Assembly: GCA_009859145.1 (NCBI GenBank)
Contig: VRVR01000060.1
Span: 1 to 64,000 of the forward strand
Direction of reading: 5' to 3'
Length of the DNA: 64,000 bases
Source: Andalucia godoyi And28
Lineage: Eukaryota > Protista > Jakobida
Shown here: positions 1 to 64,000 of the stretch, piece by piece
How the letters are laid out: each line of letters opens with the position of its first letter
Numbering within the stretch: position 1 is the first letter of the stretch
Notes under the pieces: model-generated
What the model saw: the letters and a program-made list of their open reading frames with translations, nothing else
What the model was told of the DNA's origin: nothing
Database searches by the model: none
Translations under genes and position numbers: made by a program

Positions 1-68
<68 letters not shown>

Positions 69-234
69 CCCTAACCCTAACCCTAACCCTAACCCTAACC
101 CTAACCCTAACCCTAACCCTAACCCTAACCCTAACCCTAACCCTAACCCTAACCCTAACCCTAACCCTAACCCTAAACCCTAAACCCTAAACCCTAACCC
201 TAAACCCTAAACCCTAAACCCTAACCCTAAACCC
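1..234. repeat. Telomeric repeat array, mixed CCCTAA and CCCTAAA (TTAGGG/TTTAGGG on the minus strand); chromosome end
   Basis: Uninterrupted tandem array from base 1. Bases 1-170 hold 26 hexamers and 2 heptamers; bases 171-231 hold 7 heptamers and 2 hexamers, followed by CCC and unique sequence. Confidence 0.98.
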
Positions 235-3200
235 AACAAATCGAAGTAAGTGCTGAGAAAGAGAACACACGGATTCCAAGTTCCTGTCCTTGTCGAAGCC
301 TTCATCGCAAAATAAATCCAACAGCAATCCACCGCCTATATTCGGAAGATTCAAGAACAGGTTCTTCAAATGTGGTATTTCTCCAGGATTGAGAAGTTTA
401 ACACAATCTGAAACGGCAGAAAAGGCAGTTCGAGCAAGCTCACGTAGAAGTAGTGGACAGATAGACCGCACAAATTGGAAATGCTCGTCCAATCGATCAG
501 GGATCCGTTGCACAGCTGCACGTTGAGAAAAAAGAGAAAGACTCCTTTTCACGTCTGAATTGGCCGTTACAAGAGCGGTTGACTGTTCTGGAATGGCCAG
601 TGCACTGTTTTTCGTGATGGCAATCTTTGCCAAAGATGCAGGAAGCCCGCCGTTGCAAGAGATTTCGCCTTGTATGGTAGATAACTCAAAACGAAAAGGA
701 GCCGCTGCGATGGACTTCTCCAAATTTGGCACTGACTCCAGGCGCTTGCGGCCAGCATCGAAAACCTCGTTCACAGAATTCATGCATTCGCCTTTGAATC
801 TGTCCAATTCAAATCCATTAGAAAATCGAATTGGTTCAATCAAGTGGCGACCATTGCCAAGAGCATGCTTGCAGATAAACAGAAGACCCTTCTCAATTGC
901 AATTGGGAAAAGACGACGGAAGATTTCTTCGTATTGCTTGAGTGTCCTTGACGGGCGCGCACGAAGGAGACTGCTCAGCACTTCAGTTTCCGGTAAGCTG
1001 ATGTGCGTACCCGTTTTAGCCATGATTTCTCTTTTCGATGTTATCCGCGCATAGAAAAACTGTTTCACATAGATGACTGACGGAGGAACAAAATCGGATG
1101 TGGGAAGCGGTGATGTATCGAGCTTTGAAGCATGCTCGGCATTGTGCACGTCGTCCAGTGAAGGAAGCACAATTCCATATCGATCTGCGCAGCGCAATCG
1201 TTGAATTCTCAAGTTGCAAAGAGTTTTGGTAAGGATCGACCTCTGCTTTTCAACAGATTCAATGTCGGCCAAACGATCCAACGCCGATGGATTGCAACCA
1301 CGAAGTATTGGAACGAGATTTTTGGCAATTTCTTTGGATGCTGATGCGATAATGGTTTCTTGAAGGGTGGAACTGATGCGTCGCGACTCCCATTCCGGAT
1401 CGTACGGAAAATAGCAATCGTACCGGTTATCAACCTCGAAAACGTACACTCCTAAAGCTTCAATAAGCCGATCCAGCATGCTTCGATCAATCTTGGACAG
1501 GTCCGCAGTTTCCTTCAAGAACTCACGACCGAAGTGCAGTTGTCCGGATCCTCCGCCCTCTTCGTCAACGCGTTCGTTCCAAGACAAACGGGCTCGAAGT
1601 TTCAAACGAAGCCTCCTTTCTGCAACCAGAAATTGGTGAAGGCAGACGGTCCATGCTATAGAAGTAATGGCCTGTTGATACAATTCGTTGCCAAACCACA
1701 TACTTGTTTGATCCACGAGGACGGCATCCTCCAGGACGAAATCGATCTCCGCCACTCCAAGCACGCTAGACAAAAACGAATACTGAGCCAAGAACAGGTT
1801 ATCCAAATTCTCCTTCTGTGCGGTTGTTGAGGCAAAGAAAAAGCGTCTCTCTACATGTCGAACCAGAAAGAGGCGGCCATAGAGGTTGAAGACGTTATCA
1901 TCTCGGAGAAACCCTTCCGTTGCAAAGTTTGACTCGCTTGATAGAAGGTCTTTCAGTGAACTGATCGAAGAATCGAGACGGCGATGGCCCTGCAACAAAA
2001 GTTTTTCGACAAACTGAAGCATATCTCGACGATGTGTTGAATCCAAAAACACCCCCTGGCCAAAAAGTGTTCGAAATACATCAAGAACGTGCTCTGTTGA
2101 AAAATCATCCTGTCGAAGGAGCATGTATTGAGCGATGTTTGGACAAGCATGCGCAGGCAGAAGAACTCGATCCTCGCAGGAATCAGACCGTAAAACAGGC
2201 AGTCTGACATCCATTTCCAATAAATCAAGAGTATAGTGATTCTGGTTGTGCCAGTGACTATCAACAATGAATTTCGTTGCCAGTTCCCGTTCTTGAGCGT
2301 TGAAGTCTGACAACGCGGATGCAATGAAGCTTAGAGCCTCCTCATTCGGCTCTTTCCCCTTCATAACAAGCCAAGATTTTTCGCTCCGTTTCAGAATTCT
2401 GAGACAAGTGTTGATTCCACGCAGCACTTCGTGAAAGTGTCTGACAGACAACTCGGGAGACAAAGCGGAACGGATGTCATCAGTCAGAGAAGTGCAGACA
2501 TCGTTCACTGTCACAGGTGTGCGAACATACGTTCTCGTTCCATCTTCGCCACTATCCGATAGAACTGAAGGGTGGATTTCGGACTCCAAAATCATCTTGA
2601 AGACTTGCGACTGTTCTATTAATCCTTTGGACTTCGAGATAATTTCTCTTCTTTCAGTTTCGGAAAAACGTCTTTGAAACGATTCGAAGTACTGGACTTG
2701 TTCTCCTAGAAAAAGCTGTGCAAGTTGCTGGTCCACCGACGCCAGGATGCCTTGGGTGGAGAAGTTCTCCAAGAAACCTCTGACGTGCTTGTGTCTTTTG
2801 ACGTACACATCGAATCCGTCATTTTCGCAGTTCTCGGCAAAGGGATGCTTCTTTAACTCCAAGAGAATTGTGTTTCGAGATGAAATCGCCAAAGCATCAG
2901 CAAAGAGATCTTTTGTGACCTCCAAAAATAAACTGCGAAGAAGTTGAGGGGATTGCTTCCCCAATTCGTCTTGAACTGTAGTCGCTACTTGAACATCTCT
3001 GGAAAGATATTCAGGATCAGGATGGCCCAACACAAGAAGACAACGAACAGGATCTGCGTCCTCACAGATTTTTCTTCGAATGGCTTGAAACGCTTTTTGC
3101 AGAATCTCTAAGTCGTCTTCGGCTTCCACAGTACTGGCTGCAAAGCGGTCCATAGAATTCATGGACAATAATGCAGGAAGACATGCACGAGACTTGGACG

Positions 3201-3339
3201 CCACAGTCCTCAACAAAGCTCCAGAAGGCCAGATCGGCACTGGATTGCTGTCCATCCAACCTCGCGTATAGGACGATGCATTCGAACCATCGTAGTACAC
3301 CCGAGTGCCGTCTTGATCAATATGGGAAGCCAGCGACAT
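214..3339 (-). CDS. Large orphan, predicted alpha-helical protein (1041 aa) whose last codons and stop lie in the telomeric repeat
   Basis: 3.1-kb uninterrupted ATG-initiated ORF. It ends ...FVGFRVRV*, encoded by GGG TTT AGG GTT AGG GTT TAG. No family motif recognised. Confidence 0.85.
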   Translation of the reverse strand: MSLASHIDQDGTRVYYDGSNASSYTRGWMDSNPVPIWPSGALLRTVASKSRACLPALLSMNSMDRFAASTVEAEDDLEILQKAFQAIRRKICEDADPVRCLLVLGHPDPEYLSRDVQVATTVQDELGKQSPQLLRSLFLEVTKDLFADALAISSRNTILLELKKHPFAENCENDGFDVYVKRHKHVRGFLENFSTQGILASVDQQLAQLFLGEQVQYFESFQRRFSETERREIISKSKGLIEQSQVFKMILESEIHPSVLSDSGEDGTRTYVRTPVTVNDVCTSLTDDIRSALSPELSVRHFHEVLRGINTCLRILKRSEKSWLVMKGKEPNEEALSFIASALSDFNAQERELATKFIVDSHWHNQNHYTLDLLEMDVRLPVLRSDSCEDRVLLPAHACPNIAQYMLLRQDDFSTEHVLDVFRTLFGQGVFLDSTHRRDMLQFVEKLLLQGHRRLDSSISSLKDLLSSESNFATEGFLRDDNVFNLYGRLFLVRHVERRFFFASTTAQKENLDNLFLAQYSFLSSVLGVAEIDFVLEDAVLVDQTSMWFGNELYQQAITSIAWTVCLHQFLVAERRLRLKLRARLSWNERVDEEGGGSGQLHFGREFLKETADLSKIDRSMLDRLIEALGVYVFEVDNRYDCYFPYDPEWESRRISSTLQETIIASASKEIAKNLVPILRGCNPSALDRLADIESVEKQRSILTKTLCNLRIQRLRCADRYGIVLPSLDDVHNAEHASKLDTSPLPTSDFVPPSVIYVKQFFYARITSKREIMAKTGTHISLPETEVLSSLLRARPSRTLKQYEEIFRRLFPIAIEKGLLFICKHALGNGRHLIEPIRFSNGFELDRFKGECMNSVNEVFDAGRKRLESVPNLEKSIAAAPFRFELSTIQGEISCNGGLPASLAKIAITKNSALAIPEQSTALVTANSDVKRSLSLFSQRAAVQRIPDRLDEHFQFVRSICPLLLRELARTAFSAVSDCVKLLNPGEIPHLKNLFLNLPNIGGGLLLDLFCDEGFDKDRNLESVCSLSQHLLRFVGFRVRV

Positions 3340-3626
3340 GAAACCTTGCGTTAAAGAAACAAGAAATGCCGTGAGACAGTGCGTGTTTTTCAGCGTCTTT
3401 TATACACACGAGACATGCTAAAAGACAGGGGTTGCTTGTTCTTCCATTGAAGTTCTCAGAACGCGCAACCGTACAGTGCTATTCGAGAATCTCTCTCTCT
3501 TGACATGCGTTTCCATCGCAACGAATTCTCGACTTGCCGACAAAGCAACTTCCACTGAGGCGTGAACGTTTCGAAATTGCCGGTCGAACATCGTCTCGGC
3601 TTCAGCAGCAATCGTGTGTGCGTGTG

Positions 3627-3654
3627 TCTGTCTGTCTGCCTGTCTGTCTGTCTG
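3627..3654. repeat. (TCTG)n microsatellite, 7 units with one CCTG variant
   Basis: Read directly in the intergenic region between the two large divergent ORFs. Confidence 0.85.
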
Positions 3655-3727
3655 TTTGTTTTCCCCTTCTTTTTTGACCTTCCTTTTTCTTCTGTTTTTC
3701 TAGTCGCTGTTCGTCACAAATTCCACG

Positions 3728-6613
3728 ATGAAAGGATCCAAGATGCAAGTACTTGGGGAATGGCTTTCGTTGTACACCCGAGAATCTTCTGCAAGAGCCT
3801 ATGACGAATCACGCCGAAATGCTACAGTTGAACACTTTCGTGAGGCAAGAAGGGACATTGCAAACCATATGCAATCAAGCGGTCGCCTTGGCAGCATTGT
3901 GAACCTCACACCACGCATGGAAGATTTCGAACTGAAGAGATGTGCCTTCCAGGATGAAGGAGAGGCTGCGGAGTGTAAGCTGGGACTCGAACCTCCTGCT
4001 TCTTTTGCTCTTATCCTGGAACGTATTGTCAACTCAATGGTCCATCCTGAGTACTTACAGAAGTTGGTATTTCTGCGGGGTGCGGTGCATGTTCCGAGAA
4101 CTCTTCAACGTCGACTTCGGCGGTCTGTGTATACCTGTTGGGTGGAAAGGCTTGCTCCTTTGCTTGCTATCGACCTCCTAAACACATTGGCTCGGAGACT
4201 GCATATCCGAGGCTGGGCCTTTGAAGAGCTGGACTTATTAATTGCTCGTCTTTTGAATCTGCAGATTCCGAAGCGTCGCTCTCTTGAACGCCATCAAGAA
4301 CAATTCGCGATGCTTGTTGGTTATCGCGAAGACCAGGATCCAAAAGCTGCCCTATGTGATCTGATGAAACGGATTGAAGAGCACTTTTCTCTGATTTTCC
4401 AGTCGCTTGATAACCTCCGGGCGCAGACTGATCAGCAGGAACAAGGACCACAAGCTGAAAACAGGAGAATAGAACGTGAAGAAGCGATGATGTTAATCAA
4501 TCAGGTGAAAGATATCGTGGAGAGCATCCAGGCAAGAGTTCGATTAATGTTTGGAAATCCAATGTTCCGCCTCTTTTCTTTGTTGCAACAGTTGCATGGT
4601 GACTGTAACCAGACGATCTGGCATTCGCCTGAAGATCGAACTTCACGGATCGAGGAGCTTCGTACTTTGGTAAGGTCCACCTGGTTTTCGTTGGACACTG
4701 ATGTCACAGATACTCATCTGGAAGAATTCGCCTCGCATATTCTTCGTTTGCGTGGGCTTGATCTTGGGGATTTACGGACACGAGACCGTCGACTTTTTTT
4801 ACATTCAGTGCTGGCGTCCAATGTTTCCGTTTCGCAGAAACAACAAGTGATTCGTATGTATGCAGCTGCGGGATATGATGTTTCGGCGAAGGATCCGATT
4901 ATTGGACGCGTTGCCGAAGACTTCTTTCCTTTGGCAGAGCGTGCGTCGCTGAGGGCGTCCTTGCAATCCGCATATGAGAATCTTGACGAAAATGCTATGA
5001 AGGCACAAGAGACAATGCGGCAAATGACGGCCGCGATACGGCAACTTTATGAAACACGGGATGGATCTGTAGAAATTGTCCGTAGAAGCAGTGAGATCAT
5101 TTCACGAATTGCGAATTCCCTAGTAGAAAAAGTCTTTCGCACGAGGACCTGGAGCATAGTCTGCGCTCTTGACCGAACTGAAAAGAGCTGGCACAAACAC
5201 GCTGCTTACGTTGCCAGTGGGTTTTGGAAATGCAGGTTGCAGCTACTTTGTCATGAATTGCAAGCACTGCTGTTCAGAGCATTAACACAGTTTCCACTTT
5301 CGAGATTGTGTGAAGCAAGAGAATTCGTCAAGGACCAGTCCATTACTTGGAAGGAGTTCATTGCAAAGAAAATACTGCCTCGCGTCGCAATAGCTTTAGG
5401 ACTTCTGGAATTCAATTGGAGACAGTTGCCATTGATGCTAGTGGGGATCGGTTCTGATGAATTCATAGCTGAGCTGATGTGTGGCCGGATCGAGCTCCCT
5501 TCACAACAAGATGCAGAAAGATTCGATATCCCCGTCGATTCTACTGAGAATTGGAGATTAGTCAGTTACGATGTGGATTCATTTGCATACGATGAGCAGC
5601 TTTGGAAACGTGTAGTATCACAAGCAACTGCGGTAATCGAAGATACCAAAAGCGTGTTTTGGGAACGATCTGTAATATACCCGGTTACCGAGCTTCTCAC
5701 TGCCTCCACGAAAGTATTGGTTGTGAATGAAGAAGTTGATGTTCAGCAAGTCTTTGAACACAGCAAACAAGCATTTCAGAGAGTATCGAAGCCAAGGGAC
5801 GACGAAGTCGAGCGTTGGTTATCCGAATTTGAAGGTATTGAACATCACAGAACCGAGCGAGCAAGCGTTTTGGCCGAAACTTTCGCGAAATTTCTAGGAG
5901 ATCATGCGAATGATCTTCGTCGTCAAGTTGGATACGAGGATTGGATAGATTTGCAGGACGACAGTAATTTGCACTGTTTGTTTTTTGAAGCAATCAACTG
6001 GCAATCTGTTGGGAGATTCTCCAACGCTCAGCCGATTGATTGGATCGTTCATCATTGTGACGATGACGGACTTGAATTCTACTTCCAAATTCTTGGAATC
6101 CGAACGTTCGTTCACGGACCTCTGGAACGCCTTCTGGATCTGTCAATTTCCGGTCCTGTTCTGAACGACCCGAGGCCGTATGTCAAGAATTTCAGAAAAG
6201 CAATTGGGTCAGTCTTCCGAAGATGTATCGCTTCAGCCTTTACAAAATTGCACTTGTCGATTCACTCTAAATTGCATACGATGCATGTTAATGATGCACA
6301 AGTCGAACGAAACCGTGCTACGGAAACCAGTTTCGCACAGATTGAACGCATCATGAACCAGATGCTGGGGATGCGAGTGGTCAATGAAATCTGGAATGGC
6401 TCTAAAGTTGATATGCGTGGACTAAACGTTCCACGGTTGTGCACAGTCTTGAAGGGATGTTTCCTGGAAAATCCGTGCACTGCGGTCAAGAATATCATCG
6501 AAATGTGCGATGAACTTCGATTGCGAGTCAAGCAAGTTCAGAGCATTCGCTCTGCTTGTGAACAGTTTCTCCGGGTATACCATACTACAAACGATCCAAC
6601 TGCGGATAGGTGA
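3728..6613 (+). CDS. Large orphan, predicted alpha-helical/coiled-coil protein (961 aa)
   Basis: 2.9-kb uninterrupted ATG-initiated ORF preceded by a pyrimidine-rich tract. No family motif recognised. Confidence 0.85.
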   Translation: MKGSKMQVLGEWLSLYTRESSARAYDESRRNATVEHFREARRDIANHMQSSGRLGSIVNLTPRMEDFELKRCAFQDEGEAAECKLGLEPPASFALILERIVNSMVHPEYLQKLVFLRGAVHVPRTLQRRLRRSVYTCWVERLAPLLAIDLLNTLARRLHIRGWAFEELDLLIARLLNLQIPKRRSLERHQEQFAMLVGYREDQDPKAALCDLMKRIEEHFSLIFQSLDNLRAQTDQQEQGPQAENRRIEREEAMMLINQVKDIVESIQARVRLMFGNPMFRLFSLLQQLHGDCNQTIWHSPEDRTSRIEELRTLVRSTWFSLDTDVTDTHLEEFASHILRLRGLDLGDLRTRDRRLFLHSVLASNVSVSQKQQVIRMYAAAGYDVSAKDPIIGRVAEDFFPLAERASLRASLQSAYENLDENAMKAQETMRQMTAAIRQLYETRDGSVEIVRRSSEIISRIANSLVEKVFRTRTWSIVCALDRTEKSWHKHAAYVASGFWKCRLQLLCHELQALLFRALTQFPLSRLCEAREFVKDQSITWKEFIAKKILPRVAIALGLLEFNWRQLPLMLVGIGSDEFIAELMCGRIELPSQQDAERFDIPVDSTENWRLVSYDVDSFAYDEQLWKRVVSQATAVIEDTKSVFWERSVIYPVTELLTASTKVLVVNEEVDVQQVFEHSKQAFQRVSKPRDDEVERWLSEFEGIEHHRTERASVLAETFAKFLGDHANDLRRQVGYEDWIDLQDDSNLHCLFFEAINWQSVGRFSNAQPIDWIVHHCDDDGLEFYFQILGIRTFVHGPLERLLDLSISGPVLNDPRPYVKNFRKAIGSVFRRCIASAFTKLHLSIHSKLHTMHVNDAQVERNRATETSFAQIERIMNQMLGMRVVNEIWNGSKVDMRGLNVPRLCTVLKGCFLENPCTAVKNIIEMCDELRLRVKQVQSIRSACEQFLRVYHTTNDPTADR

Positions 6614-8495
6614 TGTTGTCATTTTCCAAATCAATGGTTTTTCAGAATGGTGTTAGTCGTCTCGAGGAAAGACGTGGCAAGTTATGTTGCGGCAAAATCT
6701 CCAAGCATCACATGTCGGGCAGAGTCGTTCAACACGCAACAAGCGTGGCTCCGAGAGAGGTTCTTTTGACAATGGAATGCTGCACTGGTAAAAGTATTAT
6801 CTGCCATTTCTTTCGGTGATCGTACCGCACTGAGTTGCCTTCCTCTCGTCGATTGTTATCAACGGTTTCTGTTCCACTTGGAACTGCCTTATTTCAGATT
6901 TCCCTATGAAGTACCATCATGAGGGGCAGAATCACCAACTAGTCGAAATGAGGTGTGGTTACCATTCGAATCAAAGACTTTTGCATAACGAAAAGTATAA
7001 GCGGAAATCATGCAGATGCAATCACTCAAAAACAGGATTCCAGTTGCCCGGAACTATGTGCTAATTGTCCAGTATCCAAGTAAAGCACTTTCTCATTTCT
7101 CATTTCATCTCTTCCTTTTCATTTCCTGCCTTGTCTATGTTCACAGGTTCGTTGTGGCTTTTTTGCGAGGAAATGTCAACGCTGAGCTCGACCCAACTTC
7201 TCTGAAACATCAATGGGGCAACGGGCTGATCGACAAGGAAAAAGGGACTCGCTCCAGAAGATCTCACTTTTGAAGCAGAAGATACGATCGAAGAACCACT
7301 TGCTTCTTCCTCTCCTTTGATGACTCACCAGTCACCACTCATCAGGCGGTCTCATAGCGTGGATGATGTGTTTTTTGCGAATTTGCTTTCTGCGGAAATC
7401 CGCTGCGTCGAGAAGATTCGTCAATGATCTTATGAAAGGACTGACCAATAATTGTTCCTGCATCCATGAACTGCAGAGTTTTTGGCGTATTATGCGCACC
7501 TTCGAGAATTCCAACTATAAATAACGACGTCACACTGAAATGCGCATCTATAAGCACCAGAGAATCCTCGTTATTTTCGAATTTGGTTTTGATGAAATTG
7601 CTCATGCGTTGGTCGAAATGATCACTCATTTGCTTGTCTAAAATGCAGAGAAACAGTGGATCAGGCTGATATGCAGGTCAACCGCTGGAAACGTAACCCA
7701 TTATCAGTAATAGACGTGTTGTTCGGAAGGCTTTTCCTTGAAAGAATTTTTTCGCCAGATTTGCCAAATAAAAAAATCTGAAAACTGGGCTGCTGATTTA
7801 AAGAAATTCCCAGAAGGAGGAGGAGTTACTGCCCTCCAACCCAAACCTCCGATGGGGCTCTAAGTAAAATCCTCTTGAGGTCATACAGAAAAGTCCGGCG
7901 TTGTGGTACTCAAGTGGGATTTCCACCTCGAATGCTTCCCAAGTAAATGCTCCTAATAGCTCAATTAGAGACTCCAGACAGTTTTTCAATTTATCATAGT
8001 TCTACAGACTGACCCCTTCAATAGCATAGTCTTTGGTAGGGGTTTGATGGGTGCTGACGCAGATTTTAAAAGTCATTTTCCATCAAAAATTCCATTTAAG
8101 GCTCTTCCGGGAACGACAAAATTTCGACGAGGTTTGCGTTGGAGGGAAGAAGTACAAAAAAAAAATGGACTGGAAAATGTGGCTTCGTAACGCTTTTGCG
8201 CCAAAAAGATTTGATGACGTTGGTAGCATCAAGCGATGAAAAAGCCAACATCAAAGCAAGGGGAAAAGTCTGGAATTTGTAAAAAAATGATCTGATGAAA
8301 GAAAATGGCGGGCTTTTCGAAATGCTCTTTTAAAAAAAGCATTTTGCATCAATCAACCCCGTGTTGGAATTTTGTTGCAAAGTGGCACCGTTGGATTAAG
8401 GCAGTTTTCAGTGATTTTAGAATCTTTCTTTCGTTCTCCAATTGAAATACTAATTCCATTAATATCCTCAAAGCAACTCATGCAAAGGCTTTAAA

Positions 8496-9473
8496 ATGAT
8501 TAATCCGACAGATGTGACACAGGCCGTTGGCCGCGTGGTGCGGAACAATGACGGGGAGCATCTTGGTACCTGCATTCTTGTTGGTGATGATACAGTCATC
8601 ACAGCTTTGCATGTGGTGGCGAATGAGGATCACTCTAGTTTGTTTGTTGAATTTCCTGCATCCTCCGTCACCAAGCAAGTATGCAGCGCGATGAAAGTTA
8701 ACAATGTTGCTGACATTATTGTTTTGAAGTTGCATACTCCTGTGGACCTAAAACCGGCCGAAATTGGGACGTTGGATAGCGAAGATTCTGACTTTTTCTT
8801 CGCATATTATCTTCCGGGTATTCCTCTTACAGTTGTTAAAGGAACGTTTTGCGAAGGCTCTATTGATCAAAACCTGCTTCATGTTTATTCGTCTGTGCCG
8901 TCTGTCCCGGGGTGTTCAGGAGGCGCTTTCCTGAATTCAAACGGCAAAGTGTTTGCAATGCATCTATCTAGGTCCACAGGCTTGTGTCCGTATATTGGTG
9001 ACAGTGATCGAAAAGCATTGCGACTTATTCCAATTGCAGGAGACATCGATGTTTTGAAATCCCATGCTTGTATTGCTGAGTGCGACAATGCTTATGTTTC
9101 GTCGTCTCAACATGCGTTGACTCATGGTTTAAGATTATTGTGTTTTTGTGATGAAAAGAAACCGGGCATTACTGATGTCATCAAACATTCTGCTAATTGT
9201 CATTGTACGTACTGGGAGATGTTCCCGAGAAATGCTTCTGGCCCAGGGCGTCGCGGAATCCGATTGGTTCTCAATTGTCACCGCATTCTTTTGGATGTGA
9301 ATTTCTGGTTTATGCCAAATCCTCATGATAATCGGAAGTACAACAAATCTCCACAGCAGTTGTATCATAGTGCTGCGACAGTTGTTCTGCGGCAGTTTGC
9401 TTTGGCAGGGAGAATTGAAGAAAGATACACCGTTGAAGAATACGGAGAGAGCTTTACTATAATAAAAGAGTAA
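8496..9473 (+). CDS. Trypsin-like (Trypsin_2-type) serine protease with an uncharacterised ~130-aa C-terminal domain
   Basis: Catalytic triad motifs in order: ITALH (His), ADIIVLKL (Asp), PGCSGGA (Ser), followed by GKVFAMH. No signal peptide. Confidence 0.85.
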   Translation: MINPTDVTQAVGRVVRNNDGEHLGTCILVGDDTVITALHVVANEDHSSLFVEFPASSVTKQVCSAMKVNNVADIIVLKLHTPVDLKPAEIGTLDSEDSDFFFAYYLPGIPLTVVKGTFCEGSIDQNLLHVYSSVPSVPGCSGGAFLNSNGKVFAMHLSRSTGLCPYIGDSDRKALRLIPIAGDIDVLKSHACIAECDNAYVSSSQHALTHGLRLLCFCDEKKPGITDVIKHSANCHCTYWEMFPRNASGPGRRGIRLVLNCHRILLDVNFWFMPNPHDNRKYNKSPQQLYHSAATVVLRQFALAGRIEERYTVEEYGESFTIIKE

Positions 9474-9490
9474 TTCCGACATTGCCCAAG

Positions 9491-10261
9491 TTACACAGAC
9501 ACTTTTGCAAGTAACGATTTCAAGGAATCGTTGAGAAAATCTCCCAAGAATGGAGAGAGTACGGCCAGACACATACCAAAAGCAGGCTTTCCAATCGGAA
9601 TGGATACCGATTCTGCTTCAAGTTTTATCGGAGTGGCTCTGACGATTGGAAGATCAGACACAATAACTCGAATGTTTTTCTTCGCAGAAGACTCTTTGTT
9701 GGTGGAAGACTCGTCTTTAAGAAACGGAGATTCAGCAACACGGTAAAAAAATCGAACAGGGATCGCATCCTTGGGAAGAGCAGATTCTATCTGCGTTTTC
9801 AGCTCCTGGAACGACTCCACATTGCATTCGAACCACAAAACTTCTGTGCCGAGTAAACGTTGCAGAATGCTAAACATGCACAAACCTGCTACAACACGAG
9901 GAACAAAAGCAACTACAATGGTCTCAATCCACTGGTCAAATGCAGGTATACGACTTGGTTCAACTGTAGATGTTGAACGATGGTGCTTCCATACGTAGGC
10001 TGAAAGAAGGACCACGGTAACAAAGAAAAAACCGGACATCAAACTTTTCCCCTGGCGATACATGGTAAATACCAAAAAGACGAAAAATAGTATCATGATC
10101 ACCAATGTCGGGAGGAATGTTTCTGGCGTAGACAGTCCGGGCGCTAAAAGTACGATGACAGGCATAACCTGTGATAGAAATACCCGGGAAGTGTATCGTA
10201 CCATGACTCTTTTCGTCTTTACCTTTTCCACCGCATCTGTACGGGCATCGGCACGAGACAT
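9491..10261 (-). CDS. Multi-pass membrane protein with a soluble C-terminal domain
   Basis: ATG at 10261 (MSRADART...) after a pyrimidine tract. About 4 hydrophobic segments (VMPVIVLLAPGL, FLPTLVIMILFFVFLVF, LMSGFFFVTVVLLSAYVW, IVVAFVPRVVAGLCMFSIL). Confidence 0.65.
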   Translation of the reverse strand: MSRADARTDAVEKVKTKRVMVRYTSRVFLSQVMPVIVLLAPGLSTPETFLPTLVIMILFFVFLVFTMYRQGKSLMSGFFFVTVVLLSAYVWKHHRSTSTVEPSRIPAFDQWIETIVVAFVPRVVAGLCMFSILQRLLGTEVLWFECNVESFQELKTQIESALPKDAIPVRFFYRVAESPFLKDESSTNKESSAKKNIRVIVSDLPIVRATPIKLEAESVSIPIGKPAFGMCLAVLSPFLGDFLNDSLKSLLAKVSV

Positions 10262-10448
10262 ACTATCAAACTGTAATGCGGAAGAAAAATCAGATGAACG
10301 AGAGCAATTTAAAAAAGGAAATGAAATTCTGAAAGATGGCGTGAGGAAAACTAAGAACCGACGGAGAGCAAAGAGATGCAAAAATGCCCCGGCATTCGAG
10401 TCACCTCACATTGCCTCATTCAAGTGTAGTTTTTTTTGTACTACTCTA

Positions 10449-10478
10449 TCGAAAAGGCACCTAATCTTGCCCGTTTTT
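10449..10478 (+). repeat. Left TIR of the pogo-like element
   Basis: TCGAAAAGGCACCTAATCTTGCCCGTTTTT matches the reverse complement of 12687-12716 at 27/30 positions. Confidence 0.88.
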
Positions 10479-10731
10479 TTCAGTGTTTTCGCTCTTAGTT
10501 TTTGTTACCTATTTTTCTTTATTTTTCATGCTTTCAAAATATTATCCACGTAAGAGTGTTCAGTTTCGAATGGAGAACAATAATAACATCTCATATGGCA
10601 CATCTGGAGAGTGACAAGGGTTAATTTTGGGCAAATCGTCGGTTTGCGGCCTGGATGGACGACAGCAGCCCAGTGTGCTGGATGCCACCGGTGCCTGTTG
10701 CCTCTGCAACCGGCTGCTGTGGTGCGGGAAC

Positions 10732-12621
10732 TTAGGGCGACGTGCTGCTGCCCTCTCCGCCATTGTAGGAACGGATGTGGATAGCGTTCTGGGGACCAGG
10801 AGCAGTCGAAACGCTTGCACTTCGTGCTGCACCCTGCTGCCGTTTCTGTGCCTTCGCTTCCTTCTCCGCTTTGCGTCGTTTCTCGTCGGCTTCCTTGTTT
10901 CGCATGTAGGCAACTGCTTCCTGAGCAGTGATGCAGAGACTCTTCTTGTTTCCTCGAGTTTTTTTCAGATCCTTTCCTGCACTTGCAGGCAAGACTCCTC
11001 GTTGACGGTTGCGCCGCTGCCTCCGTTTATGTCCCGCTCTTGTGGACCTTTTGCGGCCTGCTTCATCGTTGCTGATGACACTGGCGTCGTCGTCGTCATC
11101 ATCATCGTCGTCGTCATCCGTGTCATCATCCTCGTGACGTTGTGATGCGGTGCTCGATGAATGTGGTTCTGCAGTGTTGCTTCTGTTGTCCCAGAACCGC
11201 ATTTCAGCAGCTTGTTGTGCAGCATGCTCTGCCTCCGAAAACTCTGCTTCAAACACGTTCTTTCGAAGTGGGAACAGCCCTGTGACCTGGAACGCGCGCT
11301 CAACGTGCATGAGAGAGACATTCCTCCGCGCCTTCATCAGGCATTGCGTGTTGACATCGTCTCCCTTCGTTAGACGGAACACCGAACCATCCTGCAGCAA
11401 CACATGTTTCCCGTTCTCAATCCCGTGCTCTCCCATTTCTGCTTCTCATACCGGAACGCATTTTTGACAGTCTTGTAGCACTCGACGTCCAAAGGCTGCA
11501 TTTTGTGGGTGGAGTGCGGGGGAAACGTGACCACTCCACAGCTTCGATCGTTGTGTGGCTGCTGTGTCCGTCCACGATCAGCACGATTCTTGCGTCGCGA
11601 CGCTCAGCGGGCAACTGGGATTTGAGATCCTCCAAGAACTCCACAAAGAGAGCGGAGTCGATCCATCCTTTCTCACTTCGGCCGATTTTCAGTCCTGGAT
11701 CCTTCTTCAAGAGCACATTCTCTGTATATTCCGGTGACAGTGCTGTGTTTGGATACACCAGCATCGGTCGGAATGCTTTTCCAGCGGCCGAGATCGCATT
11801 GATCATTGTCACGTGCTTTCTCTCGGAGCTGACTGTCATCTGCACTCGCTTTGTGCCTCTGGGAGCGAGAACACGCAGCTTGGACTCTTGGTCGCCTTGG
11901 ACACCGGTCTCGGCCATGTTGATGACCCTCCACGCGTCTTCCTGGCTCGCAATTCCGGCTCGCGCATACGCGGATTCCAGATCCCTGAAGAATGCATCGA
12001 CGCTCTCCTTGTTGAATGCGTACTTGTGGGATCGTTCGAGTGCTGAGGGCAGGCGGAGGACGAGAGACGCCAAGCCCTGCTTTTCCATCCGGCGATTGAA
12101 CGCAGGAAGCCAGCATTGTTTTGGATACCGTCGATTTGACGCCATTCCCAGACGAACAGTCTCTCTTCCTTGTCAAGGTGATTGTTCTCGTTCTTCCGGT
12201 ATCGCTCAAGTATTTGGACACCATTTGGACAAAATCCTGCTTCAGAAGGGGCATATTCTTCTGCACTCTGTACGATACATAGTGATGCAGCCGCTTCTCT
12301 TCGTCCGGGCAGAGAACAGACGGCCGTCCTGCTTTCCCAAAGAAGGAAACGACTTCTTCGAGGTGATTCATGTTGATGAACTGGTGCAGCGCTTCCGGGA
12401 TCTTTGTACGTCGTCTTTCCGCTTCCGTTGGCACGTCGTGCACAGTCGTTGAGCTCATCCAGGATCACATCGTAGTAGATGCCCACGTACTTGCGCACGG
12501 TACGCTCAGGAGACTGCAGATCGTGGTACTTGACACCATGAGTAACATGCGCAAGGACGTCCTTCGTGAGCTGCGCGTCCGAATTTGACTCGTTTCGTGT
12601 TGGGGATCGTTTTTTGACCAT
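10732..12621 (-). pseudogene. Frameshifted pogo/Fot1-like transposase (HTH + CENP-B-type HTH + DDE_1)
   Basis: Motifs spread over several frames: GRPSVLCPDEEKRL (HTH), WLPAFNRR, INMAETG (canonical NxDETG with D to A), LIVDGHSSH, FPPHSTHKMQPLDV, AFQVTGLFP, then an acidic/basic tail. At least four frameshifts. Confidence 0.88.
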
Positions 12622-12686
12622 TTTGGTTGAAACTCGTTAAAAATGGCAGGAGAAAAGAAGAAAGCGTGCCAAAACATTTTCTCCAG

Positions 12687-12716
12687 AAAAACCGGCAAGA
12701 ATAGGTGCCTTTACGA
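12687..12716 (-). repeat. Right TIR of the pogo-like element
   Basis: Reverse complement is TCGTAAAGGCACCTATTCTTGCCGGTTTTT, followed by a TA duplication. Confidence 0.88.
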
Positions 12717-12759
12717 TAACCACCGAGAGAAAAAGTCATCACGACGATCTCTGATCAAC

Positions 12760-14145
12760 CTAAACATAACCGCCAGTCTGCAGAACTGTGTAAGCCCAAA
12801 TCACCAGAACAGACACTGGAGCACACACAAGAGACAGAGTTACAAAATTAACAGGCACATATCCACCCAGACGGAATGCCAAAGATCCCTCGTCAGTCAG
12901 CCATTTGAACGCAACTTCCGGGAACTTCGCTCCAAACCCGCAATCTGATACTGAGGAAGGTAAAAAGGCAAGCATTTCGATAAGGATGTGCGCGGATTTT
13001 CTGGAAGATAGGGAAATCTGAAGATATGCGTAAAACAACAAAGTTGTCTGCGTCAGAAGCCCAACGTTGCTGAACCAAACTGCGACTCCTGCTTTTCCTG
13101 CATCACTCGAATGTTCAGCCAGAGTCCAGAAAAGGACCACACACACAACTCCAGAAGGAATCGTAAGGATCAGAATAACCATCGCCCAAAGGCCGAATGC
13201 TGAAGAAATCTTGGCGAAATTGTGGACTACCAGAACTGTCTTGCTCAAAATTTCTATGGTCCGCTCTACTGAATACTCGATCCTCATCTTCATCGAGTGT
13301 TCATGGGCATTCTGCCTATTAATATGCACGAATTGCAGATGAAAATCCATTCTCTTAACCATGTTGCGAACCACAACTTTCAAAAGCTGCACTTCTACAG
13401 CACTCACAGCAAAAAAGAATGAAGAGGCAATCATCCAGAAACTGATATACAAACACATTGGAACGCCGAATTGTAATTCCGACGTTGTCAGATCAACAGG
13501 AACACCAACAGTGAATGCCAATATAATCAACGATAAGAAGAAGAAACGAAGCAGTCCATGTCGTTTAAGTTCCGTGATGAATTGGCGACGACAGTATTCG
13601 CGCAAGTGTTGTTCCATCAATTCTTTGTTCAAAGTCTCCTGGGGCTTTAATACAGGCTCGATGACGTCCGATGATAGAAAAGGATCAGAAAGTGGTTCGC
13701 TTCCATTTTCCAGCAGATATCTACCATCTATGCCTAGAAATTGCATTAGAGAAATGTATGAATTCCAATCTTTGGAGAACCAAGTTTCCCACGACGATAA
13801 AGTGTCAAATGTCAGCATCTGCCGAGCCTTGTAGCACTGATAATAATACATGCAGAGGATGGCAAGATCCAGAGGAAACGCAAACATGCGTGCAAGCGTC
13901 ACAAACCAATTCGAGCGTTGGTCAGCATTTTTGGTAATTACAAAATCGTTGATCGCGAAGTACAATGACAAACCACAACCTCCAACAGCAGATGTAAGAG
14001 ATAGCACAACGAGAAAACGCATGACAGCATTCGGCCATTTCTTGATGCCCACTGAAACCTCGCTGCCACCTTGGACTTCTCCTTCCGAAAAGTTATTCTG
14101 CTTTGCAGCGCGAGTAACTATTGACAGGCGCTCGTCGATGCTCAT
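12760..14145 (-). CDS. Gustatory/odorant-receptor-like 7TM protein (7TMIC/GRL candidate), 461 aa
   Basis: Seven hydrophobic segments with GR-like spacing: long helical loop after TM4 ending in ISSAFG before TM5, long loop after TM6, FRLGGYVPV hairpin, and a terminal helix IWAYTVLQT resembling the GR TM7 motif TYxxxxxQF. Confidence 0.7.
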   Translation of the reverse strand: MSIDERLSIVTRAAKQNNFSEGEVQGGSEVSVGIKKWPNAVMRFLVVLSLTSAVGGCGLSLYFAINDFVITKNADQRSNWFVTLARMFAFPLDLAILCMYYYQCYKARQMLTFDTLSSWETWFSKDWNSYISLMQFLGIDGRYLLENGSEPLSDPFLSSDVIEPVLKPQETLNKELMEQHLREYCRRQFITELKRHGLLRFFFLSLIILAFTVGVPVDLTTSELQFGVPMCLYISFWMIASSFFFAVSAVEVQLLKVVVRNMVKRMDFHLQFVHINRQNAHEHSMKMRIEYSVERTIEILSKTVLVVHNFAKISSAFGLWAMVILILTIPSGVVCVVLFWTLAEHSSDAGKAGVAVWFSNVGLLTQTTLLFYAYLQISLSSRKSAHILIEMLAFLPSSVSDCGFGAKFPEVAFKWLTDEGSLAFRLGGYVPVNFVTLSLVCAPVSVLVIWAYTVLQTGGYV

Positions 14146-14440
14146 TTTTCTTTTGGATTCAGAGAAAGGTTCGAATGGGAAGGCACTCGGATGGGAAGGG
14201 TTAGGCCCCTATGCACAAAATGTAGATGGCGTGGATCACAAGGCTGAAATAGAAGTCAACGATTATGTGAGTGACAGGCAGGAGAAAGTATCATTTGTGA
14301 ACTTGGCTTTGAAAGAGAAATGAGTATTGCTAGAAATGCTCCGATGACCGTTAAATTTCGTGCAGCCCACTTCCAACTCGAACGTGCGGGATGCAAAGAT
14401 GCTTGTACAAAAGCTCAAAAAGGCAACTAAATCGCTAGTA

Positions 14441-14513
14441 CAGTCGCATGGGTGCTCAACTGCAAATCCTCCGGAACCAAAAACAGCACGCTGACACGAC
14501 CAATTGTCAGAGT
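14441..14513 (+). repeat. Left TIR core of the Tc1-like element
   Basis: 73 bp matching the reverse complement of 16354-16426 with 4 mismatches. Confidence 0.95.
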
Positions 14514-14793
14514 CAATCGGTTCAAGTTGAGATATTTTTCCCCCCTCGCCGCCAAGTGAAATTCGCGCGTTCTGCTCTTGGCAAAGATTCTGTAAGCTAA
14601 ATCGAATATTGAACAACTATCATCACCGAAAGGCGACAAAATGTCGCGGACCATCGAATTCGTTATGGATCCCCACATGAACCAGCTGCCGAGCTGTACG
14701 CCTCCTCCGCAGCCATCAGAAGGCCACCAAAGTGGGGCGGTCAATATTCCTGCACAGCAGACCAGTCTGTCAGCGGAGTAGGATCCAATCTTA

Positions 14794-16176
14794 TTGAGAA
14801 GACTCAATTTCATTGATACACCGAGCATTGTGGAATGCTCCCTGGCCAATTACAGAGAGCAAATCGGTGCAAGGAATGCAGTCCTTGGTCAAACTGAGGA
14901 AATTGTGCGGATGCAGGTTGAGAAGCAGCTCCGTGCAATTGAAAGGAATAATCAAAAGAAAATGGATCGCTTTCGAAGAGCCTCCGAAAAACTGCGTCAA
15001 AAGGCCCTGGCGAAGAAAAGATGGTCCTGCCCTATCGGAACCATCTATGCTCTAGCAAAAGATCTCTCCGATCCCAAGCACCCATCGTACGACATTCTTG
15101 CTGTGAAGCACCATATCCCAGGTGGCTGTGCGTATGTGGCACAGTTCAAACGACGACTTCAGCAAGCGGGCTGGGATGCAGCAGTCATTGCAACGAGGGC
15201 GCACGGTGGCAGTCGGCCGCATCCTCACCTGCTCTCTCTTGAAGACAAGCAGCAGGTGGCAATGATTCAAATCGAGCATGGCACGTGGAGCATGAGCCAA
15301 ATCATCCAGAGGTTCGCAGAGATAAACAGCGGAAGGACGTTGAAACATGGCGTTGTTTCCAACGCTCTTGCAGAGGCAGGACTGACATTCAAAAGGCTTC
15401 GTACTATGCCACTGCAAAGGAACAGCGAAGAGAATCGCAGGGCGAGAAGACAGTGGCCAGTCCAGATAGACGGATATCAGTGGGACGAAATCATCTGGGG
15501 CGATGAAATGGGTATGACAAATGTGCATCACCAAACCATGGCGAGGGTATACTCTGGTTGTGACACTTTTATTGAAACACAAGGGATGCGCGGTGCGAAC
15601 CACACAATTGTCGGGTTTTGCTCGAAAGAACTGGGGTTCATCGTCGGCGTTCATTTTGACTCATCCTGCAACCAACACGTGTTTGCAGAATGCATCCGCC
15701 GCCTGAAACATATTGTCACTGCCAGAGGCCCGCAAAAGCGCAGATTGATTGTTCTGGACAATGTCCCGTTCCACAAAACGCAGATGATCAGATTGCTGGA
15801 AGATGAGCATTTCAAGATCGTGTATCTGCCTCCATATTCTCCAGCGTGGAACCCCATTGAACTATGCTGGTCTTGGTTGTCTTGGAAAATTGCTCACTTG
15901 TTGCAAGATGCGGGAAACACTGCACAAGTTGTTGGAAACAGCATCACAATGGCAATTGGAGAAATAATGTTCACAGAACACGGAAAACACGTCGTCGAAC
16001 AGTGTGTGAACCATCGCCACAAAGTCTATCAAATATCGATCCTGAATGACGGTTGGCTGTTTTTTGACAAGATTTCTGAAAGCAACGAAGAATTAGCGGA
16101 GCTCGTTGGAGAGTACAATGCTGTTCATCCTACGGCGCCGCTCGACTTCGGCAGTTTGGGTGTACAGGTGCAGTGA
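14794..16176 (+). CDS. IS630/Tc1-like transposase (HTH + DDE_3, DD33E)
   Basis: IWGDE, LIVLDNVPFH and LPPYSPAWNPIE, with 33 residues between the second D and E. GLTFKR linker. Start uncertain: an in-frame ATG at 14641 is cut off by TAG at 14779-14781, and the first downstream ATG is at 14911. Confidence 0.92.
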   Translation: MRRLNFIDTPSIVECSLANYREQIGARNAVLGQTEEIVRMQVEKQLRAIERNNQKKMDRFRRASEKLRQKALAKKRWSCPIGTIYALAKDLSDPKHPSYDILAVKHHIPGGCAYVAQFKRRLQQAGWDAAVIATRAHGGSRPHPHLLSLEDKQQVAMIQIEHGTWSMSQIIQRFAEINSGRTLKHGVVSNALAEAGLTFKRLRTMPLQRNSEENRRARRQWPVQIDGYQWDEIIWGDEMGMTNVHHQTMARVYSGCDTFIETQGMRGANHTIVGFCSKELGFIVGVHFDSSCNQHVFAECIRRLKHIVTARGPQKRRLIVLDNVPFHKTQMIRLLEDEHFKIVYLPPYSPAWNPIELCWSWLSWKIAHLLQDAGNTAQVVGNSITMAIGEIMFTEHGKHVVEQCVNHRHKVYQISILNDGWLFFDKISESNEELAELVGEYNAVHPTAPLDFGSLGVQVQ

Positions 16177-16353
16177 CGTCTCATGCAACGTTGCGCACGC
16201 TCCGGCAGGATATGCAGATCGCGTTGCGAAGCGCATGTCTAAGCGAAAACGCCTCAGCCAGATTCACATGATGTTTTGCTGATGAGACGGAGCAAAGTAA
16301 ACAGACAACGCCAAACAAAAAAGAAAAGAAAAGATGTCAATTTGAGCATCGGA

Positions 16354-16426
16354 ACTCTGGCAATTGGTCGTGCCAGTGTGCTGTTTTTGGTTCCGGGGGA
16401 TTTGCAGTTGAGCACCCATGCGACTG
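16354..16426 (-). repeat. Right TIR core of the Tc1-like element
   Basis: Ends ...CCCATGCGACTG followed by TA. Confidence 0.95.
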
Positions 16427-16713
16427 TACGATCAAACCGATGGTTGCGGAAACAAATTGCGCCCGAATCAAGTGCAGCATGCCGATCCATGTCTGTTCCG
16501 GTCACAGAAATGCCGGTCCTGCTTCTATCGGAGGTTGTTGCTTTCACAATGCATTGGAACCGTGGGACAATTTTTTGAAAAGCAAGGCTATTGTCAGGGC
16601 ATCCTTTCCATTGCGAAGTCGAGCAGTTTCTCTGGAGATTTCTGCCAATCACAATTCTTTCTTCTTCAATCTGATTTTCTTTATTTTGGTTGGTTCTTCA
16701 TACAATATTAACC

Positions 16714-19521
16714 ATGGTTCTTCGTATATTACTTGAATGGATTATACTGTTGACAACTGTTTTTTGTCTGTCTTCTTGTCGTTTGTATGACATGCAGAGT
16801 CCGACTGTTGTTTCATTGCAGCAGGAATGTGATGTGACTGTTCCCCGTGGTTGTGCTGCTATATTTTCAGCACAGCAGAGCGTTGATGATTCTCTGTTTT
16901 ACACCAACGATTTTTTGGGGTATGATTGGCATGGTGGATTCAGTGTCATGACGTGGTTCCTAACTGTTGACCGAGATGTCCCACATTCCGTCATTGATGG
17001 CGGTGGAGCATTTAGCATTCATTCATATTTGCGTTCCGATTCTTTAGTTTATTGGGTTGCTTCTTTGAACTGTCAGTCGGAAGACGAAAGTGCCATCTGT
17101 ACCGACCAAATTGGATATCATTTTAATGATTGGCATCACATTGCCATGTCTTTTGACGGTACTTTCCGACGTAGTTATATGGATGGTCATTTGATTGCTT
17201 CCCCAACTGTGCTTGCACAGCCCACGTCTAATACTTCTTCACCGTTTTCGCTGGGTGAAACGCAAGTAAGCGAAAAGTTCGCAGACACACGAATTTACTC
17301 GCGTGTACTTTCTGACGACGAAATAAGACTCGTTGCGACTCGGTCCGCGTCTTTGCCGCTCGAGTACTCCGATGGATTAATTGCTTGGCATGACTTTCGT
17401 GATGTGATGCATATGGGTGCAAATCATGCGTATCTTGCTTGCAATGGTACTTTCATCATGGGGAGCATGCTGCCGTCTCGTTACTTTCTGATTGGAAATC
17501 CATTTGTTATTACGTTGACAGGGCAAGGTTTTCTACTGGGTGACATTGGAGTTGATCTACAGGCTCCCAATGCATCTTCACCTGCTCTTTCTGCTTCTTC
17601 GATATCTGTTCTGAATGATACAACAATGACTGCTCTATTTCCTTCTGTCTCTGCATGTGGATCCTTTGACATAATTGGTCAGGTCAACGGTGGATACTGT
17701 GCAAGCCAAGCAGGTGTCACTGCGATTTCGATCGGAATTGACATTTCTGCTGTAATTCCGTCGAAGATAGCATGATCGAACGTGCTGAAAGGACAGCCTT
17801 CTGTCCAGTTTGTCGCAAGCCAGTGTTTCAGTTCTTTTGCACTGTTGCCAACTGAAATATTCTGCAATTTTTCTGTCAGCAGCCCTCATGGTTTGCTTTC
17901 CTATTTCTCGTCTCCTCTGACTTCGATTTCTCCAAATTCACTGACATGCAATGTTCCCTTGTCTTTGATCAATGCCCTTCGAGCTTATGGTGGCAATGTT
18001 TCGACAATCGAGACTTGGTTGGTAGTGAATGCTGCCACTTCCGCATTTTCGGTAGTTTCCAACATCTTACAGATTCAAACTGTCTGTTCTGATTTTGTTG
18101 TGCAATCCGTCTGGCCCCTGCAACTGACTACCAGTGGTGGCAGCGTGACGTTTTTCGGAACCGATTTCACCCAAGATCTGACTTGTCTATTCGATAGCAT
18201 GCCAACGGGTCCTCCTGCAGTGTTGAATTCCTCTGCAGCAGTCTGTGAATTCCCTCCTTCTACTCCTCACTTGGGAATTGCAGGACTTTCGCGATTCTAC
18301 GAAAATTCATCTTTGTTCACGATCAACGTTGTCCCTGGTCCTGCCGATCCTATGCTCACTTTTATGCAGTTCGCATCGTGCTCGGACAAACTTCGTTGTC
18401 CGGTTTGTGAAATGTCGGACTTCGCTTTTGGATTTCGGGATATATATCAGAATCCCACATCGGCCGACGGAATTACCATGTCCCTTAGCCTCCTGCCAGC
18501 GGTAGGGTTTTTAATGATTACGGATCCTGAGTTTCGTACTGTTCGTTTTCAAACGAATTTTTCTGCTGTTGCATTTTACGAGTTGGATTTTTACGTGAAT
18601 CAGGCACGATTCATGAGTTTGTTTCTGAACACTGAAGATCCTTCTTGGATGCGTGTGACCTATGTGGAGCCTTCAGCAATACCTACGTTTAGGGGATACT
18701 CCGTCCTTCCACAGACAATCATCGTTTGGTTTCAATCACACTTAACACCTTGCAGTCGAAGCGGTGTCGCATACTGCGTGATCGATTCTATATCCAAAAT
18801 GCCTGGACGGCTTGCCTTTGACACCTCTACCAACACCGGCATGATTACGTGCGGATTGTCAGCTGGCATTTTGTTGCCTGGTACCATATCTGTCTCAGCT
18901 TCCATCGGATCCATCCAAGCCATTGGAAACGCCGGATCCTTACAAGGTACGGAAATTGTCTCCATTGATAGAATTCAGCCTTCCCATGCCCCAGTTGCGA
19001 CAAATGGTTCTGTGGTAATCGCTGTTTTTGGTACTGGTTTTTCGTCTTGGCTCCTCCCTTCTCCCGGCGGCTTGCTGTGCCGATTTGGTAATGACATTTC
19101 CTTCCCCGTTGTGTTTGTCGATCACGTTTCTGCTGTCTGCCTTGTGCCACTGCTTCTAGCCGATACAGCTCTTCTTCCATACACGGTAGACGTTACCCTT
19201 GTTTGGAATGACCACCTCATCACTTTCGGAGGAAATGCCACTTTCACGTACGACGTGCTGCCTCACCACGGTTGCCTCTCCAAGTGCTCTTCACATGCAG
19301 TCTGCGATGGAGAAACGGGATCTTGCGTGTGTGAAGGTGGGTACATCGGATCCACTTGCGACATTCCGCTTGTTGCAATTGTCATTGTGCTTGGGGTCAT
19401 TACCCGTCTGTGCTTCGCCACCATCATCATTTTATTCATCATGATCTTGCGTCAAAAACGCCTGCAACTTCTCTCAGACAATGCCGAGCGATCGCCTCTT
19501 GTCTCTCAGACAGTTCAGTAA
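16714..19521 (+). pseudogene. Type I surface receptor (signal peptide, LamG, IPT/TIG repeats, EGF-like, TM) split by one in-frame TGA; pseudogene or recoded gene
   Basis: ORFs 16690-17775 and 17782-19521 share a frame and are separated only by TGA at 17773-17775. LamG-like WHHIAMSFDG..YMDG, IPT-like repeats, EGF CSSHAVCDGETGSCVCEGGYIGSTC, C-terminal TM helix and short tail. Confidence 0.75.
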
Positions 19522-20333
19522 GAGGACCTTTTGTTTTGACAAGTGAAAGGCCACCAAGTTTGTGCGCATTTGTTTGATATACCCCAAATTCCACTGATGT
19601 GAAACCATTTTCCCGAATGAGAGCGAACGGCATTCGTTTTGCGGTTTGCAGTACAGGCTTGGTGGCATACGTTGATGTCTTCACTTATGGGCAGAATCAA
19701 ATGAAAGAAGATTATTGTTCCACGTGATTGTGAAACAAGAAAGACGAGTATACAGCAAACAGTATAGCAACAAACTAATTGCGTCGAAACACTAGTATCA
19801 CAAAGCAAATACCGGATGGTGAACCGGAAAGAGAATATTTGAGAGAAAACAACAGAACTTGCGAAAACAATTTCTCTCTGAACTGAAGATGTTGTAAGGA
19901 TCGTCACTTCTGTCATGAATAAGCAGATGACAAGTAAACATAAAACAAGGCAAGGGAATTGGGCCAACAGAAAGGTCTGTGGGGTCCAATTAAGACAGCG
20001 AGCGTTTTTTGAGTTTGACACGATTTACAGTAAACGGCGTAGAAGACTCTTTTCCTCCTTTCATCCATGATGCAAGAGCGGTTATCGGCGGCACCGGTTT
20101 GGCCCCCCGAAGTCATGAGGTTGATTCTTGACCACCATGCAACCATACTTGAGAGGATTGAACCATCTTCTTCCTAACTGCAACTGTTGGACCAATAGTA
20201 TCGGGTTGTTGAAAAAATCCACAACACAATACATCAACAACAACAACATCATCCTCGTCATCTCCGTCTCTCTGTTCACTACTGATTTCGGCATTCCCCA
20301 GACCGACATGAACAACAAACAACACGATATCAA
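19515..20333 (-). pseudogene. Possible decayed multi-TM protein
   Basis: Successive hydrophobic ORF fragments (20082-20333, 19515-20021) without a convincing start. Confidence 0.25.
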
Positions 20334-20334
20334 C

Positions 20335-21609
20335 TTATCTCAAGATTAAGTGAAGTTCTCTTAGCAACCTCCTCCTTTCGCTGTTGCGCAGAGAGGGAAA
20401 TTCGTCTCCAAACAACTGACGCAAAAGATTCACAATCTGCGGATTCATGAAGAGCGGTGGCATCGAAGAAGAGAGGCCACATAGAGCAACAGGATTCTGA
20501 TTGTTAAATCTCTGGTATTCAGTGATAGTGCGCTGAAATACTCCATCCATCGTGAGGTACGTATCACTTCTGGCTATACGCAATAGCGCCTTGGATAAGG
20601 TGACTTCTGTTGCTGTTTGGCCCAACGAGCATGAAAATAAAAGTTGAACGTTATGAAGGTCGAGAATAACACTGGGGCGTTGTCCCACACGACATGCGTC
20701 AATTACAATTCTCAGCACTGGGGCATTTCTTCGTCTGATCGTTACGATCGTCTCCTCTCTTTTTCTCTTCAATTTGGCAAGCCTTTTCTTCGCTTTGGAT
20801 CTTTCTTCTTCGCTTGCAATCCTTCGAATCCTTTCTTTCTCCATATCAATTTCGCGCGTCAAATTAGGACCCAATCGTCGTTGGATGAATGCATCAAGCC
20901 TGGTCGCAAACTTTTGGCAAAGATCCTCGATATTCACGTTCTGCCCATCCGATCCCAGAATAGATGTCTCGCCATTTTCACACTTGCCATGACTGCTGAT
21001 CATAAAGATACCATCTCTCTCTTTCTCATCCAGAAACATTGCATCAAGAAGACTGTTGAAGTGTAATTCAATCTGGCTTGCGTCTTGATTGAGTTTAATG
21101 ACGATTTGGTTTTCATCCAATCCAAAACGTTCCAAGAACTTTTTATAGTTCTTTTTTTCACTTTTGTAGTTTGGAAGGCGGTTTTGCTCACTTTGGAATC
21201 TGCCATTCGATATTATCACAGCAGCCGGGCGACTTTGGAAAGCAAGGCGCTCGTCACGGGCATCAATAAAATCGAGAATTGGTAGCCTTCTCATCGCGTC
21301 ACAAAGATCGGCTCTTTCCTCCATGTCACAACACTTGAAAACTCTTTGAAAGTATGCCACTACTCTATCTAAAATAAAATTCTGGAACAATATTGAGTTG
21401 TTTGTTTCTGAGAGAAGGAAGCTAATCACGGCAAAATGAGCAGTAATCTGATTTTGTGCAAATAGACGACCATTCTCGTTTGAGTGGAACAAACTTTGTC
21501 GAAGATCAGTCGTGCTTTTCCAAGTCAGCGAAGTCCTAATACGATCTTTTGTAAGAAAGAGCAGGCCTGCGTTGTTTCCACAATGGAAAAATGGAAGTTC
21601 AACATCCAT
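20335..21609 (-). CDS. Caspase-like cysteine peptidase (clan CD, C14) with a coiled-coil insertion
   Basis: AAVIISNGRF first strand, MISSHG (catalytic His), IVIDACR (catalytic Cys), LLFSCSLGQTA. About 125-aa N-terminal extension. Confidence 0.78.
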   Translation of the reverse strand: MDVELPFFHCGNNAGLLFLTKDRIRTSLTWKSTTDLRQSLFHSNENGRLFAQNQITAHFAVISFLLSETNNSILFQNFILDRVVAYFQRVFKCCDMEERADLCDAMRRLPILDFIDARDERLAFQSRPAAVIISNGRFQSEQNRLPNYKSEKKNYKKFLERFGLDENQIVIKLNQDASQIELHFNSLLDAMFLDEKERDGIFMISSHGKCENGETSILGSDGQNVNIEDLCQKFATRLDAFIQRRLGPNLTREIDMEKERIRRIASEEERSKAKKRLAKLKRKREETIVTIRRRNAPVLRIVIDACRVGQRPSVILDLHNVQLLFSCSLGQTATEVTLSKALLRIARSDTYLTMDGVFQRTITEYQRFNNQNPVALCGLSSSMPPLFMNPQIVNLLRQLFGDEFPSLRNSERRRLLRELHLILR

Positions 21610-21778
21610 ATTGAAGGTTCAGGTACACGAACGATGAAAATACGTTTGCCGTTCAGGAAGTAATAATAAGCTTTACGGCTTTTGTTGAGGAGAAAACAGC
21701 CAAGTACCGCATTCATCCCACGTCCCCTGCCCAGAAGCCCTCCTTCTCCAACAGGCTCAGGACTGAGGAACTTCCCCG

Positions 21779-21839
21779 GTCTAGCTCATTGGTTAGCCGT
21801 AACGACTGCACACGTCGGATGTGTAGCATCTATTTAGAC
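21779..21839. other. Compact four-helix, cloverleaf-like inverted-repeat structure
   Basis: GTCTA/TAGAC closes three hairpins: GCT-CATTGGTT-AGC, CGAC-TGCACAC-GTCG and GATG-TGTAG-CATC. No T-loop GTTC motif, so not a canonical tRNA. Confidence 0.3.
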
Positions 21840-21912
21840 GTTAGTCTGAAGTGTTTGTGTTAACATCATTCAACACCCAAAATTCCCCTACATCAGAACC
21901 CGCTGAATTGCC

Positions 21913-23250
21913 CTAGTCGCCACTTGCTGCGTCGCACGTGGTCGTCAAAATCAACATCATGTTTGCAGTTAAACAAGGGCCGCCTATTACCATTCGTACA
22001 TGATGGATGAAATGGTTATAAAACTGGAGTTTTCCACATGATCCATACGAGCGGATCGTCCAGACATCTTCTTTAGTGGCTTCCACGAATCCAGGTTGGG
22101 ATTGACAGGACACTACTCTAATATTTCCTTCCAAAAGATCGCCTGCCTTTCAATCAAAGACGCGCGACGCCTGGGATTGATCGAGTCAAAGAATTCAGAC
22201 AATAGTTGGAAATAACTTCTCAGGAAGCCGTCTGCACCTCTCACTGAATGCCAGTTGTGTGTCTCCTGCAAATCAAACAACATTTGTACGCGTTCAGGGT
22301 ACAACAGAAACCTCGCATCACAGCCAAGCACCGGAATGCCAGAGAGGAAAACGACAGAATAGCTGCAATCTTTTGACGAATCGAGAGCACTTGCTGCGAA
22401 GCGGAGATGTTTTAGTGTCGAGCAGCACACAGACGTTGCATAATCCAGTCCCAGCTGGTCACGAATGATTGAGGGAACAGTACGTTCACTCACATTCGCA
22501 TAGACACGGGAAACAGGTGGAATCAGACGGGTTCCAAAGAAGTTCGACCAGGGCAGTTTGTTGATCGCAGGCTTTGATTGGGTGAGATCAGCATCGGTAA
22601 AGTCATGATAATCCCGAATCTTAGTAGCAGATTCCATCGCAGAGCGCCCGTGCAAGATTTACGTTGACAAGAATACAGGCACAATTGACTTCGTGGATTA
22701 CACGAAAGACGCCAAGGCTGCAAGATACTTATGCACAACATGAGGGATACGAAGGATCACCGATGTCACCTCTACGCTCGAAAACAGACAGAGATTGCTC
22801 GCTCTTTCAAATAGAGGACGCATCAGCTTCTTCACTTCTTGAAGACACTTGCGTGAAGGGAGAAACGCCGGGATGCCATACATGAAGACAGACCACACAT
22901 GCTGCTGCAACATCATATTGATAGTTCGAGGAGGGAAGGCAGTGCGGGAGGCAAAGATCATGCGATTAAGGCGATAGCAAGAGTATCGGACAGCTCGAAG
23001 CATCTCCTGTTCCTGCTTGGCAAAGGAGAGATTGGAATCGAACCATACTCCAAGATATTTGAACGATTTGACAAAAGAGGTCAGACACGGAGTACCATCG
23101 AAACGGACAAACTCGATAGCAGGGGGCAGCTCCGCGTCATCCTCTTGCAAGCAGTTGACCAGCAGGCAATTGGTTTTAGAAGCAGAAATACGCAGTCCAA
23201 CATCACTCAACGCTAACTGAAGGGCTGATAGAACACACGAAATAGATGTT
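21913..23250 (-). mobile_element. 5'-truncated, decayed non-LTR retrotransposon (LINE) remnant
   Basis: RT C-terminal motifs GLRISASKT and FKYLGVWFDSNLSF, then FMYG; several stops downstream. No intact YxDD motif visible upstream. Boundaries approximate. Confidence 0.75.
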
Positions 23251-23694
23251 GTAGTTTGCCTGGTTTTTAGACGTCATGAAAAATGCACAAAAGTAGGGGG
23301 TTTTCCATGAAAATCCATGGAAATTGTGAAATCTTAGTGGGTAGACAAACTGGAACAATCTTTGGGTAAATACATTAAATAAGGAGGGGAAAGGAAATGA
23401 AGGAAAAAGGAAACGAGAAATGAAGGAAATGAGTGAGTTTTGAAAATCTCCAATTCCTTTAATGATATGAGTATAGGAATTCTGGGACTCACATCTCTGA
23501 ATAGCTATCCACTGGGTATGAGTCTACTATTTTCCCGACTCATGGAATCGGAGCAAATCTGATAAACTCCGCATTTATGCTTTTTTTCCCGTTTACATTT
23601 CTTTTCTTCTCTTTATCTCTTTCTCTCTTTCTCTCTATATTTTTATTCGAGTTCTTTATTTTCTTTTCTTTTCTTTTCTTTTTCGTATTGACCC

Positions 23695-25725
23695 ATGAGT
23701 TCGTCCGATCCAAATGACAAGATTCAGGAGCTGCTGAAGCAATTCGAGCAGTTGAAGCAGGCAAAGGAGGCTGCTGAAGCAGTCGCTGAACATGAACGGA
23801 AGGCGAAGGAAATTGCTGAAGAAGCCGCTGAGCATGAAAGACAAGAGAAGGAGAGAGAAAGACAGGAGAAGGAGAGAGAAAGACATGAGAAAGAGGCAGA
23901 GCATCGAAGAAGACTTGCTGCCGAAGAACAAGCGAAGAAATCGGAAGAGCAAGCGAAGAGGTCGGAAGAACAGGCGATCAAGTCCCAAGAACAAGCGAAA
24001 ACTTCGCAAGAAAAATTGATTGTAACAAAAATCGAGCTTTTCGTCTCCAAGTTGTCACAGGATTTGCTGGCTTTGGGGTCGTCGTCGCGCAGCCACACCA
24101 CCAATTTGTATGCCACGGATGCTTCGTTTGACGATCTTTTCCCCTCCATTTCTTCCAATCTCCCGTTCTGGGAGGATTTCCAGGCAATGTGGAACGAGAC
24201 AGTGGGAACGCTGCCTCTCGACTCTTGCCCTGAGCCCCTCCTGCAAGACCAGCTTCGGTTGTTCATCACGAGATTCCTCTCCAAACACGGTGACATGCAT
24301 GTGGTGGACTTTTCGCGCAGTGGTCTCTATGGACAGCGGCAACGAGTGGATTTGCTGCTTTACATCGGCCGTCTGGCGGTGCGGCGGCCCATGTATCATG
24401 GAGTGAGTCTCGTTGTGGAACTCAAGGCGTCCGATCAACATGATGGCACCGAAAAGTCGAAGCTCTCCGAGGCTACCTTGCAAGTGTACCAGCGATTTGC
24501 GCACATCGTTCAGGAGTCTGGCATTTCTCGCCGTGTGTGCTGGGGCTTTGCGTGCAACCGGAATTTCATTGTCTTCATTTGTTTGCGCATTTTCGATTCC
24601 GAGTCTGGATGGGACTACGAACTGCTGGAAACTGAGCCCATTGCACTTCACGAGGACGGTATGAAAGGCCTTTGCTTCTTGTTGTCGAGTGATCCACATG
24701 CCCTGTGTGGGTGGAATGGCGCGCCGCCCCCAGTTGTGTCCACCTTGTCCTCTGGAATCTTGCGCTCACTCTCTGTTTCACCGAGACTGGAGCTGACTGG
24801 AATGCTGCAGCGTGCACCGGTCCATGGCATCGGGAAGATCGATGCTGTGGAGCTGGCGACCGCGACTCTTGATTCAACAACCTCCGTCGTTGTCAAGTGC
24901 TTTCCGGCATCGAAGCATGCGGAATGGACCACCGAACTAGGTGCACTGCAGGAGCTTTCCAGAATCGACTGGGGCCGTCATCGTTTCTGGGTCCCCACTC
25001 TCTTGCATTCCGAACAGTCCGATCAAGGAGCGATTCTATGCACTGCACCTATAGGAGTGCCGTTGCCACTTGCATCGTGCTACCCGAACCGCGCCCTCGT
25101 ATTCTGCACGAAACTTTTGCAGCAGCTGACCAGCATCATACTGCAATGCAGTGAGCATGGCATCCACCACATGGATATTTGTCCGCAAAACATCGTGTTA
25201 TTAGAGGAGGTGCAAAGCGACTTTCCGTTTCCCATATGCTTGATCGACTGGGGTGGTGCATCGTTTATCCAGAAGCACGACAAGAAAGAGTTTCACTACC
25301 ACGCTGCCTTCTCGCCCGACTGGCTGGACCTCGTGCGTGATCTGACGGATCTGACGGATGGCGAGCGACTCCAAGTGTGTCTGCAGCAGGCTGTGCTCAC
25401 GGCATTGTACCTTGCCATCGGCGATGTTCTCTCGTGGCTGCCTCCAGTGGCTATTTTCCTGAAGGAGTCGACCCATCGAGAAAAGCACACCCGGCTGCAC
25501 AACAAAGATGCATTGTTTCGAATCCGGTCGCGTATTCTGAACGATGTGCTGAATCCATCTCTTCCGATTCCCGCGCTGGACTCGGAGGAGCGGAGACCTC
25601 TGCGTTCCTTTTGGCAAAGACTGCATCGTGAGTTCCCCAGTTTGTTTGAGTTGAAGAAACGGAGCAGCGCGAGTGAACGGCTGGTTAGTCGCATGCGAGA
25701 GTTCTTTGAAACTGCGAATGGTTGA
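23695..25725 (+). CDS. Crinkler-like effector: charged coiled-coil repeats + PD-(D/E)xK restriction-endonuclease-like domain + protein kinase (676 aa)
   Basis: N-terminal heptad repeats (RERQEKE, EEQAKKS). REase-like RVD...VVELK...LQVYQR followed by WGFACN. Kinase motifs VVVK, TTE, HMDICPQN, LIDWG. Confidence 0.8.
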   Translation: MSSSDPNDKIQELLKQFEQLKQAKEAAEAVAEHERKAKEIAEEAAEHERQEKERERQEKERERHEKEAEHRRRLAAEEQAKKSEEQAKRSEEQAIKSQEQAKTSQEKLIVTKIELFVSKLSQDLLALGSSSRSHTTNLYATDASFDDLFPSISSNLPFWEDFQAMWNETVGTLPLDSCPEPLLQDQLRLFITRFLSKHGDMHVVDFSRSGLYGQRQRVDLLLYIGRLAVRRPMYHGVSLVVELKASDQHDGTEKSKLSEATLQVYQRFAHIVQESGISRRVCWGFACNRNFIVFICLRIFDSESGWDYELLETEPIALHEDGMKGLCFLLSSDPHALCGWNGAPPPVVSTLSSGILRSLSVSPRLELTGMLQRAPVHGIGKIDAVELATATLDSTTSVVVKCFPASKHAEWTTELGALQELSRIDWGRHRFWVPTLLHSEQSDQGAILCTAPIGVPLPLASCYPNRALVFCTKLLQQLTSIILQCSEHGIHHMDICPQNIVLLEEVQSDFPFPICLIDWGGASFIQKHDKKEFHYHAAFSPDWLDLVRDLTDLTDGERLQVCLQQAVLTALYLAIGDVLSWLPPVAIFLKESTHREKHTRLHNKDALFRIRSRILNDVLNPSLPIPALDSEERRPLRSFWQRLHREFPSLFELKKRSSASERLVSRMREFFETANG

Positions 25726-25853
25726 AAACAATCGGGCTTGCAAGATGAGAGCGAAGACCGGGAATTCATTCCCACCGGGATCTCGAATTGTTGACGAGTA
25801 TTTTTATTTCACTGCGGAGGTGACAGTGAACATCATCATGCTACTGGAGGGAT

Positions 25854-26588
25854 TTGTGTGATGCCAGCTTGCAGAAAGATCATCTCGGCAAATGCAAGGT
25901 TGCCGTCATCTGCCTTACACAGACATTCTCTGCCCATTCCTCATCGGTGAGAGATCGCTGGCTTGCTACATTCGTGAACGCCAAGAGGAGCAACACATCG
26001 GGATCAGACTCCATTGTTGTGTTTTTGGCAATGCGCGCGCTGGAAGAAATGGGTCCTGAAATGGACTCTGGCTTAGAACATCCGGCGTTGGCAGCGTTTT
26101 GCAAGGAATTTTACGCCGACCTGAACGCGTTGATCGAGCAGGACGGAATCCATTTTGCATTCATTGCCGAAGGGTGGGCTGGAACGCTGCTCAAGGCTGC
26201 CTTGTCGGAAAACGAAGCACTAATGGACCGAACAGCAGCCGTGTTCTTTTTCCAAGATGCGCTGCAAAAAATGGCTGCGGAAGCCAAAGTTGACGCCAAC
26301 TTCAAAACAGCGATTCTTCACAGATGCGAAACGCGCGAGGTTTTCCCTTTTCAAATGTATTCCTACGTTGATGCCAACGACTCATCGCCGTCAACTCCTC
26401 TTGAAGCAGGAAGTGCGTCTGCGGATCTCATTTCGGAGGTTGAGACAACAATGTCCTTGTCTTCCCCTTACAAGTCTCTGATGAGGATGGAGTCTTTCCG
26501 TCTTGAAGTGCAGACCGAGTTGGTCAGAATTTTAAAGCCCTTGTTTGATGTGGATTTCTCCCCCGCTCCCCGTCTCTCCGCTCGCTAA
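25854..26588 (+). CDS. Hypothetical protein, possibly a degenerate alpha/beta-hydrolase fold (Arb2/FAM172-like)
   Basis: FAFIAEGWAGTLL...DRTAAVFFFQD resembles an elbow-helix-strand segment. The 5' end lacks an ATG and may continue by frameshift from 25745. Confidence 0.4.
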   Translation: MCDASLQKDHLGKCKVAVICLTQTFSAHSSSVRDRWLATFVNAKRSNTSGSDSIVVFLAMRALEEMGPEMDSGLEHPALAAFCKEFYADLNALIEQDGIHFAFIAEGWAGTLLKAALSENEALMDRTAAVFFFQDALQKMAAEAKVDANFKTAILHRCETREVFPFQMYSYVDANDSSPSTPLEAGSASADLISEVETTMSLSSPYKSLMRMESFRLEVQTELVRILKPLFDVDFSPAPRLSAR

Positions 26589-26981
26589 TTGGATCCAGTT
26601 TCACAGACACACGTATCTCGTTTCCGCGGTTTCAAAGTCCACTGCATTGTCAGATTGTCGAAAGACGACGCAGATTTGGCATGGGCAAGGGTCCAATGCG
26701 GGACAGTACCAACATGGATATGGCGTTCTGACAATCAGCGACATTCAGGAGATTCTCAGCCAGGTTCTCACTTCGTAGCACTATCGCACGATTTCAGTAG
26801 TAAACACTCTTCTCCAAACGGAATCTTGGATGAAATGGTGGAAACATTCACAGGTTGGTTGCTTTTGGATGGAGCTGCATTGGCATGGATTTATACGGTG
26901 GGATGACTGCACGGGGAACATGACATGAGAGACGTGGAGATACTACTTTCCGTTTACCGTGTTCGAGGGCGTAACGTTGGG

Positions 26982-27713
26982 CTAGAATTGCGGCAGGGTC
27001 CAGCACAGCGACTCGCAGACAATCGTTAGATTGGGGCCGCTGCTCGAGGATTGCAAGGTCCACTGGCCGTCGATCGCAGTCAGACGGCAGGTGAAATCGA
27101 ACCCGGTGCCTTGGTACGCGGCCATGCGGGATGCCGACAAGACGCAGAACTTGGAATTGATAGCTCCAAGTTCTCTTGATTCTCCGGTGGTTGCCGCTTG
27201 CCAAAACTCGGCGGGCGCGCCAAGTACGGCGGAGAACCACCTTGTGAGCACGGCGTCGTTTGCCAGCAAGGAGCGAATGTCGTGCGCATTGCCCGCGATT
27301 GCACTCTGAAGCGTAGAAACGTTCGACGACAGCACCTGCACAGCGTCAACCAACTGCTGGACCACGCCCTTGATGCTCACCCAGTCTTCATACTCGACAC
27401 ACTGGGTACAGTTGGACGCGGGGTCGCAGCCCGGAAGGCGCTTCTCGCAGTACTCTCCTGCCCAGTATCCGCGGGCATCGGAGGCATAGCATACGTAGGG
27501 CATGTCCAGGAGAGCGCCGATCACCTGGAACACGCCGTTTCCATTGCACACTTTGCGACTGCACGCTGGGATGTTCGCCGTGTCGGAGCAGTTCAGTGCG
27601 TCGTACAGCGAATACTTGTCGTGATCCAAGCGAATGTCCGAGGTGCCTTGAACATTCGCAAAGAAAAGGTGCAAGACACATGCGAGAAGAATCGCGCTGG
27701 ACGCTCGGAGCAT
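26982..27713 (-). CDS. Secreted protein: signal peptide, EGF-like module, coiled coil, small Cys-containing C-terminal domain
   Basis: ATG at 27713 (MLRASSAILLACVLHLFFANVQG). VCNGNGVF...CYA...WAGEYCE, heptad-patterned VQQLVDAVQVLSSNVSTLQSAI. Confidence 0.75.
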   Translation of the reverse strand: MLRASSAILLACVLHLFFANVQGTSDIRLDHDKYSLYDALNCSDTANIPACSRKVCNGNGVFQVIGALLDMPYVCYASDARGYWAGEYCEKRLPGCDPASNCTQCVEYEDWVSIKGVVQQLVDAVQVLSSNVSTLQSAIAGNAHDIRSLLANDAVLTRWFSAVLGAPAEFWQAATTGESRELGAINSKFCVLSASRMAAYQGTGFDFTCRLTAIDGQWTLQSSSSGPNLTIVCESLCWTLPQF

Positions 27714-27904
27714 CTCGATTCTTGGTGAACTGCTGTATGGTAGAAGAGCCCAATGGGCGAAGAAAGGACAACAAGGATGAAAGATGGGGATTGGGATTTG
27801 AGATTCATAGCGACGCTGCGAGTTCGGGGATTTTCGGTCTTGCACGATTTGTCACTAAATTATTATTTCTTTTCAGTTTTCTTTTTCCATTTTCTGTTTT
27901 CAGT

Positions 27905-29181
27905 GAAGAGCTTGTCCGATCGAAATGATGCGATCAGCAGCTGCGCAAGCAAGTCGAGCAGTTGAATCGGGAGAAGGAGTCTGCTGGGTCTGCTCCGAGA
28001 AAGGAACGCCAAGAGAAAGAGCAGTCGCAGGAAGAGAAGCAACCGTTGTAAGAAGAATTGAAAAAGTCGAGAATTGAAATGTTTCCCGTGCAATTGTCTC
28101 GAGAATTTATTGGCTGTCGGATCCTCTTCGCGCAGCCGCGAGGCGAACTTGTGCACTTCGGTAACTTTTGAGTCCGTTTGTTGTGATGATTTCCAAACAT
28201 CGTTGCATCGTTGATTCAGAAAAACTCTTCCAAACCTCCACTGCAAGGTCGAATTTGAATAATTTTTTTACCCAGCCTCTCTCCAAGCACGCGGACGTGC
28301 ATTTGGTGGATTCTCGAGAATTGTTCTGTTCGAACTGATCCAACGTGTGGATCTTCCCTTTTGTCGAGGTCGCATTGCACAGATGTTACCGAAGTGCTTT
28401 GAGTCTTGTCTCGCTGGAAAGTCCAAAGCTTTTGTTCGAGGTGAGCGCGAGGTTTCGAAGTTGAATGCTGGCTTCTTGCAAGTGTACCAACGATTTGTCG
28501 CCCTGGTCGAAAGACAGCGTTTCTACTGCGGATTTGTTGGTCTTTCAACACCAAGTTCTGCAACCATCCGAGCGTTTGGGATTATGATTTACTTCAAATA
28601 CAACTCGTTGCAATCAACTCCGGAGGGTTGCATGTGCTCTCGTTTTTGCTGTCTTGCGAATCGCAGGCTTTCGGCGCGTGTTACAGCGCCCCACCGCCTG
28701 TTTTTTCCCCAGCCTCTTCTGCGATGATCAGTTCGTTATTCTTTATCGCTTGCATCTTTGCTCCGCAGTTCTCTCTTGTTCACTGCTTCTTTTTCAACTC
28801 GCTGTCGCTGTGTTTTGTTGCCACGAGATCGGATGGACATCTGTTTCCCAAAAAAAAATGTTCTTCTGAATGAGCTTCATGAGAAGATTCAATGTCTGCC
28901 CTGTTGAATTCATTGTGGCGTGCTTCTTTCGTTCCAAAGTGGAACGACGAGTTTCAATACCATGTTCCGTTCTCATCAGGATGCATTCACTTGCGAGTTT
29001 ATCCGATGTCGAACGATTGAAAATCCGTTTGCGGGAAGTGATTCTGACAGCCATGTATCTTGCGTTTTGTGACATGCTCTCCTGGCTCGCGCCGATGGCC
29101 GTTGTGCTCTCCGAAAACTGTTTCCAAGTTTCGCACACTCGTTTACGAAAACGAAAGCGGTCTTGTTGGATGTATTGGTGA
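27905..29181 (+). pseudogene. Decayed paralog of the 23695-25725 REase-kinase
   Basis: Colinear matches across frames: SDRNDAI vs SDPNDKI; LLAVGSSSRS vs LLALGSSSRS; QRVDL; SKLNAGFLQVYQRF vs SKLSEATLQVYQRF; ERLKIRLREVILTAMYLAFCDMLSWL vs ERLQVCLQQAVLTALYLAIGDVLSWL. Many stops, frameshifts and an internal deletion. Confidence 0.85.
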
Positions 29182-30051
29182 TCCTCTTCGTGTGCTTTTC
29201 CAAAATGAAAGAATCATTTCTCATCTTTTTGATTGAAAAAGCCAAGTAGAGTGGTCATTGCAACGACAGTTCGAATTTGAGATTCTTGCAGGGCAATAAG
29301 AATTGTCTGGCAACGCCCATTTTGAGTTTACAAATTGTTTCTTTTCGTTGAATGAGGAAACAGAATCGCAGTGTGCCTTGCGAGATTTTTGCGTCCAACA
29401 GCTCAGCAGCCATTCAAGAAATCCACAATGCAATTGTGCATTTCGCTTTTTCTCGTGTTAACGTCGTTCAGATGATATCCGCACCGGAATCTTACAGTGA
29501 GATCATCTCAACTTACACATATCAATTGCGAACGGTGAATGGCAAGGTGCAGGGCAATTTTTGCAGAAGCACCTGGCATCTGTTTTGGTTGATTTGAACA
29601 GTTGCAGAGGTCATGATCTCTTTGATCTTTTCCTGTCAACAGCTCAATTCAAATCTTAAAGTTTGGAGAAACGTAGTCTAAGAAACTTGCATTTGCTGGT
29701 CAAATTTGACCTCCGCTGTTGAAGACTATTTTAACATAATCAGAACTTTTGGGTGGTGACTGTCACGATCGAGAGTCATCACAATTTAATGAGAAGACTT
29801 GCCGACGATGCTCGATAAATGATGACCGCGAGTGCTCCATTCTGCTGAAGGTCTTATCTGTTTTCCGTTCCAGCGACGTGGAGCTTCCGAACATCGTAAG
29901 CATGGGAGATGCCTGCTGTAGTCGACATCGCGGCCAGCATCGAGAGCTCCGAGTGAGCACTCTGCGCGCTCCTCCGTCACTTTTTCAGCGTCGTTTCGGC
30001 GTGCTTCTTCGTGTTTTTTTCTTTGCAAATTGCAGTTTCTACGATTCCACA

Positions 30052-32733
30052 ATGAAAGAACAACCATTGTCTGATGTTCTCCGGGAACTAAAGAGAAAGT
30101 GCATAGTCCCAATAGTTGATAAAACGAATGGTGGACAGGTGTGGAAGACTTCAACTCATCGGTACACGCTGGATAATAGCAGGAAAATTGCAGTGTATGC
30201 GTTCCAGAAAGAGTTCCAGTGTGTCCACACGTTTGAAGGTCACTCAAGCGCGGTATGCAATGTTGTTATTTCCCCTGATGGACTACGCATTGTCTCCAGA
30301 TCGGATGACAAGACCGTGAAGGTGTGGCAAGACGGACAATGCGTCCAGACGCTGGACGGACATTCCAGTTTTGTGTGTTGTGTTGCGCTCTCGCCTGACG
30401 GGAACCGTATTGCCACCGGATCGGATGACAGGACTGTGAAGGTGTGGCAAGACGGACAATGCGTCCAGACGCTGAACGGACATTCCAGTTCTGTGTGTTG
30501 TGTTTCTTTTTCGCCTGACGGAAACCGTATTGCCACCGGATCGAAAGACAGGACTGTGAAGGTGTGGCAAGACGGACAATGCATCCAGACGCTGAGCGGG
30601 CATTCGGGACGTGGCTCTTGTGTTTCTTTTTCGCCTGACGGAAACCGTATTGCCACCGGATCGAACGACAGGACCGTGAAAGTGTGGCAAGACGGAGTGT
30701 GTGTCCAGACGTTTGTAGGCCACTCTAGCGGGGTATGCAGTATTGCATTTTCGCCGGATGGAATGCGTATTGCCACCGGATCGGCTGATAAGACCGTGAA
30801 AGTGTGGGAAGACGGACAGTGCGTCCAGACGTTTGAAGATCACACCAACTCGGTGTATAGTGTTGCGTTTTCGCCTGATGGAAAGCGTATTGCTTCCGGA
30901 TCTGCTGATAAGACCGTGAAAGTGTGGAAAGATGAACAGTGCGTCCAGACGTTTGAAGGTCACACCAGCGCGGTGTACAGTGTTGCTTTTTCGCCGGATG
31001 GAATGCGTATTGCTTCCGGATCGGATGACAAGACTGTGAAAGTGTGGGATTTGCCATTCGATCTGAAATATACTGCTACCATTCCTACTCATTCGCCTCT
31101 TGTTACATTCGCCGTTTCAACCGACCCTGATTGTTTCGCGTCAGTTCACCAGGATGGCGATATTTTCGTCTGGAAGAAAGACACGTGTGTTTACACCGTG
31201 TCTTTGCGCGATGTCGACTGGATGGCTTTTTGCAGTTCCTCCATCTTGATGGGTGAGCAGACCAATGGCAAAGCATTCGTTATCGAGAATGGTCGTCTAA
31301 TTTGGAATGATGCTGCGCATAACAGCACCTTTGTAAGATCTGCGTTGTTGAAAATCAAGACAGCAAACCAGTCGGAAAACGACTGTGTTTTTGGAGAGGG
31401 TGCGAGTTCATTGCGTTTGGCAGAGGAAAGGTGCGATCGGATAAGATGCCAAGAAGAGATGGAGGCTGTCCAATTGCGAAAATCCGCGGAAGCAAGCGTT
31501 GCAGCTGCAAAGGAAATGTCGACCTCGCTTCGCGCATACATTTTGTCGCTCGAATCCGCGCTTGATCGCGTTCATTTCGACTTTGACTTCTTTGCTGAAA
31601 AACTGGATCGTCGAGATCTGTCCGAAATCGTGGAGACATCGTTAACGAGCATTCGCACAGTGCAGAAATTTTGTTCGCTGGAGTTAAAGAAATTCTTTCC
31701 CACACCAACAGACGAAAACGCGTACTCGAGGGAGTCGATTGCAGTCGGCGAAATGGTAGCGTATGGCGGCCAAGGAGTAGTGCACAAGTGTATTGTCAAT
31801 AACCGTGTCGCAGCATTGAAAGAGCCTGTGTTCCGGCAAGTGGTGAAAGCGAATGGAATCACTGTTTCGGCGTCGGAAACCAATCGTCGCTCTGCGTTCG
31901 AGTCGTTGCGAAATGAATACGAGGCATTGTGCGCCATTTCTAGCCCGAACGTTGTCCGTCCTGTTGCGTTGCTTGTCGAGGATGGAACCAATGAATTGGC
32001 AGGTTTTTTGCAACAGTTGTGCTCGGAGGGCGATCTTGTTTCTTATTTGAAGCGCGTACGTTCCCACGATGTTTTGTCAGACAATCGGTTGTTTAGGATC
32101 GCTTTGCAAGTGGCTCTGGGACTGTCTGCGGTCCGTTCCGCAGGATTTGTTCATCGCGATGTCAAGGCGTGTAACTTTCTCGTGTGTTTAGATGAGCAGG
32201 GTAGTGAGATTGTGAAGATTGGTGATCTCGGGACTGCGGACTTTTCGGAGTACAATCAGAACCACACAATGCCGATTGGCACGACCGGTGAATTTCGACC
32301 GACGTCGCGGTACGCATCGCCGGAGTACGTCGGTGGCAAAGTTCTTCGAGCAAAGTATCAACAGTCGGTATCGCATGATCTGTGGGGATACGGCCATGTG
32401 TTGTACGAATGCGCGACGGGAAAGATTCCGTACTACGAAGAAGAAGAAGATCGCGACGCTGAAGACCGTATTCGAGATGGAGAGACTCCGACATGGCCTC
32501 TCGATTCGAAAGTTCCCGACTGGTTGAAATCGCTTTGTGAGAAGTGCTGGACGACTTCTCCCGAAATGCGGCTCGCGGCGTTTCCTTGTCAGTTCCAGTC
32601 GATTGTGCTCGACCTTTGCCGTATGGACCCCGAAACTGCAAAAGGCGTGATGATCGACCTTGCACGATTCGAACGAGCGGAGATCCGGGATATTTTCGTC
32701 ACTGCTTCTCCGTTTCTTGCTTCCGGGGATTAA
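30052..32733 (+). CDS. WD40-repeat + coiled-coil + Ser/Thr (TKL-like) protein kinase
   Basis: Likely ATG at 30052 after a pyrimidine tract. Seven near-identical GH...WD-type repeats. Kinase motifs GGQGVV, AALKE, HRDVKACN, KIGDLG, YASPE. Confidence 0.92.
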   Translation: MKEQPLSDVLRELKRKCIVPIVDKTNGGQVWKTSTHRYTLDNSRKIAVYAFQKEFQCVHTFEGHSSAVCNVVISPDGLRIVSRSDDKTVKVWQDGQCVQTLDGHSSFVCCVALSPDGNRIATGSDDRTVKVWQDGQCVQTLNGHSSSVCCVSFSPDGNRIATGSKDRTVKVWQDGQCIQTLSGHSGRGSCVSFSPDGNRIATGSNDRTVKVWQDGVCVQTFVGHSSGVCSIAFSPDGMRIATGSADKTVKVWEDGQCVQTFEDHTNSVYSVAFSPDGKRIASGSADKTVKVWKDEQCVQTFEGHTSAVYSVAFSPDGMRIASGSDDKTVKVWDLPFDLKYTATIPTHSPLVTFAVSTDPDCFASVHQDGDIFVWKKDTCVYTVSLRDVDWMAFCSSSILMGEQTNGKAFVIENGRLIWNDAAHNSTFVRSALLKIKTANQSENDCVFGEGASSLRLAEERCDRIRCQEEMEAVQLRKSAEASVAAAKEMSTSLRAYILSLESALDRVHFDFDFFAEKLDRRDLSEIVETSLTSIRTVQKFCSLELKKFFPTPTDENAYSRESIAVGEMVAYGGQGVVHKCIVNNRVAALKEPVFRQVVKANGITVSASETNRRSAFESLRNEYEALCAISSPNVVRPVALLVEDGTNELAGFLQQLCSEGDLVSYLKRVRSHDVLSDNRLFRIALQVALGLSAVRSAGFVHRDVKACNFLVCLDEQGSEIVKIGDLGTADFSEYNQNHTMPIGTTGEFRPTSRYASPEYVGGKVLRAKYQQSVSHDLWGYGHVLYECATGKIPYYEEEEDRDAEDRIRDGETPTWPLDSKVPDWLKSLCEKCWTTSPEMRLAAFPCQFQSIVLDLCRMDPETAKGVMIDLARFERAEIRDIFVTASPFLASGD
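30220..31050 (+). repeat. Coding tandem repeat, 120-bp unit (40-aa WD40), about 7 copies
   Basis: Units restart at 30331, 30451, 30571, 30691, 30811 and 30931 with high nucleotide identity. Confidence 0.95.
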
Positions 32734-33898
32734 AAATAACAAATTTCATTTGTTTTCAATCCTTGGCAAAGTGTGGTCTAGGCCGATGATGCTCTGAAAG
32801 TTTTCATCAAAAAAATTACTTTCTAGAAGTGCCCCAGCATCGCGGGCTGCGTCTTGTTACAAGTCCGCCCTTCTCCCGTCTGGAGTCTGTAAATGGAGGT
32901 GGTGTCGAGAACTTTGTATTTCCTGAAGTTGTTTGTAAACTATGTTGCGCATTTGATGAATACTCCATCGATTTGATCCGGGAGATTGACGAATCTCTGA
33001 AAAGTGAAAACGGGACCGCAAAACTGTTGTAAACCTGCAAAGTTTGCCGAATGTCGAGCGCTTCTGAAACCGTGAGCAGGAAAATCGAAATTTCAGCTTC
33101 TCGGATGCAGATCTTCTTTTCTTCAATTTCTTCATTCGCTTGGCTTCAAAGTGGATGAACTGAATCTGACATCGCATACTTCTAAGAACGACGCATCGAA
33201 CGATGTAACATGCCACGATGATCCAGATGAGAGCGACATCCATTCCATCGAAGGTGTTGCTGATGACAGTGCCATTCAAGAAGACACAGAAGGCGAATCT
33301 TCCCAAGCAAATTCTCGTTCTGAAAATTCACTGGAATCCTTGTATAATTTAGTACAATTATTTGCTCTGATTACAGTTTTCCGGGAACGTCTCTGTCCTT
33401 TTTCCAGCGATGAATGAAAATGAATCGAAACAAAAGAAGAATTGTCTCGTTCAGTGGGCGCTTCGGAATATCCACAACAAAGACATTCCTGAAACGTTAT
33501 TGGAATTTATTGAGCCTTTTGTATTGGATCCAAAGCACTTGTCTGGTGTTCATGACATGATCAAAAAAACATCGTTTGATTTCTGACGAATTGGTACACA
33601 ACAACAAAGAATTTGAACTTCACGAAGCATGGAAAAGAAAGAAATTATGCGATGAAGACTGGGAGAACCTTCGCGGACGGTCCTCTTCGCTTCTTGTTTT
33701 CTACCATTGTCACACCATTCGACATGGTCTACGCAGTTTGGGCAAGACAAGCAAGGAACCATGTTCCTGGTCATTTTGAACCCGTTTTTGAGTGTAAACC
33801 AGGACAAAAAGTCAAGACTGCACGTGCGAAACAAGTCGGAAATGGAAACAACATCTCCTTCCTAATTAGAAAAACACTCAATATTTGCAATGTAACAT

Positions 33899-36800
33899 CT
33901 ACGCAGGCAAAATCACTTCCAAATATCCCACTACCGCGGGCCTTACTGGACAGTTTGGTCTACCGCAAAGCAAACAACGTATCACCGGGACCTTTGCCAC
34001 TTTCTGCACGCGTCTCGCAATTTCCTGCTGCATAGCTTCCATTTCCTTCTTCACCGTTTCGACATCTCTCTTTGTTTTCTTGGCCACTTCGCGAGCAATC
34101 TCTTCATCTGCTTCTTCCTTCATCAGTCGATTCACAGCGTCATCACGGTTCATTCCAAGGTGCAAAAGTGCACCACGCAATCCATCTTGCAGCCATGACG
34201 GTGCAACCGGAGAAACATCCGCATTCAAGCGACTTTTTTCCGTTTCCTCCTTGATATCTTCATCGTGGGATTTCACTTCCGTGGACTTTGCGATCTCAAA
34301 CTTTGACAGCAACGAGGGCGGGCTAACTTGCTGTTGCAGCTGTTGCGCTTGTGGTAGAATGCTGGGCAGCTCCGTGTGTGCCGAAGATGAACCACGCTTC
34401 CGTCGTTCTTGAAGAAATTGCAACATGGGCTGCGATACGTGATCTGACTTCACAGGAGTCACATCATCGTCCTCGTCGACTGACATCGATACGCTGATGG
34501 TGTGCTGCTCAACTTTCTTCGCGATTGTTTCGACATCCCGGCCATTTGCCCAGTTTGGCGTCTTGACAAGTTCGACAAAAATTTCTTGGGCTTTTGCGAT
34601 TGCACCTGCGTCCATCTTGAAGGAAACAGTCTGCAATTTCTTATCGAGGAGTTGGACACATTGCTCCTCAGTCAACGGTTTGAACAAAATTTGTTCTTGG
34701 AATCGACTTTTCAGTCCTGGATTCGTTTCCAACAGTTCGTCAATTTCCTTTTCATACCCAGCAAGAATCACCACCATTTTGCCCATGTACCTTGGATCCG
34801 TTAGCATCGACAGCAGCTGCTCGAGGGCTTCCGTACAGTACGGGCTCTTGCTTGGATGCAATCCATAGGCTTCGTCAATAAAGAGAACACGACCAAGTGC
34901 ACGGTCCATGACAGCCTCTGTTTTTGGTCTCGTCTGCCCGACAAAGGAGCCGATCAAATCCTTTGGAGTAACTTCTTCCACGTCCGCAGATGACAAAAGG
35001 TCAAGCGTGTAAAAGAATTCACCCATCTTTCTTGCAACAGTTGTCTTCCCCGTTCCAGGGGGCCCCACAAACCTAAAATTCAAGAACAACTTAGAAATGG
35101 GATCAACTCCTTTGTCCCTCCAGAAATCCACCGTTTGTTTCATGGCGATCATCGTTGTACGAATGCCATCACTTCCTACCAAACCCGCAAGGATGGCCTC
35201 CAAGGATCGACGGGGCGGGGCGCCAGCAACAAAATCTTCTTCCAAAAGAACTTTGCTCTGATTCACCGACTCTGCAACAGACATGTTTTTGCACCGTTTG
35301 GCGCAGTTTTCCCTGGCTTTCGAAAGCAGATTGTCCACGGCACCACCGTTTCCGAAGTTCGGCTTACACCTCAGCTTCTTCAGTTCCTCGATTGCCACTC
35401 GCTGAGCGTTTGTCGATACAGAGATACCCAGCTGCTGCACCTTGTTGTTCAAGATCCGGAGTAATTCGTCGTCGGTGAAATCTGCAAAGTAGAACGCCTT
35501 TTCGAGTGGGAAACGGCGTGCAAGACCAGGATTCGATACACGAAGAAGATGTTCCATTTCTTCACGATACCCACAGAGAACCACACATCGGTCTTCACTG
35601 GCCGTATTTTGCACCTCAGCCACGATAGTGTCAATCACTCCGACCTTGTACGGATCTGGAGTACTTCCTGTGATATTGCTGTTCTTGCCACCAGCGATCG
35701 GACAAAGCCCGTAGGCTTCGTCAATCACCAAAACACAACCTTCGGCCGCCTTCAGAATCGCCTTGGTCTGCTGTTCCGAAACACCCAATGCTCCACCGAG
35801 AAAATCGGCAGGTTTCTTAATGATCAAGTCACCCTTGCTAAGAAGACCAAGACTGCAGACGATTTCTCCAAACAGCTTTGCAACCGTCGTCTTCCCGGTT
35901 CCCGGACTCCCGAGAAATACCCGGTTGAGAAAGAAATCGGCCAGTTTTTCTTCCTTCTGTTCTCGAACGTAATTTCCTGCAATCTCTCTTGCCAAGCCAC
36001 GAATCGCGTCCTTTACCTCGCCAAGTCCTTCCATTGCTTCCAATCGACGCCAAGCAGGAATGTCATCCAATACTGGCGGTCCGTCAATCCCTACCACATC
36101 CGACATGGCAATAAACCATTCGTCCGGAAATTCGTTTTTCGAACGCAAGCTGATAATTCTACGACTCTGTCGTTGCAACACTTTCTCGATTGCATTCTCG
36201 ACAGCCCTCGCATTACCAAACCCTTCACGTCCACGAAGATAGCCAACACGACGAGAGAGAATGCGCATGATCTTTTCATCATCCACGTGATATCTGCCAT
36301 TCTGCTGCTTGGACAGATATCCTTTGGCAATAGCCAGCAATTCGGAATCGTCGAAGTCGGAAATGTCGAAAACTGTTGGGAATCGCGTCGGAAGTCCTTC
36401 GTTGAATTGCAAGAGCTTGTCCATTCGACCCTTGTAACCAGCTAGCACAACGGCCATTGTGCTCCTCTTGTTCTCGACTTCTGTTAAAAGCAAATCCAAC
36501 ACTTTGCCACCTTGACGATCCTGACCAGGATTAAGTTGATAAGCTTCGTCGATGAACAAAACACCTCCCTTCTCCACAGCTGCAATAGCTTTTTTCAACC
36601 CATCAACGCCATCGTCAACCAATCTTGCACCCGTAGTTTCTTCAAACGCCTTGCCGGGAAAGATGCCTTGTTCCGACAAGAATTCTGAGTAAATCCGTGC
36701 GATAGTCGTTTTCCCGGTACCAGGGTTCCCGGTAAGAATGAGACTGCGGCGTCCAACGGAAGGCTTCCCGTTCGCGCTGCGAGACTTGTCAAGCAGTATT

Positions 36801-39800
36801 GAATCATACATGTCAAGAAACTGCGTCTTGATGGTCTCGATCCCAATTAAGTTCATCAATTTGTCAATCGCAACGCTTGCTGCACCCTTGATAGCCTTTG
36901 CTTCCGACCACCTTTCGAATGCACCACTCAATGATTTGCCTGACTGACTGGATGAGTCGATGGATGGAGTCGATTGTTGCTTTGCCACTGTCAAGACGTC
37001 ATCACACAACTTGTTGAACAACTCTATCACAGTCGGAGGCAGTCCAGTGATGTGCTCAAAGAATGGACCGGCCGTTTCTGTCAACAACTTTTTGGCAGCC
37101 AGCGCACATACAGCGCCTCGCAAGACGCACTCATTGTCATCATACCGTTGCAAAAGGACCGCACTGGACACAAGATCTAAAATTCCGGAGATTTGGTCGC
37201 AAGACGCAACAATCTCCTTTTTTTCGTCCAAATCATTTCGCAAACTATCGTCATTGAGTTTTGAACGACATAGCATCAAAAACAATTGCAGATTTGGTAC
37301 GGTTGCTTGACTCATCTTTCCTGCCTTTGTCAAGGCCGCCCTCCATTCGTTTTGTGCACACTTTTCAAGCACAGTCTTCATCGTGTGTGAAAGTGCACCG
37401 CGTGCAAATGGAGGACAGTCCTCGAGCTCCGTGAACTTCCAATCAGTCACAAACGACAAAATTTCGTTCTCCTTTGGCAAACCACAAAATGCAATTACAA
37501 AGGAAAGGAAATCGGCAGTATCATTAGCGTTGCGAGGCTTCGTCGACAGCAGCATGCCATTCGACGTTGACATGTCGCTTGATCGAGGTCGTGCACCGCT
37601 CTGCGCATTTTCCTTTGGACTGGCCATCGTCATACGGCCATTTCCAGTACCCTGTGCACGAGATGGCTTCTCATTGTTCCGAATAGGAGCGGAGAGTGCT
37701 TGCGCCTTACGCTGTTCGGCCTTTTCCTTCATGCTGCTGATCTTTTCGTCTGTCTGTCCGGGTAGTGACGTTCGAGCCACCCTAAGTATGCATTCTCCGA
37801 TATCTGTTTCGAGCCGTAAGCGCTCATCCTCGAGTCTCCTCCTCTCTGAAATTTCAAGGGTCTGCATTTCAGTATTAATTTTTTGCAGTTGTGCTTCTCG
37901 TTCTGCTTTTTGCATTCTATGTTCAACCTCTTCAGCGTCACGCTTGCGCTGTTCTTCCGCTTCCGCTTTCTTACGCTTTTCTTCTGCCGCCTGGATCTTC
38001 TCGCAAATCTTGCATATTGAAGGACGTCCTACGTGACACTTGAAATGCAAAGGATGACCCTTTTCACAAGTTGACCGCACATCGGAAGTGCACTTCACAC
38101 TTTCATGACCTTCCAGTCGATGACACTTGCGTCCACACTTGTGGCCACAAGTCTCAAACACATATGTGCACGCCAACAAACACCCTCCATCAGGAGCGCA
38201 TTTCTTGAAATCGTCCACCGTTTCCAAGTAGCTTAGCTGGGTCGGGTGCCTATCGCACCTCACAGGAAGGCCTCTCACAACGGACTGGCGACTGTCGTTC
38301 GAAAGAAAATTGTTAATCTTCTTCCACAGTTCTGCGCCTTTCCGGTTAGATGCATTTGTCAAGGTTTCCATGTCGCCAAACAAAATCATCCCCAATCGAG
38401 CACGCGACAGAAGCACATTCACCCGCTCAGGTTCTGCGAGAAATCCGATGGAATGTGCCGGATTGCTGCGGACCAGTGATGCAACGACAATGTCAGCCTC
38501 TTCGCCCTGGTAGTTGTCAACAGTTGCAACGTAGATTTTTGGTCGTTTGTTCGAGGAACCACCATTTTGATCTATGTTTTCGCCGGCGCGAATCAAATCC
38601 TGGGCATCCATGTCGTTGAGGCTGACATCAAATTCTGTTCTTAGAGCCGTACGAATCTTTTGCAGTTGTCCTAAATATGGAGTAAGAACAACCATTTGCT
38701 CATCGTTGTATCCTTGTTGTAACAAGTACTTGCAGGTCGCAACAACCATGCCAACTTCAAAGGTGTTTGTCTTTGAACTTCCTGTTTCTTCTCCTCTTTG
38801 TTTGATGCTCTCGTGGTCCCCTTCTCCTTGCTGGTGATTGACAAATACAACGTTCTTCAAAAGTCCTCGAACATTGGCCCGGTTAAGAACGCTGGCATCA
38901 TCTCTCAAACTTGGATATGTCAGATGTCGCACGATGTCTGCGATTTCGTTCCGCATGCGATGCTGTTTCTGCAACATCGCGTGTGGATAACAATGATCAA
39001 CAATGAGACGTTCGAATAGAGATTTGTTCAAATCTAAGCCCTGTCTCGATTCCACTTGCATTTCGTATTTGTTGACTTTCGGTCGCAGCTGAAAATGATC
39101 GCCAATCATGATGACATGTTTGGTGTTTCGCGAGAGACTCGTCAATACGTGCGATTCGAGGATTTCACCAGCTTCTTCAACAAGGAGCACACCTGCACCA
39201 ATGCTCGCCAGTTCGGAAAAGTAATTCGCTGCACCTGTTGTGGTGCAACCAATAATCCTCTTCTTCAACATGGTCTGGATGTTCGACTGTGTCTTCATCT
39301 GCCGAAAACGGGCATCAATGCCCCGCATGGCACGCAGACAACATGCCAATTGTTCGACGAGGTCCTTGACAATCTCTTCTGTCCAATCTTGGAGCTGCTT
39401 GGCGCGTTCTGCTTTCGTCATTTCCCACAACTTCAATCTATCACGAATATGACCGTACGATTCCGGAAGCGGTTTTCCAGCAACCCATTTGCCAAATAAA
39501 TCGTCATCCGCTGCCGCTTTCCCACGTTTGCCGATCACGACTCCGAAATCATCAGATTTGTGCGTTCGTAAAGGATCCAGGTCTCTTCCTTTGGACAATT
39601 CTTCCATACCCGCAACAAGATCTCTCCAGAAAATTGTGGAATGCAAATTCAGCGCACGCAATCGCTCAAACAATTCCTTGGCTTCCTCCCGCAGTTCTCG
39701 CATTTCGTCCTTCGCTTGACCATATACGCGGTTCTCTTCTTTGCTGCGCGGCACTTGCTGATCTTTCTGACGCTGCAGGCTGAGATTTGCAATGCGGTCC

Positions 39801-41647
39801 GTCATCTTAGAGGACGACCCAAGACGAACAATGTCTTTCTCAGCGACGCCTCGGTCGAGAAGATCCTCTAGAAACTGGTCTAAGGCATGATTGGTGTAAC
39901 AAACACATAAGATTGTTTCATCTGTGTAATCATAGATCAGGCGGCCGACCAGTGCACCACAGAAACTCTTTCCCGTGCCAGGTGGGCCCTGAATCAGCCC
40001 AACACAATGATCCATTACGGTCACCACGGCTTCTCGCTGCGACTCATCAAGAAACAAAGAGGAAGGAGTTCCTGGTTTTCCAACAAAGAATTTTCCCAAA
40101 TCGGTCTTGTCGTTTGATCGTCGAATAAGATCAACAACATCACGTAATGTCCAACTATCATAGAGTGGTGCGACCGCATGTAAATGAGCATCCGGACTGA
40201 CCAACGAATGTCCCAAAGGAATATCAGTCATTCGCTTCAATTGATTGAGCACTGGTTCAACTGCAAAGAACGAGGCTGACAGTTGTATCATTTGGCATTT
40301 TGCCATGCTCTTTTCACCAATGAATTCCAAAAGTCGACACAGGTCAGTTTCATTGTCCACTCGAACGCCGATGCTTGGATGCTGCGCACTGAGATCGGAG
40401 TCCTCACGCATGCACACTGAGCCAAGAACGAGTTCCTTGTTTGGCAGTACAAAGCAAACAAGCGATCGCTGGCTTAGTAAACGAGGATGATCTTCCCAGA
40501 ATTTGCGATATTTGTTGGTTGCAACAGCAGACTTTGAATCCTTCGCATCAGACTTTGAGCCTTTTCCGAACGTACGGTCGACATCGAGCGGGTGGAGAAA
40601 GCTGATGCGCAATCCAGGAACACCTTTCAGTTTGTCGTCCTTCAATTCCGGAAGAATGTCATTAACGCGAAGCGAGACAAACGTACGAGATTTGAGACGA
40701 CGGGCTTCCACTGTATTGATGGCGTCCAATCCCTTGCGAATAAGAGAAAGTTCTTCACGGATGGGTCCGATAAAGTCCTCACGAAGCAAGCGGAACTGAC
40801 GATCGAGCACAAATGCACACTGAACGTCTGATTCAAGGTTTGTCATGTCACGAGCCAGCGGTAAATACGGTTCACGGTTCGACTCTTGCATCTCTTGTTT
40901 AGTCGGTAAGACCACAATGTCACGAAAACATTCACAGTCATTATCATGACGTCCACCAGGAGAATCTCGCATCTCATTACGAGATTTCACTTTCTTCAAT
41001 TGTGCTTGAGACAGGCTTGCACCTGCGACAATTGTTTGCAGACTGTGTCGCTCAGGATTGTTACAATTCGGATGATCTAAGAGCAAAACTGAAATTTCTC
41101 GCAGAATTTTGTTGCGATCTGCTATAGACGAGGTATCGTCGCTCGTTTCTTGACAAATTGCGTGTACTTTCAGCACAAACCAAGCGACAGTCTTGATGTC
41201 GAGATCCAGATCACTTGAAACAGCCACCGCCAACGCTTGCTTCAAAAATTCAAGCACGAGTGACGAAGTACAAATACTCTGAATAACGGCATTCAAATGA
41301 GACTTTCGCGCTTCTCCTGCCTGGAAATCGTCCCTGGCGAGAAAATCGAGAAATGGAACGTATGAGTCAATGAGGAAGTCTACTGAAGCATCCAAGGACA
41401 AGGCTTGCTGCACTGATTCCATAAGATTGGGCTTTTGTTTCATACGAAACAACACTTCGAAAGGCTCGCGATGCGAGATGACTTCACGAATCAAATCCTG
41501 CGCATCGTTCTCACACCGGATCTCGGTTTTGCCGTTTTTCTCACAATGTGCAAGCAGAGACTGCGTAGACACGGGACGACGCTGAGGAATCCGCCTGGGA
41601 GGCAGTGCAGAAGACGAAGCTCGATAAGAAGAACCGTGATGACTCAT
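33899..41647 (-). CDS. ZNFX1/Hrr1-like UPF1-type SF1 helicase + NFX1-type zinc fingers + three CbbX/SpoVK-type AAA+ ATPase domains (2582 aa)
   Basis: Helicase motifs QGPPGTGKS, LVEEAGE, IGDHFQLRP, TVDNYQGEE, NVLLSRAR. Cys/His repeats CGHKCGRKCH. Three AAA modules GNPGTGKT/FIDEAY, GSPGTGKT/VIDEAY, GPPGTGKT/FIDEAY. Confidence 0.95.
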   Translation of the reverse strand: MSHHGSSYRASSSALPPRRIPQRRPVSTQSLLAHCEKNGKTEIRCENDAQDLIREVISHREPFEVLFRMKQKPNLMESVQQALSLDASVDFLIDSYVPFLDFLARDDFQAGEARKSHLNAVIQSICTSSLVLEFLKQALAVAVSSDLDLDIKTVAWFVLKVHAICQETSDDTSSIADRNKILREISVLLLDHPNCNNPERHSLQTIVAGASLSQAQLKKVKSRNEMRDSPGGRHDNDCECFRDIVVLPTKQEMQESNREPYLPLARDMTNLESDVQCAFVLDRQFRLLREDFIGPIREELSLIRKGLDAINTVEARRLKSRTFVSLRVNDILPELKDDKLKGVPGLRISFLHPLDVDRTFGKGSKSDAKDSKSAVATNKYRKFWEDHPRLLSQRSLVCFVLPNKELVLGSVCMREDSDLSAQHPSIGVRVDNETDLCRLLEFIGEKSMAKCQMIQLSASFFAVEPVLNQLKRMTDIPLGHSLVSPDAHLHAVAPLYDSWTLRDVVDLIRRSNDKTDLGKFFVGKPGTPSSLFLDESQREAVVTVMDHCVGLIQGPPGTGKSFCGALVGRLIYDYTDETILCVCYTNHALDQFLEDLLDRGVAEKDIVRLGSSSKMTDRIANLSLQRQKDQQVPRSKEENRVYGQAKDEMRELREEAKELFERLRALNLHSTIFWRDLVAGMEELSKGRDLDPLRTHKSDDFGVVIGKRGKAAADDDLFGKWVAGKPLPESYGHIRDRLKLWEMTKAERAKQLQDWTEEIVKDLVEQLACCLRAMRGIDARFRQMKTQSNIQTMLKKRIIGCTTTGAANYFSELASIGAGVLLVEEAGEILESHVLTSLSRNTKHVIMIGDHFQLRPKVNKYEMQVESRQGLDLNKSLFERLIVDHCYPHAMLQKQHRMRNEIADIVRHLTYPSLRDDASVLNRANVRGLLKNVVFVNHQQGEGDHESIKQRGEETGSSKTNTFEVGMVVATCKYLLQQGYNDEQMVVLTPYLGQLQKIRTALRTEFDVSLNDMDAQDLIRAGENIDQNGGSSNKRPKIYVATVDNYQGEEADIVVASLVRSNPAHSIGFLAEPERVNVLLSRARLGMILFGDMETLTNASNRKGAELWKKINNFLSNDSRQSVVRGLPVRCDRHPTQLSYLETVDDFKKCAPDGGCLLACTYVFETCGHKCGRKCHRLEGHESVKCTSDVRSTCEKGHPLHFKCHVGRPSICKICEKIQAAEEKRKKAEAEEQRKRDAEEVEHRMQKAEREAQLQKINTEMQTLEISERRRLEDERLRLETDIGECILRVARTSLPGQTDEKISSMKEKAEQRKAQALSAPIRNNEKPSRAQGTGNGRMTMASPKENAQSGARPRSSDMSTSNGMLLSTKPRNANDTADFLSFVIAFCGLPKENEILSFVTDWKFTELEDCPPFARGALSHTMKTVLEKCAQNEWRAALTKAGKMSQATVPNLQLFLMLCRSKLNDDSLRNDLDEKKEIVASCDQISGILDLVSSAVLLQRYDDNECVLRGAVCALAAKKLLTETAGPFFEHITGLPPTVIELFNKLCDDVLTVAKQQSTPSIDSSSQSGKSLSGAFERWSEAKAIKGAASVAIDKLMNLIGIETIKTQFLDMYDSILLDKSRSANGKPSVGRRSLILTGNPGTGKTTIARIYSEFLSEQGIFPGKAFEETTGARLVDDGVDGLKKAIAAVEKGGVLFIDEAYQLNPGQDRQGGKVLDLLLTEVENKRSTMAVVLAGYKGRMDKLLQFNEGLPTRFPTVFDISDFDDSELLAIAKGYLSKQQNGRYHVDDEKIMRILSRRVGYLRGREGFGNARAVENAIEKVLQRQSRRIISLRSKNEFPDEWFIAMSDVVGIDGPPVLDDIPAWRRLEAMEGLGEVKDAIRGLAREIAGNYVREQKEEKLADFFLNRVFLGSPGTGKTTVAKLFGEIVCSLGLLSKGDLIIKKPADFLGGALGVSEQQTKAILKAAEGCVLVIDEAYGLCPIAGGKNSNITGSTPDPYKVGVIDTIVAEVQNTASEDRCVVLCGYREEMEHLLRVSNPGLARRFPLEKAFYFADFTDDELLRILNNKVQQLGISVSTNAQRVAIEELKKLRCKPNFGNGGAVDNLLSKARENCAKRCKNMSVAESVNQSKVLLEEDFVAGAPPRRSLEAILAGLVGSDGIRTTMIAMKQTVDFWRDKGVDPISKLFLNFRFVGPPGTGKTTVARKMGEFFYTLDLLSSADVEEVTPKDLIGSFVGQTRPKTEAVMDRALGRVLFIDEAYGLHPSKSPYCTEALEQLLSMLTDPRYMGKMVVILAGYEKEIDELLETNPGLKSRFQEQILFKPLTEEQCVQLLDKKLQTVSFKMDAGAIAKAQEIFVELVKTPNWANGRDVETIAKKVEQHTISVSMSVDEDDDVTPVKSDHVSQPMLQFLQERRKRGSSSAHTELPSILPQAQQLQQQVSPPSLLSKFEIAKSTEVKSHDEDIKEETEKSRLNADVSPVAPSWLQDGLRGALLHLGMNRDDAVNRLMKEEADEEIAREVAKKTKRDVETVKKEMEAMQQEIARRVQKVAKVPVIRCLLCGRPNCPVRPAVVGYLEVILPA

Positions 41648-42296
41648 TTTAGGATGATGTTCAATGTTAAAACTGCCAAATTAAAGGAGCTTTTGGAAAA
41701 CTAAGAAGCAAGGAACCATTTTCTTAAAAGTCGCACATTCTTAAGAACAGTTTTGAAGAACATCTACGGTTGGTTCATTTCGACTGATAGTAAATTTGTA
41801 ATTTTACCGCACTCGCATTAAAAAACAATAAACGGTGCTTATTTGCAGACCATTAACGACAAAATCATCGATGTCTGTATGAAATTTCCGAGCTCCAGTT
41901 AACCGACGTGTCGTCAGCAGAATATGAAGTATGACTGTATGCAGGTAAATGCTCAACTTTTCAGGGCTGTCTCGGTTCGCCTTTGTCCCAGCACAGTAAC
42001 CCTTTGGAACAAGCACTTTAACAGGGCGTTCATCGACGCAAAAAGATATTTTTAACTGAAAAATGGGAATGACAAGAAAAAGAAATTCTGAAAACTTTTC
42101 AAACACTCGAGTTCTCTTAAAAAGAAAGCTGAAATCATTCGAGTCTCCTTCCGCCTGCGTTGGATGACAGTTGTATTCCAAGCAACTTTGGAAGCAAGCG
42201 CCCTTACAAAACAACAATGCATTTGCTCCAAAGACCGATATTAGCTGAAAAACATTTTACTGCAACACAAATCTCCAAAAATCTCGCCTCTCCGCT

Positions 42297-43469
42297 TCAC
42301 ACAGTAGGAATGCGGCAGATCAACACAGCATCGCTTCGAATAACATAAAACATTCCGTTACGGGAATTCGCTAAAACGGATAGCATACTTTCTCCTCCAT
42401 AGAAAACATGTGCAATGCGAGCTTCCACGTCGCCAAACGAACTCAGCGCACCTGTGGCATTCACATCCACAAACCCAATGAATTTTTCGTTATCTTCATC
42501 GTTGTTTGGTGCACCTGAGGGGCTCAAGAGAACGCACAAACGATCAGTAGAAGCATCCTTTTGGACACACGAAATCAAATTTGCATGCCCGTATCCTTCA
42601 TACGCGCGCATCGTGAAATATCGAACGGCATCTGCAACCTCAGCACCGCAGAACGACGATTGCTCAATTTGCGATGCCAAAAGTACGCTGTAAGAAAGAT
42701 TCCAGTCGCCAAAAGAGCGCCTCGCAGGCTGGGAAATTGGCTTGGATCGAAGCAAGCCCGCACGTCCGTCTCGAAGGTAGTAATGGAAAGGCATTACAGC
42801 GCTTTTGCATAAACCAAGGACACCACCGGTTTTGCGATATCCAGCTCCCTGTCTGTAAAATCCCGGTTCCATGCACTCGAAACCAAACTCACGAATGTCT
42901 TGGAGCAAACTTCCGTAAGAAAGAGAATGAATGGGAATAGAATGGACCCAGGAATTGCCGCGAGAGATGCCGCATAATAAGCTATCAGTGGAAGGATCTA
43001 TGACACTCTGATTGACGTAGCGACCATAGAACGTGCACAAACGTCCCGTCGGGCATCCTGAATGCGCTGAATATTCAATCAGAGTTCCTGTATTTCGAAA
43101 ACTCACGGCAATCGTCGTTTCCCCGGTAAAAACAATGTCTTCCATGTCCCCACAGGAGGATGTAAGATGCTTCGCGGAATCGACAAGTTCGACAACGACG
43201 CCTGATTCGGCCGAACGACTGAAACAAACAAGAAAACCGTTCGTCCTTTCACTGTTCAACGGGTCAGAATTCTTCAAACGTGCAAGAACATAGAGACATT
43301 CCTCGTTCCTATTCCAACACGCAGCGGTGGTCAAGCGCAATGCCAATCCATCGACGGTACGTGGAGCTTCCGTCGAGGATTGTAAAATTGTTTCCACAGT
43401 AGGCCATCCTCGATAGACTTGAGATGACATATCTGAGTTGGAAGGCTGGTTCGTTTCGGATGTCGACAT
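42297..43469 (-). CDS. Hypothetical protein, beta-rich (possible beta-propeller)
   Basis: ATG at 43469 (MSTSETNQ...) after a pyrimidine tract; about 390 codons open with short alternating hydrophobic strands. Confidence 0.6.
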   Translation of the reverse strand: MSTSETNQPSNSDMSSQVYRGWPTVETILQSSTEAPRTVDGLALRLTTAACWNRNEECLYVLARLKNSDPLNSERTNGFLVCFSRSAESGVVVELVDSAKHLTSSCGDMEDIVFTGETTIAVSFRNTGTLIEYSAHSGCPTGRLCTFYGRYVNQSVIDPSTDSLLCGISRGNSWVHSIPIHSLSYGSLLQDIREFGFECMEPGFYRQGAGYRKTGGVLGLCKSAVMPFHYYLRDGRAGLLRSKPISQPARRSFGDWNLSYSVLLASQIEQSSFCGAEVADAVRYFTMRAYEGYGHANLISCVQKDASTDRLCVLLSPSGAPNNDEDNEKFIGFVDVNATGALSSFGDVEARIAHVFYGGESMLSVLANSRNGMFYVIRSDAVLICRIPTV

Positions 43470-43753
43470 AGCCAAGTTGGTAATTATCGTAAAAGAGAGA
43501 AAACGAGAAAGATTAAGGATGAAAAAGAAGGAGAAGTCCCTTGCAGAGAACAACAAAAGAGGGGTTCTTGGAAATGTCCGGCGTTGGCATCGATAGCTTT
43601 CCCCGGGTGCCGAAAAAAGCAAATCCCACGGGAAAACGATCCTGCAGAAAGTGAGAGGGTGCAAAAACAAAAACAAAATGCGTGGTTTCTTGATGTACGA
43701 TCAAAAGATGCTTCGGTGAGAGGTTTCGCCTGTTTCTGTTTCCTTTCGCAAAC

Positions 43754-44973
43754 ATGAACAATGATCTCCGATATACCGCTTCCCATTCTTCACAAGATCC
43801 TTCGGTTTCTATCTTTTCGAGACATACTGCCCACCAGCGTTCTTCGAAATCAAATCATGGTGCCATCATTACGACGTTCAAAATAAGCGGTTCAGTCCAT
43901 TTTCCAGACGAAGCGTGGCCTTTCCACGTCGTCAAGTTTCTGGAGATGTTTCCATCCTCGACGAGGTGCATTGATACTGTTCGTATCGCCAACGAAATCG
44001 ACCGACGTGTCTACCGACAATTCAAATCTCGACTGTTTTTCGAAAACAGTTTGTCGTTCCCTCCGTTGCTGGTGTATACTCACGGCTGTGTTCTGAAACA
44101 GAACCTCTTCTGCCGAACGATCCAGTGGACTTTTTAGCAGAAGCTTTGAACAACGGAGAATTACCATTTGAAGCTTTCTACGGAACTCTGCGCATTTCGC
44201 AGGAAGTTTCCGCCCGAGTGCTAACAAATATTTTGCAACGATTTCCAAAATGGGACCTCGGTGTTCGTTTTCAAGGTATCGACTTTTCGGAGAAAGAAGA
44301 CTGCACATTCCAAATACTCGCTGGATTGGATGTGAAGAGATTTGCATCGATCTTGAAAGATGAATCGTACGATTGCTCGTTTGGCGCTTTTCTTCCCGTT
44401 TCAAATCATGTGGTTTGTGTTCTGTCAGGGTCTTCGACAGTGTGCGCATGGAAATGGTTTCTAGCTGTCTGTCGTCGTTTCCTGGGCGTTGAACATTTGT
44501 ATGTTGTTCTGTACCGGGATCGACTGGATCCACCACTCTTGGAATCCATTTTGAGAATTCCAAACGTACCTGATTTGCAGTTCTGGGAAATTCTGTAGAT
44601 GCCGGACGATGGCCAATCCATTACTGTGCGTTTCGCGCAAGAAGACACTGTTGTAACGGTGACGGTTGATCGAGATTGTATTGGTGAAGACGATAATTCC
44701 TCACCAGTTGAACTGTTTCCACTTCCGTTGCTCAGCCCATTGTTCACAGAGCTCGTTCTCATCATTGACTTGCCGCGAAATTTGCGACAACCGTTGGTTC
44801 TTCCAGGATCCAGTGCCATCCAGATCTTGACTGTATGCCAGAAATCCCATTACGAATGCCTCTCTTTGGCATTCGGCAAGTTTTCCAATCTGGTGCACCA
44901 TAACTTAATAGGGCCAGTCCCGAGTGATTGGAAGAACTTGTTTCCGACTGCATCAAAACGATTCTCGATGTGA
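43754..44973 (+). pseudogene. Disrupted gene of unknown function
   Basis: Three consecutive ORFs joined by a frameshift near 44130 and an in-frame TAG at 44596-44598 directly followed by ATG. Confidence 0.45.
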
Positions 44974-46418
44974 TTCGCCTCATGATGGTGATTTCAGCGG
45001 AAGAGCAATGGAAGCGTAAACGGCATTGTTCAGTCTTCTTTCGTAAAAATTTGAAAAAACGCGACAAAAGACGAAGACAGGAGAAAAGAGGGCAAAGGCA
45101 TCAATTGAACCTTCGGAACAGATTTTGGCGATGGCCGGCGCTCTTGCACTGAATTGCTCGCTGACTTCAGGGAGCCTGTCTTCGTTCGTTCAGTGCAGTT
45201 GTTCTAACGACAAAGCGTGGAAATGTACCGTTAACGGCAAGTCGGGAACAAGCTCTTTTCAGTTTCATTGAGTTGATACGTTTCAACGATGGTTGGTAGA
45301 ATGGATCCCAATCATTTGCTAATCTACTGCGTCTTGTGAAACCCAAACTGTGTCGCTGATTTTTTCGGTTTGGATTTCGGTGGTTATGACTATTTCTTGC
45401 ACGTTGGTCAGGTAAGTCCTTGGTTCAGTCCTTTGTCGATTATTCCCCGCCTATCCAAATTCACGAAAAGGAGCAAGCGGTAAGAAGTGGAATCCTGCTT
45501 CAATGAGTAGACTGCGGAATCTCTGCCGTTCTTCTTTACGCAAACGGTTAAAGAGAATGTGCTCAATGATCGGTAATAGACGGTACCAAATGCAGTTTCT
45601 GATCGTGAAAAAAGCCATACGGCAAATTGCAAAAACTCCACAAAAAGGACTGCTCTTGAACTGCCTGATCCCTCTCGAAACTTGAAGCCGATTTTTAACA
45701 ACCCGTATTTTTCTCGCCAGTCAGTCGAATGCGAAATTATACACGATCAACTCTCCGCGAGACATACGAACGTTCCACATCGTCCGCTGGTTGTGTCGGA
45801 AATGCATGAAAATTCGGTTGTGCCTATATCTAACGCGGGTTGATGTCGTGCTTTCAATCTCCTTTGATGATGGATTGCCTGTTTAGTCTTCCTTGTTCAA
45901 AATGGCCGACAGTTTCTCCAAACACTGCTGGCAAGTTTGGAAGTGTATATTAACGTTCTTCAAGTAGAACGCAAAGCTGTTGGCTTTTTCCAACCGGTTT
46001 TTGCAGCCAGTTCACAATCACACCAAAACGCTCCTTCAAGACAGAAACGAATCGCGATGCAATGAAGAGTGTTAGAAGAGGAAGAGATCAATGGACTGGT
46101 GATCATGCGTAACCACAAGTGCACATATTTGTCGGTCCACTTGTTTGGTTTACGACATGATTGATCCTTGTGTTCTGCCCAGCTTTCTCGTGTTTGCACG
46201 CGCGTTGAATCGGAAGAACTTCTTGAGGCGCGATTCAGCATTGCTGCCAACTACGATGGTTTGGCATTTTGTGTCTGAACTGAAAACTCAACGAATGTCA
46301 TTGTTGCCGTCTATAGGAAACTAAGAAAAACCATCCGGCAGCACTCACCTGCGTCGATTCTTCAGCATTTTCCCGGATTCCGCTTCCCGGGTTGCTCACG
46401 AAAAAAACACCATAAACC

Positions 46419-47192
46419 ATGTCGAAACGTCGCATCTGTCCAACATGGGTTGCACCCGGAGTCTCTGTACGGCACGAAAATGCAGAAACAGAAACTACAC
46501 TAGCTGAAGACGACAGCACACTTTGTGCCATCGGCTTCGAAGAACTGGAAGCATTCGTTCCCGTCCTTGCGGAAGATAACGTGAAGAAGATGCACGATCT
46601 CCTTTGTGCACGCGGTACTAAAGAATCTCTTAGTGTTCTTTGTGCTCGCTATTTGGAACAATATGGCGTATCATCTTCAACGGCGTATCATCATGTACGT
46701 CGCTGTAATCTGACAGTGGACTCCACAGTCGCGGAGATTCGCATCTTTCTGATGAGTGTGTTGTACACATGGGCGTCAAAACACACTTCGATTTTATTGG
46801 AGCATGACCTTGTTTTGAACGAAATGCCTGTTTATCGGTGGAAAAATGGATTGTACGTGATGAAAGATGACGTAGTCGTGTACGTACATCAGTACGGATC
46901 GTTCGAAGAAACATGGATTCGGCGAGCTGGTGTCCAAGTGCTCGAAAACGAGGCAGACTTCGTGGATGAGCTAGCCATGTGCGTGGTGACGGAGGTACAG
47001 GATCTTTTACTGTGGAAGTGGATGTCCTTGTTTCATCCTGTGCAAGGAACAGTTCTTCTACCGAGCGTTGCAAGAATCGAAGTCCTTTCCGCAAGCTTGG
47101 TGAGACGCATTCTGGCAAAGGTGCATGATAAGCAATGCCATCAGTTGGAAAAACATCGTTTCGCTGTTCGGGATGTCTCCGATGACGCTTAA
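46419..47192 (+). CDS. Hypothetical protein (257 aa)
   Basis: ATG-initiated 774-bp ORF with globular-protein composition; no motif recognised. Confidence 0.6.
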   Translation: MSKRRICPTWVAPGVSVRHENAETETTLAEDDSTLCAIGFEELEAFVPVLAEDNVKKMHDLLCARGTKESLSVLCARYLEQYGVSSSTAYHHVRRCNLTVDSTVAEIRIFLMSVLYTWASKHTSILLEHDLVLNEMPVYRWKNGLYVMKDDVVVYVHQYGSFEETWIRRAGVQVLENEADFVDELAMCVVTEVQDLLLWKWMSLFHPVQGTVLLPSVARIEVLSASLVRRILAKVHDKQCHQLEKHRFAVRDVSDDA

Positions 47193-47537
47193 TAGCAAGT
47201 CCCGACATACCCCGTAAAAAATACCAGGTAAATCACATTCGTTCCATATGACGGCCAAACTGAGAATGATGTAACACAACTTCCAAGAAGCACAACGTCA
47301 TGGATGATGACAGAAGGAGTACTTACCAACGAAAGAAGCCGATCGTAACGGAAAGAGGTGAGCGGCACTTTTTTGTTACCTAAATTAGGGTTTTTTCAGC
47401 AGTTATCAGCTTTTCCTCTCGAATTCCAACGGATGTCAGTTCCGCGTTTTCCGTTTCTGTCTGTTTTTCTCTTCTTTCTTCTCTCGCCTCTTCTTTTTCT
47501 CATACAAAAACTTGATAACATCCTGTTTTCAACAACC

Positions 47538-47870
47538 ATGTCCTCCATCAGCGCATACAACGAGAAGACAGCCTGCTGTGCACGGATTCATTGCTTGCTC
47601 TGTGCAATCTGTACCTGTGGTTTCGGAATTAAAAAGTGCTACTTGACGGAGCTCGACAATCCCACTTGCTGCGAACGCTTGACGTGCAACTGCTGTTGCT
47701 TCGGCGGCTTGAAAGAATGCTGCTGCGATGCGAACGACATGGCGCGCGAGCACAACTCTCGTGCTCGTGGAAAGCATAACGAAGCGAACCAGCTGGCCAT
47801 GGCACGTCAGATGCAGACGCAACAGATGCAGATGGCCAAAATGCACGCCCCGCCCCAGACAATGTCCTAA
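47538..47870 (+). CDS. Small Cys-rich protein with a Gln/Met-rich tail (110 aa); possible palmitoylated membrane-associated protein
   Basis: ATG at 47538 after a long CT tract. CC...CLLCAICTC...CCERLTCNCCC...ECCC. Confidence 0.7.
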   Translation: MSSISAYNEKTACCARIHCLLCAICTCGFGIKKCYLTELDNPTCCERLTCNCCCFGGLKECCCDANDMAREHNSRARGKHNEANQLAMARQMQTQQMQMAKMHAPPQTMS

Positions 47871-48087
47871 ATCCACCACAACACCAACTGTTCGTGAGGA
47901 ATAAAATGCGCCTGTTTGCTGCAACCTCCAATTTCTGTTTTACGTCTTGAAACCAAATTCCAACCGACTCTTTAGCGGAGGAGTGCACTTCGGCTTTTCG
48001 TTGTTTTCGTTTGTTCGATTGTTTTTCGTGTTTTCCAATTTATCCATTCAAAAATTTCTTCTTGCCAACCATTCCTTATTTCCCAAC

Positions 48088-49110
48088 ATGATTCCCAATA
48101 ACCATGTCAACCCTTACGGGTTCTCTGTTGCGAAATTCAGTGTTTTCCCACCCGCAGCCACTTACTTTGTTGCAGACGCTGTCGGCGTGAAAGTTTTCGA
48201 CTCCCAGACTGTCGGTGCCGTCTTGTTGAAGGGCCACCGGCGTGCGGTCCAATGTGGTTTAGCTGCTAAGATAGCGTGCATCTTGGCGGTTGTTTGCTTT
48301 GCAGTGCTGTCTGCCACGGTCAGTAACGAATCGTCACTGTTCAAGTATCACGACGATACTTCGGAAGACTTCGATTCACAGGTGAAAAACTTTGCGTTTG
48401 GAAACATTACGTTGCAGTCTGCGAACTTCACGTATCCTGCTTTTGGTTTCCAATCCAAACAGCTCTTCATGCCTGCGGTTTGCATGCAACTTCTGGATCC
48501 GGACGAGTTTGCACTTGGAAAATCTGTTTCTCGGAAAGCACTGCTTGCCTTCATGCACACGAGCACTGCTTCCGCTTGGAATGCTCCCGATCTGTCCCTG
48601 TATCAAGATGCTATGCGCATTGCTCTGGGACTTATTGGAGGAACTGTGCTTGAAATTGTGATCGCTGTTGTTGAGTGGCGGAAATTCAAACAGTCATCCT
48701 ATTTGATACGTCATTCATTCAGCATGCTACAGATTCTTGGTTTGGTCATTGGGTTCGCCATTCCTGCACTTCTCGGTGCTTCGCTGATCATGATTGTGAC
48801 CAACCTTCCAGTCGCAGCATTCTTTTATCGACCCCAGATGATCGGTGACGTCAAAAAAGCGTGCACTCTGAAGACCAGCACTGACGACATCGTCAACGCT
48901 CAGCTTCTGGACGTTCAGCCTTTTGCTACCGTTATGGCTGCACTCATTGCCGGAGCATTCCTGTTCTTGGTCTGCAGCATCTTTGTCACTCTTCGCCACA
49001 GCAGCAACATCGGCGCCTGGAAACGCGACAATAACTTCAAGCTGACCATGTTTGATAAGCTGTCGATGAAATTGTGTTGCTGCCGTTCAACGGTTGCACC
49101 GAAAATGTAA
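48088..49110 (+). CDS. Four-TM membrane protein with a large first loop and a C-terminal CCC
   Basis: ATG at 48088; four clear hydrophobic segments; KLCCCR near the C-terminus. Confidence 0.75.
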   Translation: MIPNNHVNPYGFSVAKFSVFPPAATYFVADAVGVKVFDSQTVGAVLLKGHRRAVQCGLAAKIACILAVVCFAVLSATVSNESSLFKYHDDTSEDFDSQVKNFAFGNITLQSANFTYPAFGFQSKQLFMPAVCMQLLDPDEFALGKSVSRKALLAFMHTSTASAWNAPDLSLYQDAMRIALGLIGGTVLEIVIAVVEWRKFKQSSYLIRHSFSMLQILGLVIGFAIPALLGASLIMIVTNLPVAAFFYRPQMIGDVKKACTLKTSTDDIVNAQLLDVQPFATVMAALIAGAFLFLVCSIFVTLRHSSNIGAWKRDNNFKLTMFDKLSMKLCCCRSTVAPKM

Positions 49111-49129
49111 GTTTTATTGAACGAATAAA

Positions 49130-49630
49130 CTACATGCCGACGAGGAACAAAACAGTGGTGATTCCCAAGACGAAGAAGTTCATCGTTTCCATCGGAGCAC
49201 CGGACGGAACGCTTCCATCGCACTTCGTCGTCTGCACCATACCTCGAGACCTCACGTTCGATGTGTTGGAAATAATGAAAAACAAAGGCGTCGTGAAGTC
49301 AGGTCCGGAATAGGTGATCGAAAACTGATTTGCGGGGGTGAATGACACCAGCGGACCAGCGTAACAGGTTTCCAGAGCAGAGACGCACTGGAACGAGAGT
49401 CCCGTGACGTCTACCATCACGTCGGCATACTGCAGAGCGTTCCCGGAACAAGCGACGGTTGTCTGCGCAAAATACAGCTCCTTGTTCGTCGTAATGTTCA
49501 CAGGGCCTCCACAAAAAGACTGACCGCAAACCACCGCCTTCATATCGGCGACGGATCCGGGGGCCGCTACGCCAACGGAGAGGTAGCAAAGCAGCGCTGA
49601 AACAATAACAGTCACAATGAAAGATGACAT
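49130..49630 (-). CDS. Small secreted, probably GPI-anchored surface protein (166 aa)
   Basis: N-terminal signal peptide (MSSFIVTVIVSALLCYLSVGVAA), six Cys, hydrophobic C-terminus FFVLGITTVLFLVGM with no cytoplasmic tail. Confidence 0.8.
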   Translation of the reverse strand: MSSFIVTVIVSALLCYLSVGVAAPGSVADMKAVVCGQSFCGGPVNITTNKELYFAQTTVACSGNALQYADVMVDVTGLSFQCVSALETCYAGPLVSFTPANQFSITYSGPDFTTPLFFIISNTSNVRSRGMVQTTKCDGSVPSGAPMETMNFFVLGITTVLFLVGM

Positions 49631-50520
49631 GGCTCTTGAAACGAACTAAAAGAAGAAGAAAAAAGAAGAAAGAAGGAAACGCGAAGGGCTCGCCTTTGGC
49701 TTGTTCAAGGAATATTTTGACCTAGGGTTGCCGTCGGAATGGGGCGCGGCGGCGTTCGGAAACGGAAACCTGATTCTGCTTCAACAGGATGACCATTGTC
49801 ATCTACCGTAACAACGAGAGAACGGTTCTGCTAAAGTGATTAGCAAAGCCGCCGGACGATTGGCCGTGAGTGCAGAATTCCAGATGTTCCATTCACACAC
49901 GCACTACTGATCATTGTGGTTCAGTACCGTTCGAACTTTCACCTGCTGAATGAACCATCATCGATAGTATCACGACTTCTGCAGTCCTCCAAAATCGCAG
50001 AGGATGCTACGATTGCAAGGTCGAACTTGGAATCTTCGAATTCCAAGTAAAATGAAGGAACATGGCAACAATTTAAGAACGATGATTAACTGAGAATGAC
50101 TTCTGCCATTTTAGCCGTCTCGGATACATCACCACAGGCTGCAAAAAAGCAAGAATCATTTCCCAGTTCACTCGGTGTTTCGTAGCATCCAGAAAATCAA
50201 GTCCGTCCCTGGGAATTTCAGCAGCTTGTTCTTTTCGTCAGTCCTACTCAGAAACAACGTTCCGCTCAATAACAACTGGAAACGTCCAGTCAGAGCGCAC
50301 ACTATCATCCTTCAGTAATAAAAAGATCGCAACAACCACCAGTCGAAATATCTTTTCAATCATTCAAACTTAGAAAACACAAAAGGGTTCTTGTCCAAAC
50401 ATATCAACTAGCGAATAGCGAAGCAACATTGTCCTTTCCTGAGCATTATTCGCACACGGGCTTTCACCGACTTGTTCATCCAGGCCTTGGGTGTTCAACA
50501 AGATACATCTTCCCAGTCAC

Positions 50521-53500
50521 TCAAAGCGTTTGGTCATCCTCCATCAAGTTTGTTGTAAGCGATTCCTGAACGCTGGATGTGCGACTGTTACACCACCCTT
50601 TTCCAAATTGAACAATGCTCATGCAAAGTAGAACGGACGAAATCCAATGTTCAGCAAAAACACAACTGTTTTCGGCTTCGTCAACATCCTGGACTGCAAA
50701 AGCTTGCCGGTGTACCGGATAGACAAGATTCACAAGTATACTTCTAAGCGAAATGATTTCGAGAAAGTTTTCAATATCACAATGGTACGGAGTTACGATC
50801 GCTTGAACACTATCTGACCCCAACAATACGCACGTAACAAGCATCAGAAGATACTCGGTAAGCGGTGAATGGTGACATAGGCAGCGATCAAAAGGATTCG
50901 ATGAATGGTCACAACCAGCTCCCTGCATCTTCTTTTCAATCGATAAGTTTGAAAAAAACAGTGAATGGATGCACATACGTCGAGCATAAACTTTTGCATG
51001 TCTTGACAAGCCTCGGCTGCGCCACACTAAGAAGTCGGTCAAACCGGAAGGGCAACGGCGTATACAACCAGTTATACTGATATATTTCCATCGATCAGCG
51101 TCGCTTGTTGACATGACACGCCAGATTTGAATTGCCATCTCTGGGTTCCTTTGAACATCACGAAGAAACAAGTATAGCGAACAACGCAGACATGAAGAGA
51201 AACAGACAAAAGCACGGCAAAGATCAACCCAGTGCTTGCTTTTCACAAGCTCATGTACACGAAAACTGCCTTTAAACCAAATTAGCGCAACTGTTGACAA
51301 GGGGAATTCCGAGCTGATGGCGAAGCAAATGTCTTCGAACCATTTGAACCCGCTCACCAAAACTTGCTACAGAAAACAGGACAGCCAAAGTGACCAGATT
51401 CGTTCAGAAAACATGGTAACGTTGAAATGAACAGCAAAAACTTTGAAACAAGATGCTATGTCGTTATTGGTCCATGTCGTGCACTGCATCATTTGAAACA
51501 ATTTTTGTGAGAGGCCAACAAGTTTTGTGCTGAATTTGAAGAGCGGCTGCGTGGGGATCTGTTTTGTGCTCACCCACCAATACGACAGATAAAACAGAAC
51601 CAGGTCAACGAGCCAAGACAGTACAACTGTGCAAGGCTTCTCACATAAAGTGAAAACCAATCAATGAGTGGATGAGAACCATTGAAACATCCTAAAGCTC
51701 TAGGAAGATGTGCTCCACAAGAAAATGAATGTCGAAAGAAGAAAATGATTTAAAGAGGAAAAGCTGCGCTCGAGCAACGATTTCTTAAAACTGCTCCCTC
51801 CAAAAAAAGTGATTTTGCAAATTCGACTGAAAATCGTGAGCGAAACTTCGCAATCATTTATTGACAACCTCTGGCAAAAGAAGATAATTTTTGAACATTT
51901 TACAAACCAAATTGGCTGAGAGACTGTTTTCTTCATTCACAATCACTGTTTTCCATCGTATCCAACAACGGAGATTTCATCTGGCCGGAAGAGCGCGGCA
52001 TCGATCCGGTTCCCCGTCGTTGGATGCCCCCTTTTCTCACACCACCCAGCACACCGGATCCTATCACACTGGAAGCTCTGTCCATGACGGATCGCCAGTG
52101 CGTCGAGAATTTACAAGTACCAAGCTCGCAACAGTTGCTGTATTCAACGCAAAAAGAAAAACTGCGCCTATAGCTTCAACATCCACAGCACCAACTGTGA
52201 GTGACGTTAGCTCAACACCGAAATTAATCAAAAGGACAAGGAGGGACAGTGCCTTCAAACTGCTTTCAGCGCGACTTCTGAACGGCGAAAACAAACTGCC
52301 CAGAAGCAAAGACCCACCAAGTAAAACCAATACATGCAGTGCTTGAATTGAAGATCGGGATTGCACAATCGCAAAGGCAGCCACGAACAGGACACGATGA
52401 CCAGTGACAGTAAGATCCCATCAGCGACATTCATGTCGATATGACCCGAAGAGCAGCGAATACACCTAGCGACGTGGAGACGATACCGCATCGTCTTGTG
52501 ATGTAACGCCACTTCTCAAAACAATCTGGGCTAACAGAACACGTCCTTCAATGACGTATAGCAGGAGGAACACGGCGGGCACATTTTGCAGCGCTTCCGA
52601 ACATCGATGATACGGAGCAGCTACAAGATACTTGTGGCCATCGCCTTCGTCGCAATTACGTGCGAGGGCGCAAGAACGGCATTGACGGCTTGCACGTAGA
52701 GAAAGACGGACAGAAACAAGGCGCTTCGTCGACAACGGTTCTGCCACGCTTTGAATCTTCCGACTAATGATCGACGAGACGTTCGCAGTATCAACGCACC
52801 TTTGCAAGTATGCATCAGATGTGACCAGATATGGCTGGAAAAATGAGCGTGTTTGCAATAGCCACTCCGCAATTTGTATCGAATGACCATTCCGGATAGA
52901 AGCACTTCGGTCTGCAGGCGACGACATCCCGAACGATGACCCGCTGTGTGTCGTCGAGTATAAACCGCTTGACATTGGCGCATGACTGAAGAAGACACAC
53001 TGCGAAAAGAATACAATGGTCTTTGTGAAACCAGTCGCTGAGAGTCCAACGAAAAACGACCACACAATCAGTCCGATGAGAACAAGAATCATCACCATCC
53101 CAATTAATACAGGTGGAGCACCCGATGGACAAGAAAGACAGCTGCCCCCACTTTGGAAGCAACCGGATGAACACTTGAAACGCAAACGACCCTCGTAGCC
53201 GTCTCAGCAAGGTGCACTTGGAGACGGTTTACTCGGTGATTCCTCGGTTCCAGCACCGTGACATTGCTGAATGGAAGATGGGTAGCCAACATTGTGCGTC
53301 GTTTCTTCGTACGTGAACGAGGGGCTCGCATAATAACCAATACTAGCGATAATACTGCCGCCGATATTTCACGCAGGGGAGGGATAAGACGTAAAAGAGT
53401 TCTGGACGTCGTCAGATTGGAAATATTAGTAGCAAACTGCATCCATTGAAGAACCGTTGTACTTCTGGCTATTTGGGGGCTTGCCATAGTTTCCCCAAGC

Positions 53501-53571
53501 AGATGAAGGTACTGCGGGTTCGACTTTACACTGGAGAAAATGCAGCCCTCGCACATTGCTGACGCTGCCAA
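50521..53571 (-). pseudogene. Decayed Cys-rich ectodomain + multi-TM protein
   Basis: Fragments in gene order: Cys repeat CSSGCFQSGGSCLSCP, TM helix, KTIVFFSQ, further hydrophobic pieces, and late-TM-like TPYHCDIENFLEIISL. Many stops and frameshifts. Confidence 0.5.
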
Positions 53572-53671
53572 TCTTTATTATCACGTGGATTGTTTCAACA
53601 CTGCTTCGATTGGTGGATACATCAAGACAGTAAAGTTTTGATCAAATTCTTGAAGTGCAAACTGCGTTTTC

Positions 53672-54625
53672 CTACTCGTCCGATGGTGCCAATACTTCTC
53701 TCACGGTCTGTGCAATATTCACAAGTGGGTTCGTGATTCGATCCCACAAGCTTCCAGCGAATTCTTGGATTCTTCGAGCTGCGAAGTTTGCTGAAATCTT
53801 CGCTGCAGCCCTCTGCAAACGGACTAAGTACTGACGGGCTTGGTTCAAATTAAGACCAATTGACGCAAACTTTTGAGCAAGCTGATCATCAACAACAAGG
53901 TTCAACACCCCCCCTAAGTAGTTGGCACACACATTCCACCCCGCAACCAAAACATTCGTCAGCGACGAAATGTCTGAATACAGAAGAACGGGAGCTGTTG
54001 TGCTTTTGGAGCACATCTCTCTCTTCAGAGTTTCCACACTGTAAGCAATGTGCTCTCTATAAACTACTGTCGAACGGTTGCCCCACGGAGTGATGGTTGT
54101 GACGACACCAGCACAGTCTCGAAGGAAAGTGTATTGCTGAATTTCTCCACAGACAGCTTCCTGCACCTGCTGCATTTCCCCGGCCGGAGTCAAGTTCGAC
54201 CTTTCTGGAAGGCGTTTATCACATGAACTGACGACAAGGACGACGGGAACCTTGCCACCAGTCAGATTCTGTATTAACGCAAAGTTGGCTTCGAGAGCAG
54301 CAGTCATTCGGCCGTTCATTACAAACAAAATCAGATGCAATCCATCCTTAAGACTAAGAACAAAATCCATCAGTCTGTTTGCTGCCTGTTCAGCAGGCAC
54401 TGACCCTTCTGCAGTCTCGTTCAGACCTGCCGTGTCGAAGAGATCAAAGGACACCCCGTCGTGCGAAAACTGAAACGGACCATTGGTCTCAAAGGTGACA
54501 CCCGGAAGCTGCTCGGCGCACGGTGCTACCTCTCGACCTAAAAGATTGTTGATCAAGCTGCTTTTTCCCTGGCCAGCCGAGCCAAAAACAAGCACTCGTC
54601 GGGTAGTTGAATTTACCGTTGACAT
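53672..54625 (-). CDS. P-loop GTPase (AIG1/MMR_HSR1-like) with a C-terminal helical/amphipathic extension
   Basis: G1 GSAGQGKS, G2 GVT, G3 DTAG, LILFV strand, G4-like VVSSCD. ATG at 54625. Confidence 0.88.
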   Translation of the reverse strand: MSTVNSTTRRVLVFGSAGQGKSSLINNLLGREVAPCAEQLPGVTFETNGPFQFSHDGVSFDLFDTAGLNETAEGSVPAEQAANRLMDFVLSLKDGLHLILFVMNGRMTAALEANFALIQNLTGGKVPVVLVVSSCDKRLPERSNLTPAGEMQQVQEAVCGEIQQYTFLRDCAGVVTTITPWGNRSTVVYREHIAYSVETLKREMCSKSTTAPVLLYSDISSLTNVLVAGWNVCANYLGGVLNLVVDDQLAQKFASIGLNLNQARQYLVRLQRAAAKISANFAARRIQEFAGSLWDRITNPLVNIAQTVREVLAPSDE

Positions 54626-54765
54626 AGAGGATGCAGCCAAATATTTTAGGAATGTAAATTTTAAGAAGAACGAAATAACAGAAGACAGAGTAAAGATTGG
54701 AAAGAAAAGACCAGGGAATCAACATTTGTGATTCATGTGAGTCGCGATCCGTACCCACTCAGCTG

Positions 54766-54777
54766 CACGTGACGTCA
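54766..54777. promoter_or_regulatory. Overlapping CACGTG and TGACGTCA palindromes in the divergent promoter of the GTPase pair
   Basis: CACGTGACGTCA read directly. These are E-box-like and CRE-like by general eukaryotic consensus only. Confidence 0.25.
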
Positions 54778-55103
54778 CACACAAAAATGGTAAACCGCAC
54801 CCCCGACTCGGATTTCTTTCGGAATTCCCCCCTCCTTTTGGCTGAGACTCCAGCCACCACCATGTCGAATTGCTCCCGAGGGTTTCTACCGTAGTGACGG
54901 AGTAGCGCGGTCGCCGTCCAAAGCTGAAAGCTCCCTCCAAGGCTCTCTCGTTATCGTACGTTAATCTAGCATGCTTTATGATAATGTCCCTTCGCTAGAA
55001 GGTGGTGTGGACATTCCTTTGAACAACGCAACCGCTTTCTCTTTCTTTTGTCTCCTCCTTTTGCTGAGTTTCACAGGCATCTTTATTTAATATCAATTTG
55101 CAG

Positions 55104-55772
55104 ATGTCGAATGACGTCGTGTTTCGTATTTTGATTGTTGGAGTTGATCGAGATGAGTTGGAAGATTTGAAATTGAATTTGCAGGAGCAAACAGAGAGCA
55201 TGATGACGTCGCAGCCTTCGGGAATGATAGCACCTCGACTTGAATTTCAGGTAGCGTTGGAGAGAGAAGGGTTTCAATCAGCAACAACAACCACTGATTG
55301 CATTTTGTTTGTTATCGGAGGTCGTTTTACGGAAGCAGCGTCGGCCGTTTATGAATCAGTTTCGCGAAAAATGCGGTCTGTTCCAATTGTGTGTGTTGTG
55401 GCAGGCCTCGACAACATGCTGCCGTTGGAAGAGCTTTCGCTGCAGCCTGCCGATGAAGTGGCGCGCATCGAAAATCGTGTTCGTGCCGACGTGAGTCAAT
55501 ACACATCTATGCGATTTGCTGATGTTGTGGTGTGCTGTATTCTGCGCGGGAGATCAGCAGTTCCATTCGAGTGGTACGTGAAGGATTCGTCTCGTCGATT
55601 GCTTCAAAGTCTTGTGAAATTGTTAGAGTCGCGCCCTCTTGCTGTTGAATCAACACCTTTGCTTGTTCAAACTGATGCCACTTGTTCACAACTCCCGTCC
55701 GCCAAGGATTCGGATCCTGACAGTGAGCGTGAGGATCAAGCGCGTCATTATTGTTCTTGCGTTGTATCATAA
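55104..55772 (+). CDS. Degenerate paralog of the adjacent GTPase lacking G1/G3 motifs, ending in a CaaX box (CVVS)
   Basis: CILFVIGGRFT vs LILFVMNGRMT; VPIVCVVAGLD vs VPVVLVVSSCD; LPLEELSLQPADE vs LPERSNLTPAGE; SQYTSMR vs QQYTFLR. The P-loop position reads GVDRDELE. Confidence 0.8.
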   Translation: MSNDVVFRILIVGVDRDELEDLKLNLQEQTESMMTSQPSGMIAPRLEFQVALEREGFQSATTTTDCILFVIGGRFTEAASAVYESVSRKMRSVPIVCVVAGLDNMLPLEELSLQPADEVARIENRVRADVSQYTSMRFADVVVCCILRGRSAVPFEWYVKDSSRRLLQSLVKLLESRPLAVESTPLLVQTDATCSQLPSAKDSDPDSEREDQARHYCSCVVS

Positions 55773-56543
55773 ATGTTCGTGTGAAGAATTGCATTGGATC
55801 TTTAATGGAACTGATTCTTTGCCTTTTCTATTGGAGCCATAATTTAGAATACGATGTGGCGTTTTCCCGGGGCTCGCCTGGTGAATCATCATCCGCGGCC
55901 GGCAAGCACGATATACTTGTGCTGTACTTATGCTACTACAGCGACTCTAAAACAATCAGGAAAACATTGGAAGATTCTGGGGATGGATTGGCATTCAGCA
56001 AAGATGGAGAGCTTATCAAAGAAGACAAAGAGACAGTGGCTGGCTGGCTGCATCACCAAACGCCCCGTATCCCCAACAACTCTTCGGTGAACAGTTTGTT
56101 CCTTATTCATAAAAGTTAATTAAATTGATTATTAGTTTACTTGAAGGCACTGGATAACGGACAGTTCGGGTAGTTCTGTACAAGACAGAACATTGGTAAT
56201 GTTTGTCGTGCCGTTCTTCCTCCTCTGTTTGTTGCTGTCGTCTAAAAATAAAAGAGCAAACATCACTCTTTCTGCTTTTTTTGTTCATCAATCCTTGCTG
56301 CTGGCACGACTCTCCAATATTGCTCACTTGCATGATACGTACATCGGCTCGCCTGGGCATGGAACCAACAAACCGATTCATGGATGCATGAACGGAATAA
56401 CCAGTCAGAACAAGACTGAATAGAACGATGATGATGGCGTGACATGACAAGTTGGACGTCTTCTCTTCTTTGTATTTTTTCGTCATTACCACTGCCATTT
56501 CTTGTTGCAACCCATTGCATGGTTTTCTGTTCTGCTCTTCTTT

Positions 56544-58091
56544 CTAAGCGTGGATTGTGGCAGAATCGGCCTCTCCATCAGCTGGAAACCCGTACACGAA
56601 GACCGGATCGATAGTACCGGGTGCCATTTTCTCCAGATTTGCCCACCGCAGCTGTTTTCCACCGAGAAACTTCGTCATGCGCTGGTATTCCGAGGCAGTC
56701 ACGAACGGCTGCAAGCTTTCAGGAAATCGGACCCTTAGCAAAAGATCTGCATCCACGCTTGCACATGGCTCGTGCAGTTCAACAAGCGCCACATCTTGAT
56801 ACAAACATTCGATGTGCGGATCGGAGCACAAATCCGACCGGAACGGAACGGGAAACCGGATGCTCTCAGGTCCAAACCGGGTGATTTGCTCACCTTGGTT
56901 GTTGATCAACAGATAGTAGTCACAAGGCTTAAAGATGGACGGCCCGTTCGGGTTGTTCGGGTCGGTGACTCTGCGAAACAGACAGTGCACACAGGTGAGG
57001 ATACCACGCGTCGTGAAGAAGAAGCACGTTCCTTCATCGCACTGTACGGATTCGTCGTTCATGCAAGCCTTCAGCTTGTAGACCGAGTTTTCGCAGCGGG
57101 TCAGTCCGTCTTTGGTTTGGTTCACGGCATGACACTGGCGCTCTTTCGTCACCGTTACAGACTTCTTCGTGTACAGAGCATTCAGATGAGGAGCAGCATC
57201 AGTAGCCTTCAATTGGTGCTCGCAGTGTCCATCCAGGTTCTCGCAGCGGTCGCAAAAGTGCAAGTCAGCATCGTCTGCTTTAGCTTGTGCGGTTTGCAGA
57301 TACGTATCAACAGCCTCCATTCTTTTTCTTATCGACTGGTTTGGCCACAAGTGATACATGATCCTTCCCGAGTTGGATTGGCTCGCGGAACCCGACGCCG
57401 GGTTTACCGAGTTTGCTCCAGGAGAATCGGATGCCGAAGCCGAGCCAGCGGAACTTGAAGTCGCGGATGCTCTTCCTGTTGCAGGTTGTTCGCGCATCTG
57501 CCTCCTAAGTGATTGGTAGTGATTGATCCACGTGTCCCGAAGTCCCTGTTCGACCGCGGAAGAGTGGGCGAAGAAGATGATGTGTGAGGCAGCCATTCCT
57601 CGCGCCTCAGCTCGTCCTTTTTTCGTGACGATATCGACACCGCAGAAGCTTCCGTTTTCCTGGATCCACGTATGCACATGGCAATTCAGAGGGCATTTCC
57701 TATGTCCTGCCGATGCCAAGAATCTGCACAAGGGAGCCTTGCTCTTCTTTTTGAAGGCAAGATATTTATCCAGGACATCGGTGGTATTTGGGAGCTGGAT
57801 ACGTCGTCGACCATGTTCATCGTGCTTCGACCAAAACACGTTCCAGTTCAAGACGCCCAATCTGACAGCGCCCCATTGATCGGATGCGCTGTCCAATGCT
57901 GGCACTTGACGTCGCTCTTCTTCGGTAAGAATCGATCCACTTAGAATGTCAGCAATCAATCTTCTCGGCTTCTTTTGAAAATCAGATTCCTGTAAAGGAA
58001 CCCATCCACAACCCAAGAACTTGTGGTACTTTCCGAAGAACACGACCGGATAGCACTGTCTGTCCATTCCCACTGCGGCAAGGAATGCCAA
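56544..58091 (-). CDS. Multi-zinc-finger protein with a C-terminal trypsin-like protease domain, apparently truncated before the catalytic Ser
   Basis: CRF...C...C..H finger, CDRC...HC, RQCHAVNQTKDGLTRCEN. Protease motifs GTCFF..ILTCVHC (His), QDVALVEL (Asp), VFVYGFP, then TAG. First ATG at 58067. Confidence 0.72.
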   Translation of the reverse strand: MAFLAAVGMDRQCYPVVFFGKYHKFLGCGWVPLQESDFQKKPRRLIADILSGSILTEEERRQVPALDSASDQWGAVRLGVLNWNVFWSKHDEHGRRRIQLPNTTDVLDKYLAFKKKSKAPLCRFLASAGHRKCPLNCHVHTWIQENGSFCGVDIVTKKGRAEARGMAASHIIFFAHSSAVEQGLRDTWINHYQSLRRQMREQPATGRASATSSSAGSASASDSPGANSVNPASGSASQSNSGRIMYHLWPNQSIRKRMEAVDTYLQTAQAKADDADLHFCDRCENLDGHCEHQLKATDAAPHLNALYTKKSVTVTKERQCHAVNQTKDGLTRCENSVYKLKACMNDESVQCDEGTCFFFTTRGILTCVHCLFRRVTDPNNPNGPSIFKPCDYYLLINNQGEQITRFGPESIRFPVPFRSDLCSDPHIECLYQDVALVELHEPCASVDADLLLRVRFPESLQPFVTASEYQRMTKFLGGKQLRWANLEKMAPGTIDPVFVYGFPADGEADSATIHA

Positions 58092-58477
58092 TTACAATCA
58101 AATAGGCTGGTGATAGGAAACAAGAAGATACTGTCGGAATAGGAAAAAAAGGAAATGAAAAAAATGAAGAAGAACGAAAAAAGTAAAGATAAATTTATTA
58201 AAAGAGAAAGGAAATGGTGAAAGCGGAAAAGCAAGGCATACGCAGACAATCCCGGCTGTCGGGAAATGGCATTCTCCTCTGAATTTCAAGGGTTTGTCAC
58301 ACGCGCCACTACGAAAGTGGAGCCAAAGTCACCGCGTCCGCGCGTTCAATTAGAAATGACACTGTCAAATGTCAACGTTTTGTGACATTCGCCTCTTTTT
58401 CCATTCGAATTCCGGAATTCTTCCTGGCTTGTTTTTCTTTTTCTACTTTCTCATTTGCCTTGTCCAATTAACCATCA

Positions 58478-59161
58478 ATGAATTCTCGAACCATTCCGTC
58501 ACTTTCCTCCATTGCAGCGTCGAAAGATTCCGCCGAATTTGTGCTTGCCGTCTTGTTGAACACTCACCCTTGCGCCGACGATTCTCGAACATTGTTTGTT
58601 TGCTTGTCGTCGTTGATCAACATGTATCGGAGCCTCGACTCGTTTTTAACCCCGTTTCAGCAGTGGTACATGCCCGTCAAGGGTACGCGGTTCGCTTCCA
58701 CTGCTTCACCCTCTTTTGAAGAGCTTCGCACCGTCTTCAAACAGCTGCGGGCCATTGCACCAGCCGACGCAAGTTCCGAACATTGTGCAGCGCTCTTGCA
58801 GGATCTTGTTTCAGTCGTTTGGCAAGTCGTGTTTGCGTGGTTGCGAGAAAATGAGCAAGTGATTGAGAACCAGGACATTGGCAAGTTCATGCAAGATGCG
58901 TACTGTACGTTTTGCGTAGACCATGTAAATGGAAGTCAGCTTCAGAGCAAGTTGTTCAATGCTAGCTCGGTATTAGTTGGCGTTGCAAGTGTTCTCAAGT
59001 GCTTGTCGGGGGTTTCTTTCGAACTCGAGCGCAAGGGCGAGGAGACCGCTTGCGAAAGTACCGTGAGCACGCAGAGCGGTTGGGGAATGCAGAAACAGAC
59101 GCAGTCGGAAAGGACGACGTCTACCGCTCCATCGTGGAAACTCAAGGCAAAGTGGTTATGA
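58478..59161 (+). CDS. Hypothetical helical protein (227 aa)
   Basis: ATG-initiated ORF after a pyrimidine tract; no motif recognised. Confidence 0.6.
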   Translation: MNSRTIPSLSSIAASKDSAEFVLAVLLNTHPCADDSRTLFVCLSSLINMYRSLDSFLTPFQQWYMPVKGTRFASTASPSFEELRTVFKQLRAIAPADASSEHCAALLQDLVSVVWQVVFAWLRENEQVIENQDIGKFMQDAYCTFCVDHVNGSQLQSKLFNASSVLVGVASVLKCLSGVSFELERKGEETACESTVSTQSGWGMQKQTQSERTTSTAPSWKLKAKWL

Positions 59162-59339
59162 ACACACGACGACTCAGCAATCAGCAAACGCAAGCTATTT
59201 AGCTGGAAGACAGATGAAAGAGAAAGGACAAACGCGCCGTTATCATCCAACAAAAGAGGTTGAGAAAGAAGAACGACTGTAGAATTGCATGAAGCACGTT
59301 CTTTTTTTGCCTTTTCAAGCACAGTTGTTCTTCTCCGTC

Positions 59340-60550
59340 TCAAAAAACTTCGTTATTTGTTTGACTGTGCAGCTGATACACAGGATTGAAAGAAGAGGCA
59401 TGTTTCACTATTTGAAGCATCTCTCTGCCGCGAATTTCTGATTTGTTTTTCTTCCTGTTGTACACAAAGGCTGCGACTGCCGCTTGAGTCGTGCGACTCA
59501 CGTTACTGTTTTCAGCGATTTTTTCAAATGCCCCGACAACGAGTTCTGGAAAGAACCTTTGGTAACTTTCAACACCATTGCAAAGATAATCAATACATGT
59601 GTGAAGAACAAAACCGGGAAACGTGCAAATCTCAATTTCTTTACATTGATTGGAATCTCTGTTGGGTTTTGAAACACGAAATGAAAACATGCTGTTGAGT
59701 TTGTGTTCGAATTCAAAAAACAGCGGCCCACATTGGTCTGTTTTAGAGCACGCGGAAGACGATTTCTTTGTTTGCATTCCTTCTGTCGCTGTTCGAGCAC
59801 ACGACCTGCTGGTCATCCTTGCTGTTCCATGCGGATTAGTTCCGTTTGAATATGAATTGCTGCAACGCGTTTCTGAGTTCTTAGTGGACGAGAAGCAAAG
59901 GAGACAGTGATATCGGAAGACGTCTGTTGCAATGGAACAGGATGCCAACGAAAGAATCCAATCAATATTCGGAAATGAACAAGCTGATCCAGTCGTTCAA
60001 CGGTCAAAATGCATATTTGCTGCACCACAACGATGATTTCATCGTGTTTGTTGGCAGAGCATTCCATGTGTGTGTGCAAGCGTATACGGTGGATTCCTCT
60101 TTCTCGAGAACAACATTGATTTGACATCTTTCGAATTCTGTTGTCCCGACCAGTCAGGATGTGTGAAAACTGATACTCACAATGTGATGTTTTGACCGCT
60201 TGTGCAGATTCTGGAAATGAAGTCTCTTCTTCGCTTTTCTTCGTGGACCAGAAGCTGACACTTGCCAGCAAAAGTTCAACTATCGATTGCGAATCAATTG
60301 AGATCCTCGTAACGACGTTTTTGTAGAGAAGTCTGGTTTTCTTCTTCTGTGATCTCTTGATGGACACTCTCTTTGGCAAATCTTGAACATAATAAGAAAG
60401 GGAAAGGAAGTGAACGCTTTTCGACGACAACATAGACAAATGCGCGCCGTTGCGGGCATTACTACTGCATTGAAGTTGCGTCGGTGTGCTGCGAACAATC
60501 CTATCCACCATTTGATCAGCAACGAGGAAAATGGCAATTGCAGTACACAA
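59340..60550 (-). pseudogene. Possible heavily decayed voltage-gated cation channel domain
   Basis: Three short motifs in the expected order (DNRIRKM, ASRPLRTQKRV, FFPELVVGAFEK), but in different frames and with shorter than canonical spacing. Confidence 0.25.
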
Positions 60551-60956
60551 ACTTGCGGATCACGAGACTGGAGATATGTTCTGCCAAGAAAGAGAAAGCA
60601 GGGTTGTTGATCGCATTCATTCCACAGAGATTCTCAACACTCATTCGTACAGCGACACGCAAAACCATGATGGTCACGGATTCACTGCAGAATGTCTCCT
60701 GACCTGAGGTATTCTTCTCGTTAACGTTACAGCAGATCCTACACGATCTGCGTTTCTCGACATCTGTTGAAAAGAACACAGAAGCCTTTGCATCGTTTCA
60801 CAAGAAGAGACAAACAAGACAGGAATCACTGCAGAAACGAAACAACAAATCATGAAGTGCTAATGAATCGACGTGAAACCACATTTACATCCCAATATCT
60901 CGTCAACAAATATTCAACCAAACCAGATAACTGGACATTCGCTGTCAGTTTCAAAA

Positions 60957-63900
60957 TCAAATCATCATAAAAACTACAAGGAAAAGCAACAGAATTCCAT
61001 GTCGCACGGTCGTAGCGGATACAGTACTGGACGTTCCAACAATCTCACAACTCGCCGAGGCTGCTTTGAACACTTGCCCCTCTGAACACGGAGTACACGC
61101 ACTTGCACCAGCGCCTGAGTACGTCCCCGCCGCGCACACCGAGCACACCGAGCCGTTCGCCGCTGCATACGTCCCGGCACTGCATTGCACGCACGACGAC
61201 GCACCGCCTGCCGACATCCATCCAGATGCGCACGGCAAGCATGCATTCATTCCGCTTGCGTTTGCAAATGTTCCCGCAGCGCACACCGAGCACGACGAAG
61301 CGCCACTTTGTGAGTATCGTCCGGCAGCACACGGAGTGCACGACGTGCTGCCGCTCGTGTTCGACGCCGTCCCAGCAGCGCACGGAGTGCACACCGACGC
61401 AGAGGTGCTGCTACTGTACGTTCCGCGTTCACAAGGAGTGCACGATGTGCTTCCAGTCATGTTCGCAGCCGTGCCCGCCGCGCACGGAGTGCACACAGAC
61501 GCATTCCATTGCGAAAACGAACCCCGCGCACAAGGCAGGCACGTGCTGTTTCCCCGACCCGTAACGTTCCGTGTGCAGAGAATGGGAAGCGTCAAATCGT
61601 AGAACGACCCCAGACTCCACCAGTGGTTCGCCGCGGACCCGTATTCGGCATAGCCAGCAGGAACGCTTCCGTGCACCACAGTCATCAGGTACCACCGGCT
61701 TGTCGAAGCCTTGATTTGCGAATGGTACGAAAGCCACAAGCTCCACAACCGCGATTCCATGTCCGTCGTGCTTACGTTGAGTCGCAACTGCGCTTCCAGC
61801 GACGCCAGCTGCGATTGATTCAGTTGCTGAAACACTGCAAAGTCGGCCACGTGCCAATCGGTGCTGTTCAGGTCTCCGGCACACCACGCATTCAGCTGCG
61901 ACAGACTCGTCACTGTCGAAACATCGGAACTCGAAATCAAGCGCCGGTTTCCCAGCCCGTACACCACCTCCGTCCCGTTCTTGTTCTTCTCTGCGTCTCC
62001 GCTCACCGGGCCCAAATACTGCCCAGCCACGCAAGCGCTCCCCGTCTGGCACGAACTGGATCCCGGAGGCGAAGTCGTTCCTGCAGCACACGGAGTACAC
62101 GCACTTGCACCAGCGCCTGAGTACGTCCCCGCCGCGCACACCGAGCACACCGAGCCGTTCGCCGCTGCATACGTCCCGGCACTGCATTGCACGCACGACG
62201 ACGCACCGCCTGCCGACATCCATCCAGATGCGCACGGCAAGCATGCATTCATTCCGCTTGCGTTTGCAAATGTTCCCGCAGCGCACACCGAGCACGACGA
62301 AGCGCCACTTTGTGAGTACCGTCCGGCAGCACACGGAGTGCACGACGTGCTGCCGCTCGTGTTCGACGCCGTCCCAGCAGCGCACGGAGTGCACGCATTG
62401 TGATACACGTTCCAGTACGTCCCAGGAGAGCAGAGCGTCTGTGGTGGCACCGCAATATTGCACGTCGTACCTGACCATCCAGCATCACATACACATTGAT
62501 TTTGAGAAGAACAAGATCCGTGACCGCCACAGGTAGACAACGGATCACAACTTGCGTTGATGTTGCACTTGTCTCCCGTCCACCCCGAGAAGCAGACGCA
62601 CGCATATGATGATGCGCAAGTGCCGTGCCCTGAACAAGTTGTGGAAGCACTACACGAGGTTCGGATCTTACAAGTTGCGCCCATCCATCCATTGAAACAT
62701 GCGCAGCTGTTGTCTGTATTGCATGCCCCGTTTCCAGAACACGTAGACTCATTACACACCGGTCGCGTAAGATTACAGGCAGGTCCAAAGCGACCGGGAT
62801 TACACGCGCAGGTGTCGTCAGCATTGCAAGAACCATATCCGCTGCATGTTAATGCTGGTGAACACGAACATGAACCCCCTCTCCAGGGGGTATGACACCA
62901 ACAAATGCCGTCGGGCGAGCACGAACCTCGTCCAGAACAAGTCGATGTACTGTTGCAAAATAGAGAGCACGTCGGTCCGTACCAGGTTGTATGACAAGAA
63001 CAAGAATTGTCGTATTTGCAGTATCCCTTTCCAAAACCACAGCTGGAAGTGGGAAGGGAAGTGTTAATTGCAAACACATATCCATATACACTCGCAGCAT
63101 ACAAGAGATCGTTTGACATGTACAAAGCGCCCTGATCCATCCCATTGGTTGTTCCGAAACGCCATAGATATTCTCCAGTTGTTGCATTGTAGGCGAAGAC
63201 CGACAATGAACCAGTGCCAACGTACGTCACGCCGTTCATCACCAGAGGAGATCCGAACTGAGCACTCGCGTCTTGCGACCACGATAATTTTCCAGATAAA
63301 GCTTCAAACGACCAGAGCCGACCTTGTTTGCCAGCCGAGAAATCCGAACCAATCAACACAGTTCGATCGACATGAGAGATTGCTGGCTGATTTTGCATCG
63401 TGTAGTAGGAAACCCACTCACCAAGACCAGCCTTCCAAATCACAGACATATTGCCGGAGCTCGACGAAATATTAACGCAGTACAGGTTTGCATCTTGCGC
63501 TGCAACGTATATCACAGGAAATCCTGTTATGTTTGTGGCTCGCGGCTGACCTCGAACCTTTCCTCCGAGAGTAATAGTCGATACCAACGCTCCATTGGTG
63601 ACATTAACGCGATACAACTTGGAATCATCACAGCCCATTATCAATGTTTTGTGGAAATGATCATATTCCATGTCCGCACCGTCGAAACCGAATCCATTTC
63701 GACAGTAAGAAACCTTCCATTTGATCGTGCCATTCACTACAAATAACGCCCAAATGTCTGTGTATAAAGAGTTGTCCATGAAGATGACAGTATCATTCCC
63801 GACGAGAAAGGGTCTCCTGTTCACATTAACATTAGTGGGAGCAGAAACACTCCAGCGCATCGTACCATTCGCAGCATTCAGAGCATACATTTTCCCGTCG

Positions 63901-64000
63901 TCGCTTCCGACGAAGACAGTGTCATTGCTGGCCACTATTTTGCCAAAAGTCCTTGTTCCTGGAAATTCCCACAGCACTGTTCCAGTGGAAGCATTGATCG
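60957..64000 (-). CDS. 5'-partial surface protein: PQQ-like beta-propeller, EGF/tenascin-like repeats, GCC2/GCC3 (ephrin-receptor-like) Cys repeats, lectin-like insert, C-terminal hydrophobic anchor
   Basis: The frame stays open to the window edge (...INASTGTVLWEF). VFVGSDDGKMYALNAANGTMRW propeller blades, CSGHGTC..C.C..GW.G.C EGF repeats, CTPCAAGT repeats, terminal GILLLFLVVFMMI. Confidence 0.92.
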   Translation of the reverse strand, partial: INASTGTVLWEFPGTRTFGKIVASNDTVFVGSDDGKMYALNAANGTMRWSVSAPTNVNVNRRPFLVGNDTVIFMDNSLYTDIWALFVVNGTIKWKVSYCRNGFGFDGADMEYDHFHKTLIMGCDDSKLYRVNVTNGALVSTITLGGKVRGQPRATNITGFPVIYVAAQDANLYCVNISSSSGNMSVIWKAGLGEWVSYYTMQNQPAISHVDRTVLIGSDFSAGKQGRLWSFEALSGKLSWSQDASAQFGSPLVMNGVTYVGTGSLSVFAYNATTGEYLWRFGTTNGMDQGALYMSNDLLYAASVYGYVFAINTSLPTSSCGFGKGYCKYDNSCSCHTTWYGPTCSLFCNSTSTCSGRGSCSPDGICWCHTPWRGGSCSCSPALTCSGYGSCNADDTCACNPGRFGPACNLTRPVCNESTCSGNGACNTDNSCACFNGWMGATCKIRTSCSASTTCSGHGTCASSYACVCFSGWTGDKCNINASCDPLSTCGGHGSCSSQNQCVCDAGWSGTTCNIAVPPQTLCSPGTYWNVYHNACTPCAAGTASNTSGSTSCTPCAAGRYSQSGASSCSVCAAGTFANASGMNACLPCASGWMSAGGASSCVQCSAGTYAAANGSVCSVCAAGTYSGAGASACTPCAAGTTSPPGSSSCQTGSACVAGQYLGPVSGDAEKNKNGTEVVYGLGNRRLISSSDVSTVTSLSQLNAWCAGDLNSTDWHVADFAVFQQLNQSQLASLEAQLRLNVSTTDMESRLWSLWLSYHSQIKASTSRWYLMTVVHGSVPAGYAEYGSAANHWWSLGSFYDLTLPILCTRNVTGRGNSTCLPCARGSFSQWNASVCTPCAAGTAANMTGSTSCTPCERGTYSSSTSASVCTPCAAGTASNTSGSTSCTPCAAGRYSQSGASSCSVCAAGTFANASGMNACLPCASGWMSAGGASSCVQCSAGTYAAANGSVCSVCAAGTYSGAGASACTPCSEGQVFKAASASCEIVGTSSTVSATTVRHGILLLFLVVFMMI
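61086..62394. repeat. Intragenic direct duplication: 61086-61392 and 62088-62394 (307 bp, offset 1002)
   Basis: Only one difference seen by eye (TGAGTATCGT vs TGAGTACCGT), synonymous on the coding strand. Confidence 0.92.

What the first reader, a model, noticed from the sequence alone, without database searches (positions are those of the whole stretch)
12760..14145. Gustatory-receptor-like seven-TM ion channel candidate in a protist subtelomere
Seen: a 7-TM hydropathy pattern with long loops after TM4 and TM6, AFG before TM5, FRLGGYVPV, and a final helix with W-x5-Q. Established: insect GR/OR channels have this topology, an F-x-x-GG-F hairpin and a TM7 TY-x5-QF motif, and divergent GRLs are known from some unicellular eukaryotes and plants (DUF3537). 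Inference: a new divergent member, with an unusually long (~95 aa) loop after TM2, and a possible chemosensory channel.
Basis: partly seen in the sequence, partly recalled or inferred. Interest (0 to 1): 0.7.

Follow-up and report, generated by a model that had tools for sequence, protein, structure and literature searches.

The report
Orphan seven-helix membrane protein gene
An intact gene near a chromosome end of the protist Andalucia godoyi encodes a seven-helix membrane protein laid out like insect taste-receptor channels, but neither sequence statistics nor structure prediction could show that it belongs to that family.

Summary
There is an intact 461-aa ORF at 12760-14145 (-). It has seven hydrophobic segments, six strong and one weak. 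The loops and motifs sit where stated, and the window starts with a (CCCTAA)37 telomere. The organism is the jakobid Andalucia godoyi.

The protein is an orphan. An exhaustive HMMER search of 1.84 billion representatives found only its own truncated public gene model (140 aa) and one A. godoyi paralog, ANDGO_04166 (47% identity).

The layout meets the non-sequence criteria used for gustatory-receptor-like (GRL/7TMIC) proteins: length, seven TMs, a predicted cytoplasmic N-terminus, and long inner with short outer loops. The FRLGGYVPVNF motif matches the GRL TM7a-TM7b linker at the correct position (16 bits, P about 0.003).

Homology is not shown. Pfam, a GRL HMM, hhalign and a colinear block test are all negative. 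The TM7 motif is absent in register. Out-of-register motif matches of equal or greater strength occur. The paralog does not keep the linker motif. AlphaFold2 failed twice (pLDDT 34 and 40), so the fold test could not be done.

I judge it a plausible but unproven divergent 7TMIC, with probability about 0.4. The gene lies between two DNA transposons.

The parts
12760..14145 (-). Complete intronless CDS, 461 aa plus stop. Orphan 7-TM membrane protein; the public gene model covers only residues 322-461.
   Evidence: No canonical in-frame intron in the IL1 region.
13960..14025 (-). TM1 (aa 41-62), preceded by a 40-aa predicted cytoplasmic N-terminus with 5 K+R
13843..13908 (-). TM2 (aa 80-101)
13555..13842 (-). 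Unusually long predicted cytoplasmic loop IL1 (aa 102-197, 11 K+R). It contains KELMEQHLREYCR (174-186), which gives an out-of-register 19-bit match to the GRL pre-TM5 motif.
13489..13554 (-). TM3 (aa 198-219)
13390..13461 (-). TM4 (aa 229-252), after a 9-aa outer loop with no K or R
13195..13389 (-). IL2 (aa 253-317, 10 K+R). The low-confidence models make it helical next to TM4 (to about 266-279) and before TM5 (293-316). It ends in AFG (316-318).
13009..13194 (-). TM5 - EL3 - TM6 hairpin (aa 318-379). This is the part best conserved with paralog ANDGO_04166 (61%, 71% and 60% identity, against 27-42% in the other loops and TM4). TM6 is polar and only weakly hydrophobic.
12850..13008 (-). IL3 (aa 380-432, 5 K+R). 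Candidate TM6 extension (380-399) and candidate TM7a helix (407-419).
   Evidence: secondary structure taken from a low-confidence model
12844..12879 (-). AFRLGGYVPVNF (aa 423-434). Matches the GRL TM7a-TM7b linker motif (compare TtraGRL1 GFRVGGSVLITF).
   Evidence: 16 bits, best position in the protein, P about 0.003 against shuffles. Not exceptional in the all-window dot plot.
12778..12849 (-). TM7 (aa 433-456), containing W450-x5-Q456. A 5-aa tail follows.
14438..16429 (+). Flanking Tc1/mariner DNA transposon, 293 bp upstream of the start codon. It has 101-nt terminal inverted repeats and an intact 460-aa DDE_3 transposase ORF (14794-16176).
10447..12718 (-). Flanking pogo-like (DDE_1) transposon, 41 bp downstream of the stop codon. 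It has 32-nt terminal inverted repeats. The transposase is broken into overlapping frames.
1..230 (.). Telomere repeat (CCCTAA)37 at the end of the window

Best explanation
Shown: an intact, intronless gene of Andalucia godoyi encodes a 461-aa polytopic membrane protein. It belongs to a tiny family restricted to that lineage, with one detectable paralog.

Predicted: seven helices, N-terminus inside, C-terminus outside, three long cytoplasmic loops and very short outer loops.

Inferred, and my preferred reading: it is a very divergent member of the seven-transmembrane ion channel (7TMIC / gustatory-receptor-like) superfamily. Under this reading, the cytoplasmic extensions of TM4, TM5 and TM6 plus a TM7a helix (about 407-419) form the 'anchor' that holds four subunits together. 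AFRLGGYVPV is the TM7a-TM7b linker. TM7b (433-456, with Q456 near the outer end) lines a central cation pore. The conserved polar TM5-EL3-TM6 hairpin contributes to an externally accessible gating or ligand site.

None of the channel steps is shown.
For: The gene is real. It is a 461-codon ORF. Its GC1>GC3>GC2 pattern resembles neighbouring genes. It has a paralog at 47% identity with mosaic conservation that peaks in TM5-EL3-TM6.

The architecture meets Benton 2020 criteria ii-v. Length is 461 aa. There are 7 hydrophobic segments. K+R counts are 31 inside against 3 outside. Inner loops are 96/65/53 aa and outer loops 17/9/14 aa, with a 6-aa outer C-tail.

The GRL linker PSSM scores best at residue 423. 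The score is 15.8-16.1 bits, within the self-score range of eukaryotic GRLs (14-22; these include the scored sequence). It is reached by 0.1-0.3% of whole-protein shuffles and by 0 of 127,924 six-frame positions in the rest of the window. It remains the top position when Thecamonas is left out, P about 0.02.

phmmer aligns residues 304-444 in register with TtraGRL1 393-523, from TM5 to TM7. It aligns the TM5 region with TtraGRL2, including F-G-x-W and I-P. Only 50/3000 and 8/3000 architecture-preserving decoys reach these scores.

The secondary structure of the low-confidence models shows helix 407-419, a break, then helix 437-457. It also shows long helices flanking TM4, TM5 and TM6.

No other family claims the protein: Pfam gives no hit at E<=1 and PDB sequences give nothing.

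7TMICs are already known in the same supergroup, in kinetoplastids, and are typically undetectable by sequence.
Against: There is no profile-level similarity. The GRL HMM gives 0.9 bits with an out-of-register alignment. hhalign gives probability 0.7%.

The colinear block-chain statistic gives z=0.8 (P about 0.2). Leave-clade-out known GRLs give z=3.0-6.5, with one at 1.6.

In an all-windows dot plot, the linker match (16.0 bits) is below the chance expectation for the maximum (16.6 +/- 1.3). Stronger hits are out of register, for example 19 bits for the pre-TM5 H..LC motif placed in IL1.

The linker match comes from protist GRLs only. With animal or plant sequences alone it vanishes.

In register with the linker, the TM7 motif positions read V-L...T-V, 0 of 4. 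W-x5-Q needs a 3-residue shift.

The paralog has ARRICARQPDN in place of AFRLGGYVPVN and lacks most of TM7, although it looks truncated or degenerate.

The seventh helix (TM6) is only weakly hydrophobic.

Both AlphaFold2 runs failed (pLDDT 34.5 and 40.5). Foldseek matches were noise.

Selection bias applies: the locus was chosen because it carries these motifs.

Confidence: 0.4

Rival explanations
1. It is a functional, lineage-specific multi-pass membrane protein with a different fold that has not been described or recognised. It could be a transporter, a scaffold or another receptor type. Under this reading the resemblance to 7TMICs is limited to generic features: hairpins of helices, long inner loops and a Gly-rich turn before the last helix.
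For: All statistically controlled whole-length tests for GRL similarity are negative. Motif matches of the same or greater strength occur out of register. The TM7 motif is absent in register. The 96-aa IL1 with a long helix running into TM3 is not a 7TMIC feature. The best-conserved element is TM5-EL3-TM6. In the trimmed GRL alignment the most recognisable conserved blocks are instead the pre-TM5 motif and the linker/TM7 region. The family is undetectable outside A. godoyi.
Against: No alternative family gives any signal. The full set of topological features (N-in, 7 spans, three long inner loops, minimal outer loops, 6-aa outer tail) is what 7TMICs show. It is unlike GPCRs, which are N-out, or PAQRs, which as far as I know have short loops. 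The linker motif sits exactly where the family has it, and there is a marginal in-register pairwise signal to TtraGRL1/2.
Confidence: 0.4
2. It is a decaying or non-functional subtelomeric ORF. It would be a relic or a recently arisen gene stranded between two transposons. Under this reading it is not expressed as the 461-aa protein, so its apparent features have no present function.
For: The gene sits in a 1.7-kb gap between two DNA transposons. There are only 41 bp between its stop codon and a pogo-like TIR, and 293 bp between its start codon and a Tc1/mariner TIR. The public annotation calls only the last 140 codons. The single paralog is truncated at both ends and degenerate at its C-terminus. 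The published A. godoyi paper describes short, poorly assembled subtelomeric scaffolds that contain mainly transposon/viral-like sequence and were left out of the main assembly (PMC7050145). Codon-usage scoring cannot discriminate frames here.
Against: The reading frame is fully open for 461 codons, with a start codon in an A-rich context. The hydrophobic segments and the charge distribution are coherent along the entire length. Uneven conservation with the paralog (71% in EL3 against 27% in IL3) is more like constraint or gene conversion than uniform decay.
Confidence: 0.15

Closest known systems
Thecamonas trahens GRL1/GRL2 (unicellular gustatory-receptor-like proteins; Benton et al. 2020, PMC7746228)
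   Same: They share 7 TMs, a predicted N-in topology, and long inner with short outer loops. The linker is GFRVGGSVLITF in TtraGRL1 and AFRLGGYVPVNF here, with 6 of 12 residues identical and no gaps. The TM5 start is FGPWLTCIFAVQIPLVAICLV in TtraGRL1 and FGLWAMVILILTIPSGVVCVV here. phmmer aligns TM5 to TM7 in register.
   Different: Scores are only about 5 bits, with decoy P of 0.003-0.017 before correction for 10 targets. There is no similarity in TM1-TM4. IL1 is far longer here. TM7b is about 3 residues longer, and the C-terminal motif differs.
Insect Orco/OR and GR channels (7tm_6/7tm_7; structures 6C70, 7LIC, BmGr9)
   Same: Overall length and predicted topology agree. Long IL2 and IL3, a very short extracellular C-terminus and a Gln near the outer end of the last helix are also shared.
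   Different: Pfam gives no hit at E<=1. A linker PSSM built from animal sequences alone gives no signal. TY...QF is absent in register. The fold is not verified.
Kinetoplastid 7TMICs (Leishmania/Trypanosoma GRL1; Benton and Himmel 2023, PMC9998090)
   Same: They come from the same eukaryotic supergroup (Discoba). They are a lineage-restricted clade that was found by structure only, which shows that 7TMICs can be invisible to sequence searches.
   Different: They carry an N-terminal MORN-repeat domain and are 700-740 aa long. Their C-terminal linker (…LPCVFLFPITPF…) is unlike the one here. I made no formal profile comparison.
Plant and green-algal DUF3537 proteins
   Same: 7 TMs, N-in topology and long intracellular loops.
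   Different: A linker PSSM from these sequences gives no match (-0.6 bits). Pfam DUF3537 does not hit.
ANDGO_04166 (EukProt EP00762_Andalucia_godoyi_P002979, 'hypothetical protein')
   Same: It is a true homolog: E=2.7e-35, with 47% identity over residues 224-395. TIPSGVVCVV and AEHSSxxGKAGVAVWFSN are nearly identical.
   Different: It is only 222 aa. It lacks TM1-TM3, the linker motif and most of TM7. It is probably a fragment or a pseudogene.

Membership tests
7TMIC / GRL superfamily | Significant sequence or profile similarity to a known GR, OR, GRL or DUF3537 protein (criterion i of Benton 2020) | tested here: not met
   Pfam gives 0 families at E<=1. An HMM from the 25-sequence GRL alignment gives 0.9 bits, out of register. 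hhalign gives probability 0.7%. The block-chain test gives z=0.8, against 3.0-6.5 for five of six left-out known GRLs and 1.6 for TtraGRL4. There is only a marginal pairwise signal to TtraGRL1/2, with decoy P of 0.017 and 0.003. The weaker clause of the criterion, 'no significant similarity to other families', is satisfied.
7TMIC / GRL superfamily | Length about 350-500 aa | tested here: met
   461 aa
7TMIC / GRL superfamily | Seven predicted transmembrane helices | tested here: met
   There are six strong Kyte-Doolittle peaks and one weaker polar segment at 355-379. TMHMM, DeepTMHMM and TOPCONS were not available, so the seventh span is the weak point.
7TMIC / GRL superfamily | Intracellular N-terminus (the inverse of GPCR topology) | tested here: met
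   Positive-inside rule: 31 K+R in the N-terminus plus loops 2, 4 and 6, against 3 in loops 1, 3 and 5 plus the C-tail. This is a prediction, not an experiment.
7TMIC / GRL superfamily | Intracellular loops longer than extracellular loops | tested here: met
   IL1-3 are 96, 65 and 53 aa. EL1-3 are 17, 9 and 14 aa.
7TMIC / GRL superfamily | TM7 motif (T/S)Yhhhhh(Q/K/E)(F/L/M), called 'diagnostic but not definitive' | tested here: not met
   In register with the linker, at N433+13/+14/+20/+21 as in the animal GRLs, the residues are V446, L447, T453 and V454: 0 of 4. With a 3-residue shift they are I449, W450, Q456 and T457, where only Q matches and W is an aromatic substitute.
7TMIC / GRL superfamily | Conserved TM7a-TM7b linker, G-[FIW]-[RTKS]-[VIL]-[GY]-G-x(0,1)-h-x-[IVL]-[TND] | tested here: inconclusive
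   AFRLGGYVPVNF at 423-434 is the best position in the protein, at 15.8-16.1 bits with P of 0.001-0.003. Without Thecamonas P is 0.02. With animal or plant sequences only it is not significant. It is not above the chance maximum when all profile windows are scanned. The paralog does not keep it.
7TMIC / GRL superfamily | Fold: characteristic TM packing, long TM4-TM6 projections forming an anchor domain, TM7 split into 7a and 7b (Benton and Himmel 2023) | not testable with these tools
   AlphaFold2 gave mean pLDDT 34.5 and pTM 0.25 with the 2-sequence alignment. With the single sequence it gave 40.5 and 0.29. The best Foldseek PDB match had E=1.1 and TM<0.2, which is noise. No deeper alignment can be built.
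7TMIC / GRL superfamily | Tetrameric assembly and ligand-gated cation conductance | not testable with these tools
   This needs multimer modelling on a confident monomer, and electrophysiology.
GPCR-type 7TM receptors | Extracellular N-terminus, cytoplasmic C-terminal tail and family signatures | tested here: not met
   The charge distribution predicts N-in and C-out, with a 6-aa outer tail. No 7tm Pfam family hits at E<=1.
PAQR / adiponectin-receptor-like (N-in 7TM) | Match to the HlyIII Pfam family, with short loops | tested here: not met
   There is no Pfam hit at E<=1. The loops of 53-96 aa are unlike PAQRs; that comparison rests on my own knowledge of the family.

The most novel reading that the evidence does not exclude
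The gene founds a jakobid-specific clade of 7TMIC (gustatory-receptor-like) ion channels. It would be the second 7TMIC lineage in Discoba after the kinetoplastid one. It would retain a residual sequence link (the linker and the start of TM5) to apusomonad and chromerid GRLs. Structure-based screens would have missed it because public gene models are truncated to 140 and 222 aa. A subtelomeric, transposon-rich location would then echo the rapid turnover of chemoreceptor families in animals.
Probability: 0.4. Interest if true: 0.55.

Novelty: new member of a known kind. Interest (0 to 1): 0.33.

Why it matters
7TMICs are the insect odorant and taste receptor channels. Their deep origin is still debated. 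In Discoba, kinetoplastids are the only lineage that the papers read here report as having them, and those are known by structure alone.

A jakobid member would add a data point near the proposed root of eukaryotes. That would be more useful still if it keeps a sequence motif shared with Thecamonas and Vitrella GRLs. A. godoyi is a free-living, culturable protist with a compact 20-Mb genome, so the protein's function could be studied there.

The case also has a practical lesson. The public models of this family are fragments, so proteome-wide structure screens would not have seen it.

If the protein is not a 7TMIC, it is simply one more orphan membrane protein in a transposon-rich subtelomere, of little general interest.

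Tried and rejected
1. Word-indexed homolog search with the protein: nothing.
2. Exact-sequence contig look-ups for the candidate, two neighbouring ORFs, P0001 and P0002: none on record. No paralog DNA or extra context could be obtained.
3. Pfam (E<=1) and PDB sequence search (E<=10): no meaningful hit.
4. tblastn of the protein against the window: no second copy.
5. Rfam on the window: nothing.
6. AlphaFold2 twice, with the 2-sequence alignment and with the single sequence: pLDDT 34.5 and 40.5, with TM5 and TM6 modelled as beta strands. Foldseek against the PDB returned only noise. I did not run Foldseek on the other model or on the viral library, because the models are unusable.
7. I considered aligning the candidate with known GRLs and giving that alignment to AlphaFold2. 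I rejected this because it is circular: the fold would follow the alignment.
8. GRL HMM, C-terminal sub-HMMs and hhalign: negative.
9. I tried to deepen the Thecamonas-type GRL profile with a database search. It returned only TtraGRL1 and TtraGRL2.
10. Internal repeat between the TM hairpins: none.
11. Retained in-frame intron as an explanation for the 96-aa IL1: no GT..AG interval with a canonical extended donor.
12. Codon-usage scoring: too weak in this genome to separate frames.
13. Kinetoplastid GRL sequences were read but only inspected by eye. I made no formal profile comparison with them.

Full report
WHAT IS THERE

The coordinates hold an uninterrupted ORF, 12760..14145 on the minus strand. 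It runs from ATG to stop and encodes 461 aa. The window starts with 37 CCCTAA repeats at 1-230, so the gene lies about 12.5 kb from a chromosome end.

An exhaustive HMMER scan of 1.84 billion representative proteins returned two hits. P0001 is 140 aa and 100% identical to residues 322-461. P0002 is 222 aa and 47% identical over residues 224-395. Both come from EukProt. P0002 is EP00762_Andalucia_godoyi_P002979 / ANDGO_04166, annotated 'hypothetical protein'. P0001 is listed without an accession, which is how the window's own products are listed.

The organism is therefore the jakobid Andalucia godoyi. Its published genome is about 20 Mb, compact and mostly intronless. [quoted passage not shown] The public model of this locus is a C-terminal fragment of the ORF seen here.

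Kyte-Doolittle scanning gives six strong hydrophobic segments: 41-62, 80-101, 198-219, 229-252, 318-340 and 433-455. A seventh, weaker and polar segment lies at about 355-379.

There are 96 aa after TM2, 65 aa after TM4 and 53 aa after TM6. The alternate loops are 17, 9 and 14 aa, and the tail is 6 aa.

Lys plus Arg number 31 in the N-terminus and the long loops, against 3 in the short loops and the tail. The positive-inside rule therefore predicts N-in and C-out, the inverse of GPCRs.

AFG (316-318), FRLGGYVPV (424-432) and W450-x5-Q456 are all present.

CONTEXT

The gene sits in a 1.7-kb gap between two DNA transposons.

- A Tc1/mariner element at 14438-16429 has 101-nt TIRs and an intact DDE_3 transposase.
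- A pogo-like DDE_1 element at 10447-12718 has 32-nt TIRs and a transposase split over several frames.

Only 41 bp separate the stop codon from the pogo TIR. The window holds no second copy of the gene. No canonical in-frame intron could explain the long IL1.

IS IT A GUSTATORY-RECEPTOR-LIKE 7TMIC?

Benton et al. 2020 retained unicellular GRL candidates on five criteria (PMC7746228):

- (i) sequence similarity to known members, or no significant similarity to other families;
- (ii) a length of 350-500 aa;
- (iii) seven TMs;
- (iv) an intracellular N-terminus;
- (v) inner loops longer than outer loops.

They also inspected a TM7 motif, (T/S)Yhhhhh(Q/K/E)(F/L/M), which they call 'diagnostic but not definitive'. 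Benton and Himmel 2023 added the fold criteria: TM packing, an anchor domain formed by long TM4-6, and a split TM7 (PMC9998090).

Criteria ii-v are met here. Criterion i is not.

- Pfam gives nothing at E<=1.
- PDB sequences give nothing.
- An HMM built from the authors' own 25-sequence trimmed alignment scores 0.9 bits, with an out-of-register alignment.
- hhalign gives a probability of 0.7%.

LOCAL SIMILARITIES

I built a PSSM from the 11 alignment columns of the TM7a-TM7b linker, allowing one optional inserted residue. Its best score in the candidate falls exactly at 423 (AFRLGGYVPVNF; compare TtraGRL1 GFRVGGSVLITF).

- The score is 15.8-16.1 bits, within the range of family self-scores (which include the scored sequence).
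- It is reached by 0.1-0.3% of whole-protein shuffles.
- It is reached by 0 of 127,924 six-frame positions elsewhere in the window.
- It remains the top position without Thecamonas (P about 0.02).
- It disappears with animal-only or plant-only profiles.

phmmer against ten full-length unicellular GRLs aligns residues 304-444 with TtraGRL1 393-523. This is in register from TM5 to TM7. It also aligns the TM5 start with TtraGRL2. Architecture-preserving decoys reach these scores in 50/3000 and 8/3000 cases. That is marginal after correction for ten targets.

CONTROLS THAT TEMPER THE LOCAL MATCHES

A colinear block-chain statistic over the whole alignment gives z=0.8 for the candidate. Known GRLs scored against profiles lacking their own clade give z=3.0-6.5, with TtraGRL4 at 1.6.

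A profile-by-sequence dot plot shows that the linker hit (16.0 bits) is no higher than the chance global maximum (16.6 +/- 1.3). Stronger hits are out of register. One is a 19-bit match of the GRL pre-TM5 'H..LC' motif to KELMEQHLREYCR in IL1.

The paralog has ARRICARQPDN in place of the linker and lacks most of TM7, although it looks truncated and degenerate.

The linker match is therefore meaningful only as a pre-specified test at a pre-specified place. It also carries the selection bias of how the locus was chosen.

THE FOLD COULD NOT BE TESTED

AlphaFold2 gave mean pLDDT 34.5 and pTM 0.25 with the two-sequence alignment. With the single sequence it gave 40.5 and 0.29. Foldseek against the PDB returned noise (best E=1.1).

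No deeper alignment can be made. The family is undetectable outside A. godoyi, and the Thecamonas-type GRLs are themselves lineage-restricted.

Only local secondary structure from the low-confidence models is mildly suggestive. Long helices flank TM4, TM5 and TM6. A helix at 407-419 is followed by a break and then a helix at 437-457, as expected for TM7a and TM7b.

WHAT THE PARALOG ADDS

Identity is 61%, 71% and 60% in TM5, EL3 and TM6. It is 27-42% in TM4, IL2 and IL3. The best-kept element of the family is therefore the polar outer hairpin TIPSGVVCVV...AEHSSxxGKAGVAVWFSNxGLxTQ. This points to a constrained, externally facing functional site, or to gene conversion. No internal repeat was found.

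VERDICT

The GRL/7TMIC reading is the most specific hypothesis consistent with the architecture, the linker motif and the weak in-register similarity to Thecamonas GRLs. I put it at about 0.4.

An unrelated orphan fold is about equally likely (0.4). A non-functional relic is less likely (0.15).

Even if true, it would be a new divergent member of a superfamily already reported across the tree of life (Himmel et al. preprint). Interest is therefore moderate.

Noticed in passing
window 12760-13182 versus 12760-14145: The public (EukProt) protein for this locus is only the last 140 codons, starting at M322, although the frame is open for 461 codons. The only paralog model (222 aa) is also a fragment. 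Truncated models would hide this family from proteome-wide structure screens.
   Followed up: partly
window 14438-16429: An apparently complete Tc1/mariner element: 101-nt terminal inverted repeats (86% complementary) around an intact 460-aa DDE_3 transposase ORF. It may still be active.
   Followed up: partly
window 10447-12718: A pogo-like (DDE_1) element with 32-nt terminal inverted repeats. Its transposase is split over at least four overlapping minus-strand ORFs, so it is frameshifted and degenerate.
   Followed up: partly
window 29749-32733 (repeats 30217-31047): A 994-aa protein with an N-terminal WD40 propeller and a C-terminal protein kinase. The WD40 units are encoded by about 7 tandem 120-nt repeats at 81% identity. 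This recalls the hypervariable WD40 arrays of fungal NWD/HNWD self/non-self genes.
   Followed up: no
window 33899-41647: A single 2582-aa ORF combines an SF1 helicase (AAA_11/AAA_12) with several AAA+ ATPase modules and lid domains. It is an unusual giant NTPase fusion.
   Followed up: no
window 8496-9473, 20335-21609, 53672-54640: A trypsin-like peptidase, a caspase-domain (metacaspase-like) protein and an AIG1/GIMAP-like GTPase lie in the same subtelomeric stretch as the WD40-kinase and the giant NTPase. Together they resemble a cluster of conflict or immunity-type genes.
   Followed up: no
window 214-3339 and 3728-6613: Two long ORFs (1041 and 961 aa) directly next to the telomere have no Pfam match and no hydrophobic segments. 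They are unknown telomere-adjacent proteins.
   Followed up: no
window 47947-49110 and 9491-10381: Two further ORFs have multiple hydrophobic segments and no Pfam match: 387 aa with about 5 segments, and 296 aa with 4 segments. They may be other orphan membrane proteins in this subtelomere.
   Followed up: no
window 60957-63977 (runs off the window end) and 17782-19521: These are large EGF/ephrin-receptor-like, Cys-rich proteins. The first also has a PQQ-type beta-propeller and ends in a hydrophobic segment (residues 988-1006). Both look like surface or adhesion proteins.
   Followed up: no
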